NCBI GenBank assembly: GCA_016196035.1
Contig: JACPYM010000099.1
Span: 869 to 64,868 of the forward strand
Source of the DNA: Acidobacteriota bacterium
GTDB taxonomy: Bacteria; Acidobacteriota; Blastocatellia; RBC074
Length of the DNA: 64,000 nucleotides
Reading direction: 5' to 3'
A program made the translations under genes and the position numbers. Positions 1 to 64,000 of the stretch are shown here, one piece after another (position 1 is the stretch's first letter; every line of letters starts with the position of its first letter). The notes beneath the pieces were generated by a model. That model saw only the letters and a list, made by a program, of their open reading frames with translations. It was not told where the DNA came from and searched no databases.

Positions 1-48
1 CCCGGTACGAGCCGTTGGTGCGCTGCACAACTACATCAAGGTCTCTCA
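1..48 (-). CDS. Start of an unknown gene running off the left edge (MRDLDVVVQRTNGSYR...). Only 16 codons are visible.
   Basis: ATG at 48-46 on the minus strand, preceded by AAAGGAG (revcomp of 49-60). The frame is open to the window edge. Confidence 0.25.
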
Positions 49-81
49 TAACTGCTCCTTTCGGCCAACAGGGTAACGCAA

Positions 82-112
82 AATCACTGCTTGCGTTACC
101 CTGTTCGCCAGC
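82..112 (-). terminator. Hairpin (gggtaacgca...tgcgttaccc) immediately downstream of the tricorn-like gene; possible terminator.
   Basis: 10-bp perfect inverted repeat with an 11-nt loop directly after the stop at 116. The downstream T tract is weak. Confidence 0.3.
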
Positions 113-115
113 GCC

Positions 116-3100
116 TCAATTCCCCGATCCAGCCGCCGCCGGTTTCCCATAATTCGGGAACGCCGGACGCTTGCTCGGTTGCGGCGGATTGCGTTTCAAC
201 TCATCCAGCAACAGCGCCACGGCTTTTTCGAGTTGCGGGTCGCGTCCTTGCCGCCACAGCGCGGGATCGAATTCGACTTCGACATCCGGGCTGACGCCGA
301 CGTTTTCGACTTCCCATGCGCCGTTGAGGCCATAAATTGCCCCATCCGGCGCGCGCACGACGCCGCCGTCCATCAGTTGCGGCATCGGGAACGAGGCGAC
401 CAGGCCGCCCCAGGTTTTCTTGCCGACGAGTTGGCCGACGTTCAGCTTGCGGAAATACCAGGGCATCGCGTCGCCGCCGGAACCGGCCATTTCATTGACG
501 ATCATGACCTTCGGCCCGTAAATCGCGCCCGAGGGCGAAGACAAATCTTGTCCGCCTTCACGGAAAAAGACATTGCTCAGTTTTTTGCGCGCGAGCGTCT
601 CGACCACGTAATCGGCCAGGTAGCCGCCATTGTTGAAACGTTCGTCAATCACCGCGCCCTGCTTGTCGGTTTGCGCGAAGAAGTAGCGCGTGAAGTTGAT
701 GTAACCGCCATTCGCCGTGTCGGGCAGATGCACGTAGGCCAGCTTGCCGCCGCTCAGTTCCGACACCTTGCGGCGATTGCTTTCGATCCAATCCAGATTG
801 CGCAGGCCCAGTTCATTGCCGGTCGGCACGACGGTGACTTCGCGCGCGCCTGTGCCGTCGGGATTGGGGCCGACTTTGATGACGACCTGTTTGCCCGCCT
901 TGCTCTCAAAGAAGCTGTAGACGTTGTCCGTCCCGCGCACATCGCGGCCATTGACGGCCAGCAGGTATTCGCCCGCTTTGACGTTGATGCCGGGTTGCGT
1001 GAGCGGCGCGCGCAAACGCGGGTTCCAGTTTTCACCGTTATAAACCTTGGCGAACCGGTAGCGCCCGTTTTCGAGTTTGTAATCGGCGCCTAGCAAGCCG
1101 ACCGCGACAAAGTTCGGATTGGGCACGTCGCCGCCGCCGATAAACATGTGGCCGACGGTGAGTTGGTTGCACATGTCGTTGAACAGGTAATTCAGGTCGC
1201 TGCGATGGGCGACGGCTTTCACGTATGGCTCGTACAGCTTTTCGAGCGCTTTCAGATCCATGCCGTGCGCGTTCGGCGCGTAAAAGAAATCGCGTTCGCC
1301 ACGCCAGACCTCTTTGAACATCTGCCGCCATTCGGCCTGCGGGTCAACGTGCACTTCCATCTCGGCCATCTTCAGCACATTCGGTCCGCCCGGCGCGCCT
1401 GGCGGCATGGGCGTCCCAAGCGTTGCGGCGTTGGCGATCACCCAATTCCCTGCCGGGCCGAAGCCCTGCCGGTAAAGCACCTTTTCGCCATTCGCCGAAA
1501 CGATGAAGGCGGCCACGTTGTCGAGCGCCTTGTCGAATTTGCGTTTCTCGAAATCGAATTTATGCAGCGTGCCGCTCGCAGGGCCGGTCGGGTCAACATT
1601 GACCGGCGGATTTTCAATCAGATAGATCGTGCCCGCTTTGCCCGCGAGCAATTCGCCATAAGGTTTGGGCGGAATCGGCAACGAAACGATGCGTTGACCG
1701 ATGCCTTCCAAATCAATGCGCACCGGGTCTGGCTCTTTCTTCGCGGGCGGAGTTGCAGGTTTAGCCGCCGCTGCGTCAGCTTTCTTTTCGCCTTCGGCTG
1801 GTTTGTCAGCGGGTTTGGCATCATCCTTTTTCGGCTCGTCCTTTTTCTCGTCCGCCACTTTCTCTTCGTCACTTTCAGGCGCGAGCGGCGAGGGCTGATC
1901 GTTGCGCAAGACGATGGCGTAAACGCTGCGCGTGGCTTGATGCGCAATGGCCGAAAGATCAATCCAACTGATGCTGGGGCCGATGTCAGTGCTGGCGGTG
2001 AAGTACAAATACTTGCCGCCTTTGTCGAAGGCCGGATAACGCGCGTCGCTCAAGCCATCGGTGAGTTGGTCGGCCTTGCCCGTTTCGAGCGAGTAGGCAA
2101 AAACGGCGCGCAACAGATTCGGCAGTTGTTTGGTATACGCAATCCAACGGCTGTCGGGCGCCCACACCGGCTGCATCACGTCTTCATTAAAGCCAATCGG
2201 GTTGGCGTCCACTTTGACCGGCGTGCCTTTCTCGATGTCTAGATACCAAAGCTGCAATTTCTTGTCGAAGTAAGCGATCTTCTTGGAATCGGGCGACCAG
2301 GTCGGCGCGAAATAAAAGGTCTGCGGCGTGCTGGGTTTGAACTTCTTGACCTCGCCCGTGCCCTTTTGATCGCGCAGGTGCAATTCGTATTCGCCCGACT
2401 CGTCGCTGAAATAGGCAATCCACTTGCCGTCGGGCGACCACGACGGATCGCGTTCCATCACGCCGGAAGTGTTGGTCAGATTGCGCGGATCGCCTTTTTC
2501 CGCCGGGACGCTGATGATTTCGCCGCGCGCTTCAAACACAGCCCGCGCGCCCGTCGGCGAAAGGGCGGCCAGTACCTTGCCCGTTTGTATCGAAGTCGCC
2601 ACGCGGTTGCCGACCTTTTCAAAACGCGGGCGCAACGAGAGCAGATCATTGTTGACGCGGATGTTGACGGGTTGTGACTTGCCTGACTTGAGGTCGTAAA
2701 GATGAATTGAGCCGAGCCGTTCATACACAATCACGCCCGGCCCCGCCGACGCCGATTTGATGTCCAACTCGGCGGGCGGCACGCATTGCGTGATCTTTTT
2801 GGTTTTGGTGTCGAAGGAGAACAGCGTCACCGCGCCGCTGGGGCTGTTGCGATCAGAGAGGAAATAAACCTTGTCGCCCACCCACATCGGATTCCGATCA
2901 ATCGAATTTTCATGCGGCAGCTTTTCGATGGAAGAGTCCGCCAGTTTGGCGAGCCAGATCACATCCTGCTGCCCGCCGTGATAGCGCTTCCATTCGGGTT
3001 GCCATTGGAACAGCGGTTCGTAGGCCAGCGATAAACCATCCGGCGAATACGCGCCGCGTTCGGCCATCGGCAGCGGCACGGGCGTCGGGAAGCCGCCTTC

Positions 3101-3526
3101 GGTGCTGATGGTATAGAGCCGGAAAAAGATATTCGCATAGCTTTCGCGCAGCGAGCTAAACAACACCTGCTTGCCGTCGTTCGTCCAGCCCACCGCGATG
3201 TCCGGCCCCGGATGATAAGTCAGCCGCTTCGGCACGCCGCCACTGGCGGGGACGATAAACACATCGGTGTTTCCGTCATACGCGCCCGTAAAGGCGATCT
3301 GCGTCCCGTCCGGCGAAAAGTGCGGATCGCTTTCATCGCCCACGCCGCTGGTCAGGCGTTTGGCGTCGCCGCCCTCGCGCGGCACGCTCCACAAATCGCC
3401 CGCGTAGGCGAACACGATATGTGTGCGGTTGACGGTGGGTTTCTGGAACAGCGTCGCCTCTTGCGCCGAAACGACGCCGGCGAACGTGAGCAAGAACAAA
3501 ATTGCTGCGGTGATAGTTCGTTTCAT
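116..3526 (-). CDS. Tricorn protease homolog: secreted, WD40/PD40 beta-propeller repeats plus a C-terminal S41 tail-specific peptidase domain.
   Basis: 1136-aa ORF with a signal peptide (MKRTITAAILFLLTFAGVVSAQ) and repeated TolB-like PD40 motifs (SPDG, WSPDS). Also a low-complexity K/E/A/P linker and a C-terminal S41 region (GEYLLAVNGRDV... MPWYF). ATG at 3526. Confidence 0.85.
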   Translation of the reverse strand: MKRTITAAILFLLTFAGVVSAQEATLFQKPTVNRTHIVFAYAGDLWSVPREGGDAKRLTSGVGDESDPHFSPDGTQIAFTGAYDGNTDVFIVPASGGVPKRLTYHPGPDIAVGWTNDGKQVLFSSLRESYANIFFRLYTISTEGGFPTPVPLPMAERGAYSPDGLSLAYEPLFQWQPEWKRYHGGQQDVIWLAKLADSSIEKLPHENSIDRNPMWVGDKVYFLSDRNSPSGAVTLFSFDTKTKKITQCVPPAELDIKSASAGPGVIVYERLGSIHLYDLKSGKSQPVNIRVNNDLLSLRPRFEKVGNRVATSIQTGKVLAALSPTGARAVFEARGEIISVPAEKGDPRNLTNTSGVMERDPSWSPDGKWIAYFSDESGEYELHLRDQKGTGEVKKFKPSTPQTFYFAPTWSPDSKKIAYFDKKLQLWYLDIEKGTPVKVDANPIGFNEDVMQPVWAPDSRWIAYTKQLPNLLRAVFAYSLETGKADQLTDGLSDARYPAFDKGGKYLYFTASTDIGPSISWIDLSAIAHQATRSVYAIVLRNDQPSPLAPESDEEKVADEKKDEPKKDDAKPADKPAEGEKKADAAAAKPATPPAKKEPDPVRIDLEGIGQRIVSLPIPPKPYGELLAGKAGTIYLIENPPVNVDPTGPASGTLHKFDFEKRKFDKALDNVAAFIVSANGEKVLYRQGFGPAGNWVIANAATLGTPMPPGAPGGPNVLKMAEMEVHVDPQAEWRQMFKEVWRGERDFFYAPNAHGMDLKALEKLYEPYVKAVAHRSDLNYLFNDMCNQLTVGHMFIGGGDVPNPNFVAVGLLGADYKLENGRYRFAKVYNGENWNPRLRAPLTQPGINVKAGEYLLAVNGRDVRGTDNVYSFFESKAGKQVVIKVGPNPDGTGAREVTVVPTGNELGLRNLDWIESNRRKVSELSGGKLAYVHLPDTANGGYINFTRYFFAQTDKQGAVIDERFNNGGYLADYVVETLARKKLSNVFFREGGQDLSSPSGAIYGPKVMIVNEMAGSGGDAMPWYFRKLNVGQLVGKKTWGGLVASFPMPQLMDGGVVRAPDGAIYGLNGAWEVENVGVSPDVEVEFDPALWRQGRDPQLEKAVALLLDELKRNPPQPSKRPAFPNYGKPAAAGSGN

Positions 3527-3546
3527 GTTGTTGGTTCCTCACGACG

Positions 3547-3571
3547 TACAGCAGGCTGCCAGCCTGCTGTA
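3547..3571. repeat. REP-like perfect palindrome tacagcaggctgccagcctgctgta (copy 1 of 4).
   Basis: Perfect 10-bp arms around a central C/G. An identical core recurs at 3621, 17951 and 18056. Confidence 0.8.
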
Positions 3572-3620
3572 GATTTGGCGAAAGATGTAATCAGGCGGCG
3601 GCGTAATCCGCGCAAGCCCT

Positions 3621-3645
3621 CAGCAGGCTGGCAGCCTGCTGTACA
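3621..3645. repeat. REP-like palindrome cagcaggctggcagcctgctgtaca (copy 2; central base flipped relative to copy 1).
   Basis: Same core as 3547-3571, about 50 bp away, in the M16 to tricorn intergenic gap. Confidence 0.8.
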
Positions 3646-3650
3646 GACGA

Positions 3651-5042
3651 TCAAAACCCCGGCTGGCTAATGTTTTTCGTGTCCAGCTTCGGCGCATATT
3701 TTTTCGCCACGCTCTCGATCTCGCTGGCTTTGCCGATCAGCACGAAGACGAGATTGTCGAGCGGGTAATACTGTTTGATGACGCGCTGGGCATCGGCCAG
3801 CGTCATCGCGTCAATCTGTTTGTAGTAATCGTTAATGTCGCGCTCGTCCAGGCCGTAAAACTCCAGCGAAGCAAGCAGGTTCGCCAGTTGGTCGCTGGTC
3901 TCGATGGTCGGCGGGAATTGGCCTTTGATGTAATTCTTGGCCGACTGCAAATCCTTTTCACTGACGCCTTGCGTGTGCAGCCGGTTCAGGATTTCCAGCG
4001 TCAGGTCAATGGCCTTTTCGGTCGTCGCGTTGCGCGTGTAGGTTGAAATCACGAACGGCCCGCGCGCCTTGCGCTGTTCAAACCGCGCACTCGCTCCATA
4101 CGTCAGCCCCGAACTCACGCGCAGCGCATCGTTCAACATCGAAGTAAACCGTCCGCCAAACAGCGTGTTGATGACGCCGATGTAAACGCGGTCGGCATTC
4201 GAGCGCGCGATGCCTACATTGCCGATTTGGTAATAAGTCTGCGTCGCATCGGGCTTGTCCACCAGCAAGAGCTTTTTGCCCGCGACCGGTTGCGGCTCGG
4301 GCAGATTCACCGTGGGCGCTTGCTTATTCGGCCACGCGCCGAATTTACTGCCGAGCAGGCTTTCCATCTCGGCAGTATTGAAATCACCGGCGACGACCAT
4401 GATCGTATTCGACGGCGTGTAATAGCTCTCGTAAAACTTCGCGATGTCATCGCGGGTCAACGCCGCCAGTGATTTTTCATCGCCGCTGGTCGGGCGCGCG
4501 TAAGGATGCGCGCCGTACAGGTAGGCATTGAAATACTCGCCGATCACGCCCTGCGCCTGATCTTTGGCGGACTTTAACCCGTCAATGTTCTGCTTCAACA
4601 GCTTCTCAACTTCAGCGGGCGGAAAGGCTGAATTCAACAAGCAGTCGCTGAAAATCTCCAAGCCCTGCGCCAAATCCTTTTTGACGAATTCGGCGCGGCC
4701 ACTGGTGAAATCGAGCCCCGCGTTGCCGAAAAACTGCGCGCCGATGAAATCCAAATCCGCCGCGATTTGATCGGCGTTGCGCATCTTGGTGCCCTTGCGC
4801 AACAGGCTGGCGGTCAGCGCGGCCACGCCCTCTTTGCCCGCCGGGTCAGCGGTCGAACCGGCTTTGACAATAAAGCTGAAACTGATGAGCGGCAGGTCGT
4901 GCTGTTCGAGCAGTAACACGGTCAGGCCGTTTTTGAGTTTGGCTTTTTTGAAGGGCGGCAACTTGAGTCCGGCAGTTTGCGCGGGAAGGTTGGGCGCGGT
5001 GAAGAGCGCAATCAGAATGATGGTTGCGAATCGTTTTAGCAT
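3651..5042 (-). CDS. M16 family peptidase, catalytically inactive subunit-like (no HxxEH motif); secreted.
   Basis: Insulinase-like sequence. Start moved to the internal ATG at 5042 (MLKRFATIILIALFTAPNLPAQ), which gives a signal peptide. No HxxEH zinc motif is visible. Confidence 0.75.
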   Translation of the reverse strand: MLKRFATIILIALFTAPNLPAQTAGLKLPPFKKAKLKNGLTVLLLEQHDLPLISFSFIVKAGSTADPAGKEGVAALTASLLRKGTKMRNADQIAADLDFIGAQFFGNAGLDFTSGRAEFVKKDLAQGLEIFSDCLLNSAFPPAEVEKLLKQNIDGLKSAKDQAQGVIGEYFNAYLYGAHPYARPTSGDEKSLAALTRDDIAKFYESYYTPSNTIMVVAGDFNTAEMESLLGSKFGAWPNKQAPTVNLPEPQPVAGKKLLLVDKPDATQTYYQIGNVGIARSNADRVYIGVINTLFGGRFTSMLNDALRVSSGLTYGASARFEQRKARGPFVISTYTRNATTEKAIDLTLEILNRLHTQGVSEKDLQSAKNYIKGQFPPTIETSDQLANLLASLEFYGLDERDINDYYKQIDAMTLADAQRVIKQYYPLDNLVFVLIGKASEIESVAKKYAPKLDTKNISQPGF

Positions 5043-5176
5043 AGGGGTTCTCCCCTGGGTACGCAGCGCTTCCAGCGTGCTGGCTTGGCAATTGACGGCT
5101 GGTGGCTGAAAGGAAGCCCTCCGGCCAGCTTCCGTCTGCCGCCAAGACTGCACGCAAGGATGCGTGCGTACCCAGG

Positions 5177-6496
5177 TTATTGCTTCTCCGGCACCAGCGT
5201 CACAACGGTGCGGTTCTTCTCGTTGAAATACTGTTTGGCCACGCGCTGCACGTCTTCTTTCGTCACCTTGGCGTAATCATCGGCGGCGCTGAACAGCTTT
5301 TGGTAATCGCCGAAGAAGACTTCGTAGGTGCCGATGGTGTTGGCCTTGCCGCTGATGGTTTTCATCTGGCGATAAAAGCCGGCCAGCAGGATGTTGCGCG
5401 CCTTCTGCAATTCGTTGTCGGTGACGCCGGCGTTTTTGACTTTGTCGAACTCTTCGTAAATCGCGGCTTCGACCTGCGCCGGCGCGACGTTGGCTTTGGG
5501 CTGCGCGTTCACGGTGAAGAGCGTCGGATCGAAGGTTGCGCCGAAGCCGCCATTCACGAACAACGCCAGTTGATCTTTGTCCACCAGGCGCTGATACATC
5601 CGCGAGCTTTGGCCCGAAAACAAAATTGTTTGCAGCATCTGCAAGGCGTAATAGTCGGCGTGCCGCGCTTCAGGCACGTGATAGCCCAGCAGCAAAATCG
5701 GCAGTTGCGCGAATTTCTTGACCACGGCGCGGCGTTCGCCCAACTGTTCAGGCTCGCGCGTCGTGACAGGCGCGGGCGCGGCGTGTGACGGAATCGGTTC
5801 GATGTATTTTTCGGCCAGCTTGAAAATCTCTTCGGCAGTGATGTCGCCGCTGACGACCATCGTCGCGTTCGACGGCGCATAGCCCATCTCGAAATGCCGC
5901 TTGAGGTCTTCGAGCTTCCAGTTCTCAATGTCCACCATCCAGCCGACGACCGGCCACTGGTATGGGTGGGCGGTGTAAGCGTCGGCATAAAGCTGTTCGA
6001 ACAAGATGCCGAAGTTGTTGGCGTCCACCGACGAGCGCCGTTCGGAAGCGACGACGCCACGCTCGGATTCGATAATCTTGGGATCAAAGCTCAGATCGCG
6101 GATGCGGTCGGCTTCGAGATCGAAGATCAGTTCGAGCGCCGATTTGGGAAACCAGTCCTGATAGACGGTCAGGTCGCGATTGGTATAGGCGTTGTTCGAG
6201 CCGCCCGCCGCTTCCATCGTCTGGTCAAATTGTTTCGGGCCGTATTTCTTGGCGCCGTTGAACATCATGTGCTCAAAGAAATGCGAAAGCCCTGTCGTGC
6301 CGGGGCGTTCGTTGCGCGAGCCGATGCGATAGAAGACGTACAGCGCAACGTTCGGGATCGAACGGTCTTCTTCGACGATGATCTTCATGCCGTTTTTGAG
6401 CGTGTGCGTTTTGATTTGGAATTGCTGGGCAAAAACGTCGCTGGCAAGCAGCGCGAGTAAGGCAAGCAGGAGGCTTGCACATTTCCCTGGCCTCAT
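5177..6496 (-). CDS. M16 family zinc metallopeptidase (pitrilysin/insulinase-like), active subunit.
   Basis: HFFEH (HxxEH) zinc-binding motif near the N-terminus. Signal peptide MRPGKCASLLLALLALLASDVFAQ. ATG at 6496. Confidence 0.85.
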   Translation of the reverse strand: MRPGKCASLLLALLALLASDVFAQQFQIKTHTLKNGMKIIVEEDRSIPNVALYVFYRIGSRNERPGTTGLSHFFEHMMFNGAKKYGPKQFDQTMEAAGGSNNAYTNRDLTVYQDWFPKSALELIFDLEADRIRDLSFDPKIIESERGVVASERRSSVDANNFGILFEQLYADAYTAHPYQWPVVGWMVDIENWKLEDLKRHFEMGYAPSNATMVVSGDITAEEIFKLAEKYIEPIPSHAAPAPVTTREPEQLGERRAVVKKFAQLPILLLGYHVPEARHADYYALQMLQTILFSGQSSRMYQRLVDKDQLALFVNGGFGATFDPTLFTVNAQPKANVAPAQVEAAIYEEFDKVKNAGVTDNELQKARNILLAGFYRQMKTISGKANTIGTYEVFFGDYQKLFSAADDYAKVTKEDVQRVAKQYFNEKNRTVVTLVPEKQ

Positions 6497-6756
6497 AACT
6501 TTCTCCCTTTTGAATCAGGATCATGCGGAACTGCATTTGAAATCGGATGCTATCTGAACAGCGGCTTACGCAGCAAGCGCGGACAGGGTTTCAGCGAATT
6601 TGGCTGTAGTTGTAATCCAGTTGTAAAAGGTTCAGCGCCAAGTCTGGCGGGCCGCACAGGGGCCCCAATTTTTTACCGAAAGAATTATTTCTGCCGGTAA
6701 ATGTTTCGGGGCTGTTGCCGCCTTTACCTGAACTTGGCGTGCCAGGGCAACTCAGA

Positions 6757-6900
6757 CAAAGCGCGGCGCACGGGGACGGTGCCGCGCGCGTGAGCAAGCG
6801 GCGGCTGGACGTGAGCAAGCGACGGCTGGAAGGTTACCCCCTTGCGCCAAACCTGCGATGCCGCTTGCTCACGCGCGCGGCACCGTCCCCGTTGCTCTTT
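6757..6900. repeat. MITE-like palindromic element (copy A): terminal inverted repeats cacggggacggtgccgcgcgcgtgagcaagcggc / gccgcttgctcacgcgcgcggcaccgtccccg.
   Basis: Inverted repeats of about 33 bp flanking a roughly 50-bp spacer. Related copies at 23650-23760 and 44565-44625. Confidence 0.7.
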
Positions 6901-7520
6901 CCCTGGCCCTGCTCCCGAATTTTTTACAGGAAGAGTTATTTTTAGAAAAAAAGCATTTGCACCCCAACGCCAGGTATTTTTCGGCCAGCTTCGCCGCACT
7001 CATACAGCGGGAGAAACTGTTTACCGTGGCCGCCCGCCTGCATCGTCCCGTTTTTTTAGGAACGATTCGGGCACGGCAGTCCCCGGTACAGTCTCGGGAG
7101 CGATAGCGCTTGGGCGAGTTATAGCAAGCGACTCGTTGTATGCAGGTACGCCAACCGCTATCGTTCCCGACACCACGACAAGCTCGCGGCGAGGCGTTGG
7201 TAACCCGGCCTCGTTACGGTTGCCTGAATCAGGCGAGTTATGCCAAACTGCCTTTGCTCTTAAAAGCAAAGACGGGACATCACAGAACGAAGGATTTCCC
7301 CCAGCCATAACAAAGATTTTCCGCGCTAAAAAAGCGATTGGCTCTGCTGGCATTGAAAGCTGTCGTGACGCTCAAAGCGGTACAGAGTTGACCGTCACTG
7401 GTTATTTGCAGTTCAGCTTGTTGTTCTCTTTCTCCCACGCGGTACAACTCAAGACCCTAGATTGCATTGATTGGTTTGCCGCACATTTGGTGCGACCGGT
7501 CTGACAATCAAACAACGCGA

Positions 7521-8846
7521 ATGAAAAACGCACTTACCAAATTGGCAGTGATGGGCGGCTTGGCGCTGGCGGCAATCTTCCAGGCGTTAACTGGTTCCGC
7601 CGTCCAAGCCAATGTGACGGGGCCGCCATCGTCACGCACGGGCGCGCCCAACTTAGGTGTCATCGCCGCCGAGCCGAATTGCACGGCTTGTCACGGTCCC
7701 TTTCTGGTCAACGGCGGGCCGGGCGAAATCAGCTTGAGCGGGTTGCCGCCGGTTTACACGCCAGGGCAGGAAATCGCTGTGACCGTCAGCATCACGCAAT
7801 CGGGCCGGGGCCGCTTCGGCTTTGAGGCGATGGCGCTCGAAGACCTGGGTCGCCGCGCCGGTGAGTTGCGCGTGACCGAGGCGACGCGCACCCGCCTGGT
7901 CGAGGGACAAGGCGCGTTTGGCGGTCGGCAATACATACAGCACTTGCAACCCGGCACAACGCCCAACCCGCCGGGGCAGAATAGTTGGAGCTTTCTCTGG
8001 CGCGCGCCGGCGCAAAGCGTGGGCCGCGTGACGTTTTATGTCGCGGTCAACGCGGCGGATGGCACCGGCGGCACGGGCAACGATTACATCTACACCACCA
8101 GCCAAAGCCTGCAACCGGCGGGCAGCCCGGTGACGGCATCGGCGGCCAGCCTGGTGCAAACCGGTTCGCTGACGGTGGAATCTATCGCCACGCTGTTCGG
8201 GGCCAATCTCTCAGACGGTGTCGCTGCTGCCGCCACGACGCCGCTGCCCGTCGAATTGGCGGGCGCAAAAATCCGCGTGCGCGATCAGGCGGGTGTCGAA
8301 CGCGACGCATCGCTCTTTTTCGCCGCGCCGTCACAAATTAACTACTTAATTCCGCGCGGCACGGGCAATGGCATTGCGACGATCAGTGCGTTGCGTAACG
8401 GCACGGTCATTGGCAGCGCCACGCAATTGATCGAAACGGTCGCGCCCGCGCTCTTCACTGCCAATGCCACCGGGCAAGGCGTGCCGGCAGCGGTGCTCTT
8501 GCGCCGCAATGCCGCCGGGCAGGATCGCATCGAACCGGTGACCGCCTTCAATAGCACGACAGGCCGTTATGAAGCCGTGCCGCTTGATTTGGGGCCGGTC
8601 AGCGACCAGGTCTTTTTGATTGCCTTCGGCAGTGGCTTTCGCAATCGCGTGGCCAACAACAACATCGCTTGCCTAATCGGTGAAGTGGAATCCGAAGTGC
8701 TTTTTCTAGGCGCGCAAGGCTCGCTCGAAGGTGTGGATCAATTGAATGTGCGCATTCCACGCAATCTGGCGGGCCGCGGCGAAGTGCCGGTGCAGTTGAA
8801 CGTCAATGGCAAACGCGCCAACACGGTGACCATAAATTTCCGATAG
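7521..8846 (+). CDS. Secreted paralog 1: N-terminal Cys-motif domain (PNCTACH, CxxCH) plus the C-terminal Solibacter-type domain (Soli_cterm-like).
   Basis: ATG at 7521 gives signal peptide MKNALTKLAVMGGLALAAIFQA. The N-domain is conserved with the three following genes (GPPxxRTGAP...C..CH...YGFE...RQYI.H...PNG.NQ.SW.F.W.AP...G.VTF). The C-terminal 220 aa share ASLVQTG...LFFA.P.QIN...[13 protein letters not shown]...IDLGP..DQV.L..FG.GFR...ANTV with the other Soli_cterm proteins in this window. Confidence 0.8.
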   Translation: MKNALTKLAVMGGLALAAIFQALTGSAVQANVTGPPSSRTGAPNLGVIAAEPNCTACHGPFLVNGGPGEISLSGLPPVYTPGQEIAVTVSITQSGRGRFGFEAMALEDLGRRAGELRVTEATRTRLVEGQGAFGGRQYIQHLQPGTTPNPPGQNSWSFLWRAPAQSVGRVTFYVAVNAADGTGGTGNDYIYTTSQSLQPAGSPVTASAASLVQTGSLTVESIATLFGANLSDGVAAAATTPLPVELAGAKIRVRDQAGVERDASLFFAAPSQINYLIPRGTGNGIATISALRNGTVIGSATQLIETVAPALFTANATGQGVPAAVLLRRNAAGQDRIEPVTAFNSTTGRYEAVPLDLGPVSDQVFLIAFGSGFRNRVANNNIACLIGEVESEVLFLGAQGSLEGVDQLNVRIPRNLAGRGEVPVQLNVNGKRANTVTINFR

Positions 8847-9037
8847 ACAATTTCCGGTAGCGCGTTTTGTGTGCAGCAAAACCGGCGAGGCTCCGTTCAT
8901 TCTGCAACCCCGAGCAGCCCCCAGACACTGCCCGGCAGAGGCAGTTCAAACACAGCAAAACTAGCAGTAAAACAAAATCACGGCTGACAAAAAAATCAGT
9001 CAACCTGGCAACTTTTAACAGGAAGGATCAAGACTCC

Positions 9038-10366
9038 ATGCAGCAACCCACAAAGACGCTATCCCTTTGTCTCAAGCTTACTCTCACGGCCCTTTTCGGT
9101 TTTGGGGCCATCACGTATTGCTACTACGGACCATCCGCCGCCGCCTTTTCGGGCGGCCCGCCCGCCTCGCGCACGCTGGCGCCGGTGCTGGGCACGTTCC
9201 CGGTGGAGACCGCCTGTAACGCCTGCCATCAGTCGTTTCCCTTGAATAGTGGTCCGGGCGTACTCTCTATCAGTGGCCTGCCTGCGACGTACATGCCCAA
9301 TCAGGAAATCACCGTTACGGTGCGGGTCGCTCAGGCCGACCGTGGCCGCTATGGCTTTGAGGCACAAGTGCTCGACGATCAAGGCCGCAAAGCAGGTGAT
9401 TTGGTTGTCACGGATGCCGACCGCACCTCGCTCGTGGATGGCGCTGGCAATTTCGTAGGGCGGCAGTACATTCGTCACACGTTGGCCGGGGTTGCGCCCA
9501 ACGGCACGAATCAGAATAGTTGGAACTTCACTTGGAAGGCCCCAGTGCAAAGCGTGGGTCGCGTAACCTTCTTCGTCGCGGGCAACGCTGCAAATTTCAA
9601 TAGCGCGAACACGGGCGATTACATCTACACCACGAGCCAGAGCCTGCAACCGGCGGGCAGCATCGTGCTCGGTTCAGCCGCCAGTCTGGTGCAAACCGGC
9701 AATACGACAGCCGAAGGCATCGTCTCGATCTTCGGCACAGGTCTAGCGGATGCGATGGCGGCGGCGACCGTGCTGCCGCTGCCCACGACACTGGGCGGCG
9801 CGAGCGTGAAGGTGCGCGATTCTGGCGGAATGGAACGGAACGCCGGACTTTTCTTCGCGTCACCGCAACAAATCAACCTGCTGGTGCCCGCAGGCACGGC
9901 GGCGGGCATTGCCACCGTCACCGTGACACGCGGCACGTCCAGCCTGAACGCCACGATTCTGGTTGAAACGGTTGCGCCAACTCTTTTCACGGCGAATGCG
10001 AATGGCACAGGCGTTCCGGCTGCCGTGCTGGTACGACAGCGCGGCACGACACAAACCGTCGAGCCGGTCTTCCAGGGCGCGGCGGGCAATGCGCAGCCGT
10101 TGCCGATTGACTTAGGCCCCGAGGGCGATCAAGTTGTGCTCGTGCTATTCGGCAGCCAGTTTCGCGCCCGCACCGGCACGAACAACCGCGCCTTGCTCGG
10201 CGTCACAGACGCGACCGTCCAATTCGCTGGCGCACAGGGCGATCTGGTCGGCCTCGATCAAGCCAACATCCTCATTCCGCGCACATTGGTGGGTAGCGGT
10301 AACGTGAATGTCGGCTTAACCATTGATAATCGGCGCGCCAACTTGGTGACGATCAATATCAAGTAG
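9038..10366 (+). CDS. Secreted paralog 2: Cys-motif domain (TACNACH, CxxCH) plus Soli_cterm-like domain.
   Basis: ATG at 9038 with AGGAAGGA RBS and signal peptide MQQPTKTLSLCLKLTLTALFGFGA. Same two-domain architecture as 7521-8846. Confidence 0.8.
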   Translation: MQQPTKTLSLCLKLTLTALFGFGAITYCYYGPSAAAFSGGPPASRTLAPVLGTFPVETACNACHQSFPLNSGPGVLSISGLPATYMPNQEITVTVRVAQADRGRYGFEAQVLDDQGRKAGDLVVTDADRTSLVDGAGNFVGRQYIRHTLAGVAPNGTNQNSWNFTWKAPVQSVGRVTFFVAGNAANFNSANTGDYIYTTSQSLQPAGSIVLGSAASLVQTGNTTAEGIVSIFGTGLADAMAAATVLPLPTTLGGASVKVRDSGGMERNAGLFFASPQQINLLVPAGTAAGIATVTVTRGTSSLNATILVETVAPTLFTANANGTGVPAAVLVRQRGTTQTVEPVFQGAAGNAQPLPIDLGPEGDQVVLVLFGSQFRARTGTNNRALLGVTDATVQFAGAQGDLVGLDQANILIPRTLVGSGNVNVGLTIDNRRANLVTINIK

Positions 10367-10371
10367 GCGGG

Positions 10372-10437
10372 TTCAGAGTTCACGCTTCAACGTGTGCCTT
10401 CGACTTAGACACGCTGAAGCGTGAACTCTGAACACCT
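10372..10437 (+). terminator. Strong hairpin (gttcagagttcacgcttcaacgtg / cacgctgaagcgtgaactctgaac) after paralog 2, followed by a T-rich tract.
   Basis: Near-perfect inverted repeat of about 26 bp beginning 6 bp after the stop codon, then ctctttctt. Confidence 0.5.
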
Positions 10438-10655
10438 CTTTCTTGCAGGGCGCAAAACCAGCCTGGCGAATTGGTCGGCAGGATCATGCTTGCAAGCGCG
10501 CCCAGGCGCACGCTACACATAAAATCAGACCAGCACCGGTGTTGTTCGACTCAAACACCGGCAGTTTTATGGCTTTTCAATTTTTACTTTGGAGGTGAGA
10601 GCGTGACAGGGGCCCGGAGTAAGCATTCCAACACACTGCGCGCCAAATTCTTGCT

Positions 10656-11993
10656 ATGAAAATGTACCTGCTTAAATTTTCGATCATCGGCGGCTTTCTC
10701 GCCCTGGCGCTGTGTTTCGGCGTCACGGGCCGCAAAGTGAAAGCCAATCAGAGCGGCCCCCCTGCGCAACGCACCGGCGCACCCGGTGAACAGACCTGCG
10801 CGCTTTCCGGCTGCCACACCAGCTTTGCGCTCAACAGCGGTTCTGGTGTTTTAACGCTGACGGGGTTGCCGAGTGGCGGTTATACCGAAGGCCAGCAGAT
10901 CAGTCTGACCGTGACGCTTTCCCAACCAAACCGCCAACTCTATGGTTTTGAGATTACGGCACTCGATAGTCAGGGGCGGCGCGCAGGAACGCTTACCGTG
11001 ACTGACAATAACCGCACGCTGTTGCAAACCTCGGTGGTCAACGGCAACCTGCGCCAATACATCAGCCATAACTTTGGTGGTTCGGGGCCAAACGGTACGA
11101 ATCAAGGTTCCTGGAACTTTCGCTGGACCGCACCCGCGACCAGCACGGGCGCAGTGACGTTCTATTTCGCCGGCAATGCCGCCAACGGAAACGGTAGCGA
11201 AGACGGCGACTTTATTTATACCAGGAGCGCCGTGGTGCAACCGGGCGCCAGCGGCCCGCAAGCCTGCGCCACAATCTCGGCAGCCAGCTTTGCGCAGGGC
11301 GCATTTGCACCCGAAACCATCGTGGCGCTGTTTCCGACAGCGATGGCGAACCTGACGGGCGGCGCTTCGGCCAGTGCGACGACGATTCCGCTGCCAACCG
11401 AATTGGCGGGCGTGATGGTCAAGATCAGAGATGCGGCGGGCACCGAGCGCAATGCCCCTCTCTTTTTTGCGGCTGACGGCCAGATCAATTTCATGGTGCC
11501 GCTGGGTTCAGTGAATGGCGCGGCGACCGTGACAGTCATGCGCGGAACTACCGCAGTCGGCGCGGGCACGTTCAACATCGAGACCGTCTCGCCGGGTCTG
11601 TTCACCGCCAACGCGAACGGCCAGGGAGCGCCTGCCGCGCTGATCTTCCGGCAAACCGCTAGCGGGCAGCAATCGCAAGTGGCAGCGGCGGTGTTCAGTC
11701 AAGCCACCAATCGCTTTGAGCCGGTGCAGATTGATCTGGGGCCGGAAGGCGATGTCGTGCTTCTCATCGGATTTGGCACGGGCTTCCGCAACCGCACTTC
11801 GCTGAGCAACGTGAGTTGCACCATCGGCGGCACCAACGCCACCGTGGATTTTGCCAGCGCGCAAGGCGGCCTGGCTGGCTTGGACCAAACCAACATATTC
11901 ATCCCGCGCAGCCTGATCGGACGCGGGCTGGTTGACCTGGTGTTTCGAGTGGATGGGAAAACCGCCAACACCGTGCAATTGAATATCAAGTAG
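10656..11993 (+). CDS. Secreted paralog 3: Cys-motif domain (QTCALSGCH, CxxxxCH) plus Soli_cterm-like domain.
   Basis: ATG at 10656 with signal peptide MKMYLLKFSIIGGFLALALCFGVTG. Same architecture as paralogs 1 and 2, but the Cys-His motif has a 4-residue spacer. Confidence 0.8.
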   Translation: MKMYLLKFSIIGGFLALALCFGVTGRKVKANQSGPPAQRTGAPGEQTCALSGCHTSFALNSGSGVLTLTGLPSGGYTEGQQISLTVTLSQPNRQLYGFEITALDSQGRRAGTLTVTDNNRTLLQTSVVNGNLRQYISHNFGGSGPNGTNQGSWNFRWTAPATSTGAVTFYFAGNAANGNGSEDGDFIYTRSAVVQPGASGPQACATISAASFAQGAFAPETIVALFPTAMANLTGGASASATTIPLPTELAGVMVKIRDAAGTERNAPLFFAADGQINFMVPLGSVNGAATVTVMRGTTAVGAGTFNIETVSPGLFTANANGQGAPAALIFRQTASGQQSQVAAAVFSQATNRFEPVQIDLGPEGDVVLLIGFGTGFRNRTSLSNVSCTIGGTNATVDFASAQGGLAGLDQTNIFIPRSLIGRGLVDLVFRVDGKTANTVQLNIK

Positions 11994-12016
11994 GCTTAAC
12001 CGTGGCAAGCGAAGTA

Positions 12017-12059
12017 CTCACCTTGTAGTAACGAATAAATTCGTTACTACAAGGTGAGC
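12017..12059 (+). terminator. Perfect 20-bp stem hairpin (ctcaccttgtagtaacgaat aa attcgttactacaaggtgag) after paralog 3.
   Basis: Perfect inverted repeat with a 2-nt loop, followed by cttcattcg. Confidence 0.5.
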
Positions 12060-12081
12060 TTCATTCGCCAATAAACTCCAA

Positions 12082-13401
12082 ATGCGCGTTCTGAAACTTT
12101 CCCTCATCTGCACGTTCGTCATGCTGGCCGCAATCGGCTGGCACAACCAACGCGCGCGCGCCAGTTCCAGCGGCCCGCCCGCTTCGCACACGGGCGCGCC
12201 CAGCGAACCGACGTGCGCAATTTCGGGCTGTCACGGCTTCACCACCAACGATGGGCCGGGCACGCTGACGCTGACGGGTTTGCCGGAACTCGGCTACGCG
12301 CTCAACGAACAATACGACGTGACAGTCACGCTGACACAGGCGCAACGCGCGCTCTACGGTTTTGAAATGACGGCCATTGACGCCAATGGCCGCGCAGCCG
12401 GTCAATGGGACAATCTGGAGCCGCGCCGCATTGATTTGGTCAACAATCGCGTCGGCGCGAATACGCGTGTTTACGCCGGCCACACACAAGCAGGCACCGC
12501 GCCCAACGGGCCGAATCAGAGCAGTTGGGTGCTGCGTTGGAAAGCCCCCGCCACCAACATTGGCCGCGTCACCTTTTATGTCGTCGGCAATGCCGCTAAT
12601 GGCAACGGTGCAACGAGCGGCGATTTCATTTACACCATTAACCGCAGCATTCCGTTTTTTGTGGCCGCGCCACAAGCCGTCGCCACGGTTTCCGCCGCGA
12701 GCTTTGCACAGGGAGCGCTGGCCGGTGAAACCATCGCCGCGCTCTTTGCGCAAGGCGGCTTGTCCCTCGTGACGGTCGCCGCCACGACGACGCCGTTGCC
12801 GACCGTGTTGAGCGGCGTCACAGTGCGCGTCAAAGACGCCGCGAATGTCGAACGCGATGCGCGCCTGTTTTTTGTCTCGCCGCAACAAATCAACTTTCTG
12901 ACGCCACAAGGCACCAGCAACGGCACGGCAACCATTACCGTCTTGCGCGACAACAATCCGGTGGGGGCGGGCACGCTCAATATCGAGACCGTTGCGCCGG
13001 GTCTATTCGCGGCCAACGCCAACGGGCAAGGCGTTGCCGCCGCCGTGGTGTTGCGCGTCAAACCAGATGGCACGCAGAGCATTGAACCCATCGCGCGGTT
13101 CAATGCGGCCGCCAATCGCAATGAAGCGTTGCCGCTGGATTTCGGGCCGGAAAGCGACCGGCTCTTTCTGATTCTGTTCGGGACGGGGTTCCGCTTGCGC
13201 AGCGCGCTGGGCAATGTGAATTGCACCATCGGCGGCACAAACGCTGCCGTGGATTTCGCCGGTGCGCAGGGCGATCTGGCCGGACTCGATCAAGCCAACA
13301 TTCAATTGCCGCGCAGCCTGGCAGGCCGCAACGCCACGCTCGATCTGATCTTGCGCGCGGATGGCAAGGCTGCCAACACTGTGCAAATGGCGGTGAAGTA
13401 G
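12082..13401 (+). CDS. Secreted paralog 4: Cys-motif domain (PTCAISGCH, CxxxxCH) plus Soli_cterm-like domain.
   Basis: ATG at 12082 with signal peptide MRVLKLSLICTFVMLAAIGW. Same architecture as paralogs 1-3. Confidence 0.8.
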   Translation: MRVLKLSLICTFVMLAAIGWHNQRARASSSGPPASHTGAPSEPTCAISGCHGFTTNDGPGTLTLTGLPELGYALNEQYDVTVTLTQAQRALYGFEMTAIDANGRAAGQWDNLEPRRIDLVNNRVGANTRVYAGHTQAGTAPNGPNQSSWVLRWKAPATNIGRVTFYVVGNAANGNGATSGDFIYTINRSIPFFVAAPQAVATVSAASFAQGALAGETIAALFAQGGLSLVTVAATTTPLPTVLSGVTVRVKDAANVERDARLFFVSPQQINFLTPQGTSNGTATITVLRDNNPVGAGTLNIETVAPGLFAANANGQGVAAAVVLRVKPDGTQSIEPIARFNAAANRNEALPLDFGPESDRLFLILFGTGFRLRSALGNVNCTIGGTNAAVDFAGAQGDLAGLDQANIQLPRSLAGRNATLDLILRADGKAANTVQMAVK

Positions 13402-13648
13402 TTTAGACTGCCTTTGCACTTCAACTGACCTACTTACCTATTCGGCTCGCTGGGACTAAGAGCAACTCCACTGACGATCAACACATTCTTTTTTTAGCGC
13501 AGCGCCCCACAGGCAATGCCAATTTTGCAGCAAACGAGCGATGGCTGGGTTCCGGCCTGTCCTACTTCCACGCAGGACAGCCTGGCCTCCACCGTCACCC
13601 ACCACTGACAATTGAGCCACGGCTCAGAACAGCGAAAGGAATAGAACA

Positions 13649-15556
13649 ATGAGAAAAAGCGGTTTTATCGCATCCCTGGCAGCGTTCGCGTTGCTAATGC
13701 TGGCTTCGGCCTTTACCCCAGTGCAAGCTGAAGTCCTGATGGCCAATGTGCTGGGAACGCCACTCGCCGAAACACCACCGATTACCACTTTGAACGCTTC
13801 AGGCGGCTTCAACATCACCATCAACGTCACCCGCGATGCCGCCGGCAACATCACCGCCGGCACGATCACTTTCATCGCCCAGGTGCAGTTCCCCGGCAGC
13901 GTCAGCTTCAACGGCTTCCACATTCACGAAGGCGCGGCGGGCATCGCCGGCCCGGTGCGCTTCAACACCGGTTTGAGCGGCACCAATACCCGAGATTTTG
14001 CCAGCGGCGCAGGTCTGATCTTGCCCGACCCCGTCGTCGTGACCGATCTGGCGGCGTTGGCGCGGCTGCTCGCCAATCCAGCGGGCTTTTACGTCAACCT
14101 GCACTCGTCGGTGAATCCGGGCGGCGCGATTCGCGGCCAATTCACCACGTTGACCGAATCGCTCAGCAACACGGTCGCGATGACTGGGGCGCAAGAAGTT
14201 CCGCCCATCACCAACGCAGAAGCCAACGCCACTGGCACGGGCACGCTCACCTTCAACCCGACGCGTAACGCGCTGGGTGTGATCAATGGCGGCAACGTGA
14301 CTTTCACAGTGGATTACAACTTCCCCGGCGCAACCACTTTCACCGGACTACACATTCACGAAGGCCCGGCGGGCGCGGCGGCTGGCGTCGTAATCAATAC
14401 CGGTCTCAACGGCGCCGCCAGTGCGCTCGTTTCCCCCACGGGCAAAGGTTTGGTGAGCATCACGGTGCCCATCACCACCGCCGCGCAGATCGGCGCCTTG
14501 ACCCGCTTGATCGCAAACCCGACAGGCTTTTACGTCAATATACACACCACCCTTAACGGTGGCGGCGCGGTTCGTGGACAATTGACCAGCCTGAGCCGTC
14601 CGCCCGTCATCGCGCAAGTCAGCAAATATGTGCTGCCCACCGGCAATGCAAACGCCACTTTCGCGATGACTGTAACGGGGCTGGACTTGCTGAACCTGCT
14701 CGCCAGCACCGTCCAGATCAATGGTCAGACGGCCACGGCGGTGCCCGACGTGAATACCGGCCTGATCACCGTGACCGTGCCCGCCGCGTCGCTCGCCAAC
14801 GCCGGTGTGTTGAACGTGCAGGTCAAAGCCCCCAACGGCACACTCTCGCTGCCGCTGAACATTCCGGTCGTCCCGGCGGCTTCGCTCAACAGCCAGGCGG
14901 TGGCCGTGGTGGATTCCGCCAGCTTCCGCGCCGGCGCAGCGTCTGAAAGCATCGCCTCGGCGTTCGGCACCAAACTGGCGTCTACGTTTGCCACCGGGAC
15001 TGGCGCGGTCTTGCCGATTTCACTGGATGGCACGAGCGTTTACATCAACGGCGTCAATGCCCCGCTCTTCTTCGTCTCGCCGGGCCAGATCAACTTCGAG
15101 GTGCCGGTCAGCACCTTGAGCGGCCCCGGCGCCATCGTCATCGTCGCCAAAGACGGCACGGTGTCACAGGGGCAAATTCTCATCGGCGATATTTCGCCCG
15201 GCATCTTCACACGTCTGGCGAATGGGCAGGGCGCGCCGTCGGCAGTCGCGTCGAATGACAACGGCGTGACCTTCACCATCGTCATGAGCAATGCCGACGG
15301 CACGCCGGTCGAAATCTCCGCCGGCAACATCGCGGTGCTCTTCGGCACCGGTCTGCGCTTCAAAACTGGCGACGTGACCGCGACCGCAGGCGGCGTGACC
15401 GGCTCACCTTCCTTCGTCGGTGCGCAAGGCGGCCTCGTAGGTTTGGATCAGATCAACTTCACCATCCCGCAATCCCTGGCGGGCAAAGGTGAAATGGATT
15501 TGGTGCTTTCCCTTGACGGGAAACAAACCAATCCCGTGCGGATCAAGGTGAAATAA
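13649..15556 (+). CDS. Secreted protein with two CHRD domains, a middle region, and a C-terminal Soli_cterm-like domain.
   Basis: Signal peptide MRKSGFIASLAAFALLMLASA. Two copies of the CHRD signature (FHIHEG...FYVNLHSSVNPGGAIRGQF and LHIHEG...FYVNIHTTLNGGGAVRGQL). The C-terminal 220 aa are homologous to the C-termini of 7521-13401 and 57280-59610. Confidence 0.8.
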   Translation: MRKSGFIASLAAFALLMLASAFTPVQAEVLMANVLGTPLAETPPITTLNASGGFNITINVTRDAAGNITAGTITFIAQVQFPGSVSFNGFHIHEGAAGIAGPVRFNTGLSGTNTRDFASGAGLILPDPVVVTDLAALARLLANPAGFYVNLHSSVNPGGAIRGQFTTLTESLSNTVAMTGAQEVPPITNAEANATGTGTLTFNPTRNALGVINGGNVTFTVDYNFPGATTFTGLHIHEGPAGAAAGVVINTGLNGAASALVSPTGKGLVSITVPITTAAQIGALTRLIANPTGFYVNIHTTLNGGGAVRGQLTSLSRPPVIAQVSKYVLPTGNANATFAMTVTGLDLLNLLASTVQINGQTATAVPDVNTGLITVTVPAASLANAGVLNVQVKAPNGTLSLPLNIPVVPAASLNSQAVAVVDSASFRAGAASESIASAFGTKLASTFATGTGAVLPISLDGTSVYINGVNAPLFFVSPGQINFEVPVSTLSGPGAIVIVAKDGTVSQGQILIGDISPGIFTRLANGQGAPSAVASNDNGVTFTIVMSNADGTPVEISAGNIAVLFGTGLRFKTGDVTATAGGVTGSPSFVGAQGGLVGLDQINFTIPQSLAGKGEMDLVLSLDGKQTNPVRIKVK

Positions 15557-15560
15557 GCAA

Positions 15561-15680
15561 GTAGTCAGTAGGCAGTAGTCAGTAGGCAGTAGTAGCAAGC
15601 AGTCGGCGTGGCAACCCGCTTTCTGCCTGCTGCTACTGCCTACGCCGTTACGGCCTACGGCTACTGACTACTGACTACTC
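15561..15680. repeat. Heptamer-based (AGTAGTC/AGTAGGC) tandem repeats arranged as an inverted pair, forming a long hairpin between the CHRD gene and the symporter gene.
   Basis: gtagtcagtaggcagtagtcagtaggcagtagtagc at 15561-15596. Its inverted complement ctactgcctacg...ctactgactactgactact is at 15633-15679. Confidence 0.7.
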
Positions 15681-15687
15681 CCTCTCT

Positions 15688-17238
15688 ATGGCTCTCGCAA
15701 CCGTTCTCTGCATGTACGCCGCCTTCCTCGGCATCGGCATCTTGGCCGCGCGCAAGGCCAAAGACGGCACTTCGACCGATTTGCTGATTGCGGGCCGCGC
15801 CATGCCGCTGTGGCTGGCGGTGCTGACGATGACGGCGACCTGGGTGGATGGCGGATACCTGCTGGGCACGGTCGAAGGCACGTACAAAGCCAGTCTCACC
15901 TCCGGAGCGCAAGGCGGTCTCTGTTTCGGTCTCAGCCTGATTCTCGGCGGCCTGTTTTTCGCCCGGCGCATGCGCGCGTTGGAATTCACCACTCTGATTG
16001 ATCCCTTTGAAGCCCGCTTCGGCAAAGCCTGGGCGGCGGTGCTCTTCGTGCCCGCGCTGCTGGGCGAAGTGTTTTGGAGCGCCGAACTGCTGGTCGCCAT
16101 CGGCTCGACCTTCGGCGTGACGCTGGGGATGAAGCTGACCACGGCGATTCTCTTGTCGGCGCTCATCGTGACGGTCTACACCATGCTCGGCGGCATGTGG
16201 TCGGTGGCGTATACCGACGCCTTTCAACTCGGCCTGGTCGCGTTGGGATTGCTGGCCGCGCTGCCGCTGGTGTTTTATGCCGTGGGTGGATTCAGCCACG
16301 CCTGGACGGGTTACGTGGCGGCACGACCGGAAGGCGCTGCCTTGCTGCCACCGCTTCACTCAAGCGCCGTGTGGAGCGCGCCCGCCATCATCAATTGGTG
16401 GGATGTGAGCGTGATGCTGACGCTGGGCGGCATTCCGTGGAATTGCTATTTCCAGCGCGTGCTTTCGTGTCAAAGCCCGGCGCGCGCGCAACAACATTCG
16501 CTGCTGGCCGGGTTACTGACCATCGCCCTGACCGTACCGCCACTACTCTTTGGCATCGCGGCGTTTAGTTACCGCTGGCCGGCGGAATTGCTGGCACGCT
16601 TGCAGGCGCAACCCGCCGATGCACTGCCGCTGTTGTTTCAATACGTGACGCCGCCCCTGATCGGCGTGCTGGGCCTGGGTGCGATCATCGGCGCGGTGAC
16701 TTCGAGTTTCAGCGCATCCATCTTGTCGGCGGCTTCGATGTTCGCCTGGAATTGCTGCCACCGGCTGTTGCGGCCCGATCTGAACGCACGACAGATGACG
16801 CGGCTGATTCGCCTGGTCATCGTCGCGCTTGGGGCGCTCGCGGCGGTCATGGCGTTGAAGGTGCAAAGCGTGCAGGCGCTCTGGTTTTTCACCAGCGATT
16901 TGATTTTCGTACTGCTTTTCCCGCAACTGGTCTGTGCGTTGTTCGATCCGCAAGCCAATCGGATTGGCTCGATCACCGCCTTCAGCCTCTCGCTGGTGTT
17001 GCGGCTGGGCGGCGGCGAACCACTGTTCGGCCTGCCACCTTTCATTCCTTACCCTGAAATTTTTGCGGCCCTACTCCCGGGTTCAGTGCAAAGCTGGTAT
17101 AACGACGGCGCGCTACTCTTCCCATACAAAACGCTGGCGGCGCTGGTCGGATTGATCGCGCTGCCCCTGGTTTCGCGCCTGACCCAGCGTTGGGATCAGC
17201 CGCAACCGTTGCGCAATGTGGCCGCTGAAAAAGCCTGA
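15688..17238 (+). CDS. Sodium:solute symporter family transporter, CHT1-like high-affinity choline transporter type.
   Basis: 516-aa polytopic membrane protein. The N-terminal region LIAGRAMPLWLAVLTMTATWVDGGYLLGTVEG matches the SSS/CHT1 signature as I recall it (TMTATWVGGGY.NGTAE). The stop overlaps the next start (TGATG). Confidence 0.65.
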   Translation: MALATVLCMYAAFLGIGILAARKAKDGTSTDLLIAGRAMPLWLAVLTMTATWVDGGYLLGTVEGTYKASLTSGAQGGLCFGLSLILGGLFFARRMRALEFTTLIDPFEARFGKAWAAVLFVPALLGEVFWSAELLVAIGSTFGVTLGMKLTTAILLSALIVTVYTMLGGMWSVAYTDAFQLGLVALGLLAALPLVFYAVGGFSHAWTGYVAARPEGAALLPPLHSSAVWSAPAIINWWDVSVMLTLGGIPWNCYFQRVLSCQSPARAQQHSLLAGLLTIALTVPPLLFGIAAFSYRWPAELLARLQAQPADALPLLFQYVTPPLIGVLGLGAIIGAVTSSFSASILSAASMFAWNCCHRLLRPDLNARQMTRLIRLVIVALGALAAVMALKVQSVQALWFFTSDLIFVLLFPQLVCALFDPQANRIGSITAFSLSLVLRLGGGEPLFGLPPFIPYPEIFAALLPGSVQSWYNDGALLFPYKTLAALVGLIALPLVSRLTQRWDQPQPLRNVAAEKA

Positions 17239-17978
17239 TGTTCAAAAAGCTACTCGCCTGGTCTGCACATCTTTACACCGCGCTCGGCTTGGTTTGCGCG
17301 GCGGGCATCGCGCTGACAATCATTCGCGGCGGCGACGAAGCCTTCCGGCTGGCCTTTCTCTTGATGATCATTGCCACGGTGATTGACACGACCGACGGCT
17401 GGTACGCCCGCCGCGTGCGCGTCAAAGAAGTACTGCCCGGCTTTGATGGACGGCGGCTAGATGATCTGATTGATTTCCAAACCTACACCTGTTTGCCGTT
17501 GTTGCTGATCTGGCGCGCGCAGTTGTTGCCCGCCACACAACAGTGGTGGCTGTTGCTGCCGTTGCTGGCGAGCGCCTACGGCTTTTGCCAGGTCGCCGCC
17601 AAGACGGCTGACAATTACTTTCTCGGCTTCCCGTCGTATTGGAACATCGTCGCGTTGTATTTGTATTTGCTGCGGCTGCCGAGTGCATGGGCGCTGGCGT
17701 TGATCGTCGTGTTGGCGCTGCTGACCTTCGTGCCCTCGCGGTATTTGTACACGACGCGCGGCGGGCGTTTCGGCCTGCTGACCAATCTGTTCGGCAGCGC
17801 CTGGGCCATCGCGTTGCTGGTGCTGTTGTGGCAATGGCACGCTGCTCCACGCAGCCTCTTGCTGGGTTCGCTGAGTTTCCCAGTGTATTACCTGGGCCTG
17901 TCGTGGTGGATTTCAATTCAATACTGGTATCGCTGGCGGGCCGCCCGCGCTGTACAGCAGGCTGCCAGCCTGCTGTAA
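17238..17978 (+). CDS. pcs: CDP-alcohol phosphatidyltransferase family protein, phosphatidylcholine synthase (Pcs)-like.
   Basis: 246 aa with several TM segments. Motif DTTDGWYARRVRVKEVLPGFDGRRLDDLIDFQTY fits the CDP-OH phosphotransferase signature (DG..AR...G...D...D) and, from memory, the Pcs block ARKVQVKEVLP...LDNVIDY.TY. The size matches Pcs (about 240 aa). Confidence 0.6.
   Translation: MFKKLLAWSAHLYTALGLVCAAGIALTIIRGGDEAFRLAFLLMIIATVIDTTDGWYARRVRVKEVLPGFDGRRLDDLIDFQTYTCLPLLLIWRAQLLPATQQWWLLLPLLASAYGFCQVAAKTADNYFLGFPSYWNIVALYLYLLRLPSAWALALIVVLALLTFVPSRYLYTTRGGRFGLLTNLFGSAWAIALLVLLWQWHAAPRSLLLGSLSFPVYYLGLSWWISIQYWYRWRAARAVQQAASLL
17951..17977. repeat. REP-like palindrome tgtacagcaggctgccagcctgctgta (copy 3); overlaps the stop of the pcs-like gene.
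   Basis: Same core as 3547-3571. Confidence 0.8.
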
Positions 17979-18055
17979 CGATGGCGACTGCACCCCTAAG
18001 CCGCATCTGCTGTCAGGCATTGTAGCGAACACGATTCACTCCCTAACGACGACCG

Positions 18056-18080
18056 CAGCAGGCTGGCAGCCTGCTGTACA
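18056..18080. repeat. REP-like palindrome cagcaggctggcagcctgctgtaca (copy 4); between the convergent pcs-like and purE genes.
   Basis: Same core as 3621-3645. Confidence 0.8.
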
Positions 18081-18086
18081 AAACAC

Positions 18087-18581
18087 TCACGGCAAACTGT
18101 CATTCAACACCCGCGCCGTTTGATCTTCCCGAAATTGTTTCAACTTCGCACGCAACTCAGGCCGCGCATTTGCCAGGATCGCCACCGCCAGCAGCGCCGC
18201 ATTGGTCGCGCCAGCCTTGCCAATCGCCAGCGTGCCCACGGGAATCCCGCCGGGCATCTGCACAATCGAAAGCAGCGAATCCATGCCTTTGAGCGCGTGA
18301 CTTTCGACCGGCACGCCCAGCACCGGCAAGACCGTGTGCGCCGCCGTCATGCCCGGCAGATGCGCCGCGCCACCGGCTCCGGCGATGATGACTTCGAGGC
18401 CGCGCGCTTCGGCACTGGCGGCGAATTCGACTAGCAGGTTGGGCGTGCGATGCGCCGAGACGATGCGGCATTCGTGCGGCACGGCGAATTGCGTCAGCAT
18501 TTCGGCGGCGTGGCGCATAGTCTCCCAATCGGATTTGCTGCCCATGATGATGGCGACGAGTGGTTGCGATTGTTCGGTCAT
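18087..18581 (-). CDS. purE: N5-carboxyaminoimidazole ribonucleotide mutase (PurE).
   Basis: 164 aa with the typical PurE sequence ([11 protein letters not shown]... [14 protein letters not shown]... [17 protein letters not shown]). ATG at 18581. Confidence 0.9.
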
Positions 18582-18699
18582 ACGTGATTATTGTTTGCCT
18601 CAGGCGACCAGCGACTCTACATGCGCCAGCCGGTCTTCAATGCTGATGGGTAGTGGGATAAAGTTGTATTGCTGCCTGACGACAAGCACACCCTGCACA

Positions 18700-18775
18700 A
18701 GTCTCCCACGAAGACACACGAAGGAGGCACGAAGATTCCGCACTTCTTCGTGCCTGCTTCGTGTGTCTTCGTGGG
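18700..18775. repeat. Long near-perfect hairpin built from CACGAAG-type units, about 30-bp arms.
   Basis: cccacgaagacacacgaaggaggcacgaag ... cttcgtgcctgcttcgtgtgtcttcgtggg. Lies in the divergent purE / gntR intergenic region. Confidence 0.7.
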
Positions 18776-19064
18776 AGAAGTCCTGCGGCATGTCGGCAAC
18801 ACAACTTTAGCCCACCAGCAAAAGTTGCCGGTCGGTTAGAGCGCCGGTTAGGTCTTTGGTATTGTCGTTTTCGTTCATCGCAGTTTTCCTTTCTTGCTGA
18901 GTTGCCCGCCAGCAATTATTTTTCGCGACGAAGTATACGAATCAAGCTCGCATTTGCCCAGCACTCGGCGAAATCGCGTCAACCACTCATACCAGCCACA
19001 AAATTCCTTGCAACCCGACTTGTACCATTGTCGTAGTACAAGCCGACAAGTTAAGCTTAACCTG

Positions 19065-19472
19065 ATGGAAGACCGGTTCAATCTCATTTTCGATTTGCGG
19101 CCCAACGATCCGCTGCCGCTGTATGCGCAGTTGGAGCGGGCGATTCGACACGCCATCGCCACCGAAAAGTTGCGCGTGGGCGACCAGTTGCCGACCGTCC
19201 GGCAACTGGCAGTCGAGTTGCGCATCAACGCCAACACGGTCGCCAAGGTTTACACCGAGTTGGAGCGCGCCGGGTTGCTGGAAACGCGGCGCGGGGTCGG
19301 GACATTTGTCAGAGCACGCGAGGCGGCTTTGATGCTCTTCACCAAACGACGCGACCGTGAGCGGGAACTGCGCGCGCTCGCGGATCGCTTTGTGGCCGAG
19401 GCTGCGGTACTCGGCTTTTCACTCGACGACATGCTTGAATACCTGTCGAGTCAGCGCACCAAAGGAGAATAA
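19065..19472 (+). CDS. Short GntR-family transcriptional regulator (winged HTH).
   Basis: ATG at 19065. LPTVRQLAVELRINANTVAKVYTELERAGLLETRRGVGTFV is a typical GntR HTH. Confidence 0.8.
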   Translation: MEDRFNLIFDLRPNDPLPLYAQLERAIRHAIATEKLRVGDQLPTVRQLAVELRINANTVAKVYTELERAGLLETRRGVGTFVRAREAALMLFTKRRDRERELRALADRFVAEAAVLGFSLDDMLEYLSSQRTKGE

Positions 19473-19476
19473 ACAC

Positions 19477-20424
19477 ATGGCAAATCTTAGTTTGTCAGGC
19501 AGTAATCAGATCACCCAATCCGTTAAAGGGCCGCGCATGAACGTCGTGTCGGTGCTGCTCTTGCTGGCGCCCCTGCTGCTCGGCGCGGGTGTGAGCGCGT
19601 TATTACTAAATCCAATCGGCCTGATACTGGGCGCGCTGGTGGGCGTGCTGGCGATGCAAGCGCCCAAGATCGCCAATCAATGGGAACGCGCGGTGGTTTT
19701 GCGCTTAGGCCGTTATCAGGGTTTGAAAGGGCCGGGCCTGTTCTGGATCATGCCGTTGATTGATAAGATTCCGACCTGGGTTGATCAACGCATCATCACT
19801 ACCAATTTCGCCGCCGAACAGACGCTCACTTCCGACACCGTGCCGGTCAACGTGGATGCGGTGCTGTTCTGGATGGTGTACGACCCTGAAAAGGCCGCGC
19901 TGGAAGTGCAGGATTACGCGCAGGCCGTCAGTTGGGCTTCGCAGACGGCGTTGCGCGACATCATCGGGCGCACGGCGCTAACCGAGTTGCTGCGCGGGCG
20001 CGAACGCATCGAAGACGAATTGCAGCGGCTGATTGACGAACGCACCAACCCCTGGGGCGTCACGGTGCAATCGGTCGAGATGCGCGACATCGTGATCCCC
20101 GACGCATTGCAAGATGCGATGTCGCGCGAGGCGCAGGCTTCGCGCGAAAAACAAGCGCGCATCATTCTCGCCGAGGCCGAAGTCGAGATTGCCAACAAGT
20201 TCATGGAAGCGGCCAAGTCATATCACAACAACCCAACGGCGCTGCACCTGCGCGCGATGAATATGCTCTACGAGGGCTTGAAGGAGAAGGGCGCGATGAT
20301 GATCGTGCCGAGCACGGCGGTCGAATCTATGGGCATGGGCGGGTTTATCGGCGGCGCGGCGCTGCGGCAGCAAGAGCTGGCGCAAGGCCAGGGCGAGCGC
20401 TCCCGCCTGCAACCGGTCGAGTAA
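19477..20424 (+). CDS. SPFH/band-7 (stomatin/slipin-like) membrane protein.
   Basis: ATG at 19477 with AAAGGAGA RBS. N-terminal TM segment then an SPFH core (ERAVVLRLGRYQG...GPGLFWIMPLIDKI...). Starts 5 bp after the gntR stop. Confidence 0.8.
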   Translation: MANLSLSGSNQITQSVKGPRMNVVSVLLLLAPLLLGAGVSALLLNPIGLILGALVGVLAMQAPKIANQWERAVVLRLGRYQGLKGPGLFWIMPLIDKIPTWVDQRIITTNFAAEQTLTSDTVPVNVDAVLFWMVYDPEKAALEVQDYAQAVSWASQTALRDIIGRTALTELLRGRERIEDELQRLIDERTNPWGVTVQSVEMRDIVIPDALQDAMSREAQASREKQARIILAEAEVEIANKFMEAAKSYHNNPTALHLRAMNMLYEGLKEKGAMMIVPSTAVESMGMGGFIGGAALRQQELAQGQGERSRLQPVE

Positions 20425-20495
20425 TTGCGGTGGTAACTTCATTGGGATTGCGGCTAAGCGCGGCGGCAATCCCTTTTTCTTTTGCAGGAGGCCTA

Positions 20496-20963
20496 ATGCC
20501 AAAACAAGCTACCTTTTTGGGGAATTGGGTCTGGCTATTTCCCCTCACCTACCTTGTTCATATCGCCGAAGAATATGCCGGCGGCTTTTATCATTGGATG
20601 GCGCGTGTTGTCGGCGCGGAATTGAGCGCCCAAACCTTTCTGAGTTTGAATGCAATCTTTTGGGTGGTGATGACGGCGGCGGTCACCATTGCGGTCTGGA
20701 CGCAGGCTGCTGACTGGTTGATGGTCGCGTTGGGCGCGGTCGTGTTGATCAACGGCTCAGCGCACACCATTGGCAGCCTCATCACGCGATCCTATTCACC
20801 GGGCCTGCTTTCCGGGCTGTGTTTGTGGGCGCCGCTCGGTGTCTGGACGTTGCGGCGTGCGTGGCGCAGTCTGCCGCGCGGCCAGTTTTCTGCTGGCGTG
20901 TTGGCCGGAATCGCTTTGCACGGCCTGGTGTTTCTGCTCGCGCTCAAGGCAACCAAGTCATGA
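20496..20963 (+). CDS. HXXEE-domain membrane protein.
   Basis: ATG at 20496 with GGAGG RBS. HIAEEY motif and four predicted TM helices. Confidence 0.55.
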   Translation: MPKQATFLGNWVWLFPLTYLVHIAEEYAGGFYHWMARVVGAELSAQTFLSLNAIFWVVMTAAVTIAVWTQAADWLMVALGAVVLINGSAHTIGSLITRSYSPGLLSGLCLWAPLGVWTLRRAWRSLPRGQFSAGVLAGIALHGLVFLLALKATKS

Positions 20964-21439
20964 CGTTCTTCAAGACATTCCTGTTTACGCTGCTGGTGCC
21001 GTGCACGGTGACAATCTGGATTCCCGCGCGGTTGCTCGCGGCGGAACAGCTTCGGTCAGGCGGCCAGTTTGGCGTGCTCCGCGCCGGCGGCTTGTTGCTG
21101 ATGTGTCTGGGCGCTGCCATTTATTTGCAATGCGCCTGGGACTTCACCTTCACGGGCAAAGGGACGCCCGCGCCCATTGACCCGCCCAAAGAATTGGTGG
21201 CGCGCGGGCTGTACCGTTACACGCGCAATCCAATGTATGTCGGGGTGCTCAGCGTGTTGCTGGGGGAAGCGTGGTGGTGGGCGGCCAAGGAATTACTGGC
21301 CTATGCGGCGCTGGTCGCCTTGCTGTTCTACTGTTTCGTCATCCTGTATGAGGAGCCGGTTTTGCGGCGACAGTTTGGCGCGGCCTACGAAAAGTATTGT
21401 CAAACCGTGCCGCGCTGGCTGGGGCGGCGCAGGGTATGA
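20960..21439 (+). CDS. Membrane methyltransferase of the PEMT/ICMT (phospholipid / isoprenylcysteine carboxyl methyltransferase) family.
   Basis: ATG at 20960 overlaps the upstream stop (ATGA). The C-terminal consensus GLYRYTRNPMYVGV...EEPVLRRQFGAAYEKYCQTVPRWL matches the ICMT/PEMT signature (RHPxY...EE..L...FG..Y..Y...V.R). Confidence 0.65.
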   Translation: MTFFKTFLFTLLVPCTVTIWIPARLLAAEQLRSGGQFGVLRAGGLLLMCLGAAIYLQCAWDFTFTGKGTPAPIDPPKELVARGLYRYTRNPMYVGVLSVLLGEAWWWAAKELLAYAALVALLFYCFVILYEEPVLRRQFGAAYEKYCQTVPRWLGRRRV

Positions 21440-21449
21440 ACCAGCCTGT

Positions 21450-23228
21450 TCAATAAGCGTGCGCGGTCAGCGTCAGAAAATGCGCATCCAACGCGGTGAT
21501 TTGCGCCTGCACGTAGCGATTGACCTCGGCGGGCGTCGTCAGTTTGACCGCGTGCAGCGCAATTTCCTGCGCTTTGCTGAGATGCAACGAGCGAACGAGG
21601 CGACGGATGGCCGGAATGGCTGCCGGTGTCATGCTCAAATCGGTGAAACCCAAACCCAGGAGCACAATGCATTGCGCCGGGTTCGAGGCCATTTCACCAC
21701 AGACATTGACCGGGATTTGCAGCTTGTGCGCGGCCTCGGCGACATATTGCAGCGCGCGTAAAACAGCCGGATGCAGCGAATCAAACAAGGCGCTGACGTT
21801 CTCGTTGCCACGATCCACCGCCAATAAACTCTGGGTCAGATCGTTGGTGCCGAGGCTGAAAAAATCGGCTTCGCGCGCCAGCGGTTCGGCCATGATGACG
21901 GCGGCAGGCAATTCGATCATCACGCCGATTTCTACGTCTTCGATATGTTTGACGCTGTCGTGGCGCAGGTCGCGTTCGACTTCGGCGATAATCTGTTTGG
22001 CCTGGCGCAATTCGTCGAGGTTTGAAACGAAGGGCAGCAGGATTTTGAGTTTGCCGTGCTGGGCGGCGCGCAAAATGGCGCGCACCTGGGTGCGGAAAAC
22101 ATGTTGGACCGCCAGCGACAACCGGATTGAACGCAGCCCCAGCGCCGGGTTGCGTTCGGGTTTGAAGCCTTCCAATTGCAATTTATCACCGCCCAAATCA
22201 AAGGTGCGAATGTTCGCGCCATACTCGCCGGTCATTTCCGCCAGCAGTTTATAGGCCTCGTACTGCTCGTCTTCCGAAGGCAAGCCATTCGAGTACAAAA
22301 ACTCCGAGCGGTACAGCCCAACACCCGTGGCGTTGAAGCGATGAAAGACTTCGATCTCTTCGAGCAATTCGAGATTGGCGCGCAAGGCGATCTGTTGACC
22401 ATCGCGTGTGACGGCGGGCAATTCGCGCTCTTCGATGTAAGTGAGTTGCTGCTGTTTTTGCAGCTCCTGCTGTTCGCTGTAAAAGCGCAACGTTTCCGGC
22501 GAAGGGCGCAGGATGACCGTACCCGTCGTGCCATCCACGATGAGGGTTTCGCCGGAGCGCGCGCGTTGCGTGATGTCGCGCAAACCAACGATAGAGGGGA
22601 TGTTCAAGCTGCGGGCAATGATCGAGGTGTGCGACGCCATGCCGCCGGAGTTGGTCACGAAACCCAACACCCGTTTGGTGTCGAGCTCCGCCGCCGCCGA
22701 GGGCAGTAAATCATCGGCAATGACGATGGAATTATCAGTGCGCAATTTGAGGTCGTGTGATTTGTCGCCCGACAGAATTTTGATCAGCCGGTGTGCAATA
22801 TCGGCCACATCGCTGCTGCGTTCACGCAAATAATCGTCGGCAATTTGGACGTACAGTTCGATCAGATGATTGGTCACATCGCGCACGGCCCATTCGGCGT
22901 TGGCGTGGTGTTCGCGAATGAAGTTCTCGATCTGTTGCGCCAGATGCTCGTCTTCCAGCATCACCAGGTGCGCGTCGAAGATGAAGGAATGCTCTTCGCC
23001 AAGCGCCGCTTGCAAGCGCTCTTTGGCCTCGCGCACCTGTGTTTGAGCTTGTTGCAAGGCATGGCGAAAGCGGCCAACTTCGGCGTCCAGTTCTTCACTT
23101 GGCAAAACCGCTCGCACGATGCGCCCGCGCGGATCGTCCACCAGAAAGGCCCGGCCAATCGCCACGCCCTGACAAACGCCGATGCCTTCCAACCGCTCTT
23201 CGCGGAATTTGCGATGAATGGTTTTCAT
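21450..23228 (-). CDS. ptsI: Phosphoenolpyruvate-protein phosphotransferase (PTS enzyme I).
   Basis: PEP-utilizing enzyme signature GGMASHTSIIARSLNIPSIVG plus the C-terminal TIM-barrel region. Start placed at ATG 23228 (MKTIHRKF...). Confidence 0.9.
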   Translation of the reverse strand: MKTIHRKFREERLEGIGVCQGVAIGRAFLVDDPRGRIVRAVLPSEELDAEVGRFRHALQQAQTQVREAKERLQAALGEEHSFIFDAHLVMLEDEHLAQQIENFIREHHANAEWAVRDVTNHLIELYVQIADDYLRERSSDVADIAHRLIKILSGDKSHDLKLRTDNSIVIADDLLPSAAAELDTKRVLGFVTNSGGMASHTSIIARSLNIPSIVGLRDITQRARSGETLIVDGTTGTVILRPSPETLRFYSEQQELQKQQQLTYIEERELPAVTRDGQQIALRANLELLEEIEVFHRFNATGVGLYRSEFLYSNGLPSEDEQYEAYKLLAEMTGEYGANIRTFDLGGDKLQLEGFKPERNPALGLRSIRLSLAVQHVFRTQVRAILRAAQHGKLKILLPFVSNLDELRQAKQIIAEVERDLRHDSVKHIEDVEIGVMIELPAAVIMAEPLAREADFFSLGTNDLTQSLLAVDRGNENVSALFDSLHPAVLRALQYVAEAAHKLQIPVNVCGEMASNPAQCIVLLGLGFTDLSMTPAAIPAIRRLVRSLHLSKAQEIALHAVKLTTPAEVNRYVQAQITALDAHFLTLTAHAY

Positions 23229-23272
23229 TGGTTCGCCTGCGCTGGCAGCCGCGCGTGTACGGTTGCTGACGC

Positions 23273-23548
23273 TCACTCTTCGCCAAACTTGCCCGCGATC
23301 AAAGCGCACAAGGCTTCGAGCGCCGCCGCTTCATCTTCACCCTCAGTCACAACTTCCAATTCGGTGCCCTGAGCTGCCGCCAGCAACAGGACATTGAAGA
23401 TACTTTTGGCATCTGCCGTCTGATGCCGCGCATCCGTGCGCGCCAGAACGGCGTGGCTGCGAAACCCAGCAGCCACGCGCACAAGCTTGGCCGCCGCTCG
23501 CGCATGCAGCCCCAACCGGTTCGTAATGGTAATAGTGCGCTGTTGCAT
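23273..23548 (-). CDS. ptsH: Phosphocarrier protein HPr / NPr.
   Basis: MQQRTITITNRLGLHARAAAKLV... contains the His-15 motif GLHARAA. ATG at 23548. Confidence 0.85.
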   Translation of the reverse strand: MQQRTITITNRLGLHARAAAKLVRVAAGFRSHAVLARTDARHQTADAKSIFNVLLLAAAQGTELEVVTEGEDEAAALEALCALIAGKFGEE

Positions 23549-23553
23549 AGATC

Positions 23554-23574
23554 GAATGCGGAATGCGGAATGCG
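23554..23574. repeat. (GAATGCG)3 heptamer tandem repeat, the inverted partner of the repeat at 23817.
   Basis: Direct reading of the sequence. It is the reverse complement of the CAATCCG-type unit family. Confidence 0.7.
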
Positions 23575-23649
23575 GATTTGTCATCACCACTCAAGGTTTT
23601 TGCGCGCCAAAATTTAGATCGGTTTGCAATTGCGTTTATGGGAGCGCGT

Positions 23650-23760
23650 TGTGCCGGGACGGTACCGCGCGCGTGAGCAAGCGGCACCTCAAGCTGACGC
23701 CGTTGGCCGAACCGCCCAGGCTCCGCTTGCTCACGCGCGCGGTACCGTCCCGCTGCGCGG
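23650..23760. repeat. MITE-like palindromic element (copy B): cgggacggtaccgcgcgcgtgagcaagcgg ... ccgcttgctcacgcgcgcggtaccgtcccg.
   Basis: 30-bp perfect terminal inverted repeats. Same core as 6757-6900. Confidence 0.75.
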
Positions 23761-23816
23761 CTTTTCCCAAACACTGATGTGAAACCTGATCTAGGACGAG
23801 ATTGCAGTCCTTGTAT

Positions 23817-23863
23817 CAATCCGCAATCCGCAATCCGCAATCCGCAATCCGCAATCCGCAATC
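23817..23863. repeat. (CAATCCG)6 heptamer tandem repeat abutting the EIIA stop codon.
   Basis: Six perfect units plus a partial seventh. Confidence 0.85.
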
Positions 23864-24281
23864 ATTTCACCGGTGTGAGCACTTCGCTGGCCAGGTAGAT
23901 GTTTTTTTGACCTTGATCCCGCACGCGGCGCGCAATGATCGCCAGCGTTTCGCCGGGTTGCTGGTCGGCCAATTTGATAATCATCGGCAGATTGACGCCA
24001 GTGACGACTTCGATTTCGACGTTCGGTTTTTCGCCCAGAAAGGTACACGCCAGGTTCGTCGGCGTACCGCCAAACATATCGGTCAGCACCAGGACGCCGC
24101 CGCCTTCGCTGACGCGGTCAATCGCCTTTTCGATCTCTTTGCGGGCGATAGCCACGTCATCGTGCCAGCCAATCGAAACCGCCGTGATGTGCCGTATGTC
24201 CCCGACAATCGTTTCAGCGGCGCTGACCAATTCCGTAGCTAAATTGCCGTGCGTGACGACCACGCCTCCAACCAATGGCAT
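23862..24281 (-). CDS. PTS EIIA component, mannose/sorbose (EIIA-Man) family.
   Basis: VVVTHGNLA ... LTDMFGGTPTN ... GVNLPMII match the EIIA-Man signature (phospho-His in THG; DxxGGSP; GxNxPM). ATG at 24281. Confidence 0.75.
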   Translation of the reverse strand: MPLVGGVVVTHGNLATELVSAAETIVGDIRHITAVSIGWHDDVAIARKEIEKAIDRVSEGGGVLVLTDMFGGTPTNLACTFLGEKPNVEIEVVTGVNLPMIIKLADQQPGETLAIIARRVRDQGQKNIYLASEVLTPVK

Positions 24282-24289
24282 AAGAGACC

Positions 24290-24411
24290 TCAAACTTCGG
24301 ACTTCGGACTTCAGACCTCAGACCTCAGGTTTCAGACCTCAGACAAACTGATTCAACGGCTTCCCGCCGAACAAAAGTCTGAGGTCTGAAGTCTGAAGTC
24401 TGAAGTCTGAC
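24290..24411. repeat. Heptamer tandem repeats (GACTTCG / GACCTCA) arranged as an inverted pair (cttcggacttcggacttcagacctcagacctcag ... gtctgaggtctgaagtctgaagtctgaagtctga).
   Basis: Direct reading. Fills the EIIA / rapZ intergenic gap. Confidence 0.8.
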
Positions 24412-24414
24412 AAC

Positions 24415-25275
24415 TCATTTCTTCACGTCCCGGTGCATCACACGCGCGTGATAGCCGGTTTGATTCAAATGTTGCCCTAACGCATTGGCAACCGCGACGG
24501 AGCGGTGTTTGCCACCCGTGCAGCCGACGCCGATGGTGACGTAACTTTTGCCTTCGCGTTTATAGAGCGGCATCAGGTAATCAAGCAGCCCGCTAAACCG
24601 GTTGATCGTCTCGCGGGCGTCTTCGGTATTTTGCAGGTATTCGATGACCGGTTGATCGTTGCCCGTCAGTTCGCGCAATTCAGGCACGAAGTACGGATTC
24701 GGCAAAAAGCGCACGTCAAACAACAAGTCCGCATCGAGCGGCACGCCATACTTGTAGCCAAAGCTCAAGACGTTCAACTCCATCTCGGCTTCGGTGTTCT
24801 CAGGGGTAAAGCGTTTCTTCAAAAACGCCCGCAAGGAATGAACATTGTGATCGGAGGTATCCACCACGACATCGGCCAAACCGCGAATCGGGGCCAGCTT
24901 TTCGCGCTCTTCCTGAATCGCTTCGAGTACGCGGCCTTCGCCCAAGGGATGCGGACGGCGCGTTTCGCTGTAGCGGCGTTGCAGAGCGGCATCGCTGGCT
25001 TCCAGAAAAACCACGGTCAATTCCAGATCATTGCGCCCATGCAGTTGCGAATAGACTTGCGGAAAGCTATCCAGAAAGCGGCCCTCGCGGATATTCACGC
25101 CAAGCGCCGCCCGCGTAATGTTCGATTCTTTGTGTTTGAACAAATTGACGAAACTGGGAATCAACTCAACTGGCAGATTGTCTACGCAAAAGTAGCCCAG
25201 GTCTTCAAAGACATTCATCGCTGACGACATGCCAGAGCCGCTCAAGCCGGTGATGATGATGAGTTGTGGCGTCAT
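24415..25275 (-). CDS. rapZ: RNase adapter protein RapZ (YhbJ-type P-loop NTPase).
   Basis: MTPQLIIITGLSGSGMSSAMNVFEDLGYFCVDNLP matches the RapZ N-terminus (Walker A plus the conserved YCVDNLP). Confidence 0.9.
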   Translation of the reverse strand: MTPQLIIITGLSGSGMSSAMNVFEDLGYFCVDNLPVELIPSFVNLFKHKESNITRAALGVNIREGRFLDSFPQVYSQLHGRNDLELTVVFLEASDAALQRRYSETRRPHPLGEGRVLEAIQEEREKLAPIRGLADVVVDTSDHNVHSLRAFLKKRFTPENTEAEMELNVLSFGYKYGVPLDADLLFDVRFLPNPYFVPELRELTGNDQPVIEYLQNTEDARETINRFSGLLDYLMPLYKREGKSYVTIGVGCTGGKHRSVAVANALGQHLNQTGYHARVMHRDVKK

Positions 25276-25378
25276 GAGTAGTCAGTAGTCGGTAGTCGGT
25301 GTCGGTAGCGATCAAGCAGTCACGAGTGCGTAGCTGGCAAAATGCTGACTGCTGACTACCGACTACCGACTACTCTTT
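25276..25378. repeat. Heptamer-based (AGTAGTC/GGTAGTC) tandem repeats as an inverted pair in the hpf / rapZ gap.
   Basis: gtagtcagtagtcggtagtcggtgtcggtagc ... gctgactgctgactaccgactaccgactactc. Confidence 0.8.
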
Positions 25379-25912
25379 TCAGGGTTCGATCAAGCCGTAA
25401 TTGCCATCCTTGCGTTTGTACAGGACGCCGATACGCTCGGTCTCGGCATCCCGGAAGACGATGAATTGATCGGGGCTGTCAGCCACTTGAATGACCGCCT
25501 CTTCGGGCGTCATCGGTTTAACGGCGTATCGCCGCGAACGGATCACGCGCGGCGCGGCGCGTTCCAGAGTTGCGGACGGCACCGGGCTGGGAGCCACGGC
25601 TTTGACCGAAGGCGCATGATGTTTGCGGTCAACGATCTTGCCTTTGAGCTTGATGATTTGGCGGCGCAATTTATCAATGGCTTGCGTGCTCGACAAATAC
25701 ATGTCCGCCGAATCGGCCGTCGCTGTTAGCGCGTGATGATGCCAGTTAACAACGATTTCCGCGACGTGGCGATGATGCTTTTCCACGCTCAGAATGATAT
25801 GGGCTTTATCAGTGCCGTTCAGGAATTCTTCGACTTTTTTGAAGTGTTCGTTGATGTGTTTTTTGATGGCTGGCGAGACATTGAAATTACGTCCGGTGTA
25901 TTCGATTTTCAT
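25379..25912 (-). CDS. hpf: Ribosome hibernation promoting factor (long HPF).
   Basis: [30 protein letters not shown]... is a typical HPF/RaiA N-domain plus the long-form C-terminal dimerisation domain. GAGGAGG RBS. Confidence 0.9.
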
Positions 25913-26289
25913 CCCGTTTCCTCCTCAAGGTTTGGATCAACGCTTGGGTAGCGCTTGGGCTTAGTTAGAAACTGGTTGGAGTTGGCCTGTTCCGGTTGAG
26001 CGCACAGAACAAGGTCGTGGTGCAGTGATTTTTGTCGAATTGGATTTGAAATTTGAATTGCATGCCGTAGTGGCGACTGTTGCATGCCGGCGGCAAGACT
26101 TGCTTCCCCCTTTCCAAATGGATCATGTGAGCGATGGCAACTCATCGGCGACCTACACAACTCATCTAAGTCGCTTCGAACGCATTGTGGCAGATGCGTG
26201 GTGAGAACTCAAAACGCCTGCTTCATCTTCAGGAAGCTGCGCGGACATTGAAGAATCGCGTTGGTTTCACCAATGCGCTCGTGGGCACT

Positions 26290-26345
26290 CCGCCAACCAA
26301 AGCAAAAAGGGCAAATGCCTGTGAAAGGAAATTTGCCCTTTTGCG
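26290..26345 (-). terminator. Rho-independent terminator for the giant adhesin gene (read on the minus strand: aaagggcaaat-loop-atttgccctttttgctttgg).
   Basis: 11-bp stem with a 14-nt loop, followed on the minus strand by TTTTTGCTTTGG. A second GC-rich hairpin lies at 26415-26446. Confidence 0.5.
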
Positions 26346-26466
26346 GTTGATTATTGCCCCTGCCTGCTTCGGTCATTTACACGACCGGCACAAGCGAAAA
26401 AGCCTTTATCGGAAGTGGGCGGCCAGTCAGTGAGAACCGACTGGCCGCCGTGAACTTAAGCCGACA

Positions 26467-29400
26467 TTAGTTGCAAGCCGGGGTCAGCACCGGAACCACA
26501 ATGCTCGACGCCGAAGTGAGCGTCAGCTTATGCAAGTTGTGACCCTGGTTGAAGGCACCCGAATTGGAAGCCGCAGCCGTGTTGGCGTTGATGGACGCAC
26601 CGAACATTCCGATATCCGACGTAGACCAGAACTTCATCCAGCCGGTGCGACCCGCCGGAATGGCGGTATCGAGCCGCGTGATCATGCGCGGGAAGTTCTG
26701 ATTGATCAACGAACGGAATTGGCAGGTCGGAGTGCTTTGCGTGAAGCTGTACTGCACTTCTCCATCATCGAAGACACTGCCGAAGAGCGAGACAAGCGTT
26801 GCGCCACTGCGCGTGAAGTTGCCGCCCACCGCGTTGACGATCAACAACGTATTGTTCTGATCGGCCCGGCTCTGGAGGTTGTCCAAGGCCAGGATACGCG
26901 GCAACCGGTTGTAGCGCATACCGTCGAAGCTCAACGTTGCTGTGGTCGCTGTGGTGTCGGTCCCTGCCGGGAACATCATCACTGCCGCCACTGCTTCGGC
27001 ACCCAGGTTGGCCTGGTGACCCGTCGAGAACTTCACGAACTCATCACCGATTAGGCAGTTGTAGGCCATCGGCAAACCTGTGACGCGATCCACCGCCACC
27101 GCGACGACATAACCCGTTTGACCCGGATCGAAATCGGCTGCCGTAAAGGCTGCCGTTTGGTTCGGCGTCAAGCACAGGAAGATGTCCACCACGCCGCAGC
27201 TTGCGCCATCCACCAAATAGAGGTGAACGTAAGCCGTCTCGGCGCTCGAGATATTGGTGATGCTCATCCGCGTGTTTTGCGAATTCGGGTTCGCCGCATC
27301 CGAGGTGTAGATCGGATACATCAGAATCGAACCCGCCTTTTGATCACTGATCTCGGCGGTCGCCGGATAGCCTGGCACCGAGCCTGGGCCAGGATCGTTC
27401 GGCGGCGGGCCAATGATCGTGTCGAAGAACGCGCGGTTGTTCGCCAACATCAGCGTCCCCGGCGTGATGATCGAGGCGAAGCCCGAGAGCGGATTCGCTT
27501 GCACCGCTAACGTGCCCGTCTCCGGCAGACAGTTCGTCGAAGTGACGGTCGCCGTGTTGGTCACGATGATGTTCGGATGCTTCTTCGGCACGAGCGCTTG
27601 CAGGGTAATGATGACCTGCGTCGCGCGCGGCGCCGCACATTGATTGGCTGCGCCAACCACACCGATGCCAATGGTCACCGTTTGCGAACCTGCTGCGTCG
27701 GTGGCTGTGCTGACCGCCGCCGGTCCCACGCCGCCGCCGCCCACGCCTGCCGCAATCGTCACACTGTTCGGCACCAGCGTGAAGCCTTTCGGCAACAGGT
27801 CGGTCACCGTCACGCCATTCGCGTTGGACGGCCCCGCGTTGTTGACCGTCAAGGTGTAGGTCACCACTGAATTCGGAATCGCCGAAGCCGGACCGCTCTT
27901 GGCGATGCTCAGGTCGGATTGTGCCTGCACAGTCGTCGTCGCCGACGCCACAATCGGAGCACCAACCAGATTTGGCGGCGTATCTGAGTAGATGTTCGCG
28001 TTGTTGGTCAGGTTCGGCACGCACATCTGGGCATCCGTCAGAGTGCGAATCTGTTGGAAGTCCGGACACACACGCACAACGATGGTCAGCGTGCGCACGG
28101 TACCGACTGGTGTCAGCCCATCTAGCGGTGCGCCCGGAATGCTGTCCGTACCACCCGCAGCATTCCAGATCGCCTTGACCGTGCCGTTGGCATTCACCGC
28201 CGGCGTGGTCAGTGTTGCGCCAGCCGAAGCCACCGCGCTGATGAAGACCGTGCCGGTCGGCAGCGCGTCTTCAATGGTGAAGTTCAGCGCCGCACTCGGC
28301 CCTTGCGGCGAACCGGTGATGACATAAGTCAACAGGTTACCCGCGATGACCGGATCGGGGGTGTCGGTCTTCGTCGCGGTCAACGGCGACAGGAAGATGA
28401 TCGGCACCACATCGCAAATGTTGGTGTTATTTGCGGGCACCGGATCGGTGGACATCGAAGTCGCCGTCACGCAGTTTTGCGTGGCCGGAGCCGGTTGCGG
28501 CGTCAGCGAGCTTTGGCGCATACGAATGCGGAAGCGCACTGTGCCGGCCGGATTGACCGTGCCATCCGGTTTCTTGTTCGGCGGCAATTCTGCCGCTGTG
28601 CAAGTAATCGTGGACGTAGTCGCACGCGGATCAGTGATCGCATCCGCTGCTCCCACGCAGGAGAAGTTGGAAGCGCCATTGCCGTCGGGCGTCGTCTCAA
28701 TGACGATGTCCGGCACCAACGTGCCCTGATTATCGCGTTGCTTCAACGCCTGGAAGGCCGGAATCGTGTCTACCAAGTTGACCATTTGCGCAGCGGAAGT
28801 GCCGTTGTTGGTGATGGTCACCTGATATTCGAAATCCGTGCCTGCTGTGACCGGGCCGCCCAACACGCCCGCCGCGTTGGTGTGCGTCTTGGTCAAGGCC
28901 AGATCGGAGGTCGGCGCCACCGGCGTGGTCAACGTGGTGGAGCCGGAAACCGGACGATTGAAGTTGTTGATCGTCGCATCGAAAGTCGCCACGTCAACCA
29001 GATTGGCCTTGGTGGCCGGATCAATAAAGACCGTGACGTCAATCGCCGCTGTGTTGTTCGGCGTATTGGCCGACAGCAAAGGCGCTGTACACACCAACGA
29101 ACCGCCGTTCCCTTGCGGGTTATTGCTCGGGTTGACGCCCGTCGGCGCCGCGCAAGTGAAAGTCGCCCCTGACGGCAACACCGGAGTCACCGAGATGTAT
29201 TTCACACCCAGCACACGACCCGGCGGCGTTTCCAGACCGGACGGCAACACATCGGTCAGACGGATGTTCGACACATCCGATGGGCCATTGTTGGTGACCG
29301 TCAAGCGATAGGTCAGGAAGGTACCCGGCAGCACTGCCGTACCCGTTGTAACCGCACCGTTGGGCGGCGTTCCTGGACCGATCGGGCCAGTCTGGTTCGG

Positions 29401-32400
29401 GTTGCTGGCCGCCGTCACTGCCGATTGAACGATCTTGCTGACCGTCAAATTCGACGAAGAGATGACCAGCGTTTGCGTCGGCAACGTGGTGTTATTGGAG
29501 GTGTTCGGATCCGCCGTGCTAAGGCAAGCGCTCGGCGGGAAGACGGGCGGAACAGGACCCGCGTTCGGGCACAGGCCCGAGGTGATGTTCGCCGGATTCG
29601 ACACCAACGTGCCACTCGCGGTTGACTCATTGACCTTCACGAAGAAAGTCAGCGTGCCGTTATAGCCTGCTGGCAGGACGCCATCGGCATACGGGCCAGG
29701 AGCGCCCAAGCCGGTGTTGCCTTGCGGGCGGCAGTAGATGCTCTGCGTGCCCGCCGCCTGCCACACGGTGCAAGTCAGATTGACGTTCGGGCCGAGCGGC
29801 GCGAGGGTGTCAACAGCTTGAATCGTGAAGGTAAACGGTAGGACGGGCGGTTGCGCCGCCGGAACGAAGACGCCGCCGGTTGCCAGCGCGCCGACAAAGG
29901 CCGTGTTGCCCGCGATCTGATCGGTGATCAGAACGTTGATGGCATCAGACGTGCCGTTATTGCCGAAAGGTACATCGTAGCGAATGTAACCACCCGCATT
30001 GACCGAGCCTGGCGGCACGTTCGGGCCAACCACCGGTAAAGGAACGGCTACTAAGGGGCCTGCTCCGTCCGGATCAACCACCGGCACAGCAGATTTGCCG
30101 ATTGCCAAGTCAGCCTGCGTGCGAACAACAGTGCCATCGCAGGATTCGTTGTTGCCACTGGCATTTGTGAGAGCGCCAGCAGGCGCTGCCGGCGGGGCGC
30201 TCACGCCCGGGACGCCGACTGCGGGGTTAGTATTGTCGTGTTGGCCGCCACCGTTCGGATCAATTTCCGGGGTAGTGTCGGTATTGCGCAGCGTAACTTC
30301 AGCGCAGTTATAGAGGTTCGAACCGTCAACCAAATTCGAGTTCGTGTCCACCTTGATAATGATGTCAAGGTTGGCGCCCGCCGGGAAGTTCCCCGCCGCG
30401 CCCGCCGCGTTGTAGCACAGCACTAACGTTTGATTGTTGGCCGGGCCTTGATTCGCCACCGTGCGGCAGGCAAAGCCGCCCGGACCACCCGGCTGAATAA
30501 ATGGATTGGGCACGACGTTGGCCAGGAAAGTTCCCACTGGCAACAAGTCCCACACCACGATTGAACCAGGCAGGCCAGCGTCGCCTAACACATCACTTGG
30601 CCCACGATTGCCAAAGGTCAGCCGAATATCGAACCGCGTACCTGCGATCACGAAATCTGGCGCGTCCTTACGGATGAACATGTCGGATTCGTGCCGCACG
30701 GTCGTCCGCTGCGTCGAGGTCGCATTTTGCGCCACCAACGGGCCGACAACGCCATTGCTGTCAGACCAGTTGATGACTACAGTGTTGAGCAGGCCAGCCG
30801 GATCGTCCGGATTTTGCGGCAGCGCATTCGGCGGCACGCTTGGCAGCACTTTCACCACAATGGTGATGTTGGCTGACGCGCCCGCCGGCAACACACCACC
30901 CGGAATCGCATTGCAAGTCACCACGTTGCCCGCCGCCGAGCAGGAGTTAGCGGCGCTGAAAACGCCGGTTCCCACTGCCGACAGGAACTGCACCTGCGTC
31001 GTAGGCGGCAACGTGTCAACCACGCTGACTGCCTGGGCGTCAGATGGGCCATTGTTGTTGACCGTGATGGTGTAGGTCAGGTTGGTACCCGCCACAACCG
31101 GGTCAGGATTGTCCGTCTTGACGATGGTCACGGCAGAATCCGTCGCGACCGTGGTATTGACCGTGTTGGACGTGTTGTTCGCGGCCACCGGGTCGGACGT
31201 AGCCGAAGCCACAGTCGCACTGTTTGCCAGCACCGCGCTGTTCGCCACATTTGCGCCAACCTTGCCGACGATGGTGATCGTCTCGATGTTGCTGCCGGTT
31301 TGGGGCGGAATAAGCGCTGGCGGATTGACCGCTGGCGCGATCAGATTGGCGATCTTGCAAGTGACCGTGTTGTTGGCGTTCGTGCACGCTGCGTTGCCAC
31401 TGCTGCTCGCCGCCGAAACAAAAGTCACACCCGCCGGTAACGCATCCGTCACCACGACACTCTTCGCGTTCGAGGGGCCATTGTTGGTGACCGTCAGCGT
31501 GTAGGTGATGTTGTTGCCCGCAATCACGCTGGCCGGGCCGGCTTTGGTAATCGCCAGATCGGCGCTGGTGCGCACGATGTTTTGCGTTTCGTTGGAAGTG
31601 TTGTTGCCACCATTCGGGTCAGGCGTGGCCGTACCGCCGGCGTCGCCTTCCGAATTGATGGTGGCGGTATTCTTGATGACCGCCGCGTCCGGAATGTTTT
31701 CCGGCACACGCACGCGGAAGACGATCGTGCCACTCTGGCCCGCCGCCAACACGCCATTGGCCGCCGTCGGCACGCAATCAATTTGATATGTCGCTGACGG
31801 AATGTTGGCAATAATCCCAACGCTACACGTGACCGGCGTTCCGGTCGTGGTGATGTTGGGTACGGCGAAGTTTGGAATCAACAAGGTGCCCGCCGGAACC
31901 ACGTCGCGGATGTGCACATTGCGCGCATCACCCTGCCCGTTGTTGCGGAAGTTGATGGTGTAAAGAATCTCGCCCGTGCCCGTGACAAAGCCTCCGGCAT
32001 CACCCGTCGTGCCGCCCGCCGTCACCGCCGCGCCGAAAACGCCGCCAGCCAGGGTCTCCGCCGCTTTGGTCACAGCCAGATCGGCGCTGGGGCCAATCGG
32101 CGTATTCACAGTCGAAGCGTTATTGGCCGAAACCGGATCTACCGCATTCGAGCCAGCCACAATGTTCACCGTCGCGGTATTAGTAATAAAGCCGCCCGGC
32201 TGACCATTGTTGAAGTTGGCGTTGACGGTCACCGTAAATTTAATTGTCGCCGACGCCCCCGCCGACATCGCCGACGTGGCCGTACAAGGGAAGGCTGTTA
32301 GCGTATTGCAACTGAAGCCCGGCGCATTAATGACCGTGCCGGTCTTCAAAGTCGTGCCCGTTGGCGGGAAAGGCGCGTCATTAACAACGAACTCACCCGC

Positions 32401-34686
32401 ACCAATGTCGCTGGGGCCGACGTTCTTGACCGTAATCGTGTAGTTGATATCCTGACCAGCCAACACCGCATCCGGCGAATCATCTTTGGTGATTTGCAGA
32501 TCGGAGCAATGATTGACCGTCGCCGTGCTGGTCGAAGTGCCGACGGCGATCGTGCCGGTACCAGCAGTCGTGATGGTTGCCGTATTTGCCAGCGCCCCAC
32601 TCGGCGCGGTGGGTGACAGCTTGACCGTGATGTCGAGCGTGCTCTGACCGGTCGGGATGTCCACCGCCGCGCAAGTCACCGTGCCCGGCGTCCCGCCATT
32701 ATGCGAGCAGCCGTGCGCGAACGCCCCCGTGCCATTCAAGCTCAAGAACGTGGTATTGGCAGGCAGCGGATCGCTGATGGTCGCGTTGAGCGCCGTGCTG
32801 GAACCGCCATTGAGGACCGTGATGTGGTAGGTGTAGGTGTCACCCGCACAAACCGTCGCCGGGCCAGCTTTTGTAATCGAAAGCGGCGCATCCACGACAA
32901 GATTCTGCTGCACGCTGGCAGTGTTGGGCAGCACATTGGGAGTAACTTCCTGTGTACCTGACGTCACTGTGGCGGTGTTCGTGCGCACACCGCTGGCGAT
33001 GTTCGCCACAGCCTGGGCTACGATGGTAATTGTGGAAGTGGAAATTGCACCGGTAGCAATATTAGGACCGGGCAAATCGCCTGTGCAGGTGACCGTGCCA
33101 TTCGTGGCAACCGGTGGCCCCGAGCAGGTCAGTCCAAAGCCCGGGAATGACGGATTATTCACGACCGCCACATTCTGGAAGATAATCCCCGGCGGCAGCG
33201 GGTCGGTCACGACGATATTGTGCGCATCCGAGGGGCCGTTGTTGGTCACGGTCAACGTGTAGGCGAACGCCGCGCCGCCATTGGTCGGCGTGGGGTTGCT
33301 GGTGACCTTCGTGATACCCAGATCGGTCTGGGTGATGATCACGTTGGAAGTCGTCAAACTGGTGTTATTGCCCGCATTCGGATCAACCGTCGGCACGCCG
33401 CCGCTAAACGGCACCGCACCACCAATTGTCGGGTTGTTGGGGTTGGAGACGATGCGCGCCGAATTTGAAATCAGCGAGCCGGGATTGGCGTCCGGGCGAA
33501 TGCGCACACGGTAAGCCATAAAGAAACTCAAACCCGCCGGCATCACGTGCGCCGTAAAAGCCGGATTGATCGCCGTGTTCACGCCAGGTGTGCAGGTAAA
33601 GAGATTGCCGATACCGAAGTTGGCGCAAACGATATTGAAGTTGGCCGCCGACGCGGGAGCGGTGCTCACCGTATAAGGAGCAGGTACACCATTGAGAGTA
33701 GTCCCGCCACCAGTCGTAATCGGCCCCGCCACGACGAGATCCGCCGGATTGCCCGGAATCGAATCTTCAAAAACCACATCGCTGGCGTTGCCTGGGCCGT
33801 TATTGCTGAAGGTGACGACGTAAGTCACATTGCCAGTTCCGTTGGTGAATTCGTTAACGGCGTCAACGATGTTTGCCAAGGGCGCGTTGGTGCCACCCGC
33901 AGTGACGGAATTCGCTGGGTTCTGGCTCCCTGGCGGCACCGGCAACACGCGCGAAAGCTTGGTCGCGGCCAAATCCGCCGATGGCGCTACGATGTGCGTC
34001 GTGGCGTTGGAAGTAGCCGTTCCCTCCAAGCCTGCGCCATCATTATCAAATTGGTAGGTGGCTGTATTGGTTAGAACCGTGCCAATAGCCGTCGCGGGTT
34101 GCACCGTCACCTCAGCCCGGATCTTGACAAATTCCTGGGTTGTAAAAGTGTCAACGCCCGCACCAGCGCCATCGCCAGCATTGCACTGAATTGACGCGCC
34201 ACCGCCGAGGATGGTGCAGGACCAGGCGCTGCCAAACTGCGGCTGCTGCTGTATTGTGGCATTCGTAAAAAGCGTCCCGGCAGGCGCTGTATCAATAATG
34301 CGGACAAATCCGCCAGCACCAACAGTCGTGTCGCTGCTCGCGCCATTGGTGGCCTGGATGGTGTAGGCGATTACCTGCCCTTGTCCAACCGCACTGCCAG
34401 ATGCCGGGCTAGCGTCTTTAGTAATAGTGACAGGCGCAAACAGCGCCGCACTCGTCGCCATATTCGCCCCCGCCGCTGATGGCTTGGCCACCGGGCGAAT
34501 AGAAATCGGAGCTAGGGATAGGATTTTTTTCGTGACCGGGTTGGCGCTCATCCGGGTTGCTAGCGCCTGACGTGCGGCGGCAACCTGGCTCAGAGGAGCG
34601 AGAGCAAAGACCAGCCCTGCAACGATGAGGAGTGCGCTGCTAAGCAATAGCGCACGTGTCGCAGTGAATGTGTGTGTAGTTCGCAT
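26467..34686 (-). CDS. Giant secreted/surface protein (2739 aa) built from many DUF11-type conserved repeat domains; probably an adhesin.
   Basis: ATG at 34686 with AAGGAGAG RBS and signal peptide MRTTHTFTATRALLLSSALLIVAGLVFALA. The DUF11 signature recurs (YTITVKNVGPSDI, YTLTVTNNGPSNAKSVVVTD, YTITVNNNGPSDAQAVSVVD, LTVTNNGPSDVSNIRLTD, YTLTVNNAGPSNANGVTVTD). Confidence 0.85.
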   Translation of the reverse strand: MRTTHTFTATRALLLSSALLIVAGLVFALAPLSQVAAARQALATRMSANPVTKKILSLAPISIRPVAKPSAAGANMATSAALFAPVTITKDASPASGSAVGQGQVIAYTIQATNGASSDTTVGAGGFVRIIDTAPAGTLFTNATIQQQPQFGSAWSCTILGGGASIQCNAGDGAGAGVDTFTTQEFVKIRAEVTVQPATAIGTVLTNTATYQFDNDGAGLEGTATSNATTHIVAPSADLAATKLSRVLPVPPGSQNPANSVTAGGTNAPLANIVDAVNEFTNGTGNVTYVVTFSNNGPGNASDVVFEDSIPGNPADLVVAGPITTGGGTTLNGVPAPYTVSTAPASAANFNIVCANFGIGNLFTCTPGVNTAINPAFTAHVMPAGLSFFMAYRVRIRPDANPGSLISNSARIVSNPNNPTIGGAVPFSGGVPTVDPNAGNNTSLTTSNVIITQTDLGITKVTSNPTPTNGGAAFAYTLTVTNNGPSDAHNIVVTDPLPPGIIFQNVAVVNNPSFPGFGLTCSGPPVATNGTVTCTGDLPGPNIATGAISTSTITIVAQAVANIASGVRTNTATVTSGTQEVTPNVLPNTASVQQNLVVDAPLSITKAGPATVCAGDTYTYHITVLNGGSSTALNATISDPLPANTTFLSLNGTGAFAHGCSHNGGTPGTVTCAAVDIPTGQSTLDITVKLSPTAPSGALANTATITTAGTGTIAVGTSTSTATVNHCSDLQITKDDSPDAVLAGQDINYTITVKNVGPSDIGAGEFVVNDAPFPPTGTTLKTGTVINAPGFSCNTLTAFPCTATSAMSAGASATIKFTVTVNANFNNGQPGGFITNTATVNIVAGSNAVDPVSANNASTVNTPIGPSADLAVTKAAETLAGGVFGAAVTAGGTTGDAGGFVTGTGEILYTINFRNNGQGDARNVHIRDVVPAGTLLIPNFAVPNITTTGTPVTCSVGIIANIPSATYQIDCVPTAANGVLAAGQSGTIVFRVRVPENIPDAAVIKNTATINSEGDAGGTATPDPNGGNNTSNETQNIVRTSADLAITKAGPASVIAGNNITYTLTVTNNGPSNAKSVVVTDALPAGVTFVSAASSSGNAACTNANNTVTCKIANLIAPAVNPPALIPPQTGSNIETITIVGKVGANVANSAVLANSATVASATSDPVAANNTSNTVNTTVATDSAVTIVKTDNPDPVVAGTNLTYTITVNNNGPSDAQAVSVVDTLPPTTQVQFLSAVGTGVFSAANSCSAAGNVVTCNAIPGGVLPAGASANITIVVKVLPSVPPNALPQNPDDPAGLLNTVVINWSDSNGVVGPLVAQNATSTQRTTVRHESDMFIRKDAPDFVIAGTRFDIRLTFGNRGPSDVLGDAGLPGSIVVWDLLPVGTFLANVVPNPFIQPGGPGGFACRTVANQGPANNQTLVLCYNAAGAAGNFPAGANLDIIIKVDTNSNLVDGSNLYNCAEVTLRNTDTTPEIDPNGGGQHDNTNPAVGVPGVSAPPAAPAGALTNASGNNESCDGTVVRTQADLAIGKSAVPVVDPDGAGPLVAVPLPVVGPNVPPGSVNAGGYIRYDVPFGNNGTSDAINVLITDQIAGNTAFVGALATGGVFVPAAQPPVLPFTFTIQAVDTLAPLGPNVNLTCTVWQAAGTQSIYCRPQGNTGLGAPGPYADGVLPAGYNGTLTFFVKVNESTASGTLVSNPANITSGLCPNAGPVPPVFPPSACLSTADPNTSNNTTLPTQTLVISSSNLTVSKIVQSAVTAASNPNQTGPIGPGTPPNGAVTTGTAVLPGTFLTYRLTVTNNGPSDVSNIRLTDVLPSGLETPPGRVLGVKYISVTPVLPSGATFTCAAPTGVNPSNNPQGNGGSLVCTAPLLSANTPNNTAAIDVTVFIDPATKANLVDVATFDATINNFNRPVSGSTTLTTPVAPTSDLALTKTHTNAAGVLGGPVTAGTDFEYQVTITNNGTSAAQMVNLVDTIPAFQALKQRDNQGTLVPDIVIETTPDGNGASNFSCVGAADAITDPRATTSTITCTAAELPPNKKPDGTVNPAGTVRFRIRMRQSSLTPQPAPATQNCVTATSMSTDPVPANNTNICDVVPIIFLSPLTATKTDTPDPVIAGNLLTYVITGSPQGPSAALNFTIEDALPTGTVFISAVASAGATLTTPAVNANGTVKAIWNAAGGTDSIPGAPLDGLTPVGTVRTLTIVVRVCPDFQQIRTLTDAQMCVPNLTNNANIYSDTPPNLVGAPIVASATTTVQAQSDLSIAKSGPASAIPNSVVTYTLTVNNAGPSNANGVTVTDLLPKGFTLVPNSVTIAAGVGGGGVGPAAVSTATDAAGSQTVTIGIGVVGAANQCAAPRATQVIITLQALVPKKHPNIIVTNTATVTSTNCLPETGTLAVQANPLSGFASIITPGTLMLANNRAFFDTIIGPPPNDPGPGSVPGYPATAEISDQKAGSILMYPIYTSDAANPNSQNTRMSITNISSAETAYVHLYLVDGASCGVVDIFLCLTPNQTAAFTAADFDPGQTGYVVAVAVDRVTGLPMAYNCLIGDEFVKFSTGHQANLGAEAVAAVMMFPAGTDTTATTATLSFDGMRYNRLPRILALDNLQSRADQNNTLLIVNAVGGNFTRSGATLVSLFGSVFDDGEVQYSFTQSTPTCQFRSLINQNFPRMITRLDTAIPAGRTGWMKFWSTSDIGMFGASINANTAAASNSGAFNQGHNLHKLTLTSASSIVVPVLTPACN

Positions 34687-35010
34687 CGAGACTCTCCTTA
34701 GGAGTTTCAACTGTTAATGGATTGGCAAGCTGCCGCGCAACAGTTTGCCGCTGCCTATTCGATTTTCCGTACTAACAAAACTTTGTGTTTATGAGTTGGA
34801 ACCAGTGAAGTTCGGCGCTTTCACTATCGTGCCCTGGCGCTTCAAATGATCGCTGAAAAGCGCCTCCGTAGCCTTACTCGCCCACCTAATGTGAGACCAG
34901 AATGGTGAAAGTGCGGGGCCAAGATAGCACTAAGATATGATTCCGGCAAATTCTTAGTGCTCATCTCGCAACTTTTTTTGTCGCAAAACAGAATTTTTCA
35001 TTCGGCCTGC

Positions 35011-36675
35011 TTACACCACTTGTTTGCGTTCGCGCGACCCGGCAATTTTCATCTGATCGCGGTACTTGGCCACCGTGCGCCGCGAAAGTTTTTGCCCCTC
35101 GCCCGCCAGCACTGCCGCAATTTGATCGTCGGTGAGCGGACTCCGCGCGTCTTCGGCCTCGATCATCTTTTTGATTTTGAGCTTGATGATACGGGTCGAG
35201 ACCTCCTCGCCGTCGTCGTTGGTCATGCCTTCGGTAAAAAAGCGGCGCAATTCGATCACACCTTGTGGTGTGTGCGCCCACTTGCCGTTGACCACGCGCG
35301 AAACCGTCGAAAGATGCATGCCGATGTCTTCGGAAATATCCTTGAGCATCATCGGGCGGATGTATTCGACGCCCTTGTCCAGGAATTCGCGCTGGCGCTC
35401 GACGATGCGTTCGCAAACCTTATAGATCGTCTGCTTGCGATGCTCGATGTTCTTGAGCAAATCCACCGCTGAACGAAACTTGTCTTTAATATAGTCGCGC
35501 GTCTCTTTAGTGGTCTCTTTGTTTTCCAGCATCTGCCGGTATTGGCGATTGATGCGCAATTGCGGCAGCCCGTCATCGTTGAAGCGAATGACGTATTCGT
35601 TATCAATTTTTTCGATGTAAACCTCGGGCGCGATGTACTGGGTTTCGGGTGGCGCATAACGGCGGCCCGGCTTCGGTTCCAATTGGCGGATGAGCTTGAG
35701 TTCGGCCGAGACGGCTTCAACGGGCACGCCAAGTTTGCGCGCGACTTCAGGCAGCTTGTGGTTTTGCAGTTCGTGAAAATGCTCCCGGATCATGCGGCAC
35801 GCCAGCCGGTCACCATAGCCATGGGCTTTCAACTGTAACAACAAGCATTCGCGCAAATCGCGCGCCGCCACGCCGGTCGGATCGAATTGCTGAACAATTT
35901 CCAAAGCCTGTTGCAGTACTTCGTGCGACCAAGGGCCTGACGCCGCAATTTCATCGAGGGAGCCGTCAACAAAGCCATCCTCGTTCAGGTTACCAATGAT
36001 CGCTTCCGCCGCGCCGCGCACTTCGTCATTGGGCATGATCGTCAACCGCAACTGCCACATCAGGTAATCGTAAAGGCGGTCTTCGGTCTTGAGGAATTGC
36101 TCGAAGGAGGGCGTTTCTTTGACTTCGGTTTCGCGCGTGCGATAGCCGGGGTCCAGGTACTCTTCAAAGGTCGAGCCGAAATCAATCTCGTCAAAGGCGT
36201 CGCGCTGGCCAATCTCAGGCTCGTTCGTTTCAATCGCAACTTCAGGAGCGCGTTCAGCGAACGTTTCGCCCGTGGGCGCAGCACTGTCGCCGTAACTTTC
36301 AGACTCGCCGTACTCTGAGCGGGCATATTCACTGTATTCGGCAGAGGCTTCGTAACTGCTCTCGCCCTGGCGCGTATCGAATTGGGCGGCTTCATAAGCG
36401 TGTTCAGCCGCAGCGGAGGGTAACTCCCCCGTGCCATTCGCTACGCCATTAGCGGCGGCTGGCGAATCGCTAAAATCCACATTAGCCAGATCTGGTGAGA
36501 CGTACACTTCATCCGGCGCCAGTTCTTCCAGCACCGGATTTTCCACCATCTGTTGAGTGACCAGTTCGCTCAACTCAAGCTTGGTCATCTGCAACATCTC
36601 GATGCGCTGACGCAATTGCGGTGTCAGCACTAGCCGTTGCGCAAGATGAGTTGAGAGCGTCGGTTTGAATGACAT
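35011..36675 (-). CDS. rpoN: RNA polymerase sigma-54 factor.
   Basis: N-terminal activator-interaction region ([17 protein letters not shown]), an acidic region, and the C-terminal RpoN box (ARRTVAKYR). Confidence 0.95.
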
Positions 36676-36680
36676 AGGAC

Positions 36681-36722
36681 GTAGTCAGTAGTCAGTAGTC
36701 AGTAGTCAGTAGTCAGTAGTCA
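36681..36722. repeat. (GTAGTCA)6 perfect heptamer tandem repeat between lptB and rpoN.
   Basis: Six identical units read directly. Confidence 0.9.
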
Positions 36723-36751
36723 GTTTCCCAACCACCAAAACGGACATCGGC

Positions 36752-37523
36752 TCAAAGCTTGAATTTCTCACCCAGATAAACCCGGCGAACCTCGGCATCT
36801 TCGGCTAATTCGCGGGGCGAACCGGCCCGGAAGATTTGACCTTCGCTGATGATATAGGCCCGATCCACAATCGAGAGCGTCTCACGCACATTATGATCGG
36901 TAATCAGCACGCCGATGCCTTTATCCCGCAACCGCAAGACCAGTTGTTGCAAATCATCAATCGCAATCGGATCAATGCCAGCGAAAGGCTCATCCAACAG
37001 CATAATCGTTGGCCTGGTCGTCAGGCTGCGCGCAATTTCCGTGCGCCGCCGTTCGCCCCCCGACAGCACATAACCTTTGCTGCGCCGCACATGACTCAAA
37101 TGAAATTCTTCGATCAGTTCTTCCAGCCGCGCCTGCCGTTCCTCATTGGTCATTTTGACGTATTGCAAGATCGCCAGAATGTTCTGTTCGACAGTCAGTT
37201 TGCGAAAGACCGAAGGTTCCTGGGGCAGGTAACCCATACCCGCCCGCGAACGTTTATGCATCGGCAACCGGGTGATGTCCTGCTCCCCCAGTAAAATCCG
37301 TCCGGCGTCCGGCCGTTCCAAGCCGACGATCATATAAAACGTCGTCGTCTTGCCCGCGCCGTTCGGCCCTAACAAGCCGACGATTTCGCCGGGGCCGCAC
37401 CGCCAGGGAAACATTATCCACGACCACTCGCCCGCGATAGACTTTGCGCAGATTTTCAGCGATGAGCGCGTCCGCGAGGGAAACCGTCTTGGGGTGATTG
37501 AGAGCGCCATTCGTATGAGCCAC
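36752..37523 (-). pseudogene. lptB: LPS export ABC transporter ATP-binding protein LptB, with an apparent +1 frameshift in a G4 homopolymer at 37391-37394.
   Basis: The N-terminal 44 codons (..[25 protein letters not shown]) are in one frame. The rest ([20 protein letters not shown]... LSGGERRR... [11 protein letters not shown]... [10 protein letters not shown]... VYLGEKFKL) is in the -1 frame. Removing one G from gggg (37391-37394) restores a full-length LptB. Confidence 0.8.
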
Positions 37524-37785
37524 GAGTTCCGCTGGGGCCGCGCTTGTTTCGTTCACCTGCGCCGTTCTAAACAACCTAAAAAACAATCCGCTGTCCTCTC
37601 TGCTTTATTCGTCTACCGAGTGTTTTTAGCTACTGTGCTAAAGCCCTTGCCTTGCCTTGCCTGCCGCCTCGCCCTACGCCAGGGCAAGCTCGGGAAAATT
37701 CCCGGTGTGTGGTTGCGTGGGTTTGCCCGACTGCTTCCGTGTGAATGGATTCAAAACTGGAAGGCACGGCATCACGCGGTTGCTG

Positions 37786-40101
37786 TTAACGCTGTATTCG
37801 ATGGGTTGTTTTCACGCGTTTCGTGCCGCTCACATCATCGGCTTCAATCCTAGCATCGCGTAAATGGAGCGTCAATCGGGCGCCTTTTGTCGTCACTTCG
37901 CGCTCGCGGTCTTCCACTTGCGCCAGGTTGCCGGTCAGCACCGCCGCATCATCGGCTGCCGTATACACCAGCAAATCGCCCTGTCCGCGCCGCTGCGGTT
38001 GTGTCAACACGACCTCGCGGGTCGCCGTCATTTTGGATAATTTATTTTCCTGATCCATCAATGCATCTGCCACCGCCGCATCAATCTGGTCGCTGCCCTG
38101 CCGGATTTTCACTTTGCCTTCGTAATGCGCGGTGCGCGATTCATCGGCATAATCCAGCTTTTCGGCGCTGACAAAGACGGGGACGATTTCTTTCTTCCCC
38201 TTCTCAATTTCCCGTTCCATACCATAAAACGCCGATTGGACGTTCCCCCAAGCGTGCATGGCGCGTTCGCCCTTGTCCAACTCCATGTTGTCACCGCGCA
38301 CAAAATCGTCATCCTGCCAGGCGCGCGCATTGCCCAGATAGCGCGCCGCCCCCTCGCGATGCCGCACCACGGCGCGGTCGGCGGCAATCGTCACAGGTGC
38401 TTTGCTTTTCTTAAAAGGCGCCGCGCCGCCGGTCGTTTCGCGGCTGTAATAGGTCGTGCGCACATGCCCCCGCGCCTGGCTCTCGCCCGTGTCCAGGTTC
38501 GCGTCAATCTCATCCGCATTTGTGCGCGCAGTAGCATCCCACAACAAGGGCTTGCCACGCATGGCGACCGTTTGCGTCGCGGCTTCATAAACACCGCGCG
38601 CCGCCGTGGCATTGCGGTCGCCATCGGTATATTTGACCTCACCCTCGGCGGTGAGATCGGTGATTTCCTGCGTCTGCTGCTGCAGATTGGCGGTCAGCTT
38701 CTGGCCGTTCAAGGTGCGGTTGCCTTGCTTCACGGGATTGGCCTTATCTTTGCTTTTTGCTGCATCTTTGCTGACTTCTGGCGCAACTTGTAAGGGTTCG
38801 AATTCGGCTACGGCATTGCCGTCCGCGACAAAGGTCTTGATGGCGTTGCCGGTTTCGAAATAGTCCACGTTGAATTTGGCGGCGTGCAGCTTCTGCCGTT
38901 CGGATTTCGGCGTCACCAGCAACGGCGTAATCGTCAACCAGGCATTCCCATTGGCTTCGGCGCGTTGCAAAAATCTGCCGTCCGCCGAAAAGGTGGTCTG
39001 CACGGCATCGGCTTCCAAGACCCGCTCGGCGCTTTTGGCGGGTTGCTTGGCGTTCATTTCGACCATCTTCAACACGGTGCGGCCTTGGGTCGAAGTGGAT
39101 TGCAAATTGCTGCCTTGGGGTGAAGGCGCATAAAGCGCTTCGACGCGCTCGGCGCTCAATTCGCGCGGCGCGTCCGGTTCCAGCGAGCGCGCTGTGGCTG
39201 CACCCACAGCCACGGCCTTCGTCAACTGTTGCTCGCCGTCAAAAAAGAAATCCATATCACGGGCTTGGGCCTCGGCCTGGTTGCCCTTCCGCCCATCTTT
39301 CAAAAAGGAATTCCCGCGCAATTCGATGCGCTCCAGTTTTTTCTTGGTCGCCGCATCCAGAAAGCCATTCATCGCGTCGGCGCGCCCTTCCTGCGTGCCC
39401 TGCGACACGACGACCGCGCCTTCAAACCGGATCAAGCCTTTGACACCATCGTAACCGCCCCAGCCGCCGCGCACTTCAACCGGCGGCCCGCCCTTCCCTT
39501 TTTCGACATGCTCTTTGACCAAATGCGCATCCTTGCTCAGATCAATCACCTTCGTCTGCGCATAAAAGACTGCGCCGATGGATGAGCCGCTCATCTCGCC
39601 ACGTTTGAATTGCACCGCCACATCGGTGGCCGCGACTTGTTTGATCTGGTTGTAATTGAGTTTCTCGCTGGTGACTTCCAATCCTTCGGCATCGGTCATT
39701 TTGACGTGCCCGGTGAATTGCGCCTCACCTTCCTGCTGGCGATAGACGCCATGATCGGCCACGATCTGAGCTTTCTCTTTGCCATCGGTCGCATAGGCAA
39801 TCAAGGTCAACTGCTCCAATTCGTGCCGCCCATCGGAATACGCCGTGTCACGCGCCGCTTTCACGCGGTAACTGGGCTTGCCCTCGGCTGTCACTACGTA
39901 ATCGTAGCCTTCCGTTACCGAAATCACTTGCGCGCCCAGGCTCGGCGCAGGGGGTGGGGGTAATTTCGGGGCGGGTTTGCGCACGCCCCGCACAAAAGCC
40001 GTGACTATCACCCCGATAATTACCAGCAGCACCGTCATGGACAGCGTTTGCAAAATCCGCTTACGGTACAACGTCAACCAGTTGCTCATCGAATTTGCCA
40101 T
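37786..40101 (-). CDS. Membrane-anchored periplasmic protein with several LptA/LptC (OstA-N)-like modules; putative extended LPS-transport bridge protein.
   Basis: 771 aa with an N-terminal TM anchor. Repeated blocks resemble the LptA jellyroll motifs (FTGHVKMTD; IRFEGAVVVSQGT compared with FTGNVIVTQGT; AAVLTGNLAQVEDRE compared with VVLTGNAYLQQVDSN). Sits immediately upstream of lptB. Confidence 0.5.
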   Translation of the reverse strand: MANSMSNWLTLYRKRILQTLSMTVLLVIIGVIVTAFVRGVRKPAPKLPPPPAPSLGAQVISVTEGYDYVVTAEGKPSYRVKAARDTAYSDGRHELEQLTLIAYATDGKEKAQIVADHGVYRQQEGEAQFTGHVKMTDAEGLEVTSEKLNYNQIKQVAATDVAVQFKRGEMSGSSIGAVFYAQTKVIDLSKDAHLVKEHVEKGKGGPPVEVRGGWGGYDGVKGLIRFEGAVVVSQGTQEGRADAMNGFLDAATKKKLERIELRGNSFLKDGRKGNQAEAQARDMDFFFDGEQQLTKAVAVGAATARSLEPDAPRELSAERVEALYAPSPQGSNLQSTSTQGRTVLKMVEMNAKQPAKSAERVLEADAVQTTFSADGRFLQRAEANGNAWLTITPLLVTPKSERQKLHAAKFNVDYFETGNAIKTFVADGNAVAEFEPLQVAPEVSKDAAKSKDKANPVKQGNRTLNGQKLTANLQQQTQEITDLTAEGEVKYTDGDRNATAARGVYEAATQTVAMRGKPLLWDATARTNADEIDANLDTGESQARGHVRTTYYSRETTGGAAPFKKSKAPVTIAADRAVVRHREGAARYLGNARAWQDDDFVRGDNMELDKGERAMHAWGNVQSAFYGMEREIEKGKKEIVPVFVSAEKLDYADESRTAHYEGKVKIRQGSDQIDAAVADALMDQENKLSKMTATREVVLTQPQRRGQGDLLVYTAADDAAVLTGNLAQVEDREREVTTKGARLTLHLRDARIEADDVSGTKRVKTTHRIQR

Positions 40102-40293
40102 CGTACTGAAGATTATACCCCATCAGGGGACAGTTACCGTTGGCAGTTGGCAGTTGGCAGTTGGCGATTGGCGATTTGTCGAGTTTTAACCCCAGGCAAT
40201 TTGCCGTAAAGAAAAAAGCGGCGTTTAAGCAGCACCTGCCAACTGCCAACTAACTACCGGCCATTGCATTTCAATGCTACAGTGCCGCCCGCT

Positions 40294-41304
40294 ATGAAAC
40301 CTCGCGTCTTCGTCACTCGTCGCCTTCCTGAACCAGCGCTCATGCGCTTGAGCCAAGCCTGTGAGTATCGCATCGGTACAGAACACGGCGTCTTGGACCG
40401 CGCAGCCCTGCTGGCCGGCGTCCGCGATGCCGAAGGGTTGATCTGCCTACTCACCGACACGATTGATCGCGCGGTGATCGAGGCGGGCCGCCAGTTACGC
40501 ATCATCGCCAATGTCGCGGTCGGCTACAACAACATTGATGTCGCCTATGCCAAACAGCGCGGCCTGATCGTCACCAACACACCGGATGTGCTGACCGATG
40601 CCACAGCGGATTTGACCTGGGCGCTCATCCTGGCCGTCACGCGCCGCCTTGTCGAAGCCGACCAATTCACGCGCGCGGGCAGATTTGACGGCTGGGATTT
40701 CGACATGCTGCTGGGCGCGGGCTTGACCGGCAAAACGCTGGGCGTTATCGGCTTTGGGCGTATCGGCAAGGCCGTCGGACGCCGCGCCGTAGGCTTTGGC
40801 ATGCAGATCATCTATTGCGGCAGTGACGAAATCGCCTATCGCGACGACCCCTCGCACGCCCGGCTTTCGACACCACCCCACAGCACGCCCAAGTGGCGTT
40901 CAGACAGTTTCGCCCCGCGCCGCGTCAGCTTCGACCAACTGCTGCAACAATCCGACGTCATCAGCTTGCACGTGCCCCTGGCCGCCACCACCAAACACCT
41001 GCTCGACGCCGCCGCCTTCGCCCAGATGAAACCCGGCGCCTATCTCATTAACACCGCGCGCGGCCCCATCGTAGACGAAGCCGCTCTCGTAGCCGCCTTG
41101 CAAGGCGGGCACCTGGCAGGCACGGGGCTGGATGTTTATGAGCGCGAACCGGAAATTCACCCGGCTTTATTCTCCCTGCCCAACGTCGTCTTGCTGCCGC
41201 ACATCGGCAGCGCCACATGCGAAACGCGCACCGCGATGGCTATGCTGGCAGTCGAAAACACGATTGACGTGCTGACTGGCAAAGCGCCCCGCACACCGGT
41301 TTGA
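40294..41304 (+). CDS. D-isomer-specific 2-hydroxyacid dehydrogenase (glyoxylate/hydroxypyruvate reductase-like).
   Basis: NAD-binding GxGxxG (LGVIGFGRIGKAVGRRA) plus the catalytic-domain consensus. ATG at 40294. Confidence 0.8.
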   Translation: MKPRVFVTRRLPEPALMRLSQACEYRIGTEHGVLDRAALLAGVRDAEGLICLLTDTIDRAVIEAGRQLRIIANVAVGYNNIDVAYAKQRGLIVTNTPDVLTDATADLTWALILAVTRRLVEADQFTRAGRFDGWDFDMLLGAGLTGKTLGVIGFGRIGKAVGRRAVGFGMQIIYCGSDEIAYRDDPSHARLSTPPHSTPKWRSDSFAPRRVSFDQLLQQSDVISLHVPLAATTKHLLDAAAFAQMKPGAYLINTARGPIVDEAALVAALQGGHLAGTGLDVYEREPEIHPALFSLPNVVLLPHIGSATCETRTAMAMLAVENTIDVLTGKAPRTPV

Positions 41305-41555
41305 ATGCGAAGTGCGGAATCTCCAATTTCAAATCTCAAATTCGAGCGTTTACGCCAGCCCAATCCATTCCAGACTCCGCATTCCGTATTCGTGTCAGCC
41401 AAACCTGTCGCCTGTCGGCCAAACACGCCGCTGACATTTGCATCCCGCCAACTGCAACCGCAAGAATGCTGGACTTAGAATTCGCTGTAAGCTGGCACTT
41501 CAATTGCACTGCTGCGGACACCCCCTGGAATTGGTTGACCCGTAAGTTTGCAGAG

Positions 41556-42479
41556 ATGATGAAACAGATTGAACGCATTACCCTGATTTACAACCCGACG
41601 GCGGGCGCGCTGCGCCGTAATCCGACGATCATCAATCGCCTGGTGGCGGCGCTTGAAGCGCGGCATCTGGCGGTTACCTTATCGCCCACCAAACGCGCCT
41701 ATCACGCGACCGAACTTGCCCGTGAAGCCGTCCGCGCCCAGGCCGATTGCGTCTTGGTCTGCGGCGGCGACGGCACCATCAACGAAGCGGTGCAAGCCCT
41801 GGTCGGCACTGACACAGCCCTCGCTATCTGGCCCGGCGGCACGGCCAATGTGTTGGCCAAAGAGTTGCGCCTGCCCAACGACCCCGACGCCACGGCGGCG
41901 CTGATCACGCAGCAACACGTGCGCGCCATCAGCGTCGGCAAAGCAGTCAAACCCGCAGGCGATCAAACCCCGGATTGGGAACGTTATTTCCTGGTGATGG
42001 CTGGTATAGGGCTGGACGCGACGATTGTGCAGAACGTGGATTTGAAATTGAAAAAACGGCTGGGCACCGGCGCTTACCTGGCCGCCGGGCTGGGCTTTCT
42101 GGCGCGGCTGCCGCTGACGCCGTTCTCGATCACCTTTAACGGTCAACGGCACGCGAGCACTTTCGCCGTCATCTCGAACGCGGCGAATTACGCATCTATG
42201 TTTTCGCTGACACCGGATGCGCGCCTGACCGATGACCGTTTTAAGGTCTGCCTGTTCAATTCGCAAAGCCGCCTGGCCTATCTGGGTTACGCGCTCTTGA
42301 GCACGGCGGGCCGTCACATTCACACGAGCGGCGTCACGTATGAAGCGGCGCAATACATCAGCGCCAATTCCAACAACGCCGCCCTGGTGCAATTGGATGG
42401 CGAAGTTGCCGGGCACTTGCCGATGCGTTTTGAAAATCTGCCGCAGGCGTTGCGCGTGGTCGCGCCGCCACAGCAGTGA
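41556..42479 (+). CDS. Diacylglycerol-kinase catalytic domain (YegS/LCB5-like) lipid kinase.
   Basis: ATG at 41556. LIYNPTAG ... VLVCGGDGTINEAV is the DAGK_cat signature. Confidence 0.8.
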   Translation: MMKQIERITLIYNPTAGALRRNPTIINRLVAALEARHLAVTLSPTKRAYHATELAREAVRAQADCVLVCGGDGTINEAVQALVGTDTALAIWPGGTANVLAKELRLPNDPDATAALITQQHVRAISVGKAVKPAGDQTPDWERYFLVMAGIGLDATIVQNVDLKLKKRLGTGAYLAAGLGFLARLPLTPFSITFNGQRHASTFAVISNAANYASMFSLTPDARLTDDRFKVCLFNSQSRLAYLGYALLSTAGRHIHTSGVTYEAAQYISANSNNAALVQLDGEVAGHLPMRFENLPQALRVVAPPQQ

Positions 42480-42505
42480 CGCGCAACTGTTCAACTGAGG
42501 AAACT

Positions 42506-43951
42506 ATGCTTTATCGAATACTCTCTTCCTTGGAAAGCTCCTTCATCGCGGTCTATTACGCCGCGCAATACCTGACCCCCGCGAATGTGCGGGGCGCGGT
42601 GCAGACGGCCCTGCACTTCAAATCTCAAATCTCAAATCTCAAATCCGCCAATCAAGCAACGCGCAAAGCCAAGCTCGAACGGCTCGCATTATTCTTGTGC
42701 GCGCTGTTACTCTGCACCGGCTCCGCTTTCGGTCAAGCGCCCAATCAAACGGCCACCGCCTCCACAGGCGCAGCGCCCGTGACGACCACGCTTACGCCCG
42801 CCGCCTTATCCGTTGAACTCAAAACCTTGCGCGATGAAGGCAATGCGGCGCTCTTCAACATTGATTACGCCACCGCGCGCACCAAATTTGAAGAGATTCG
42901 CAAGCTGGCTCCGCAACACCCGGCCGGCGATCTGTATCTTTCAATTGCGACCTGGCTCGAATACCTCTACCGCAACCGCCGCCTGCAAACCAGCCTCTAC
43001 AATTCCGACTCCAGCTTTTACGCCGGGGCCGAAAACGCCAAAGAGGAAACCGAAGGCGATGCCGTTGATCCGGCCGTAGACAAAGCCTTCCGCGACCGCA
43101 TTCAGCAGGCCAAGCTCAAAGCCCTGACGCTGTTCAACCGCGACAAAAAAGACCCTGATGCGCTTTATTTCCTCGGTGCCGTACACGGCGTGCTGGCCGG
43201 GTATGAAGCCTCGACCGCGCGCAAGTTTTTCGCCGCCATGCGCAACGGTTCACGCAACGTAGACCTGCACCAAAAGGTCATCGAATTGAAGCCCGATTAT
43301 TACGACGCCTATCTCGCCGTCGGCACCTATCACTACATCCTGGGCACGCTGCCGTTTTATATGAAAGCTCTCGCAGCCATCGGTGGCATGCGCGGCAACA
43401 AACAAAAAGGCATCGCCGAGATGCAAACCGTCGTCGAGAAAGGCAACAACTCCGATGACGCCAGCGTGTTGTTGCTGGCCGTTTTCCAAAACGAAAAACG
43501 CCCGCAAGACGCGCTCGCCATTCTGCAACGCCTGAGCGCCAAGTATCCGCGCAACTATCTCTTCCGGCTCGAAACCGCCGCCACGCTGGTTGAGTTGAAG
43601 CGCCACGATGACGCTTATGCGCAGTTTGAAAGCCTGCTCAAAGATGAATCCGCCGCCGCTGTGGCCGACCTCGTCCATTTCAAATACGGCGAAGCCCTCG
43701 CCGCTAATCAGCAACACCCACGCGCCGCCGCGCAATTCCTGGCCGTGCCAACCATCAAGACCGCCCAAGCCGACCTCGCCACGATTGCCCTGTTGCGCGC
43801 CGGGCAGGTTTACGATCTGGCTGGGAAACGCGACGAGGCGCTTACGCAATACAAGGCCGTGCTGGCGCGGCCTAACGTTTATGACTCGCGGGCACAGGCG
43901 GAACGCGGGTTGAAGCAGGCGTATGTGGTGAAGGAGAAGAAGGGCGAGTAA
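42506..43951 (+). CDS. Secreted TPR-like repeat protein; the 5' end contains a (CAAATCT)4 heptamer repeat.
   Basis: ATG at 42506 with GAGGAAA RBS. Hydrophobic signal-like segment LALFLCALLLCTGSAFGQAP, then a helical repeat-rich sequence. The start is uncertain (a GTG at 42476 is also possible). Confidence 0.55.
   Translation: MLYRILSSLESSFIAVYYAAQYLTPANVRGAVQTALHFKSQISNLKSANQATRKAKLERLALFLCALLLCTGSAFGQAPNQTATASTGAAPVTTTLTPAALSVELKTLRDEGNAALFNIDYATARTKFEEIRKLAPQHPAGDLYLSIATWLEYLYRNRRLQTSLYNSDSSFYAGAENAKEETEGDAVDPAVDKAFRDRIQQAKLKALTLFNRDKKDPDALYFLGAVHGVLAGYEASTARKFFAAMRNGSRNVDLHQKVIELKPDYYDAYLAVGTYHYILGTLPFYMKALAAIGGMRGNKQKGIAEMQTVVEKGNNSDDASVLLLAVFQNEKRPQDALAILQRLSAKYPRNYLFRLETAATLVELKRHDDAYAQFESLLKDESAAAVADLVHFKYGEALAANQQHPRAAAQFLAVPTIKTAQADLATIALLRAGQVYDLAGKRDEALTQYKAVLARPNVYDSRAQAERGLKQAYVVKEKKGE
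42619..42646. repeat. (CAAATCT)4 heptamer tandem repeat inside the annotated 5' coding region of the TPR gene.
   Basis: Four perfect units. A degenerate copy lies upstream of the lipid kinase gene at 41322-41345. Confidence 0.85.
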
Positions 43952-44105
43952 TTATCTAGCGCAGTCCCGCCTATGAACGTAAGTGGGACTGCATTCACAT
44001 ATTGATCATCTTCGATTGCTCCCGTCACTAACTCAGCCCTATACTCCTCGCCGTTCCCGACCGTTCTCCACAAACACAAGGCAAAAGCTGAAAGGAAAAC
44101 ATTCG

Positions 44106-44546
44106 ATGGCAAAACGCATCTGCTTGGTTCTAACTTGTCTCGCATTCGTCCTGCTCACCGGCTTCGCCCAAACCCAAAACCCGCCCGCGCAAGAACCAGC
44201 CCCAGACGTAGCGGGCGCTTGGACGGGCGTCTGGTCTTCTTACAACCCAGCGCAAGGCGGCAGCACGCCCAAGGATTTGTGCAAGAACCTGTCGGCCAAG
44301 ATCGAGCAAAAAGACGGCGTCTGGCTGGCCGTGTTTGAAGGCGATTGCGGGCGGCCCTATAAATACTCGATCAAAATGGAAGGCCGCCAGATCGGCAAGG
44401 TCGTGCTCTTCACGGGCACCACCGATCTCGGCAAGCAGGATGGCGGCGTTTACGATTGGATTGGCCGCGCGAATGAGAAAGAGTTCGTCGGCTTCTTTAC
44501 CAGCGCGTTTTACACCGGCACGTTTAATCTGAGCCGGGCCAAATGA
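44106..44546 (+). CDS. Small secreted protein of unknown function (146 aa).
   Basis: ATG at 44106 with AAAGGAAA RBS and signal peptide MAKRICLVLTCLAFVLLTGFAQT. Confidence 0.6.
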   Translation: MAKRICLVLTCLAFVLLTGFAQTQNPPAQEPAPDVAGAWTGVWSSYNPAQGGSTPKDLCKNLSAKIEQKDGVWLAVFEGDCGRPYKYSIKMEGRQIGKVVLFTGTTDLGKQDGGVYDWIGRANEKEFVGFFTSAFYTGTFNLSRAK

Positions 44547-44564
44547 ATAACGTGGCAGTAACCC

Positions 44565-44625
44565 GCGCGTGAGCAAGGGCTGCTTTTAGTCACTACAGCC
44601 CTTGCTCACGCGCGGACTACTGCAC
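44565..44625. repeat. Short variant of the MITE-like palindrome (cgcgcgtgagcaagggctg...cagcccttgctcacgcgcg); probably acts as a terminator hairpin.
   Basis: 19-bp perfect inverted repeat sharing the GCGCGTGAGCAAG core with the elements at 6757 and 23650. Confidence 0.7.
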
Positions 44626-44663
44626 GATTCAACGCTGCCTTTGCCTCGCCCTGCCTTTTCGCT

Positions 44664-46232
44664 ATGATGGCCGCCGTTATGGCAAATGTAATTTTGAAAA
44701 AGAGACCTGTCGCACTCATCATCCTGGATGGCTTCGGCTACTCGCCCAAAACCGAAGGCAACGCCATCGCGCTGGCAAACACGCCACACCTGGATCAATA
44801 CCTGGCAAAATACCAACACACGTTAATCGAAGGCTCCGGCGAGCGCGTCGGCCTGCCCTGCGGCCAGTTCGGCAATTCCGAAGTCGGCCACATGAACATG
44901 GGCGCGGGCCGCGTCGTTCAGATGGACATCACCCGCATTGACGAAGCGATCAACCAAGGCACGTTCTTTGAAAACCCGACGCTCTGCGCGGCGGTGGATG
45001 CTGGCAAGGCTTCGGCACTGCATTTGTTCGGGCTGGTATCGGATGGCGGCGTGCATTCGATAGACAAGCACGTTTTCGCCTTGTTGCAACTGGCAGCCCA
45101 GCGCGGCGTCGAGAACGTCTTCGTCCACGGCTTTACCGATGGCCGCGACACAGCGCCTAATTCGGGCAAACGCTATGTCGGCGAATTGCTGGCCAAGATG
45201 CGCGAGATTGGCGTAGGCCGCGTCGCCAGCATCTGCGGCCGCTATTACGCGATGGATCGCGACAACCGCTGGGAACGGGTGCAACGCGCTTACAACATGC
45301 TGACCAAAGGCGAAGGCCAGCGCGCCACCGATCCGTTGGAGGCGATTCAGGAATCTTATGACAATGGCGTAACCGACGAATTTATCGAACCGACCGTCAT
45401 CACAAACGCGGACGGCACGCCTGTCGCGACAGTCAAAGCCGGTGATTCGGTGATCTTCTTTAACTTTCGTGCCGACCGTGCGCGGCAATTGACGCGGGCC
45501 TTCACGGGGTTGAACTTCGATGGCTTTGAGCGCGAACTCATTCCCAATTTGCATTACGCCACGTTCACGCAATACGACCGCTCGTTCAACACGCCGATTG
45601 TCTTTCCGCCCATCTCGCTGCAACACATTTTGGCGGATGTCTTCGCTAAACTTGCTGTCACGAACATGCGCATTGCCGAGACTGAGAAGTACGCGCACGT
45701 CACCTACTTTTTCAACGGCGGCATCGAATCGCCCTTCCCCTTTGAAAGCCGCGTGCTGGTGCCTTCGCCGAAGGTGGCGACCTACGATCTGCAACCGGAA
45801 ATGAGCGCGGCCAAGGTGGCCGACCAGATTTGCCGGGCGCTGGATGCGAATGAAACCGATGCTTACGTCATCAACTTCGCCAACGCCGATATGGTCGGGC
45901 ACACCGGCAACCTAAAAGCCGCCATCGAAGCCGTCGAAGTGTTGGACAATTGCCTGGGCGATGTCGTCGGCGCCATCGAACAACACGGCGGCGCGGCCCT
46001 CATCACCGCCGACCACGGCAATTGCGAACAGATGATTGACCCCGAAACCGGGGGCCCGCACACCGCGCACACCAACAATCCGGTGCCGTTCATCGTGTGC
46101 GACAAAACCTTCAAAGGCGCATTGCGCGATGGGGGTGCGTTGGAAGATGTCGCGCCGACGCTGTTGGAATTGTTGGGCTTGGAACAACCGGCGGAGATGA
46201 CGGGCAAGAGTTTGCTGGTGCACAAGAGCTGA
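44664..46232 (+). CDS. gpmI: 2,3-bisphosphoglycerate-independent phosphoglycerate mutase.
   Basis: [14 protein letters not shown]... shows the typical iPGM N-terminus and full length. The start is ambiguous between ATGs at 44664, 44667 and 44679. Confidence 0.9.
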
Positions 46233-46252
46233 TTGCGTAAGGAGGTAAAGCG

Positions 46253-46510
46253 ATGAGCACGGCGGAAAAAGAGCTTTTGAAAAGTGACATTGAACGGCAA
46301 CGCGAAGCCTTGTGGCGCAGGCTTACCATCCCGCCACCGGAAGAGGTTTACTTGCATCCGCCCGAAGGCAACCCTGAAAGGGCGCTCGCGTTGTTGGAGC
46401 AATGGTGCACAGAAGACGATGCTGATGAACCGCAAGCGGAAACGTGGGAATACCTCAAACGCGTGTTGGATGAAGACCGGCTCTCGCCTGACAGAAAGTT
46501 GTTTCCATGA
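46253..46510 (+). CDS. Putative antitoxin (85 aa, acidic) of a type II TA pair with the downstream PIN protein.
   Basis: Small ORF whose stop overlaps the PIN gene start (ATGA at 46507-46510). No family recognised by eye. Confidence 0.45.
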   Translation: MSTAEKELLKSDIERQREALWRRLTIPPPEEVYLHPPEGNPERALALLEQWCTEDDADEPQAETWEYLKRVLDEDRLSPDRKLFP

Positions 46511-46959
46511 GTTATTACCTCCTGCTTGATGCCGGTCCGCTTGGACTGGTAACGAACCCGAAAGCCATTGGTGAGCCTTTTCGCGCCGCACAATGGCTTT
46601 ACACGCAGCAACAGCAGGCCCGCAAAATTCTGCTCCCGGAGATTACCGATTACGAAGTGCGGCGGGAATTAGTGCGCGCGGGCAAGTCACGCGGCATCGC
46701 CAGACTCAACCAATTCAAAATTGATCTCGGTTACTTACCCCTAACCACCACGGCGATGTTGCTGGCGGCTGATCTCTGGGCGGAATCACGCCGCCAGGGT
46801 CGCCCTAACGCCCCCGATCAGGCGCTCGACGCCGATGTCATCCTCGCCGCGCAAGCTCTGCTGATTCAAAATGCCGGTCACCAGGTCACGGTCGCCACCA
46901 CCAACGTCAAACACCTCGAACTTTTCGTTGACGCTCGCCTTTGGAGCGACATCGCCTGA
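46507..46959 (+). CDS. PIN-domain ribonuclease (VapC-like toxin).
   Basis: LLLDAGPLG (first acidic residue), DADVILAAQAL and VATTNVKHL match PIN-domain conserved blocks. Confidence 0.65.
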   Translation: MSYYLLLDAGPLGLVTNPKAIGEPFRAAQWLYTQQQQARKILLPEITDYEVRRELVRAGKSRGIARLNQFKIDLGYLPLTTTAMLLAADLWAESRRQGRPNAPDQALDADVILAAQALLIQNAGHQVTVATTNVKHLELFVDARLWSDIA

Positions 46960-46976
46960 CGCAGTACACCGCGCGC

Positions 46977-48026
46977 ATGCCCGACAATCCCCAAAACATC
47001 CTGGTCATCCACGTTGCCGGTCTGGGCCAAACCGTCATGGCCTTGCCTGCCTTGCGCGCCTTGCGCCAACACCTGCCCACCGCGCGCATCACCGTTGCCA
47101 CCAGCACCAGTGCCGCCGGCGTGATTTGCCTGGCCCATTGCGCCGATGAAGTGTTGCCGGTCGGACGTTTGCGCGGCGGCGAAGTCCTGGCCCCGCGTTC
47201 GGCCTATCGCAGCAGCAAAACTTTGGGCGAAATCAAACGCGGCTATTACGACCTGGCCATTGAGTTGCAGCGCAACACCGAGGCGGGCGTCTTGCTCCAA
47301 CTGGCACAGGCGCGCGAACGGCTGGATCGGCGGCGCAATACGCTCAGCCACGGCCTGAGCGTGGTCATCGAACGCGCCACGCAACAACTCATCAAAGCAC
47401 CCAAACTCACGCACGACGCGCACGCCTATTTGCGCAAGCTGGAACCGCTTGGCGTCCGTCCCGTCGAAGCCGAGCCGCGTTTGACCACCGACCGCGAGGC
47501 CGATGCCCGGCTGGAACGCTTGCTCACCAAACACGGCGTGCAATCCGGCGAGTTGTTGATCGGGATTCATCCGGGCGCGGGGCGTAAGAAACCGCGCTGG
47601 GAATTCGGCCACTTCGTCAATCTGGCGGCACGGCTGCATCACAATTTCAATGCGCGGCTGCTGATCTTCTCAGGTAAGGGGGCGGGCCTCGGCGAGCGCG
47701 GGCTGGCGCGCCGTTTGGTCAGTGAATTGCCGGGCAAGAGCGCCATCGCCTTTGAAGCGCCCAAGCTGCCCGATCTGGTTTCGGCCCTGGCGCGGCTGAG
47801 TTTATTCGTCGGCAACCACAGCGGCCCGGCGCATCTGGCCGCCGCGGCGGGCGCGCCCGTCGTCGTCATTTCCCCACATCCTGAAGCGACCGCGCAGGAT
47901 GTGCTGGGGCAGCGGCAAATTCACGTGCGCGCACCGCACATTTCGATGATTACCGAAGAGGCCGTTTATCACGCCGCTTGCCAACTGCTGCAATCCAATC
48001 GTGCTTCGGTGTTGAGCGCACGTTAG
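46977..48026 (+). CDS. Glycosyltransferase family 9 (ADP-heptose:LPS heptosyltransferase-like).
   Basis: ILVIHVAGLGQTVMALPALRALRQ... is a GT9 N-terminus. The C-terminal half has GNHSGPAHLAAAAGAPVVV. Confidence 0.75.
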   Translation: MPDNPQNILVIHVAGLGQTVMALPALRALRQHLPTARITVATSTSAAGVICLAHCADEVLPVGRLRGGEVLAPRSAYRSSKTLGEIKRGYYDLAIELQRNTEAGVLLQLAQARERLDRRRNTLSHGLSVVIERATQQLIKAPKLTHDAHAYLRKLEPLGVRPVEAEPRLTTDREADARLERLLTKHGVQSGELLIGIHPGAGRKKPRWEFGHFVNLAARLHHNFNARLLIFSGKGAGLGERGLARRLVSELPGKSAIAFEAPKLPDLVSALARLSLFVGNHSGPAHLAAAAGAPVVVISPHPEATAQDVLGQRQIHVRAPHISMITEEAVYHAACQLLQSNRASVLSAR

Positions 48027-48035
48027 CCTTGCCAC

Positions 48036-49994
48036 TCACTTCGTATAACTAAATTCCCACCACTCGCTTTTTGCGCCCGCGCGGCCTTGCGCATCCACCG
48101 CCCAGACGCGCCAGCGGCCCGGTTGTGCGCCCATGAAGCTAAACGTGAGTTGTGTTTCCTGGATGCCGCTGTAAAGGCTCTCGCTGCGGCCTTGATGATC
48201 GGTATTCCAACGTTGCATGAACCAATCTACTTCGACGCCATAAGCCACGGCGCCAGGTACCGGCTCCCAACTTAATACTGTTTTTCGCGGATAATGGTTG
48301 AAGACCGTTTTGGGCGCGGGCGCCAGCAATTTGGGCGCAGGCAGGCTGGCGCGTTCTTCTGCTGGCGGCTCGACATCAAAGCTGCGCAATTCAGACCACT
48401 CGCCCCATTGCCCGTTCAGCTTGGCGCGCACGCGCCAGAGCCAACCGCGCCGCAAGGCCTCTGGTACGTAGCCGGAACTAAAACTCGTAGTGAAGTTCGA
48501 ACTGCGCAAAGCGTCATTGTCAATCAATGCAAAAGTCGCACCTGGCCCGCGCACATAAAGCTGATAATCGCTGACGCCCGGACAGTCCGACCAATCGAAT
48601 TCCCAGAAATGGAAGCTGTTTTTATCGCTCCGTCCATTCATCAGACTGGCATTGGGCGCGGGCGTCAGCAACTTTGGCACGCAGGCTTGTGACGCCGCGG
48701 CGGAGTTTGTCGCTTCAAGGCCTTGCAGCGCCTGCTCAATGCCCGCGCGTAATTCAGTTTCGCGACGTGAACTGCGGTACGACTCTGCGATCTTGCCGTC
48801 GCGCGTGAGGAAAAACGTGTGCGGGATGCTGTTGTTGAGTTCAAACAAAACATCGGCGCGTTGCAGCGGATCGAGCCAAAACCGATAGCTGTAGCCTTTG
48901 GTCTTGAGAAACTGGCGTACAACGGCAGGCTCTTCAGCACTCACACCCACCACCACGACAGCTTTGTCTTTGTATTCCTGCTGCAATTTTTCCAGGTACG
49001 GCATTTCAGCCAAACACGGCCCGCACCAGGTCGCCCAAAAGTTAAGCACGACCACTTTGCCGCGCAAATCCTGCAAGCTGACCGTCTCGCCGTCCAAATC
49101 TTTCAGCGGAACGAGCGGCGCTTCTTTGCTGCGCCAGCGCGCCAAATCAAGTGCAGGCCGCTCGCCCGGCGAACGGCGCGGCTGGCCTTCACCGGGCTGT
49201 ACAAACCAATGCACTTCTCTGGCGCGGGCGGGCGGCAGAAACGCGAATTCACTGTCCGGCAGCGGCTCATTCACACGATAGTCCGTGCATTCAAAAGTGA
49301 GGCTCGACTCTGTCATTCCAATTTGGTTCGGCATGTAGCGTTTGGTGTAAAACGTTTCGCGTAACACCACGAAGCTTTGCTGCTCAATCCAATAGGTGGT
49401 CTGATACTCCTCACCTTCTTGCAACGGTTCAATCGAACGGGATTCGACCACAAAACAAAGATGCTTCTGCCCTGCCACCAGCAACGCTTCATCGGCCAGC
49501 AAGCGCGTCGTCGCGGCATTTGGATCACCGAGGCCATCATACCGATCCAAGCGCAGGCCAAGCCGTTGCCAAAGCGCGCTCCCAATCAAACTCGCGGCTT
49601 CACCCCGCCAGGGCGGTTTCAGTTCATCCAGCGAGACCGCCGCTTTGCGCACGTATTGTTGCAAAGCCGGTTTATACGCCCAGGTCAGTTTGCCATCACT
49701 GCCTGCCTGCCAAGCATCGTAAGCATCGCGCCGTTCCGCCCGCCAGATTTGCGGGCTACGCACCGCCAGCAGCAATGAAGCTTCTTGCAATGTTTCGTAG
49801 CGCCCGCCATTGTCCTTCATCTTCATGCTAGAGATCGTCCGATAGGCAAACCGATAGTTGCTGCGATTGCGATATGTCTCTGCCACCTTCCGCAGAATTT
49901 CGTTGGCCTCCGCTCGCCCGGTTTGCGCAAACGCAGGGTCACATAGCCCCCAAACAAAAAGAGTACAGAACAGGACGAGTCTGAATTGACGCAT
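48036..49994 (-). CDS. Multidomain secreted thiol:disulfide oxidoreductase (TlpA/redoxin family, WATWCGPC), with a LolA-like N-terminal domain and two C-terminal beta-sandwich repeats.
   Basis: ATG at 49994 and signal peptide MRQFRLVLFCTLFVWGLCDPAFA. Thioredoxin fold with the WATWCGPC active site. Two roughly 80-aa C-terminal repeats (PKLL.PAP...W.F.W.... W.WRV.A). Confidence 0.7.
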   Translation of the reverse strand: MRQFRLVLFCTLFVWGLCDPAFAQTGRAEANEILRKVAETYRNRSNYRFAYRTISSMKMKDNGGRYETLQEASLLLAVRSPQIWRAERRDAYDAWQAGSDGKLTWAYKPALQQYVRKAAVSLDELKPPWRGEAASLIGSALWQRLGLRLDRYDGLGDPNAATTRLLADEALLVAGQKHLCFVVESRSIEPLQEGEEYQTTYWIEQQSFVVLRETFYTKRYMPNQIGMTESSLTFECTDYRVNEPLPDSEFAFLPPARAREVHWFVQPGEGQPRRSPGERPALDLARWRSKEAPLVPLKDLDGETVSLQDLRGKVVVLNFWATWCGPCLAEMPYLEKLQQEYKDKAVVVVGVSAEEPAVVRQFLKTKGYSYRFWLDPLQRADVLFELNNSIPHTFFLTRDGKIAESYRSSRRETELRAGIEQALQGLEATNSAAASQACVPKLLTPAPNASLMNGRSDKNSFHFWEFDWSDCPGVSDYQLYVRGPGATFALIDNDALRSSNFTTSFSSGYVPEALRRGWLWRVRAKLNGQWGEWSELRSFDVEPPAEERASLPAPKLLAPAPKTVFNHYPRKTVLSWEPVPGAVAYGVEVDWFMQRWNTDHQGRSESLYSGIQETQLTFSFMGAQPGRWRVWAVDAQGRAGAKSEWWEFSYTK

Positions 49995-50306
49995 CGGTAA
50001 GCCTCCTTGCAATGCTCGTTGCTGGGTGTTTGGATTGCGGCTGGACGCACAACCCACCTTGGTAAATGACGGCGCGATACTAACGCTACGACAGATAGAG
50101 CGCCAGCTTTGAGTTGTATGACTCAAGCTGAATCAATCGATTTTTTGCACCCGACTGTTAATCCGGCAGCGTTCTTTTCGTTGTGCAAAGCAGCGCGGCA
50201 ACTGCGTGAACACCCGCCAAACAAATGCGAACCCGCTGGCGGGCCGCGCCGTACAGGAGTCAGTACCCGCAACCATTCGCTTATCAAAGACACACAGGGG
50301 GCGCCG

Positions 50307-51551
50307 ATGCGCAGTTACGTTTCCTTTTATTTTGATGCTTTCAAGCTGGCCGTGCAGGCGATCTTCGCGCACAAGTTGCGCGCCTTCTTGACGCTGATCG
50401 GCATCATCATCGGGGTCGCTTCGGTCGTGGTCGTGGGCGCTTCGATCAATGGCTTGAATGCTTATGTACTCACAACCGTCTCGAAGATGCTGGGCGCGAA
50501 CCACTTCATGATTGCGCGCATCGCGGTCAATGGCCGCCTCTCAGAAGAAGAGTGGGAGAAGATGAATCGCCGCAACAAGCGCCTTTACCTCGACGACTTT
50601 GAATGGCTGAAGGAGCGCTGCAAGCAGTGCGCCGAGGTCGGCGTGGACATCAACACGCGCGTCAAGCTCAATTACGAAGGCCAGGAAATGCTCGGCACAC
50701 AGGCGCTGGGCGTGAGCGCCAATATGGGCGTGATCGAAAACAAGGACATCGGCGAAGGCCGCTTCATCTCAGAGAGCGAAGAAAAAAACTCCGCCCTGGT
50801 CACCGTCATCGGCGCGGATGTGCGCGATAAGTTTTTTCAGGGCGCTGACCCGGTCGGCAAAGAGTTAAAAGTCCAGGGTTGCCCGCTGCGCATCGTCGGC
50901 GTCGAAACGCGGCGCGGCTCCATGTTCGGCAGTTCGCTCGACAACAATCTGTACATGCCCATCACCACCTTCGGCCATATTTTTGGCCGCCGCCAGAGCA
51001 TCCGCTTGCACGGCAGCGCCACCCAGCAAGAGCAATTCAACGCCGCGATGGATGAAGCCCGCCAGGTCATGCGCAATCGTCACAAACTGGTCGGCAACGA
51101 AGAAGACGATTTCGGCCTGGTCAACACCGGGGACATCAAGAATCAGGTGGATCAATTCACCGGCACGATCGCGCTGGTCGTCACGCCCGTGACGCTGCTG
51201 TCGTTGCTGGTCGGCGGCATCGTCGTGATGAACATCATGCTGGTCAGCGTCACCGAGAGAACCTTCGAGATCGGCTTGCGCAAGGCCGTGGGTGCGCGGC
51301 GCGGCCAGATTCTGCTGCAATTCATGATCGAATCGGCGCTGCTCTCTTCGGTCGGCGGAATGCTGGGCTTGCTGCTAGCGTCGGCGATTGCGTGGGCCGT
51401 CAAGCTGAACACGCCGATCCCGATGGTGGTGACGGCGGGTTACATCTTGCTGGCGCTGGCGGTCTCCGGCGGCATCGGCATGATCGCGGGCATATATCCG
51501 GCCTTCAAAGCCTCGCGGCTCGATCCTATCGTGGCGTTATCGAAAAGTTGA
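50307..51551 (+). CDS. ABC transporter permease of the FtsX/MacB/LolCE type (permease only).
   Basis: N-terminal TM ([20 protein letters not shown]), a large periplasmic domain, and a C-terminal FtsX-like 3-TM bundle. Confidence 0.8.
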
Positions 51552-51564
51552 AAAACTGTGAAGA

Positions 51565-51778
51565 GAGATTACGGAACAGACGGAAATAACGGAACAGACG
51601 GAAGCTCGAACCACACAAATGAAACATGGTTTTCACCACGAAGAAACGAAGGACACGAAGAAGAGCGGGAGTTTGCCGAAACCGTTTCGCGCGCTTCGTT
51701 ACTTCGTGGTTGTAACAGAGCCAATGCCCTGCTTAGCGGTTCCGTCTGTTCCGTTATTTCCGTCTGTTCCGTAATCTC
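51565..51778. repeat. 38-nt perfect inverted repeat (gagattacggaacagacggaaataacggaacagacgga) flanking a 125-nt spacer that itself contains CACGAAG-type hairpins.
   Basis: Arm 1 at 51565-51602, arm 2 at 51741-51778. Lies between the two permease genes. Confidence 0.8.
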
Positions 51779-51804
51779 GTTCTCCCTGCTGAAAGGCAAA
51801 GAGC

Positions 51805-53112
51805 ATGCAAAAAGAACTCGAAATTCCATTGCCTATGTCACGCAAGCCCGCCCGGATTTGGCGCATCCTGCATTGGCTGCCGCTGGATACGATCAGGATG
51901 GCGCTGGATACGGTGCGCTCGAATAAGTTCCGCAGCTTCCTGACCGTGCTCGGCATCGTGATCGGGGTGACGGTGGTGATTGCGGTCGCTTCGATCCTGA
52001 CGGGCATGCGCCGCAGCATCATCAACATGGTCGAAGAGTACGGCACGAATAACATCTATGCCTTTCACCTCTCGACCGGCCCGCAGGTGGGCGACCGTGA
52101 CCGCGCCGAGTATTACCGCAAGCCGCTCACCCCCGAAGACGCCGACGCCATCCGCGCGCAGGCCGACGCCGTCGAAGCCGTCGCCAATGCGGGTTTTCTT
52201 TGGATGGTTGACCGGACGATCAAATACAACGGCGTCTCGTACAAACAAGGCGACCTGCAAGGCGTTTCCTCTCAATACGAGCGCGTCGCCAACATCAGTC
52301 TGACCGAAGGCCGTTTCATCAGCCCGGTGGATGACGAACATCGCCGCAACGTCATGGTCGTGGGCGTGAATGCCGCCGAAGCGCTCTTCCCCCATCAAAG
52401 CACTATCGCGGGCCGCACGGTCGCCTGGCTGGGCAAGGAATTTGAAGTCATCGGCGTGCTGGAAAAGCGCAAGTCCGGTTTCTTTGGCGAAAACGAAGAG
52501 GACAACGCCGTCTTCGTTCCCTTTGAGACCGCGCGCAAACTGGCCCCGCGCAGCGAATGGATGATGATGAACATCCGCGCCAAATCGGGCCGCCTGGCCG
52601 ATGCCTACGATCAAGTCGAACAAATTCTGCGGCGACAGCGCGGTTTGAAATTCAACGAGCCGAACAATTTCGACCTCAATACCGCCGACCGCATCGTCAA
52701 ACAATTCGACAGCATCACCGCCGCCATCGGTATCTTTGCCATCGCCATTTCCGCCGTCGGGCTGCTGGTCGGCGGCATCGGCGTAATGAACATCATGCTG
52801 GTCAGCGTCACCGAACGCACCCGCGAAATCGGCGTGCGCAAAGCCCTCGGCGCCACCCGCCGCGACATCGTGCGCCAGTTCCTGTTTGAAGCCATGACAC
52901 TGACGTTTTTGGGCGGCCTGCTCGGCGTGTTGCTGGCAATTGGCGTCAGTTACATTTTGATGTGGGCGGTGCCCGCGATTCCGGCGACGATTCCGCTCTG
53001 GGCCGTCGGGACAGGCGTCTCGGTTTCGATTCTGGTGGGCTTGATTTTCGGCGTGTGGCCGGCGCGCAAGGCTTCGCGGCTCGATCCGATTGAGTGTTTA
53101 CGCTATGAATAA
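51805..53112 (+). CDS. Second FtsX/MacB-type ABC transporter permease (paralog of 50307-51551).
   Basis: Same architecture ([20 protein letters not shown] ... C-terminal FtsX). Confidence 0.8.
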
Positions 53113-53190
53113 AGGCAGGCGCATTGCTTGACGACTTGCCGGTGTCCTCCGCGGTTTTCCTTTTCTTGCGTGGTACCGCGACTTGCCGGG

Positions 53191-53847
53191 TTAGCAGTCG
53201 AAACTTCCATAACGCTCCAGACACTTGCGCAACGAAACCATGCCCGTGCGAATGCGCGTTTTGACCGTCCCCAGCGGCAGCGCGAAACGTTCGGCCAATT
53301 CGCTGTGGCTCAAGCCTTCGAAATAAGCCGTCTCGATCAACAGGCGTTGTTCGGGCGTGAGTTGCGTGAGCGCCTGCCGGACAAGCTTGGAACGTTCGTT
53401 GAGCAGGCTGTTGGCTTCCGGCGAATCTGTCACGGCAGCGACGGTCAGGCTGACGGTTTCGAGGTCATCGCTTTCGCGCAGTTGCCCCGCCGAAGCGCGC
53501 CAACGGTCGAGCGCCCGGCTGCGCGTGATCGTCATCAGCCACCCCCACACCGAACCGCGCGCCGTGTCATAACTCGCAGCCTGCCGCCACACTTGCAAAT
53601 AAACGTCGAGCAACACTTCTTCCGCCGTCGCCGGATTTTTGAGCATCCGCAACAACAACCCATAAACCTGCCGCTGCGTCGCATCATAAAGTTTCGTAAA
53701 AGCCGCCTGATCGCCCGCCGCGCTGGCTGCCATCCATTGACCCAATTGTTTTTGCAGCGCAGCCGTTTCCGTCTTAGCGTTCGCGCGCCGCGCCGCGCCG
53801 GTAAGAGCCGCGCCAGCACGGGCAGGTTGTGGGGTAGAAAGTTGCAT
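53191..53847 (-). CDS. ECF-subfamily RNA polymerase sigma-70 factor.
   Basis: Region 2 (YDATQRQVYGLLLRMLKNPATAEEVLLDVYLQVW) and region 4 (LTPEQRLLIETAYFEGLSHSELAERFALPLGTVKTRI). AGGAGAG RBS. Confidence 0.85.
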   Translation of the reverse strand: MQLSTPQPARAGAALTGAARRANAKTETAALQKQLGQWMAASAAGDQAAFTKLYDATQRQVYGLLLRMLKNPATAEEVLLDVYLQVWRQAASYDTARGSVWGWLMTITRSRALDRWRASAGQLRESDDLETVSLTVAAVTDSPEANSLLNERSKLVRQALTQLTPEQRLLIETAYFEGLSHSELAERFALPLGTVKTRIRTGMVSLRKCLERYGSFDC

Positions 53848-53862
53848 GATATCTCTCCTGCG

Positions 53863-54120
53863 TTAATCATCTGGTTCGGTTTCGCTCGCTGGCGCGATGT
53901 CAGCCACGGGGGTGACTTGCCGACTAATTTGTGTGATCCGTTCAAGGGCGGCGGCGGGCGTCAGCGCGCGCCAGTGTTCGCCGGTCTGAATATGTTCGAC
54001 ATCGAAGACGACCCGCTCGGCTGGCCCTGCTTCACGAATCACCCAACAACGCACCAAAAATGAACTGTACAGTTTCATTGCTTCGTCTCGCTTGCTCAGT
54101 GACACGTCATTCCCGAACAT
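53863..54120 (-). CDS. Small hypothetical protein immediately upstream of the ECF sigma gene (15-bp gap).
   Basis: ORF only. No RBS or recognisable domain. Confidence 0.3.
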   Translation of the reverse strand: MFGNDVSLSKRDEAMKLYSSFLVRCWVIREAGPAERVVFDVEHIQTGEHWRALTPAAALERITQISRQVTPVADIAPASETEPDD

Positions 54121-54341
54121 GTCAGCGTAGGCAAGTTACACAGGTCGGCTTCCCCGGTTGTTCCCGCACGCTCCAATGGCGCTTCCAGCCAGCTTCCAAA
54201 TGAGTTCCAACCCTGAAGGCATTTGAGCCGGCACGGTTTAACGGCAAGCTGCACGCAAAATAATTCTTTCTGTAAATTTGAGAATTCCCCGGCTAAGGCG
54301 CGCTATACAAGATGATAGGGGTCAAGAGGAGACAACAGCTT

Positions 54342-56699
54342 TCAATTCAACCCAAGGCGTTGGAGGAGCGCTTGAAAGCGCGGTTCGTTGCGCAACGGAT
54401 CGAACTTGGGTTCGACCGCCAACAGCACGAGTGCGTCGGCGTGCTCTTCGACGGCTTTGGCGAGCAGGTCGAACGCGCGTTCTTTTTCGCCCAAGCCGAC
54501 GGCCAGGATGGCGAGGTAATAAGCCGATACATAGCGTTGCTGGCCGAGCGTTTGCAGCTTGTTGGCCACCGCCAGCGCCTCTGCACGATTGCCCGCCGTA
54601 GCCAATCCGTGGCCCAAATAGGTGAGCGTCGCAGGCGTTTCGTCTATTTGTGCGGCGCGCCGGAATTCAACTAGCGCCTGCGCGCGGTCGCCTTTCTGTT
54701 CGTAAGCCCAGCCGAGGAAGAAGTGCGCGAAGGCAAAATTTTGATCAAGTTCGAGCGTGCGTTTGAGCTGGTCAATCGCCTCGTCATAACGCCGCGCGAA
54801 ATAAGGCAGCAAGCCTAGATTGGCGTTGATGATGAGCGAAAGCGGATCGAGTTGCTGAGCCTGTTTGAGTTCGACCAGGGCTTCGGCATTGCGCTGGCGA
54901 TACGCCAGCAACAGTCCGTACCACTGGTGCGCCGAAGCGTAATTGCCATCCAGCGCAATCGCGCGTTTGAACGAACGCTCGGCTTCGGCGTAATTCCAAT
55001 CGTAGCGCCATTGCACGATGCCCAGCGAAGCGTGCGCGGCGGCGAGTTGATCGTCGAGCGCCAACGCTTTTTCCACGGCTGCGCGCGCGCGCGGAATGGC
55101 TTCGCTCGGCGGGCGTTCCAACCCCGACAACGTATGCCAGGCATCGGCCAGCCCGACGTAAGCCAACGCGAACTGGGGATCGAGTTGGATGGCCCTGTCG
55201 AATTCCTCAACCGCGCGTTTGGTTTCCGGGATGGTGCGGCGGTTCCAATGATAGCGACCTTTCAGATAAGCCTGCCACGCTTCGTTGCTGTGCGTCGCCC
55301 GCGTTTCGCTGCGGGTGCGCTCTTCGTCGGTCAGACGCTGGCGCAACTTGCCCGTGATGTCGCGCGTGATGAGCGTTTGCAACGCCAGCAATTCCGCCGG
55401 GCGGCCTTTGTAACTATCGCCCCACAATTGCGCGCCGTTTTTTGCGTCAATCAGATCGGCCTGAATTTGCAACTCATCGCCGCGTTGCTGCACGCGCCCG
55501 GTCAGAATGGCTTGCACCTGCAACTGTTGCCCCAACGTTTGCGGATCGAATTCGCGCCCCTTGAACCGAAAGGCCGTGGTGCGCGCCAACACCCGCAAGC
55601 CCGGCAAGCGCGACAGATTGTTGATGAGGCTTTCCGTGATGCCGTCGCTGACATATTCATCACCGCCACTGTTGGTGAAGGGCAGCACGGCGAGGGCTTC
55701 GATTTGCGTGCTTGCGGGCCGCAGCCAATACCGCCACGCGCCGAACGCAGCCACGCACAAGACAATTGCGCCAACCACAGCGTAAAGCCTACGCCGCGCT
55801 TTAACCGGTGCCGCGACGGTTTCCGCGGCAACTGGCGCTTCAGCCAATAGCACCGGAGCCAGCGCCGGAGCCAGCGCCGCCGCGCTGAAATCACCGCTCG
55901 CGCGCGGCCCGCTTGCCAACGCAGCGCCTGTGAATTGCCCCGCCACAATCTGTTCGTACAACGCCGTCGTGGCCGGTTCCGGTTCGGCGTCGAGTTCCCT
56001 GCGCACGGCTTCGCGGCAGCGTTGGTATTGTTCGATGGCCTGATGGCGGCTGCCGCTGCGTGCGTAAAGCTCCATCAGGCGGCGCTGCGCTTCTTCGTTG
56101 GCGGCGTTAAAGCCGAGCAGCCGTTGCCACTGTTCGATGCTTTGGGCCGTTTGTCCGCCGCTTTCGTAAAGTTGCGCCAGATGTTCGAGCAAGCGTTGCG
56201 CCAGCCGCCGCAACTGTTCGCGCCGCGCCACGGCCCAGTCTTCGTACCGGTCTTCTTCGAGCAAATCGCCCGCATAAAGCGCCAAGGCCGTCTCGCACGC
56301 GCCGCTGTCAGCCCCTTTCAACGCCGCCGCCGCCTGTTGCTCAAAGGCTTCGACATCAATCCACAAGGCGCCGTGCAACTGCACGTGCTGCTCGTAAGTT
56401 TGCAGGAAGCGCGATTGCGCGCCGCTTTTCAGATCGGGTTCGAGCGCGCGCCGCGCCGCGTGCAAGGCTTTGTTCAGATTATTGGCGGCCAGTTCGGGTT
56501 CGAGTTCAGGCCAGAGGGCTTCCATCAATTGCTCGCGGTGCAACTGATGCTGCGGGGCGAGCGCCAGCAATTTGAGCAGGGCTTTGGCCTTGCGCCGCAT
56601 CCAATGCCGTTCGGCCACCACCGTGCCGTTCACGGCGATGCTGGCCGCGCCGAGCAGCCGCAGTTCGAGTTTGTCAGGCGTTTGGGGAGTTGAATTCAT
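54342..56699 (-). CDS. Membrane-bound transcriptional regulator: winged-helix (OmpR/SARP-type) DNA-binding domain, a BTAD, a TM segment, then a periplasmic TolB-N-like domain and TPR repeats.
   Basis: LELRLLGAASIAVNG...RRKAKALLKLLALAP is an SARP/OmpR-type wHTH. Then a BTAD-like helical region and a TM (LYAVVGAIVLCVAAFGAW). LAVLPFTNSGGDEYVSDGITESLINNLSRLPGLRVLAR is the TolB-N-like module. C-terminal TPRs follow. Confidence 0.7.
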   Translation of the reverse strand: MNSTPQTPDKLELRLLGAASIAVNGTVVAERHWMRRKAKALLKLLALAPQHQLHREQLMEALWPELEPELAANNLNKALHAARRALEPDLKSGAQSRFLQTYEQHVQLHGALWIDVEAFEQQAAAALKGADSGACETALALYAGDLLEEDRYEDWAVARREQLRRLAQRLLEHLAQLYESGGQTAQSIEQWQRLLGFNAANEEAQRRLMELYARSGSRHQAIEQYQRCREAVRRELDAEPEPATTALYEQIVAGQFTGAALASGPRASGDFSAAALAPALAPVLLAEAPVAAETVAAPVKARRRLYAVVGAIVLCVAAFGAWRYWLRPASTQIEALAVLPFTNSGGDEYVSDGITESLINNLSRLPGLRVLARTTAFRFKGREFDPQTLGQQLQVQAILTGRVQQRGDELQIQADLIDAKNGAQLWGDSYKGRPAELLALQTLITRDITGKLRQRLTDEERTRSETRATHSNEAWQAYLKGRYHWNRRTIPETKRAVEEFDRAIQLDPQFALAYVGLADAWHTLSGLERPPSEAIPRARAAVEKALALDDQLAAAHASLGIVQWRYDWNYAEAERSFKRAIALDGNYASAHQWYGLLLAYRQRNAEALVELKQAQQLDPLSLIINANLGLLPYFARRYDEAIDQLKRTLELDQNFAFAHFFLGWAYEQKGDRAQALVEFRRAAQIDETPATLTYLGHGLATAGNRAEALAVANKLQTLGQQRYVSAYYLAILAVGLGEKERAFDLLAKAVEEHADALVLLAVEPKFDPLRNEPRFQALLQRLGLN

Positions 56700-57279
56700 C
56701 GCGCGGAAACGCTTTGCCTGTAAACGCGAAGCCCTGGTTTTTCGCCTCGGGCGTTGCCCAAAACTCAGTTGAGCTTCAGTCTGGACAGCGCGGCCAACCG
56801 GCTACTTGTTAATTGAAATTCAGCGCTTTTGCGGCAGTCACGCTGACACGTTGCCAGCGCGGCTGCCGGGGGAGGTGCCTACTTTACGCATGAGTCGCTC
56901 AGCTTCCAAACGGCTGGCCGCAACCCGGCGCTGCCGTTGGGCGGAATTCGCCCAACGGTTGACGTTGCGTGTCCTTTTTTGGAGAAGCGAATTTGGATTC
57001 CGGCTGCGGCTCAGCGCCGCCAAAAGAGCTTGGCCAACCAAAATGGCGCAGAAGCACCGGCTCCTACGCCATTGAAAATTTCTCTAGCTTGTTTGCGTTC
57101 ACTTACGACAACGCGATGTCGAACTGCTCCCGCTGCACTCCCGACGCGCGCTTGATCGAAACGCCGCCGCCGTCGAGGTACGTCTCAATCTCCCGCAAGA
57201 CGTCACGTTCGGATAAGCGCCAGGCATTGGTGACAGCGCAGACACGCAAAGAACACGCCGCCCGGTAACACACCGCTAC

Positions 57280-59610
57280 TCATTTAACGTTGACCAGCAA
57301 GCCATTCGCCGCGCGCCCCTCCGCAGACAACGCCAGATTGCCATCGCCCCGCCCGCGCAAGGAACGCGGCACCCGCAGATTGACCTGATCCAACCCAACC
57401 AAGCCTGCCACCTGGTCGGCAAACAAGACTTCAGCATTCGCCCCACCCAGCGTCGCGGTCACAGCGGTCAACGAGCTGCGCCCGCGAATGCCTGTGCCAA
57501 ACAGCACCAGGAACACCTGATCGCTGGCCGTGCCCAAGTCCGGCCCCAAATCAATCGGTACGGCGACAAAGCGATTCTGCGCCGCATCGAAGCGCGCCAA
57601 AGCTTCATAGCTTTGTGTGCCGTCAGCCTTGACGCGCAACACCACGCCCGAAGGCACGCCTTGACCGTTTGCATTGGCGCTGAACAACCCCGGCGCAACC
57701 GGCAAAATCTGTAGCGTCCCGGCGGACACCACACCATTCCCACCCGTGATCGTCACGGAAGCCGTTCCGGGCAACGTGCCCAGCGGAATTTGATAATTGA
57801 CCTGTGTCGGCGCGACGAAAAAGAGCGGCGCGAGCCGTTCGATGCCCAGACTGTCTTTGACCAAGACCCGCGTGCCCGCCAGCGTGGTCGGCAAAGGCAC
57901 CGTGGCTGCCGCTTGCGTAGCGGTCGCTAACTCTGAGCCGAATGCCGCCACGATGGATTCAGGCGCAAAGGCGGCGGCACTGAAACTGGCGGCTGAGACA
58001 CTGGCGACAGCGCCGGTCGGCAAGCGATCCAATGCCGCGATTTCATTGCTCGACAGCGCCGTGTTGAACAGTCGAAGGCGCGCCACGTAGCCGCCTGACG
58101 CCTCGCCATCGCCCACATTGTCGCGAAAGAACCGCAGCGTGTTGCCTTCGAGCAGCGCGTCGCCGTTGGCGTCCACAAACGAAAATTGATTGACGCCGTT
58201 CAGGTAGACCGCCACGCCGCCCGCCGCATTGCGCGTCATTGCCAACTGCACAAAGTTATTCGCCGCGATGACGCGATTGTTACTATCGAGGTACGAGTTA
58301 TTGACGCGTTTGAAGACCAAGCGGCCTTCATAACAATACAGGCCGTTCTCGCTCGTGCCATTTTTGAAATCCAGCAACCGGCGATACTCCGAGACGGCGC
58401 TCAGCGCCAACAAAGCGACCACAGTGTACGCCTGATTGGAGACGACGCCGGCGGTCGAAAACAACGCCACGCCATTGTTCGGATCGAATTTCAAGGCGCG
58501 GCGCACACGACCATCCACCTCCACATTCTCAAAGCCGTTGCCGCCCAGATTGAGCAGCACGGGCGGAAAACCTGCCGCGCTGCCGAGCGTGCCTTGAAAT
58601 TGATAATCCGCCGCGAGCGCCGGCGTCGTCGCGTTCGACACGCTGAACACGGCGTTGGTTTGCGCCTCGCTGCAACCGGCTTTGCTCAAGGCGAGCGTGC
58701 CGGTGACGGCGCCGGCAGGCACGGTCACGTTGAGTTGCGTGTCGTCATTGCTGGTGAACACCGCATTGAGGTTGTTGGGAAAGCGCACGCTCGTCACGCC
58801 GCTCAAGCCCACGCCATTGAGCAAAAAACTCGCGCCCGCCGCGCCGCTGTTTTGCGCGAAGCCGCTGGGGCTGGGGCAACCGGCCTGCGCCTGCGGCAAA
58901 CGATCCAGCCCGGCAATCTCGCCGCCCGCCAGCGGCGCGTTATAGATACGTAACCGCGCCACCACGCCCGCCGACGCCTCGCCATCGTTGTCACGGAAAA
59001 AGCGCAGCGTGTTGTTCGCGCCAACGCTCGCGTCGCCCGCCGCGTCCGTGAAAAAGAATTGCCGTACACCGTTGACGTAGGCCGTCACATCGCCCTCGGC
59101 GCTGCGCGTCAGCACCAACTGGGCAAAGGTGTTGGGCGCGAGAATCAGCGTGTTGCTATCAATGTAGGAGTTATTGACGCGCTTGAAGACCAGCCGGTTG
59201 TTATAGCAATACAGCCCGTTGTCGGTTGTGCCGTTTTTGAAATCGAAGAGGCGGCGATAGCCGGAAACATTGCCGAGCGCGAACAACATCACGATGGTAT
59301 AGCTTTGATTGATCGCCAGCGCCGTTGTCGGCGTCAGCGATAACCCGTTGTTCGGCTCGAAATACAACGCGCGGCGCGTCACGTCGTCAATCGTCGCGTT
59401 GTCGAACGAATCGCCGCCGAGCTGCGTCAGCATAAGCGCATTGCTGAGGGAGCTATTCAGGTCATTCCGAAATTGATAATCGGCGACGAGGCCAGACGCC
59501 GCGCGGGGATCAAAAACGGCGCGCGGTTGTTTAGCCGCTATTCGGCGTAAGCCTGATAGCGCGCAAAACAAAGCGAGCAGTAACGCAATGACAAATCGTG
59601 AGCGGTTCAT
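57280..59610 (-). CDS. Secreted protein with two tandem copies of a roughly 190-aa lectin/LamG-like module, an IPT/TIG-like domain, and a C-terminal Soli_cterm-like domain.
   Basis: ATG at 59610 with AGAGGGA RBS and signal peptide [20 protein letters not shown]. There is an internal duplication (ADYQF...[11 protein letters not shown]...[23 protein letters not shown]...RLRIYNAPL versus ADYQF...[11 protein letters not shown]...[23 protein letters not shown]...RLRLFNTAL). The C-terminal 230 aa are homologous to the C-termini of 7521-15556. Confidence 0.8.
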
Positions 59611-59689
59611 GTTTCCCTCTTGTTTCTTGCTGCCCAACCGGATGTTTATGGGAAAGGCAAAATTTCAACTTGTGCCGCTGGTTTCCCGC

Positions 59690-59719
59690 GAATCCCGCCA
59701 ACCCCGGTTGGCGGGATTC
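59690..59719. other. Perfect palindrome gaatcccgccaaccccggttggcgggattc between the mini-protein gene and the Soli_cterm gene.
   Basis: 14-bp perfect arms with no adjacent T tract. Possibly an operator or attenuator rather than a classic terminator. Confidence 0.4.
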
Positions 59720-59791
59720 AAACGCTGCGGGGTTCACGGTTGACCGGCATTTGATAGCTGCACACCTTGCCGCCGCAGGCAAGCCAATGCG

Positions 59792-59941
59792 CTACGATTT
59801 GCCGGAGCCTTTGCACACCGTGCAATTGCCCGAGCCTTTGCACTTTTCGCAGTCATACGGTGGCAGGATGCTGCCGTTGGAGCCGCTGCCGTGACACTTC
59901 GAGCATTTGCCCGTGCCGTGACAACCTTTGCATTCAGCCAT
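59792..59941 (-). CDS. 49-aa mini-protein made of four CXXCXGXG repeats (DnaJ-type cysteine-rich zinc-finger module, free-standing).
   Basis: Hand translation of the minus strand gives MAECKGCHGTGKCSKCHGSGSNGSILPPYDCEKCKGSGNCTVCKGSGKS, with ATG at 59941 and TAG at 59794-59792. It is missing from the ORF track because it is under 60 aa. Four CxxCxGxG units are present. Confidence 0.6.
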   Translation of the reverse strand: MAECKGCHGTGKCSKCHGSGSNGSILPPYDCEKCKGSGNCTVCKGSGKS

Positions 59942-59985
59942 AGCGCTTTACCCCCTTTCGCGAAAGTTGGGCGTCGTGACCACCG

Positions 59986-60231
59986 CTATACCGGGCGACG
60001 AAAGGTCACGACGAAATACTCCACCAGCGATTGCCGCGCGCCGAATAACATCGCCAGACAGCCTGGCTGCACGACGACGCCGATGGTGTCCACGCGGTAA
60101 AACTCCCAGCCTTGCGCCGCCTGTTCGTTGGCAACGTTTTGCAGGTAATAAGCCGCTTCGTGGCCTTGCCATTCTTTGGCCGCGACTTGAATGGTCGGCG
60201 GCAGTTGGATCATTCGGTATTCGTAATTCAT
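59986..60231 (-). CDS. DUF4177-like small protein.
   Basis: ATG at 60231 with AGGAGG RBS. MNYEYRMIQL...AQGWEFYRVD...VTFRR matches the DUF4177 pattern I recall (EYK.I.L...LN..GWE...V). Confidence 0.55.
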   Translation of the reverse strand: MNYEYRMIQLPPTIQVAAKEWQGHEAAYYLQNVANEQAAQGWEFYRVDTIGVVVQPGCLAMLFGARQSLVEYFVVTFRRPV

Positions 60232-60301
60232 GTGTACCTCCTGGATTGAGTTTGTCGGACTGATTTGGTCAGTAAACCGACGCGGCTTGAGCCAACCACG
60301 A

Positions 60302-60868
60302 TCACCCGCAGGAATCCATTCCATTGAAATGTTTGGTTTGATCCGTCCAGCCGATTTGCCCTTTGCTGTTTTTGACCTTCACCCACCAAATGGATTGCGG
60401 TTGCTTCAGAATTTTGAAGAACGTGACATCATAAATCTCGGCCTCGCCCAGCTTCCCTTTGTACCAAACCTTGCTGCTGCCCTCGCCGAGATTGGTCAGG
60501 ATGTAAACGAGTTCGCCCGTGCTCACGCGCAACCCGCCAATCGCCGTCGGCTTGAGCGCCCGCGCTTGGCCCGGTTGCGTCGTAATCACCACGCCAGTCA
60601 CGCCCAACACTTTTTCACCGCGCCGCAAGGTAAAGGTCACAGGCGCATTGTTTTGCCGCTCTTGCCGAACGACGGTTGGCGCGCTGACCGTCCAACGGCG
60701 ATAGGTGCAGCATTCAAACGGACAAGCGCCATGATCCTCGTAAGGGAGCGATGGCCCGACATTGCGGCTTTGCGTCGAAGCCGCCGGTTGTTGCGGCGAA
60801 CTGCCTTGAAACGTTGTGGTGGCGGCGAGCCACGCAAAAACTACGAGAGCCAACGATTGATATTTCAT
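60302..60868 (-). CDS. Secreted protein of unknown function (188 aa), Cys-containing with an SH3b-like C-terminal region.
   Basis: ATG at 60868 and signal peptide MKYQSLALVVFAWLAATTTFQG. Confidence 0.55.
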   Translation of the reverse strand: MKYQSLALVVFAWLAATTTFQGSSPQQPAASTQSRNVGPSLPYEDHGACPFECCTYRRWTVSAPTVVRQERQNNAPVTFTLRRGEKVLGVTGVVITTQPGQARALKPTAIGGLRVSTGELVYILTNLGEGSSKVWYKGKLGEAEIYDVTFFKILKQPQSIWWVKVKNSKGQIGWTDQTKHFNGMDSCG

Positions 60869-60937
60869 AGCCGTAATTCCTTGAAGGATGATCTTTGTCC
60901 CGCGACTTTTCATCAGCTTGTTTGGGCGACGACATAG

Positions 60938-61648
60938 TTAGTCACCGACCAACCTGGCCCATTTCCAGCGAGCATCTGTTCCTAGTTCGAAAACAAGCGT
61001 TTCGGGTTTGATGGTTCGCTTTGCCTGTCTGCCACTGAAGTTCCAACAGGAGCTATCCTTGGGCCTGCAGTTCACAACTCCGCCGGTCACTGATTTCAGG
61101 ATGCGCTGCCAGGGAACCAGTCCCGTATCCATGTTTCTGATCACCTGGGCGGAATTGACCTGCCCGTCTCCCGCCCACTCAAAGCCGGCGGAGATCATTG
61201 ACCTTATGGCGGCGCGGTCACGCTGCTGAAGGGCGGCTCTGAATGCAGGCCAGAACGTAGCCCAATCACCTTGCTCCGGGTTAGTAGCGACATTTCCGGA
61301 AGTTCCTTTGAGATTGGTGACGCGCACTGCCTTCACGTCATAAGTTTTGCTGGCGGCAGACCACTTTGCCCCAACGTAATCAACCTTGACGCGTGTGCCG
61401 ACCTTGATGTCTTGATCTCCAATGATCTGTGGGCTGTCTTTGATTTTGCCCGGGCAACCAAGACAAAAGGTGTATGTTTTGCCGCCCGCCTCGACTACCG
61501 TGGTGTCGCCATGCGCTCCGATCTCGTATTCGATGACAATCCCTGTGATAGTGGCCGCGCCAGTGGCATTTCTGGCGGCAGGCCGTTGGGCATAACTCAG
61601 CGCTGTGAACACCAATAGAACTGCAACCGCGATTTGAACGCTGCTCAT
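60938..61648 (-). CDS. Secreted protein of unknown function (236 aa).
   Basis: Signal peptide MSSVQIAVAVLLVFTALSYAQ. No recognisable domain. Confidence 0.55.
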   Translation of the reverse strand: MSSVQIAVAVLLVFTALSYAQRPAARNATGAATITGIVIEYEIGAHGDTTVVEAGGKTYTFCLGCPGKIKDSPQIIGDQDIKVGTRVKVDYVGAKWSAASKTYDVKAVRVTNLKGTSGNVATNPEQGDWATFWPAFRAALQQRDRAAIRSMISAGFEWAGDGQVNSAQVIRNMDTGLVPWQRILKSVTGGVVNCRPKDSSCWNFSGRQAKRTIKPETLVFELGTDARWKWARLVGD

Positions 61649-61888
61649 TGTTCCTCCATCAGTCCGTCGTTAAAATGTTGTCAAACTAAACTGCACCCAA
61701 CGAACGCAATGCTTGCAAAATCTGGAATCCAGTGGCACGCCGCTGCCACATTGCGAACATTGTCTTTCGGCAGCTTTGACTGTCTCGTACATAGGCTCGT
61801 CTTTCATGAGCTAAAGCGCACTTGCGAGGAATTTCAGCGCAAGCGAACGCAAATAAATTTTTCTCGCGATACCGGCAGACTTGGGTTG

Positions 61889-64000
61889 TTATTTCCATTC
61901 GCCTTGCAACACGAAGCCCGCCCAAAAATACGGCGCGGCAAACTCGCGGTCACGCCACATCTCCAACTGCGCCGCACGCAAGGCAGCGGCGGGCGATAAG
62001 CGCGGCGCGCCCAACAGGTGTTTATAAAACTTGACCATCAGCGTGGCCGAAGCGCGGTCTTCGATCTTCCAGGCGCTGACCACCACGCGCGGCGCGCCGG
62101 CGTACATAAAGCCGCGCGCCAGACTTAGCAGCCCTTCGCCTTTGACCTCTTTGCCGAGCGCGGTTTGGCAGGCGCTCAGCACCACCAGATCGGCGTTGAG
62201 CCGCAGGTTGTAAATATCGTGCAGGCGCAGGAAGCCATCTTGCGTGCGCCCTTGTGCGTCGAGCAGCGAGAGCACCAGACCCGACAGTTCGGGATGCGCG
62301 CTGTGCAAAAAGCTGTGCGAAGCGAAATGCACAATCCGGTAATCGGCGAGCGCACCGCTGACGGCTTGCACGCGGTTGGCGGCGAAGCCCGTGGCTTTGA
62401 GCGCGCGCGCGGCGGGCACGAGCGGGGCGATGTGGTCGGCTTCCCAACCGGTGTTGGCCAGACGATGAAACTGCAATGACGCACCCGTCTCGTTGAAAAC
62501 TTCCGCCGCGCGCAACAAGGCACGCGAATGCGCGGGCGACACGCCGTCCGGCGGCGTTTGCAGGCGACTTGACCCGGCGGTGCGCCCAAGTTTTTGCCCA
62601 AGCTGTTGCCCAAGCTGTTGTTTGAAGCGCGGGTCATCCGTTTCAAACACCGGGTCGGCCAGCAGTGCAAGCGTTTTCGGTGCGGGCTGCCGTCCGGCCA
62701 TCTCGCGGCGCAAGACGGCTAGCGTCGAAGCCGAGGGCAGATAAACAATCTCGTGTTTTACCAGCAGCGGCTCAGGCGTGGCGGAAGCGTGGCTGGCCGG
62801 ATCAGGCAGCGCGCTGAAGGGAATGAATTGCAATTTGCCCTGCGCGACGATCAGCAAGCGTTGGCCGCCCAATTGCGCGGCGACGGGGCCGAGAATCATT
62901 TGGCTCAAAGCGGCGGCCTGCGCGGGTAATTCAGCCTCGGCGCGCGTGGCGCGTTGTTGCGTCTGGCGCGGCGTTTCGCCCTTCACTTCCCGATTGCGCG
63001 CGGTCAGCAAAGAGTAAACACGCGCCGCCTGCGCTTCGATCTCCGCGCGTTTTGGTAATTCGTAACTGGTCACGGCGCGCGGCGTAACGGCGAACAGATA
63101 GCTGTGCTCTTCACCCAAGGCGTATTCGAGCAGCAGGGTGTTTTCATCCAGCAATTCGTGTTGAATCTGTTCAGCCGTCAGCGGCTGCGGTTGCGTCAAC
63201 ACGGCATAGCGTGGGCTGACGGCACGAATGCGCGTCTGGGTTTCTTGCAATTGGCTGAGGACGCTTTTGATTTCAGCGGCCAGGGCTGCCGCCTGCTCGG
63301 CGCTGTGTTTGCCACTGAGCAAACGCACTTGATATTCGGACTTGCCGTTGAGCAACTGTTGCAACTCGCGTTCGCGCGCGAGTAACGCGGCGTCACCACC
63401 CTGCGTAAGATTCGCGCGGATTTCACCCAACGATTCCAGCAGGCTGCGCGCCGAGGCGCGTTCGCTGAGATGCAGCGCCAGCCGCGTGTCAGCCTCACGG
63501 CGCGCCGGGTTGTGCGCCGGTTGCAGCAACAGATCGAGGTAGAACTCGTAATAGTCGCGCACGCTGGCGAGATACGAAGCACGCAAATTCTGGCTGATGA
63601 CGCTGGCGCGCAACGATTCGATCAGGCTGAGTGCGGTTTCGATGTCGCGGCGCGCTTCCGGCAACAGACCGAGGCTGCGTTCGGTGCGCGCCAGCAAGAA
63701 GAGCGTCTGCGCCTCGCCTTCGGGCGCTTGCACGGCGCGGTGGAGTTGCAAGGCTTGTTGCAGGCAATCGCGCGCGGTTTGGTTGTCACCCAGCGCTTGA
63801 TGAACCTCGCCGAGTCCGGTCAGCGTGGCCGCTTCGCCGCTGCGTGCGCCAATCTCGCGCCAGAGGGCCAGGGCTTGCTGATAATGTTCAAGCGCCTGTG
63901 GCTTTTCAGCGGTTGCGCTGTAAAGCTGGCCGAACAATGCCAGCGCCTCCGCTTCTCCACGCCGCTGTTTATACTTGCGGCCAAGTTCGAGTGCTTCGTT
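61889..64000 (-). CDS. TPR-repeat protein with a C-terminal CHAT (caspase-like) domain; the N-terminus extends past the window end.
   Basis: N-terminal TPRs (LALWREIGARSGEAATLTGLGEVHQALGDNQTARDCLQQALQLHR...). C-terminal CHAT signature (HFASHS...DADLVVLSACQTALGKEVKGEGLLSLARGFMYAGAPRVVVSAWKIED). The frame stays open and TPR-like (..EALELGRKYKQRRGEAEALALFGQ) to position 64000. Confidence 0.75.
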   Translation of the reverse strand, partial: NEALELGRKYKQRRGEAEALALFGQLYSATAEKPQALEHYQQALALWREIGARSGEAATLTGLGEVHQALGDNQTARDCLQQALQLHRAVQAPEGEAQTLFLLARTERSLGLLPEARRDIETALSLIESLRASVISQNLRASYLASVRDYYEFYLDLLLQPAHNPARREADTRLALHLSERASARSLLESLGEIRANLTQGGDAALLARERELQQLLNGKSEYQVRLLSGKHSAEQAAALAAEIKSVLSQLQETQTRIRAVSPRYAVLTQPQPLTAEQIQHELLDENTLLLEYALGEEHSYLFAVTPRAVTSYELPKRAEIEAQAARVYSLLTARNREVKGETPRQTQQRATRAEAELPAQAAALSQMILGPVAAQLGGQRLLIVAQGKLQFIPFSALPDPASHASATPEPLLVKHEIVYLPSASTLAVLRREMAGRQPAPKTLALLADPVFETDDPRFKQQLGQQLGQKLGRTAGSSRLQTPPDGVSPAHSRALLRAAEVFNETGASLQFHRLANTGWEADHIAPLVPAARALKATGFAANRVQAVSGALADYRIVHFASHSFLHSAHPELSGLVLSLLDAQGRTQDGFLRLHDIYNLRLNADLVVLSACQTALGKEVKGEGLLSLARGFMYAGAPRVVVSAWKIEDRASATLMVKFYKHLLGAPRLSPAAALRAAQLEMWRDREFAAPYFWAGFVLQGEWK

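Follow-up and report, generated by a model that had tools for sequence, protein, structure and literature searches.

A five-gene cluster for exported Reeler-type and CHRD proteins with a common C-terminal module in a soil Acidobacterium: candidate surface redox or metal-binding proteins

Main finding

Five genes (g1 to g5) of a soil Acidobacterium, located on the plus strand at positions 7521–15556 of the window (the entire analysed stretch of 64,000 nucleotides), code for proteins that may be surface-displayed haem or metal redox proteins, a reading adopted here tentatively and at somewhat less than even confidence. Each product is predicted to be Sec-exported and to consist of a cargo head joined to a common tail, which would keep or sort the cargo at the cell surface. 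The heads of g1 to g4 would represent four old, specialised surface electron-transfer or metal centres, and that of g5 would contribute two copper-type CHRD domains. Jointly, the five proteins might perform extracellular one-electron chemistry, e.g. the handling of superoxide or other reactive oxygen species (ROS), or the reduction or oxidation of metals or humics. The first-pass annotation had proposed a surface or extracellular apparatus for redox, metal or polysaccharide binding. Judged from sequence comparisons, the evidence leans towards a redox or metal role over glycan binding, because the Cys/His motifs are invariant and related genes in Bacteroidota have cytochrome c-like neighbours. 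Observed directly are the genes and their domains, folds, homologies, synteny, selective constraint and invariant motifs, while the surface location, the function of the tail, the cofactors and the chemistry are deduced from these.

Gene cluster

The four similar genes g1 (7521–8846; 441 aa), g2 (9038–10366; 442 aa from the ATG at 9038, with the ORF open upstream from 8867), g3 (10656–11993; 445 aa) and g4 (12082–13401; 439 aa) precede g5 (13649–15556; 635 aa). By inspection, all five products possess a Sec-type signal peptide with basic n-region, hydrophobic core and AxA-like cleavage site (residues 1–30 in g1), and none displays a good lipobox. ORF and HMM analyses thus bear out the first-pass annotation, which had described five same-strand signal-peptide genes sharing a C-terminal module. 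All domain families of the cluster were previously catalogued. Directly 3' of the g2 stop codon, a hairpin with 25-nt arms (96 % complementary) at 10371–10433 possibly acts as terminator or mRNA stabiliser; it was not called by a consensus terminator scan. A second hairpin with perfect 20-nt arms is located between g3 and g4 (12017–12058).

Common C-terminal module

The tails of g1 to g5 match TIGR03437 (Soli_cterm) in NCBIfam with 112–135 bits (E 2.6e-32 to 2.2e-39; curated cutoff 29.05 bits), confirming the family assignment of the first-pass annotation. Alignments extend from positions 1–3 to 223–225 of the approx. 225-position model, and the module forms the extreme C-terminus in each case: nt 8139–8837 in g1 (residues 207–439; 121.6 bits), 9674–10363 in g2 (112.4 bits), 11277–11990 in g3 (132.5 bits), 12688–13398 in g4 (135.5 bits) and 14906–15553 in g5. 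The end of the module is nearly fixed: among 120 homologues, 38–39 residues separate the GLDQ.N motif from the C-terminus in 104 and 100 terminate in K or R, the typical ending being GK-x-ANTV-x-I-N-I-K/R. Structurally, the module is modelled as two tandem IPT/TIG-type Ig domains (AF2 model of the g3 C-module, pLDDT 93.1). Heads joined to Soli_cterm vary, including PKD, cohesin, papain, DUF3500 and Laminin_G domains, and matches occur in MAGs of Blastocatellia, Bryobacteraceae and Solibacteraceae, next to a few MAGs labelled Heliobacteriaceae. A sixth Soli_cterm protein is encoded elsewhere in the window (57280–59637, minus strand).

Since related cargo proteins of other phyla carry T9SS, PEP-CTERM, dockerin or transmembrane tails at this place, Soli_cterm is, by analogy, probably a surface-retention or sorting module of this lineage. 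It shares with the T9SS CTD an Ig-like β-sandwich placed strictly C-terminally on many unrelated secreted proteins of one lineage, a terminal hydrophobic-x-hydrophobic-K/R strand and the equal position on one cargo family. The likeness is one of functional analogy; Soli_cterm is three times larger and is built from two IPT/TIG domains. Neither Por_Secre_tail (Pfam) nor TIGR04183 (NCBIfam) is matched by g1 to g5, whereas the Bacteroidota relatives do match.

Reeler-like N-terminal domains

The heads of g1 to g4 belong to the choice-of-anchor V family NF041895 (NCBIfam cutoff 42 bits), with matches of 94.7 bits for g1 (residues 24–195; nt 7590–8105), 101 bits for g2 (nt 9137–9640), 97.9 bits for g3 (nt 10731–11228) and 83.1 bits for g4 (nt 12151–12636). 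At 50 % identity, this bacterial Reeler-type family resolves into at least 4,000 clusters; it is named but uncharacterised. The first-pass annotation had stated that none of the modules has a known function, and indeed none has been tested in bacteria; a literature search found no paper on TIGR03437 or bacterial Reeler proteins.

A loose resemblance to Reeler/DOMON-type domains had also been suggested. Profile and fold comparisons both show the N-domain to be homologous to solved Reeler domains, and the heads of g1 to g4 constitute a bacterial branch of the Reeler domain. DOMON is not supported, no DOMON family being matched by g1 to g5 in Pfam at E ≤ 0.1. The Pfam Reeler model (PF02014) itself detects only g2, below its gathering threshold (15.4 versus 21 bits; E 0.028), and leaves g1, g3 and g4 unmatched. 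The domain folds into a nine-stranded Greek-key β-sandwich (AF2 model of the g3 N-domain, pLDDT 95.2), in which the N-terminal arm is best conserved; cohesins, p53 and integrin domains occupy the top ranks in Foldseek.

PF02014 includes the N-terminal domains of reelin and F-spondin, insect Noduler/Reeler and the head of the ferric reductases FRRS1/SDR2/CG8399. While in eukaryotic Reeler domains one Cys pairs with a distant Cys, bacterial members carry two neighbouring Cys with an invariant His directly behind them (C-x2-5-C-H). Proteins matching NF041895 are typically T9SS cargo of about 280 aa from Bacteroidota and the FCB group, but also include the MXAN_6652 family. They have in common with g1 to g4 the N-domain with its invariant C-x(n)-CH and the architecture of a single head with a sorting or anchor element at the C-terminus, which among choice-of-anchor V homologues is a T9SS CTD (31 of 79), a dockerin (2) or otherwise a PEP-CTERM-like sequence, a transmembrane tail or Soli_cterm. 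In g1 to g4, in contrast to the Bacteroidota cargo, the two-Ig Soli_cterm of about 225 aa replaces the T9SS CTD of about 75 aa, and the four paralogues lie in an array to which a CHRD gene is linked.

Age and conservation of the cluster

Pairwise identities among g1 to g4 amount to 48–59 % for the N-domains and 51–60 % for the C-modules; the C-module of g5 shares 36–44 % with the others. Chance cannot account for HMM scores and identities of this size. A separate orthologue of every paralogue exists in other MAGs, with dN/dS values of 0.16–0.17 for g1 (versus the orthologues in loci L001 and L002), 0.145 for g2, 0.118 for g3 and 0.105 for g4; the g5 orthologue in L006 is 93 % identical on the amino acid level (dN/dS 0.13). 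Hence, g1 to g4 are old paralogues (48–60 % identity) under purifying selection (dN/dS 0.10–0.17) and not, as initially proposed, an expanded and diversifying family. An array with the CHRD gene behind it is present in at least four further Blastocatellia/Acidobacteriota MAGs: L003, L005, L007 and L008 each contain between one and four Reeler-like/Soli_cterm genes ahead of a 2xCHRD-TIG-Soli_cterm gene. L006 is a fragment ending within the CHRD gene, and L002 leaves its contig after four Reeler-like copies. The flanks differ between genomes except in close relatives, and the cluster is a self-contained, vertically inherited unit of Blastocatellia-type Acidobacteriota.

Cys/Cys/His motif

Both Cys and the His are invariant in all 122 aligned choice-of-anchor V members. 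The Cys residues are separated by two residues in 173 of 262 members, by three in 24 and by four in 61, with His always next after the second Cys; among fairly close relatives, the spacing ranges from two to five. All four copies in the cluster follow the signal peptide, as CXXCH in g1 (CTACH, 7680–7694, residues 54–58) and g2 (CNACH, 9215–9229, residues 60–64) and as CX4CH in g3 (CALSGCH, 10797–10817, residues 48–54) and g4 (CAISGCH, 12214–12234, residues 45–51). The "strictly conserved" C..CH block of the first-pass annotation overlooked the latter two, and the preceding RTGAP is likewise not uniform (RTLAP in g2). An insertion of six residues precedes the first Cys in g1 and g2. The motif, about 18 residues past the cleavage site of the signal peptide, falls into the best-conserved segment of the domain, for which the model is of high confidence (pLDDT 84–95).

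From these patterns we infer that the N-terminal arm holds a redox cofactor, most likely a covalent c-type haem or, alternatively, a Cys2His-bound copper or other metal. Among haem c sites, CX3CH and CX4CH occur naturally or are tolerated, and a purely structural disulfide would not normally be spaced as CXXC. Variation of the spacing between two and five residues is rarely seen in haem c sites but typical of disulfide or metal loops. An invariant distal ligand is lacking, Gln taking the place of the one further conserved His in 16 of 124 sequences. The domain matches none of the cytochrome families in Pfam or NCBIfam, and no sequence-level similarity to the cytochrome f large domain or to Cyc2-type fused mono-haem proteins was detected. 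It differs from cytochrome f also in its Cys spacing (2–5) and in that its haem site is only putative. Because cytochrome f is absent from the Foldseek top 50, the likeness to it may reflect no more than the common Greek-key fold. The distance of the motif from the N-terminus is variable, making an α-amino sixth ligand as in cytochrome f unlikely. For the eukaryotic counterparts, haem c is impossible in extracellular proteins, Reeler domains included, and the F-spondin Reeler domain was reportedly crystallized without cofactor.

Neighbourhoods of Reeler-like genes in Bacteroidota

In 13 of 35 Bacteroidota loci, a lipoprotein of about 125 aa is encoded next to the Reeler-like gene, in 10 of them at position +1. 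Its profile retrieves from the PDB almost only class I cytochromes c (PccH, CcoP, c6, c551, FoxE), with scores of these neighbours remaining under curated cutoffs. A DUF5777 membrane barrel occurs in five Bacteroidota loci and a YceI-like protein in one. In contrast to Bacteroidota, the loci of g1 to g4 lack the cytochrome c-like lipoprotein and DUF5777 neighbours, and no cytochrome gene adjoins the acidobacterial cluster.

Double-CHRD protein

The signal-peptide protein g5 carries two Pfam CHRD domains (PF07452; CHRD1, nt 13769–14140; CHRD2, nt 14174–14584) with 51.3 and 65.5 bits when scored individually and 98 bits over the entire protein (cutoff 24.1 bits), in agreement with the first-pass annotation. 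An IPT/TIG or choice-of-anchor Z repeat (NF058597; nt 14618–14845) connects the CHRD pair to Soli_cterm. Across 55 CHRD domains, the H-I-H, third His and Arg of an HxH...H...R pattern are invariant or nearly so. They correspond to HIHEG (13919–13933), NLHS (14096–14107) and AIRGQ (14126–14140) in CHRD1 (span 13919–14140), and to HIHEG (14351–14365), NIHT (14537–14548) and AVRGQ (14567–14581) in CHRD2 (span 14351–14581).

CHRD domains adopt a Greek-key barrel that resembles SOD (PMC13382577). In microbial CHRD domains, G(F/L)HIHE, the third His and the Arg are retained in the same succession as the copper ligands of SOD1, and GFHIHE aligns with the copper-ligand strand GFHVHE of SOD1 in an hhalign match covering just six residues. 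The pattern would accordingly form a three-His copper-type site with a guiding Arg, its residues being putative equivalents of SOD1 His46, His48, His120 and Arg143. Unlike Cu,Zn-SOD, CHRD is devoid of the zinc loop, the bridging His and a fourth copper ligand, and g5 yields no Pfam Sod_Cu hit at E ≤ 10. A Polynucleobacter CHRD protein is encoded next to a catalase-related peroxidase, both ranking among the most strongly up-regulated proteins in the same cold and UV stress tables.

Functional interpretation

The main and a distinctly possible alternative to redox or metal chemistry is that g1 to g5 are non-catalytic surface adhesins or matrix scaffolds, with glycan- or polymer-binding heads on an Ig stalk. 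The Cys pair would then form a small structural disulfide stiffening the N-terminal arm, for which a loop of variable Cys spacing would be well suited, and the His/Arg residues would line a site for anionic polysaccharides (EPS, cell envelope, plant or fungal polymers). Several relatives fit this picture: the F-spondin Reeler domain is a heparin-binding module of the extracellular matrix, Reeler proteins of insects and crustaceans attach to bacteria and influence biofilms, the CHRD domains of chordin bind heparan sulfate but not metal, ExsM, a Bacillus CHRD protein, is a component of the exosporium, and the IPT/TIG domains of the tail resemble those of Bacteroides surface glycan-binding proteins. 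Yet Cys-Cys-His or HxH...H motifs that are 100 % invariant over thousands of diverged sequences are rare for glycan sites, the commonest Cys spacing (CXXC, 173 of 262) is atypical of a structural disulfide, and the recurrent cytochrome c-like neighbours in Bacteroidota find no account.

It is rather improbable that the heads scavenge copper, iron or haem for an uptake system without electron transfer. Invariant Cys2His and His3 motifs do suit metal binding, and in three related Bacteroidota loci (L058, L067, L068) genes for a TonB-dependent receptor and a DUF5074 protein precede the Reeler-like gene on the same strand. This TonB context is, however, limited to that one closely related group, TonB receptors or transporters are not among the conserved neighbours of the acidobacterial cluster with its varying flanks, and four maintained paralogues plus a double-CHRD protein appear too much for simple capture.

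A scan limited to sigma-70 promoters detected no promoter-like sites. That the genes are an artefact or decaying, functionless duplicates is effectively refuted by intact reading frames, HMM scores far above cutoffs, dN/dS values of 0.10–0.17 against orthologues and a gene order conserved in several MAGs.

Within the favoured reading of g1 to g5 as surface redox or metal proteins, a more specific version is conceivable, albeit unlikely in its entirety. The bacterial Reeler-type domain could be an unrecognised all-β surface mono-haem cytochrome of the c type, or possibly a Cys2His metal centre, whose C-x(2-5)-CH site can be stretched. A small conduit in Bacteroidota would then consist of this domain as outer component, the lipoprotein cytochrome c and the DUF5777 barrel; in Blastocatellia, the partner of the domain would be the copper-binding, SOD-like double-CHRD protein, with the uncharacterised two-Ig C-terminal sorting module (Soli_cterm) holding all of them on the cell. 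If true, the animal ferric reductases FRRS1/SDR2 might likewise use their Reeler head in a cofactor role.

Gene organization and domain assignment

Five consecutive functional genes on the + strand (g1, 7521–8846; g2, 9038–10366; g3, 10656–11993; g4, 12082–13401; g5, 13649–15556) constitute the array with a common C-terminal module that had been noticed in the first-pass annotation between 7521 and 15556. By inspection, every product possesses an N-terminal Sec-type signal peptide, and none a convincing lipobox. In all five proteins, an NCBIfam HMM search identified the final ~225 residues as TIGR03437 Soli_cterm (112–135 bits; cutoff, 29 bits), in agreement with the family named in that annotation. 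The N-domains of g1–g4 belong to NF041895 "choice-of-anchor V" (83–101 bits; NCBIfam cutoff, 42 bits), while Pfam confirmed the two CHRD domains expected for g5 and revealed an additional Ig domain (IPT/TIG), a stretch named choice-of-anchor Z repeat by NCBIfam. Among g1–g4, identities amount to 48–59 % for the N-domains and 51–60 % for the C-modules, the latter sharing 36–44 % with that of g5. A loose resemblance of the heads to DOMON-type domains, also proposed initially, was rejected, as HMM searches of g1–g5 yielded no DOMON signal.

Conservation and intergenic regions of the cluster

The nearest public relatives are metagenome-assembled genomes (MAGs) of Acidobacteriota and Blastocatellia, with orthologues of g3 and g5 in GFS_6987 displaying 90 and 93 % amino acid identity, respectively. 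A 2xCHRD-TIG-Soli_cterm gene preceded by one to four Reeler-like/Soli_cterm genes recurs in the loci L003, L005, L007 and L008 of other genomes; L006 is a fragment ending inside the CHRD gene, and L002 contains four paralogues ordered as in the window, after which its contig ends. In a neighbour-joining tree, each paralogue of the window groups with its own orthologue from other genomes and each retains its motif type (CXXCH or CX4CH). The duplications, judged from this paralogue-by-paralogue pairing, are therefore older than these species, and dN/dS values against orthologues are 0.10–0.17 for all of g1–g5; contrary to the "expanded, diversifying" family initially envisaged, the expansion is neither recent nor diversifying. 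Flanking genes are common only to the closest relatives and different elsewhere, and no conserved neighbours of the acidobacterial cluster were detected outside close relatives among the related loci compared. The divergent upstream genes for a tricorn-type protease (PD40/PDZ_Tricorn/S41, 1136 aa) and two M16 peptidases (116–6496, - strand) are likewise present in L001 and L002; since this arrangement is kept in the closest relatives only, it is probably unrelated to the function of the cluster. Recurrent gene order, old paralogues, low dN/dS and differing flanks thus define the cluster as a real, constrained and self-contained unit.

Scans of the cluster region revealed no sigma-70-like promoters, no match to Rfam families and no more terminator-like sites than in shuffled sequence, and g1–g5 share no upstream repeat. 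The ~1-kb region upstream of g1 harbours a perfect 33-nt inverted repeat (6770–6802/6860–6892; spacing, 57 nt) flanked by 28-nt direct repeats (6663–6690/6914–6941; 86 % identical). This structure at 6663–6941, for which Rfam gave no match, could represent a small repeat, a mobile element or a regulatory structure. Long hairpins directly follow the stop codons of g2 (10371–10433) and g3 (12017–12058), and a block of AGTAG(G/T)CAGTAG-type repeats with several inverted repeats is located 3' of g5 (15560–15683); a simple terminator scan made no call at these three sites.

Reeler-like head of g1–g4

A profile search of 1.84 billion cluster representatives retrieved 4,051 head-family representatives at E ≤ 1e-30, a count used instead of the 151,016 matches at E ≤ 0.001, which are inflated by the T9SS CTD columns of the profile. 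Most of these relatives measure ~280 aa and carry a T9SS tail. On the profile level, Reeler homology of the family, representing a bacterial branch of this domain, is demonstrated by the recovery of F-spondin Reelin-N structures (E 2e-5) and by Pfam Reeler matches of 36 out of 79 members (best E 2e-10); g1–g4 of the window themselves score below the Pfam Reeler threshold. The literature searched contained no paper on TIGR03437, none on Reeler proteins of bacteria or of the T9SS and none linking Reeler to cytochrome f, and a "choice-of-anchor" match in a paper on an iron stimulon was discarded because it concerns family J rather than V.

The N-terminal arm, ~18 residues past the cleavage site, reads GPPxxxTGAPGExxC-x(n)-CH, and all 122 aligned members (122 of 122) retain both Cys and the His. 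Of the spacings, n = 2 is found in 173 members, n = 3 in 24, n = 4 in 61 and n = 5 rarely, and each protein always contains exactly one such motif. The C..CH part of the strictly conserved block described in the first-pass annotation holds for g1 and g2 (CXXCH), but not for g3 and g4 (CX4CH), and the TGAP of the block is replaced by TLAP in g2. A single further His is conserved in the head, and 16 of 124 sequences have Gln in its place.

Neighbours of the head family were examined in 35 Bacteroidota-type loci, collected with a narrow Bacteroidota alignment as query. In 13 of them a ~125-aa lipoprotein is encoded beside the Reeler-like gene, in 10 cases at position +1 on the same strand; the arrangement was noted at L058, L062, L067–L071, L077, L078, L082, L100 and L101 (e.g., L069:7847–8224). 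Its profile matches among PDB sequences, each of them weak, are almost only class I cytochromes c (PccH 4rlr, E 0.0027; CcoP; the haem region of hydrazine synthase; c6; c551; FoxE), and its Pfam/NCBIfam matches mostly fall under the cutoffs. In these alignments, the Cys-x(n)-Cys-His of the lipoprotein, likewise stretched to C-x(2-6)-CH, lies on the haem site and an invariant Met-Pro on the axial Met. A DUF5777 membrane beta-barrel adjoins in five loci, a YceI-like protein occurs in one, and a TonB-dependent receptor together with DUF5074 in three closely related ones. This neighbourhood hints at a small conduit of cytochrome, barrel and surface protein in Bacteroidota. The pattern is not present at the acidobacterial cluster, and no other credible CXXCH gene was found in the window or in related loci.

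CHRD head of g5

Acidobacteriota commonly encode double-CHRD proteins, and CHRD proteins with a single domain (~175 aa) are widespread. Across 55 aligned CHRD domains, the H-I-H motif, a third His and the Arg of ...RGQ are invariant or nearly so. The microbial G(F/L)HIHE resembles the copper-ligand strand GFHVHE of SOD1, and the order HxH...H...R may parallel His46, His48, His120 and Arg143 of that enzyme. The hhalign comparison with SOD covers six residues only (GFHIHE/GFHVHE; Prob 6.8 %) and is to be read on the motif level, and phmmer with the CHRD pair of g5 gave no match among PDB sequences. Chordin structures from 2026 revealed CHRD to be a Cu,Zn-SOD-like Greek-key barrel devoid of the long metal loops, and the CHRD of chordin to bind heparan sulfate but not metal (PMC13382577). 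In Polynucleobacter, a CHRD protein gene adjoins that of a catalase-related peroxidase, and the same tables of cold and UV stress list both products with some of the strongest up-regulation; in Bacillus, a CHRD protein is a component of the exosporium.

Soli_cterm tail

In its homologues, Soli_cterm is joined to heads of many unrelated types (PKD, cohesin, papain, dioxygenase, DUF3500, PPC and NHL among them), the module always forming the C-terminal end. The GLDQ.N motif lies 38–39 residues from the C-terminus in 104 of 120 homologues, and the consensus ending ...GK(T)ANTVxINI is followed by a final K or R in 100 of the 120. Modelling shows the tail to be built of tandem Ig domains. Its identification as a T9SS CTD was rejected, as neither Pfam nor NCBIfam yielded a Por_Secre_tail match. 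In other phyla, the same head family ends in a T9SS CTD (31 out of 79) or in dockerin, PEP-CTERM-like or transmembrane tails; by position and analogy, Soli_cterm probably acts as the surface-retention or sorting module of this lineage.

A sixth Soli_cterm protein of the window (785 aa; 57280–59637, - strand) bears a Laminin_G_3/concanavalin-like head and a C-module 49 % identical to that of g3, so that the tail serves unrelated cargo in this genome. MAGs labelled Heliobacteriaceae/Heliomicrobium (Bacillota) encode Soli_cterm modules 40–51 % identical to that of g3 (L019, L027, L028, L038, L041–L043 and L052), reflecting either mislabelled bins or a module not limited to Acidobacteriota. A giant ORF of 2747 aa with at least nine DUF11 repeats, DUF7619 and DUF7927 (26467–34710, - strand) probably codes for another large surface protein. 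An operon-like stretch (35011–40101, - strand) comprises sigma-54 (rpoN), an LptB-like ABC ATPase and a 771-aa LptC/LptA-domain fusion of unusual length for Lpt bridge components.

Possible function of the cluster

The reading tentatively favoured here, at somewhat below an even chance, is that g1–g5 encode cofactor proteins held at the surface. In the Reeler-like arm, the cofactor would be c-type haem or a Cys2His-coordinated metal, the CHRD domains would hold copper at a three-His site, and both protein types would jointly perform extracellular one-electron chemistry. This is supported by the invariant motifs, CXXCH as the commonest spacing, the position of the motif in an exported, N-terminal and confidently modelled arm, the cytochrome c-like partners in Bacteroidota and the SOD-like fold of CHRD. 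Opposed to it are the varying Cys spacing, the lack of an invariant distal ligand, of cytochrome HMM matches and of a cytochrome neighbour at the acidobacterial cluster, as well as the cofactor-free, glycosaminoglycan-binding nature of eukaryotic Reeler and CHRD domains. Binding of c-type haem by the arm, taken alone, is rather unlikely. The main competing explanation, a non-catalytic set of glycan- or matrix-binding adhesins in which the Cys pair forms a structural disulfide, is a possible if less probable alternative. Capture of metal or haem is a third and improbable option.

All modules already have catalogue entries (TIGR03437, NF041895, PF02014, PF07452), and the genes would be named by an annotation pipeline; Soli_cterm, bacterial Reeler/choice-of-anchor V and microbial CHRD are large and uncharacterised families. 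Neither the conserved clustering of Reeler-like and CHRD genes nor the C-x(2-5)-CH motif running through the whole family, the association with cytochrome c-like neighbours or the reading of Soli_cterm as anchoring or sorting module appears to be described in the literature searched; all four are put forward as hypotheses. Acidobacteria belong to the most abundant bacteria of soil and, to our knowledge, their cell-surface biology is poorly known. Were g1–g5 plain adhesins, the finding would reduce to routine genome annotation. Should the invariant C-x(n)-CH and HxH...H...R motifs bind haem and copper, the cluster would point to a type of extracellular redox protein that is widespread in soils and sediments but has not been studied, and would suggest a testable hypothesis on the Reeler head of animal ferric reductases. 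A sorting or anchoring function of Soli_cterm, if real, would make the module a marker of the surface proteome in whole acidobacterial lineages.

Follow-up and report, generated by a model that had tools for sequence, protein, structure and literature searches.

The question raised by this locus is whether a 49-codon reading frame in a 64,000-nucleotide stretch of an Acidobacteriota genome (hereafter the window) is a gene at all, and with which of its neighbours, if any, it forms a functional unit. A sequence-only reading had grouped this mini-gene with a DUF4177 gene, two genes for secreted proteins and a TPR-CHAT gene in a possible conflict or regulated-proteolysis module. The features of the region are collected in the table below.

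Table. Features of the mini-gene region (positions in the window)
Feature	Position	Strand	Remarks
13-bp perfect G+C-rich hairpin	59690..59719	-	~70 nt past the mini-gene stop; no U-tract; region MFE -53.4 kcal/mol, z = -2.9
49-aa mini-protein gene	59792..59941, stop codon included	-	4x CXXCXGXG, 8 Cys, two predicted Zn sites; translation, family conservation, dN/dS
SD-like AAGGGGG	59951..59957	-	9 nt 5' of the mini-gene ATG; direct sequence reading
81-aa DUF4177-like protein	59986..60231	-	HP1 orf3 / phrog_12383 family; separated by 44 nt from the mini-gene, on its upstream side
AGGAGG ribosome-binding site	60237..60242	-	5 nt before the DUF4177-like ATG
188-aa secreted protein	60302..60868	-	Likely start 60868 (longest ORF from 60913); local neighbour
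236-aa secreted protein	60938..61648	-	Local neighbour, outside the conserved cassette
TPR-CHAT protein	61889..64000	-	N-terminus past the window end; CHAT 2e-66, TPR_12 9e-18

The earlier hand translation of the mini-ORF was reproduced exactly, and the description of a complete four-repeat module with nothing else attached was borne out, with four of four CXXCXGXG motifs perfect and 49 residues from start to stop without any further domain. Six-frame translation of the 64-kb window revealed one further occurrence of CXXCXGXG. The gene had been said to escape ORF calling, and callers also missed it in a separate assembly from this organism, in which a 35-aa antisense ORF was called in its place. 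A word-indexed protein search with the mini-protein accordingly returned a single homolog, a result of the gene being rarely called, while an exhaustive search recovered 71 clusters. Intact ORFs of 46-51 aa were present at 74 loci, most of which retained all four motifs, and the dN/dS of the window gene against its closest relatives was 0.09-0.14; the eight Cys are kept in the family, and the gene is under purifying selection (dN/dS ~0.1). This conservation marks the mini-ORF as a real gene, the opposite of the absent conservation and absent coding signature that the sequence-only reading had named as grounds for abandoning it.

No curated Pfam model scored above its threshold for the mini-protein family. 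The mini-protein weakly matched models of the DnaJ cysteine-rich (CR) domain, DUF7895 and anti-TRAP; its PF00684 (DnaJ CR) score of 18.9 bits fell below the Pfam cut-off of 32.7, and only 7 of 16 family members matched PF00684 at E < 0.01. A profile search of the PDB with the family ranked DnaJ CR domains best (1EXK and 2CTT, 9e-6 and 2e-5), followed at a marginal E = 7e-3 by anti-TRAP (3LCZ), and the Pfam Anti-TRAP model (PF15777) matched 1 of 16 members (E = 2e-3). An AF2 model, built on an alignment of two sequences, was of low confidence (pLDDT 52.8). Two identities could be rejected. A type I J-domain protein (DnaJ) was discarded because the 49-aa ORF contains neither a J domain with an HPD motif nor C-terminal substrate-binding domains, and anti-TRAP itself was discarded because the mini-protein has eight Cys and four motifs and the profile match is marginal.

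The neighbouring small gene was assigned to DUF4177 by the sequence-only reading, a label that stands only in part: NCBI names its relatives DUF4177 and five homologs carry a precomputed PF13783 match, but its own PF13783 score of 18.6 bits is below the cut-off of 25. The protein matched PHROG 12383, the HP1 orf3 family, over its full length (residues 3-81, 1.7e-29); HP1 orf3 itself matched that PHROG at 3.7e-38 and scored 23.6 bits against PF13783. Across 128 homologs, W42, F44, R46, D48 and P56-G57-C58 were invariant, and AF2 produced a confident small alpha/beta model (pLDDT 91.6) whose best BFVD matches were DUF4177 phage proteins (prob 0.95-1.0, TM ~0.5), with E-values of just ~0.03. The cross-phylum conservation of this protein is unusually high for a gene engaged in an arms race. 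The perfect AGGAGG ribosome-binding site reported for the gene is present. Its position in the cluster had been given correctly as to strand but not as to order, since the transcription order is TPR-CHAT, two secreted proteins, DUF4177-like, mini-gene, which puts the DUF4177-like gene ahead of the mini-gene. The hairpin beyond the mini-gene is a candidate for the 3' end of the transcript; a scan for terminators and promoters within the cluster yielded nothing convincing.

We found that small Cys-rich genes recur beside DUF4177-like genes. In 30 of 55 species-level genomes from multiple phyla, such a gene lay on the same strand no more than 100 nt from the DUF4177-like gene, on either side (four-motif DnaJ-type mini-ORFs in 6/55, other small Cys-rich genes in 24), an enrichment of P ~2e-23 relative to the rest of the loci. 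The 30 partners comprised 18 YidD paralogs, 6 DnaJ-type zinc fingers, 4 double zinc ribbons and 2 RING-like fingers. These classes are structurally unrelated, which makes it hard to see one interface common to them all. Three natural fusions joined a zinc ribbon to either end of a DUF4177-like protein (P0065, P0106, P0074), and the closest relative (L001) retained the pair at 86% and 84% identity. A Cys-rich partner was absent from about 20 of the 55 loci. Clustering of ORFs and a Pfam scan of 101 flanking genes uncovered no family of large flanking genes conserved in more than five of the 55 loci, except through within-genus synteny. Our literature search found no description of a link between DUF4177-like and small Cys-rich genes, and in pipeline annotation the partner appears as an additional YidD, "membrane protein insertion efficiency factor".

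On balance we somewhat favour the view that the genuine mini-gene, for a predicted two-zinc finger, and the DUF4177-like gene are one case of a widespread cassette in which a zinc protein binds the DUF4177-like protein. The mini-gene would encode a free-standing finger of the DnaJ CR type, without a J domain and with two predicted zincs, and is probably co-transcribed with the DUF4177-like gene upstream. The constant partner would be the highly conserved 81-aa DUF4177-like protein, and the interchangeable one, presumably zinc-binding, would be a YidD paralog, DnaJ-type finger, RING-like finger or zinc ribbon. The zinc protein may bind the DUF4177-like protein stoichiometrically and stabilise, hold or gate it. 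Members of this DUF4177-like family, at 42-54% identity, abut a small Cys-rich gene in HP1 (orf3-orf2), in E. coli prophages and on Klebsiella plasmids; there, unlike in the window, a YidD paralog (PF01809) takes the partner's place and the two genes sit on a mobile element.

Known proteins offer partial models for the finger. Anti-TRAP of Bacillus (RtpA/AT; PDB 3LCZ), a protein of ~53 aa with two motifs and one Zn(Cys)4 site, binds and blocks TRAP and is under T-box control. The mini-protein is likewise ~50 aa, free-standing and composed solely of DnaJ-type CXXCXGXG zinc motifs, but has four motifs and two predicted zincs. The DnaJ CR domain has four CXXCXGXG repeats that form two zinc centres, and the mini-protein shares the four repeats, whereas it has much shorter spacers and none of the J domain, G/F region or C-terminal domains. 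According to PMC5818400 and PMC4806229, the plastid proteins BSD2, ZnJ2, PSA2 and OR carry a CR domain without a J domain and serve as client-specific holdases or assembly factors; they resemble the mini-protein in this architecture but are eukaryotic, plastid-targeted and longer, with known clients. By analogy with anti-TRAP or BSD2, our best inference is that the mini-protein may depend on zinc to bind a partner protein.

The strongest alternative is functional independence of the two genes, with the mini-protein as a general small zinc-finger holdase or regulator placed on many operons and its adjacency to the DUF4177-like gene here a result of shared Blastocatellia ancestry. Viewed from the mini-gene, the link is not reciprocal: among 71 metagenome loci of the window's mini-protein subfamily, only one had a DUF4177-like neighbour, and the closest homologs (88%) stand after a TerB-like gene instead. 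At least five different gene families occurred upstream of the mini-gene, with gaps of -4 to -60 nt, and at 13-14 loci it stood first in vWA-TM-Tubulin_2 operons. The mini-protein family is promiscuous, following many different upstream genes, and is not dedicated to DUF4177. Independence accounts less well for the zinc-ribbon fusions, the enrichment of Cys-rich neighbours and the recurrence of the pairing beyond Blastocatellia. The window's own subfamily also adjoins a DUF4177-like gene in Calditrichaceae (L015), and a different four-motif finger subfamily does so in Chloroflexota, other Acidobacteriota and Dehalococcoidales (L004, L005, L019), with the related finger of L004 weakly matching BSD2_CRD. 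Both the DUF4177-like and the mini-gene samples of loci are biased, because each scan relied on one conserved peptide pattern. The link read from the sequence alone held as a non-random adjacency (30/55) but not as a partnership typical of the mini-gene's own subfamily (1/71), and we regard full independence as possible, if unlikely.

The mobile settings of the cassette suggest a second alternative, a toxin-antitoxin-like, exclusion or anti-phage module with the DUF4177-like protein as effector and the zinc protein as antitoxin or sensor, or the reverse. Both genes are short and share one orientation, they frequently overlap, partners are swapped and both gene orders occur; in architecture and mobile settings only, this resembles the type II toxin-antitoxin pairs of phages and plasmids. 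In HP1, orf3 (DUF4177-like) and orf2 (YidD) abut inside the cI-int lysogeny operon, and in 7 of 8 IMG/VR contigs the DUF4177-like and YidD genes abut or overlap. The genes overlap by 8 nt in 20 E. coli P2-like prophages, and the place of the pair in P2-like prophages is the attachment-site end beside Hok/Gef and Ogr. Elsewhere its neighbours are lambda-like tail genes on either side (Pseudomonas), an OLD-family nuclease (L040) and, on a Klebsiella IncF plasmid, a RES toxin together with two ccdAB pairs. In a literature search on YidD and phages, no title among those listed dealt with phage YidD, and the matches checked were to the reverse-transcriptase "YIDD" motif. Against this reading, and unlike type II toxin-antitoxin genes, solo copies of both the DUF4177-like gene and the mini-gene are common. 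PADLOC-DB v2 contained no match for the DUF4177-like protein or the YidD-like partner and nothing significant overall, the mini-protein matching weakly the C-terminal finger of PDC-M01B (E = 9e-4). No prophage or plasmid genes were present among the annotated genes of the window locus, viral contigs yielded no matches to the mini subfamily, and the DUF4177-like protein is more conserved across phyla than expected of an arms-race gene. Such a module is doubtful here, and any defence or regulatory role for the locus is conjecture.

The five-gene module around a TPR-CHAT protease fared much worse. The TPR-CHAT assignment was confirmed (PF12770 for CHAT), with a caspase-like His (VHFASHSF) and Cys (VLSACQT) present, and inspection revealed signal-peptide-like N-termini on both the 236-aa and 188-aa ORFs. 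Other assemblies likewise break within the CHAT gene. The secreted proteins had no family matches in Pfam, NCBIfam, PHROG or PADLOC and no homologs among ~135 related loci, and the five-gene module is not conserved. Co-occurrence of DUF4177 and CHAT, which the sequence-only reading had proposed to examine, was rare: a CHAT gene was present in just 2 of the 56 DUF4177-like loci, counting the window, and in 2 of the 74 mini loci, all within a single lineage. Near the pair, CHAT homologs occurred only in two Blastocatellia relatives: in L002 the homolog stands directly upstream of the DUF4177-like gene, and in L056 it lies 2.3 kb upstream of the mini-gene, a distribution that lineage synteny fits better than a functional unit; the closest relative keeping the pair (L001) has no CHAT gene. 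The 240-nt gap between the CHAT gene and the next gene indicates a probable separate transcription unit. We concluded that the genes for TPR-CHAT and for both secreted proteins are neighbours specific to the lineage and not components of the cassette, and that the five-gene model is very improbable.

Cysimiditides, a class of RiPP, are recognised by a PIMT-like methyltransferase in the adjacent gene and by an Asp-Gly that is conserved between the two motifs. Although cysimiditide precursors also bear two zinc-binding CXXCXGXG motifs (bioRxiv 10.1101/2024.10.02.616296), the idea that the mini-protein is such a precursor is hardly credible and was rejected because the flanking genes scanned and annotated at the window and the mini loci included no methyltransferase, PIMT-like or otherwise, and no further modifying enzyme, while the family alignment showed four motifs, a variable inter-motif region and no conserved Asp-Gly.

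Returning to the cassette, these results redefine the unit of interest as the link between a DUF4177-like gene and a small Cys-rich gene, founded on adjacency in many phyla, both gene orders and natural fusions. They also rescue a real and strongly conserved mini-protein family that an antisense ORF had replaced in gene calling. A more ambitious reading, which we consider a distinctly long shot, is that the HP1 orf3-family DUF4177-like protein and its interchangeable zinc or Cys protein would form a new, widespread system of phages, plasmids and chromosomal islands for exclusion, abortive infection or addiction, in which the zinc protein may serve as a switch responsive to zinc or redox state or as an antitoxin, via the invariant Cys of the DUF4177-like protein. 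Phage HP1, P2-like E. coli prophages and Klebsiella IncF plasmids are tractable carriers of the cassette, so that experiments can directly address what DUF4177 does, and likewise what phage-borne YidD paralogs do.

The 49-codon open reading frame (ORF) on the minus strand of the window is a real gene, and its translation, MAECKGCHGTGKCSKCHGSGSNGSILPPYDCEKCKGSGNCTVCKGSGKS, is identical to that given in the sequence-only reading. Across all six reading frames of the window there are five CXXCXGXG motifs, four of them inside this mini-gene. Only one called homolog of the mini-protein was returned by a word-indexed search of 5.8 billion proteins, which is an effect of gene calling and not absence. 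An exhaustive search at E < 1e-3 gave 71 representative clusters, of which about half are free-standing and 46-75 aa long. A metagenome scan for a conserved peptide of the mini-protein (..CxGSGNCTV..) yielded 71 loci, making 74 ORFs with those of the window, L001 (the closest relative keeping the window's gene pair) and L015. Nearly all were 46-51 aa long with an N-terminal M-x-E-C-K-G-C and all eight cysteines kept, with visible decay in a few loci (L061, L119, L121-123). Relative to the window gene, dN/dS was 0.09-0.14 for the closest relatives, with a median of 0.11 over 123 pairs, so that the conservation and coding signature on which the sequence-only reading had staked the gene are both present. 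Gene calling in a different assembly of this organism passed over the mini-gene in favour of a 35-aa antisense ORF (L130 2216-2323, equivalent to about 59850-59750 of the window). A Chloroflexota homolog (L134/L135) likewise lost out to a 91-aa ORF called in another frame.

No curated Pfam model reached its threshold on the 16 family members scanned: DUF7895 matched 15 (best 25.2 bits against a cut-off of 27), DnaJ_CXXCXGXG seven, and Anti-TRAP one. Against the PDB, the family profile matched the DnaJ CR domains 2CTT (9e-6) and 1EXK (2e-5), and anti-TRAP 3LCZ at 7e-3. Proteins of this kind, free-standing DnaJ-type zinc fingers, are already known.

The sequence-only reading had placed the DUF4177 gene after the mini-gene; in minus-strand transcription order it comes first, and the two form a bicistronic-looking unit. 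Farther downstream, at 54342-56699 and 57280-59610, lie the LamG protein with its Solibacter C-terminal domain (TIGR03437, 1.9e-40) and a BTAD/TPR/TolB_N regulator, followed in the sister assembly by an ECF sigma factor; these neighbours are typical Acidobacteriota chromosomal genes, and signs of a prophage are absent.

Features around the mini-gene, in transcription order
Feature	Coordinates	Strand	Remark
TPR-CHAT	window end to 61889	minus	runs off window end
Gap		minus	240 nt
236-aa secreted protein	61648-60938	minus	
188-aa secreted protein	60868-60302	minus	
Gap		minus	70 nt, with AGGAGG
DUF4177-like protein	60231-59986	minus	81 aa
Gap		minus	44 nt
SD-like AAGGGGG		minus	9 nt upstream of mini-gene ATG
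Mini-gene	59941..59792	minus	ATG start, 49 codons
Hairpin	59719-59690	minus	13 bp, perfect, G+C-rich
LamG / Solibacter-C-terminal-domain protein			after hairpin

The DUF4177-like protein scored below threshold with Pfam DUF4177 (18.6 bits against a cut-off of 25) and matched phrog_12383 at 1.7e-29. Its 128 homologs, 50-88% identical and mostly 75-125 aa long, share the invariant residues Q9, A27, W42, F44, R46, D48, P56-G57-C58, G64, V74, T76, and F77. The AF2 model is a confident small alpha/beta fold (pLDDT 91.6) with no significant neighbour in the PDB, and its nearest BFVD neighbours are phage proteins annotated DUF4177. For DUF4177 proteins in general, the sole experimental claim is that a distant, never purified member of 66 aa has bacteriocin-like activity (PMC11322243).

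A scan keyed on the conserved peptide GWEFYRVD, with one genome per species, found 55 DUF4177-like loci in Acidobacteriota, Chloroflexota, Bipolaricaulota, Calditrichota, Planctomycetota, Pseudomonas, Paraburkholderia, Azotobacter, Shewanella, and others. When flanking genes were compared, no neighbouring family recurred in more than five of the 55 except through within-genus synteny. What did recur was a co-oriented small Cys-rich ORF, at most about 120 nt away and either before or after the DUF4177-like gene; it was present in 30/55 loci and belonged to one of four types. Possible single zinc ribbons at L038, L042, and L055 would raise this number, and a DnaJ-type four-motif finger 1.2 kb away at L011 was left out. 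A deliberately crude count placed 20 small Cys-rich ORFs in the adjoining zone, 3.3% of the sequence, and nine elsewhere (binomial P about 2e-23), six of the nine being adjacent YidD genes whose starts the counting script had over-extended. In three proteins a zinc ribbon is naturally fused to the DUF4177-like domain, N-terminally in P0065 and P0106 and C-terminally in P0074. The cassette recurs, with swapped partners and natural fusions.

Gene families adjoining the DUF4177-like gene and the mini-gene
Family	Loci	Position
YidD paralog (PF01809, about 1e-20)	18: L013, L014, L016, L017, L018, L020, L021, L023, L025, L026, L028, L029, L031, L034, L035, L036, L040, L041	abuts DUF4177-like downstream
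DnaJ-type four-motif finger	6: L001, L004, L015; L005, L019, L046	downstream of DUF4177-like; upstream
Double zinc ribbon	4: L007, L047; L032, L043	upstream of DUF4177-like; downstream
RING-like finger	2: L003, L010	upstream of DUF4177-like
125-aa unknown protein	9	upstream of mini-gene
320-aa lipoprotein	7-9	upstream of mini-gene
114-aa unknown protein	4	upstream of mini-gene
TerB-like protein	2	upstream of mini-gene
DUF4177-like	4, window included	upstream of mini-gene

The reciprocal association fails, with a DUF4177-like gene near the window's mini-protein subfamily in only one of the 71 loci (L091). The mini-gene is typically last, after a variable upstream gene, with a gap of -4 to -60 nt; homologs of 88% identity (L056, L057) are preceded by a TerB-like gene and those of 84% identity (L058, L059) by other genes. 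Taken together, the failed reciprocal test and the varied upstream genes show a many-to-many relationship, in which the DUF4177-like gene usually has some Cys-rich partner and the finger family has many partners. Since both scans were keyed on a single conserved peptide, these partner frequencies describe subsets of each family.

A set of vWA-like, membrane, and Tubulin_2-like genes comes after the mini-gene in 13-14 loci. The mini-gene lies immediately upstream of a ~500-aa vWA-like protein with a DESGSM MIDAS-like motif in L061-L064, L067-L071, L074, L075, L088, L090, and L093; in most of them a ~180-aa membrane protein comes next and a Tubulin_2/FtsZl1-like protein after it, and these sets resemble the vWA/FtsZl1 operons that Makarova and Koonin predicted in 2010 (PMC2875224). 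The ~125-aa protein, which matches no Pfam family, is encoded upstream with a gap of 0 to -19 nt in L094, L096, L098, L100-L103, L122, and L123, an overlap that suggests translational coupling with yet another partner. TerB-like proteins (PF05099) directly upstream of a small zinc finger occur at L010 (7229-8237), followed by a RING-like finger and the DUF4177-like gene, and at L056 (2517-3147) and L057 (1764-2394), followed by the DnaJ-type mini-protein; the L010 protein is 57% identical to the other two. The mini-gene has a longer YidD-domain protein (126-179 aa; PF01809, 3e-7) no more than about 270 nt away in four loci, upstream in L068, L071, and L093 and downstream in L109, so YidD-like proteins and DnaJ-type fingers also co-occur without the DUF4177-like gene.

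The sequence-only reading had raised the possibility of a regulatory or defence module in the cluster that also takes in the two secreted proteins and the TPR-CHAT protein. The CHAT identity held (2e-66, with the His/Cys dyad), as did synteny of the DUF4177-like gene with a Cys-rich partner, but conservation did not extend to the remaining neighbours and the five-gene module is not supported. The secreted proteins had no match in Pfam, NCBIfam, PHROGs, or PADLOC, and tblastn with the window proteins found no homolog of either in any fetched locus. CHAT homologs occurred only at L002 (44% identity, directly upstream of the DUF4177-like gene, mini-gene absent) and L056 (60-63% identity, 2.3 kb upstream of the mini-gene, DUF4177-like gene absent), and there was none at L001. 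This pattern is as expected of conserved local gene order within Blastocatellia and is not indicative of a module.

Other neighbourhoods were varied. At L002 (8001-12574, a Blastocatellales MAG) the order is CHAT, DUF4177-like, a 75-aa beta-rich protein that also follows the DUF4177-like gene in L006 and L049, a 123-aa membrane protein, and a 1213-aa Tubulin_2 protein (PF13809, 2.7e-67). A STAND-type NTPase (AAA_16/NB-ARC) and a TPR protein lie divergently upstream of the Chloroflexota DUF4177-like and finger pair (L134 1647-4816), loosely recalling the window's TPR-CHAT neighbour, which may be coincidence. In a Deinococcus MAG (L037 1270-2341) the DUF4177-like gene directly follows a cas6e-type gene (PF08798, 8.5e-52), and a partial ORF downstream appears Cas1-like by eye, with no Pfam family match.

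The pair is also carried by mobile elements. The family member in Haemophilus phage HP1 is orf3, and the YidD-like orf2 comes after it without a gap, both within the PL operon cI-orf4-orf3-orf2-orf1-int. In E. coli the pair resides on a P88-like (P2-family) prophage in 20/5,426 complete genomes, where the genes, labelled "DUF4177 domain-containing protein" and "yidD" by PGAP, overlap by 8 nt at the host-junction end, adjoining Hok/Gef and Ogr. In the phage P88 record (L127 383-617) the YidD-like gene is unannotated and broken across two frames; most of the 20 prophage copies have a matched stretch one base shorter, with an intact gene that is annotated yidD, and the P88 record probably reflects a sequencing error or strain-specific frameshift. 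On a Klebsiella IncF plasmid the pair has two ccdAB pairs and a RES toxin as neighbours; in Pseudomonas it is flanked by lambda-like tail genes, and in Azotobacter it follows an Ogr/Delta gene. Both genes were present on 7/8 IMG/VR contigs. On a Bacteriovoracaceae chromosome (L040 8001-10564) an OLD-family nuclease (AAA_15 and OLD-like TOPRIM) is encoded directly downstream of the pair.

Anti-TRAP, a protein of about 50 aa consisting only of CXXCXGXG motifs, inhibits TRAP through binding, and BSD2 and ZnJ2 are plastid CR-only holdases. By analogy with these precedents, the zinc protein would bind the DUF4177-like protein and may stabilise, hold, or gate it, and the invariant Cys58 of the latter points to an interface with thiol or zinc chemistry. 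The mobile-element contexts hint at exclusion, addiction, or defence, which we consider an unlikely role: both genes commonly occur alone, the DUF4177-like protein shows unusual conservation across phyla, and known defence models give no match. PADLOC has no model for the pair. A literature search found no description of the DUF4177-like and Cys-rich pairing, which is previously undescribed. The mini-gene deserves annotation, and the pairing is a useful result, open to testing in HP1 and E. coli prophages.
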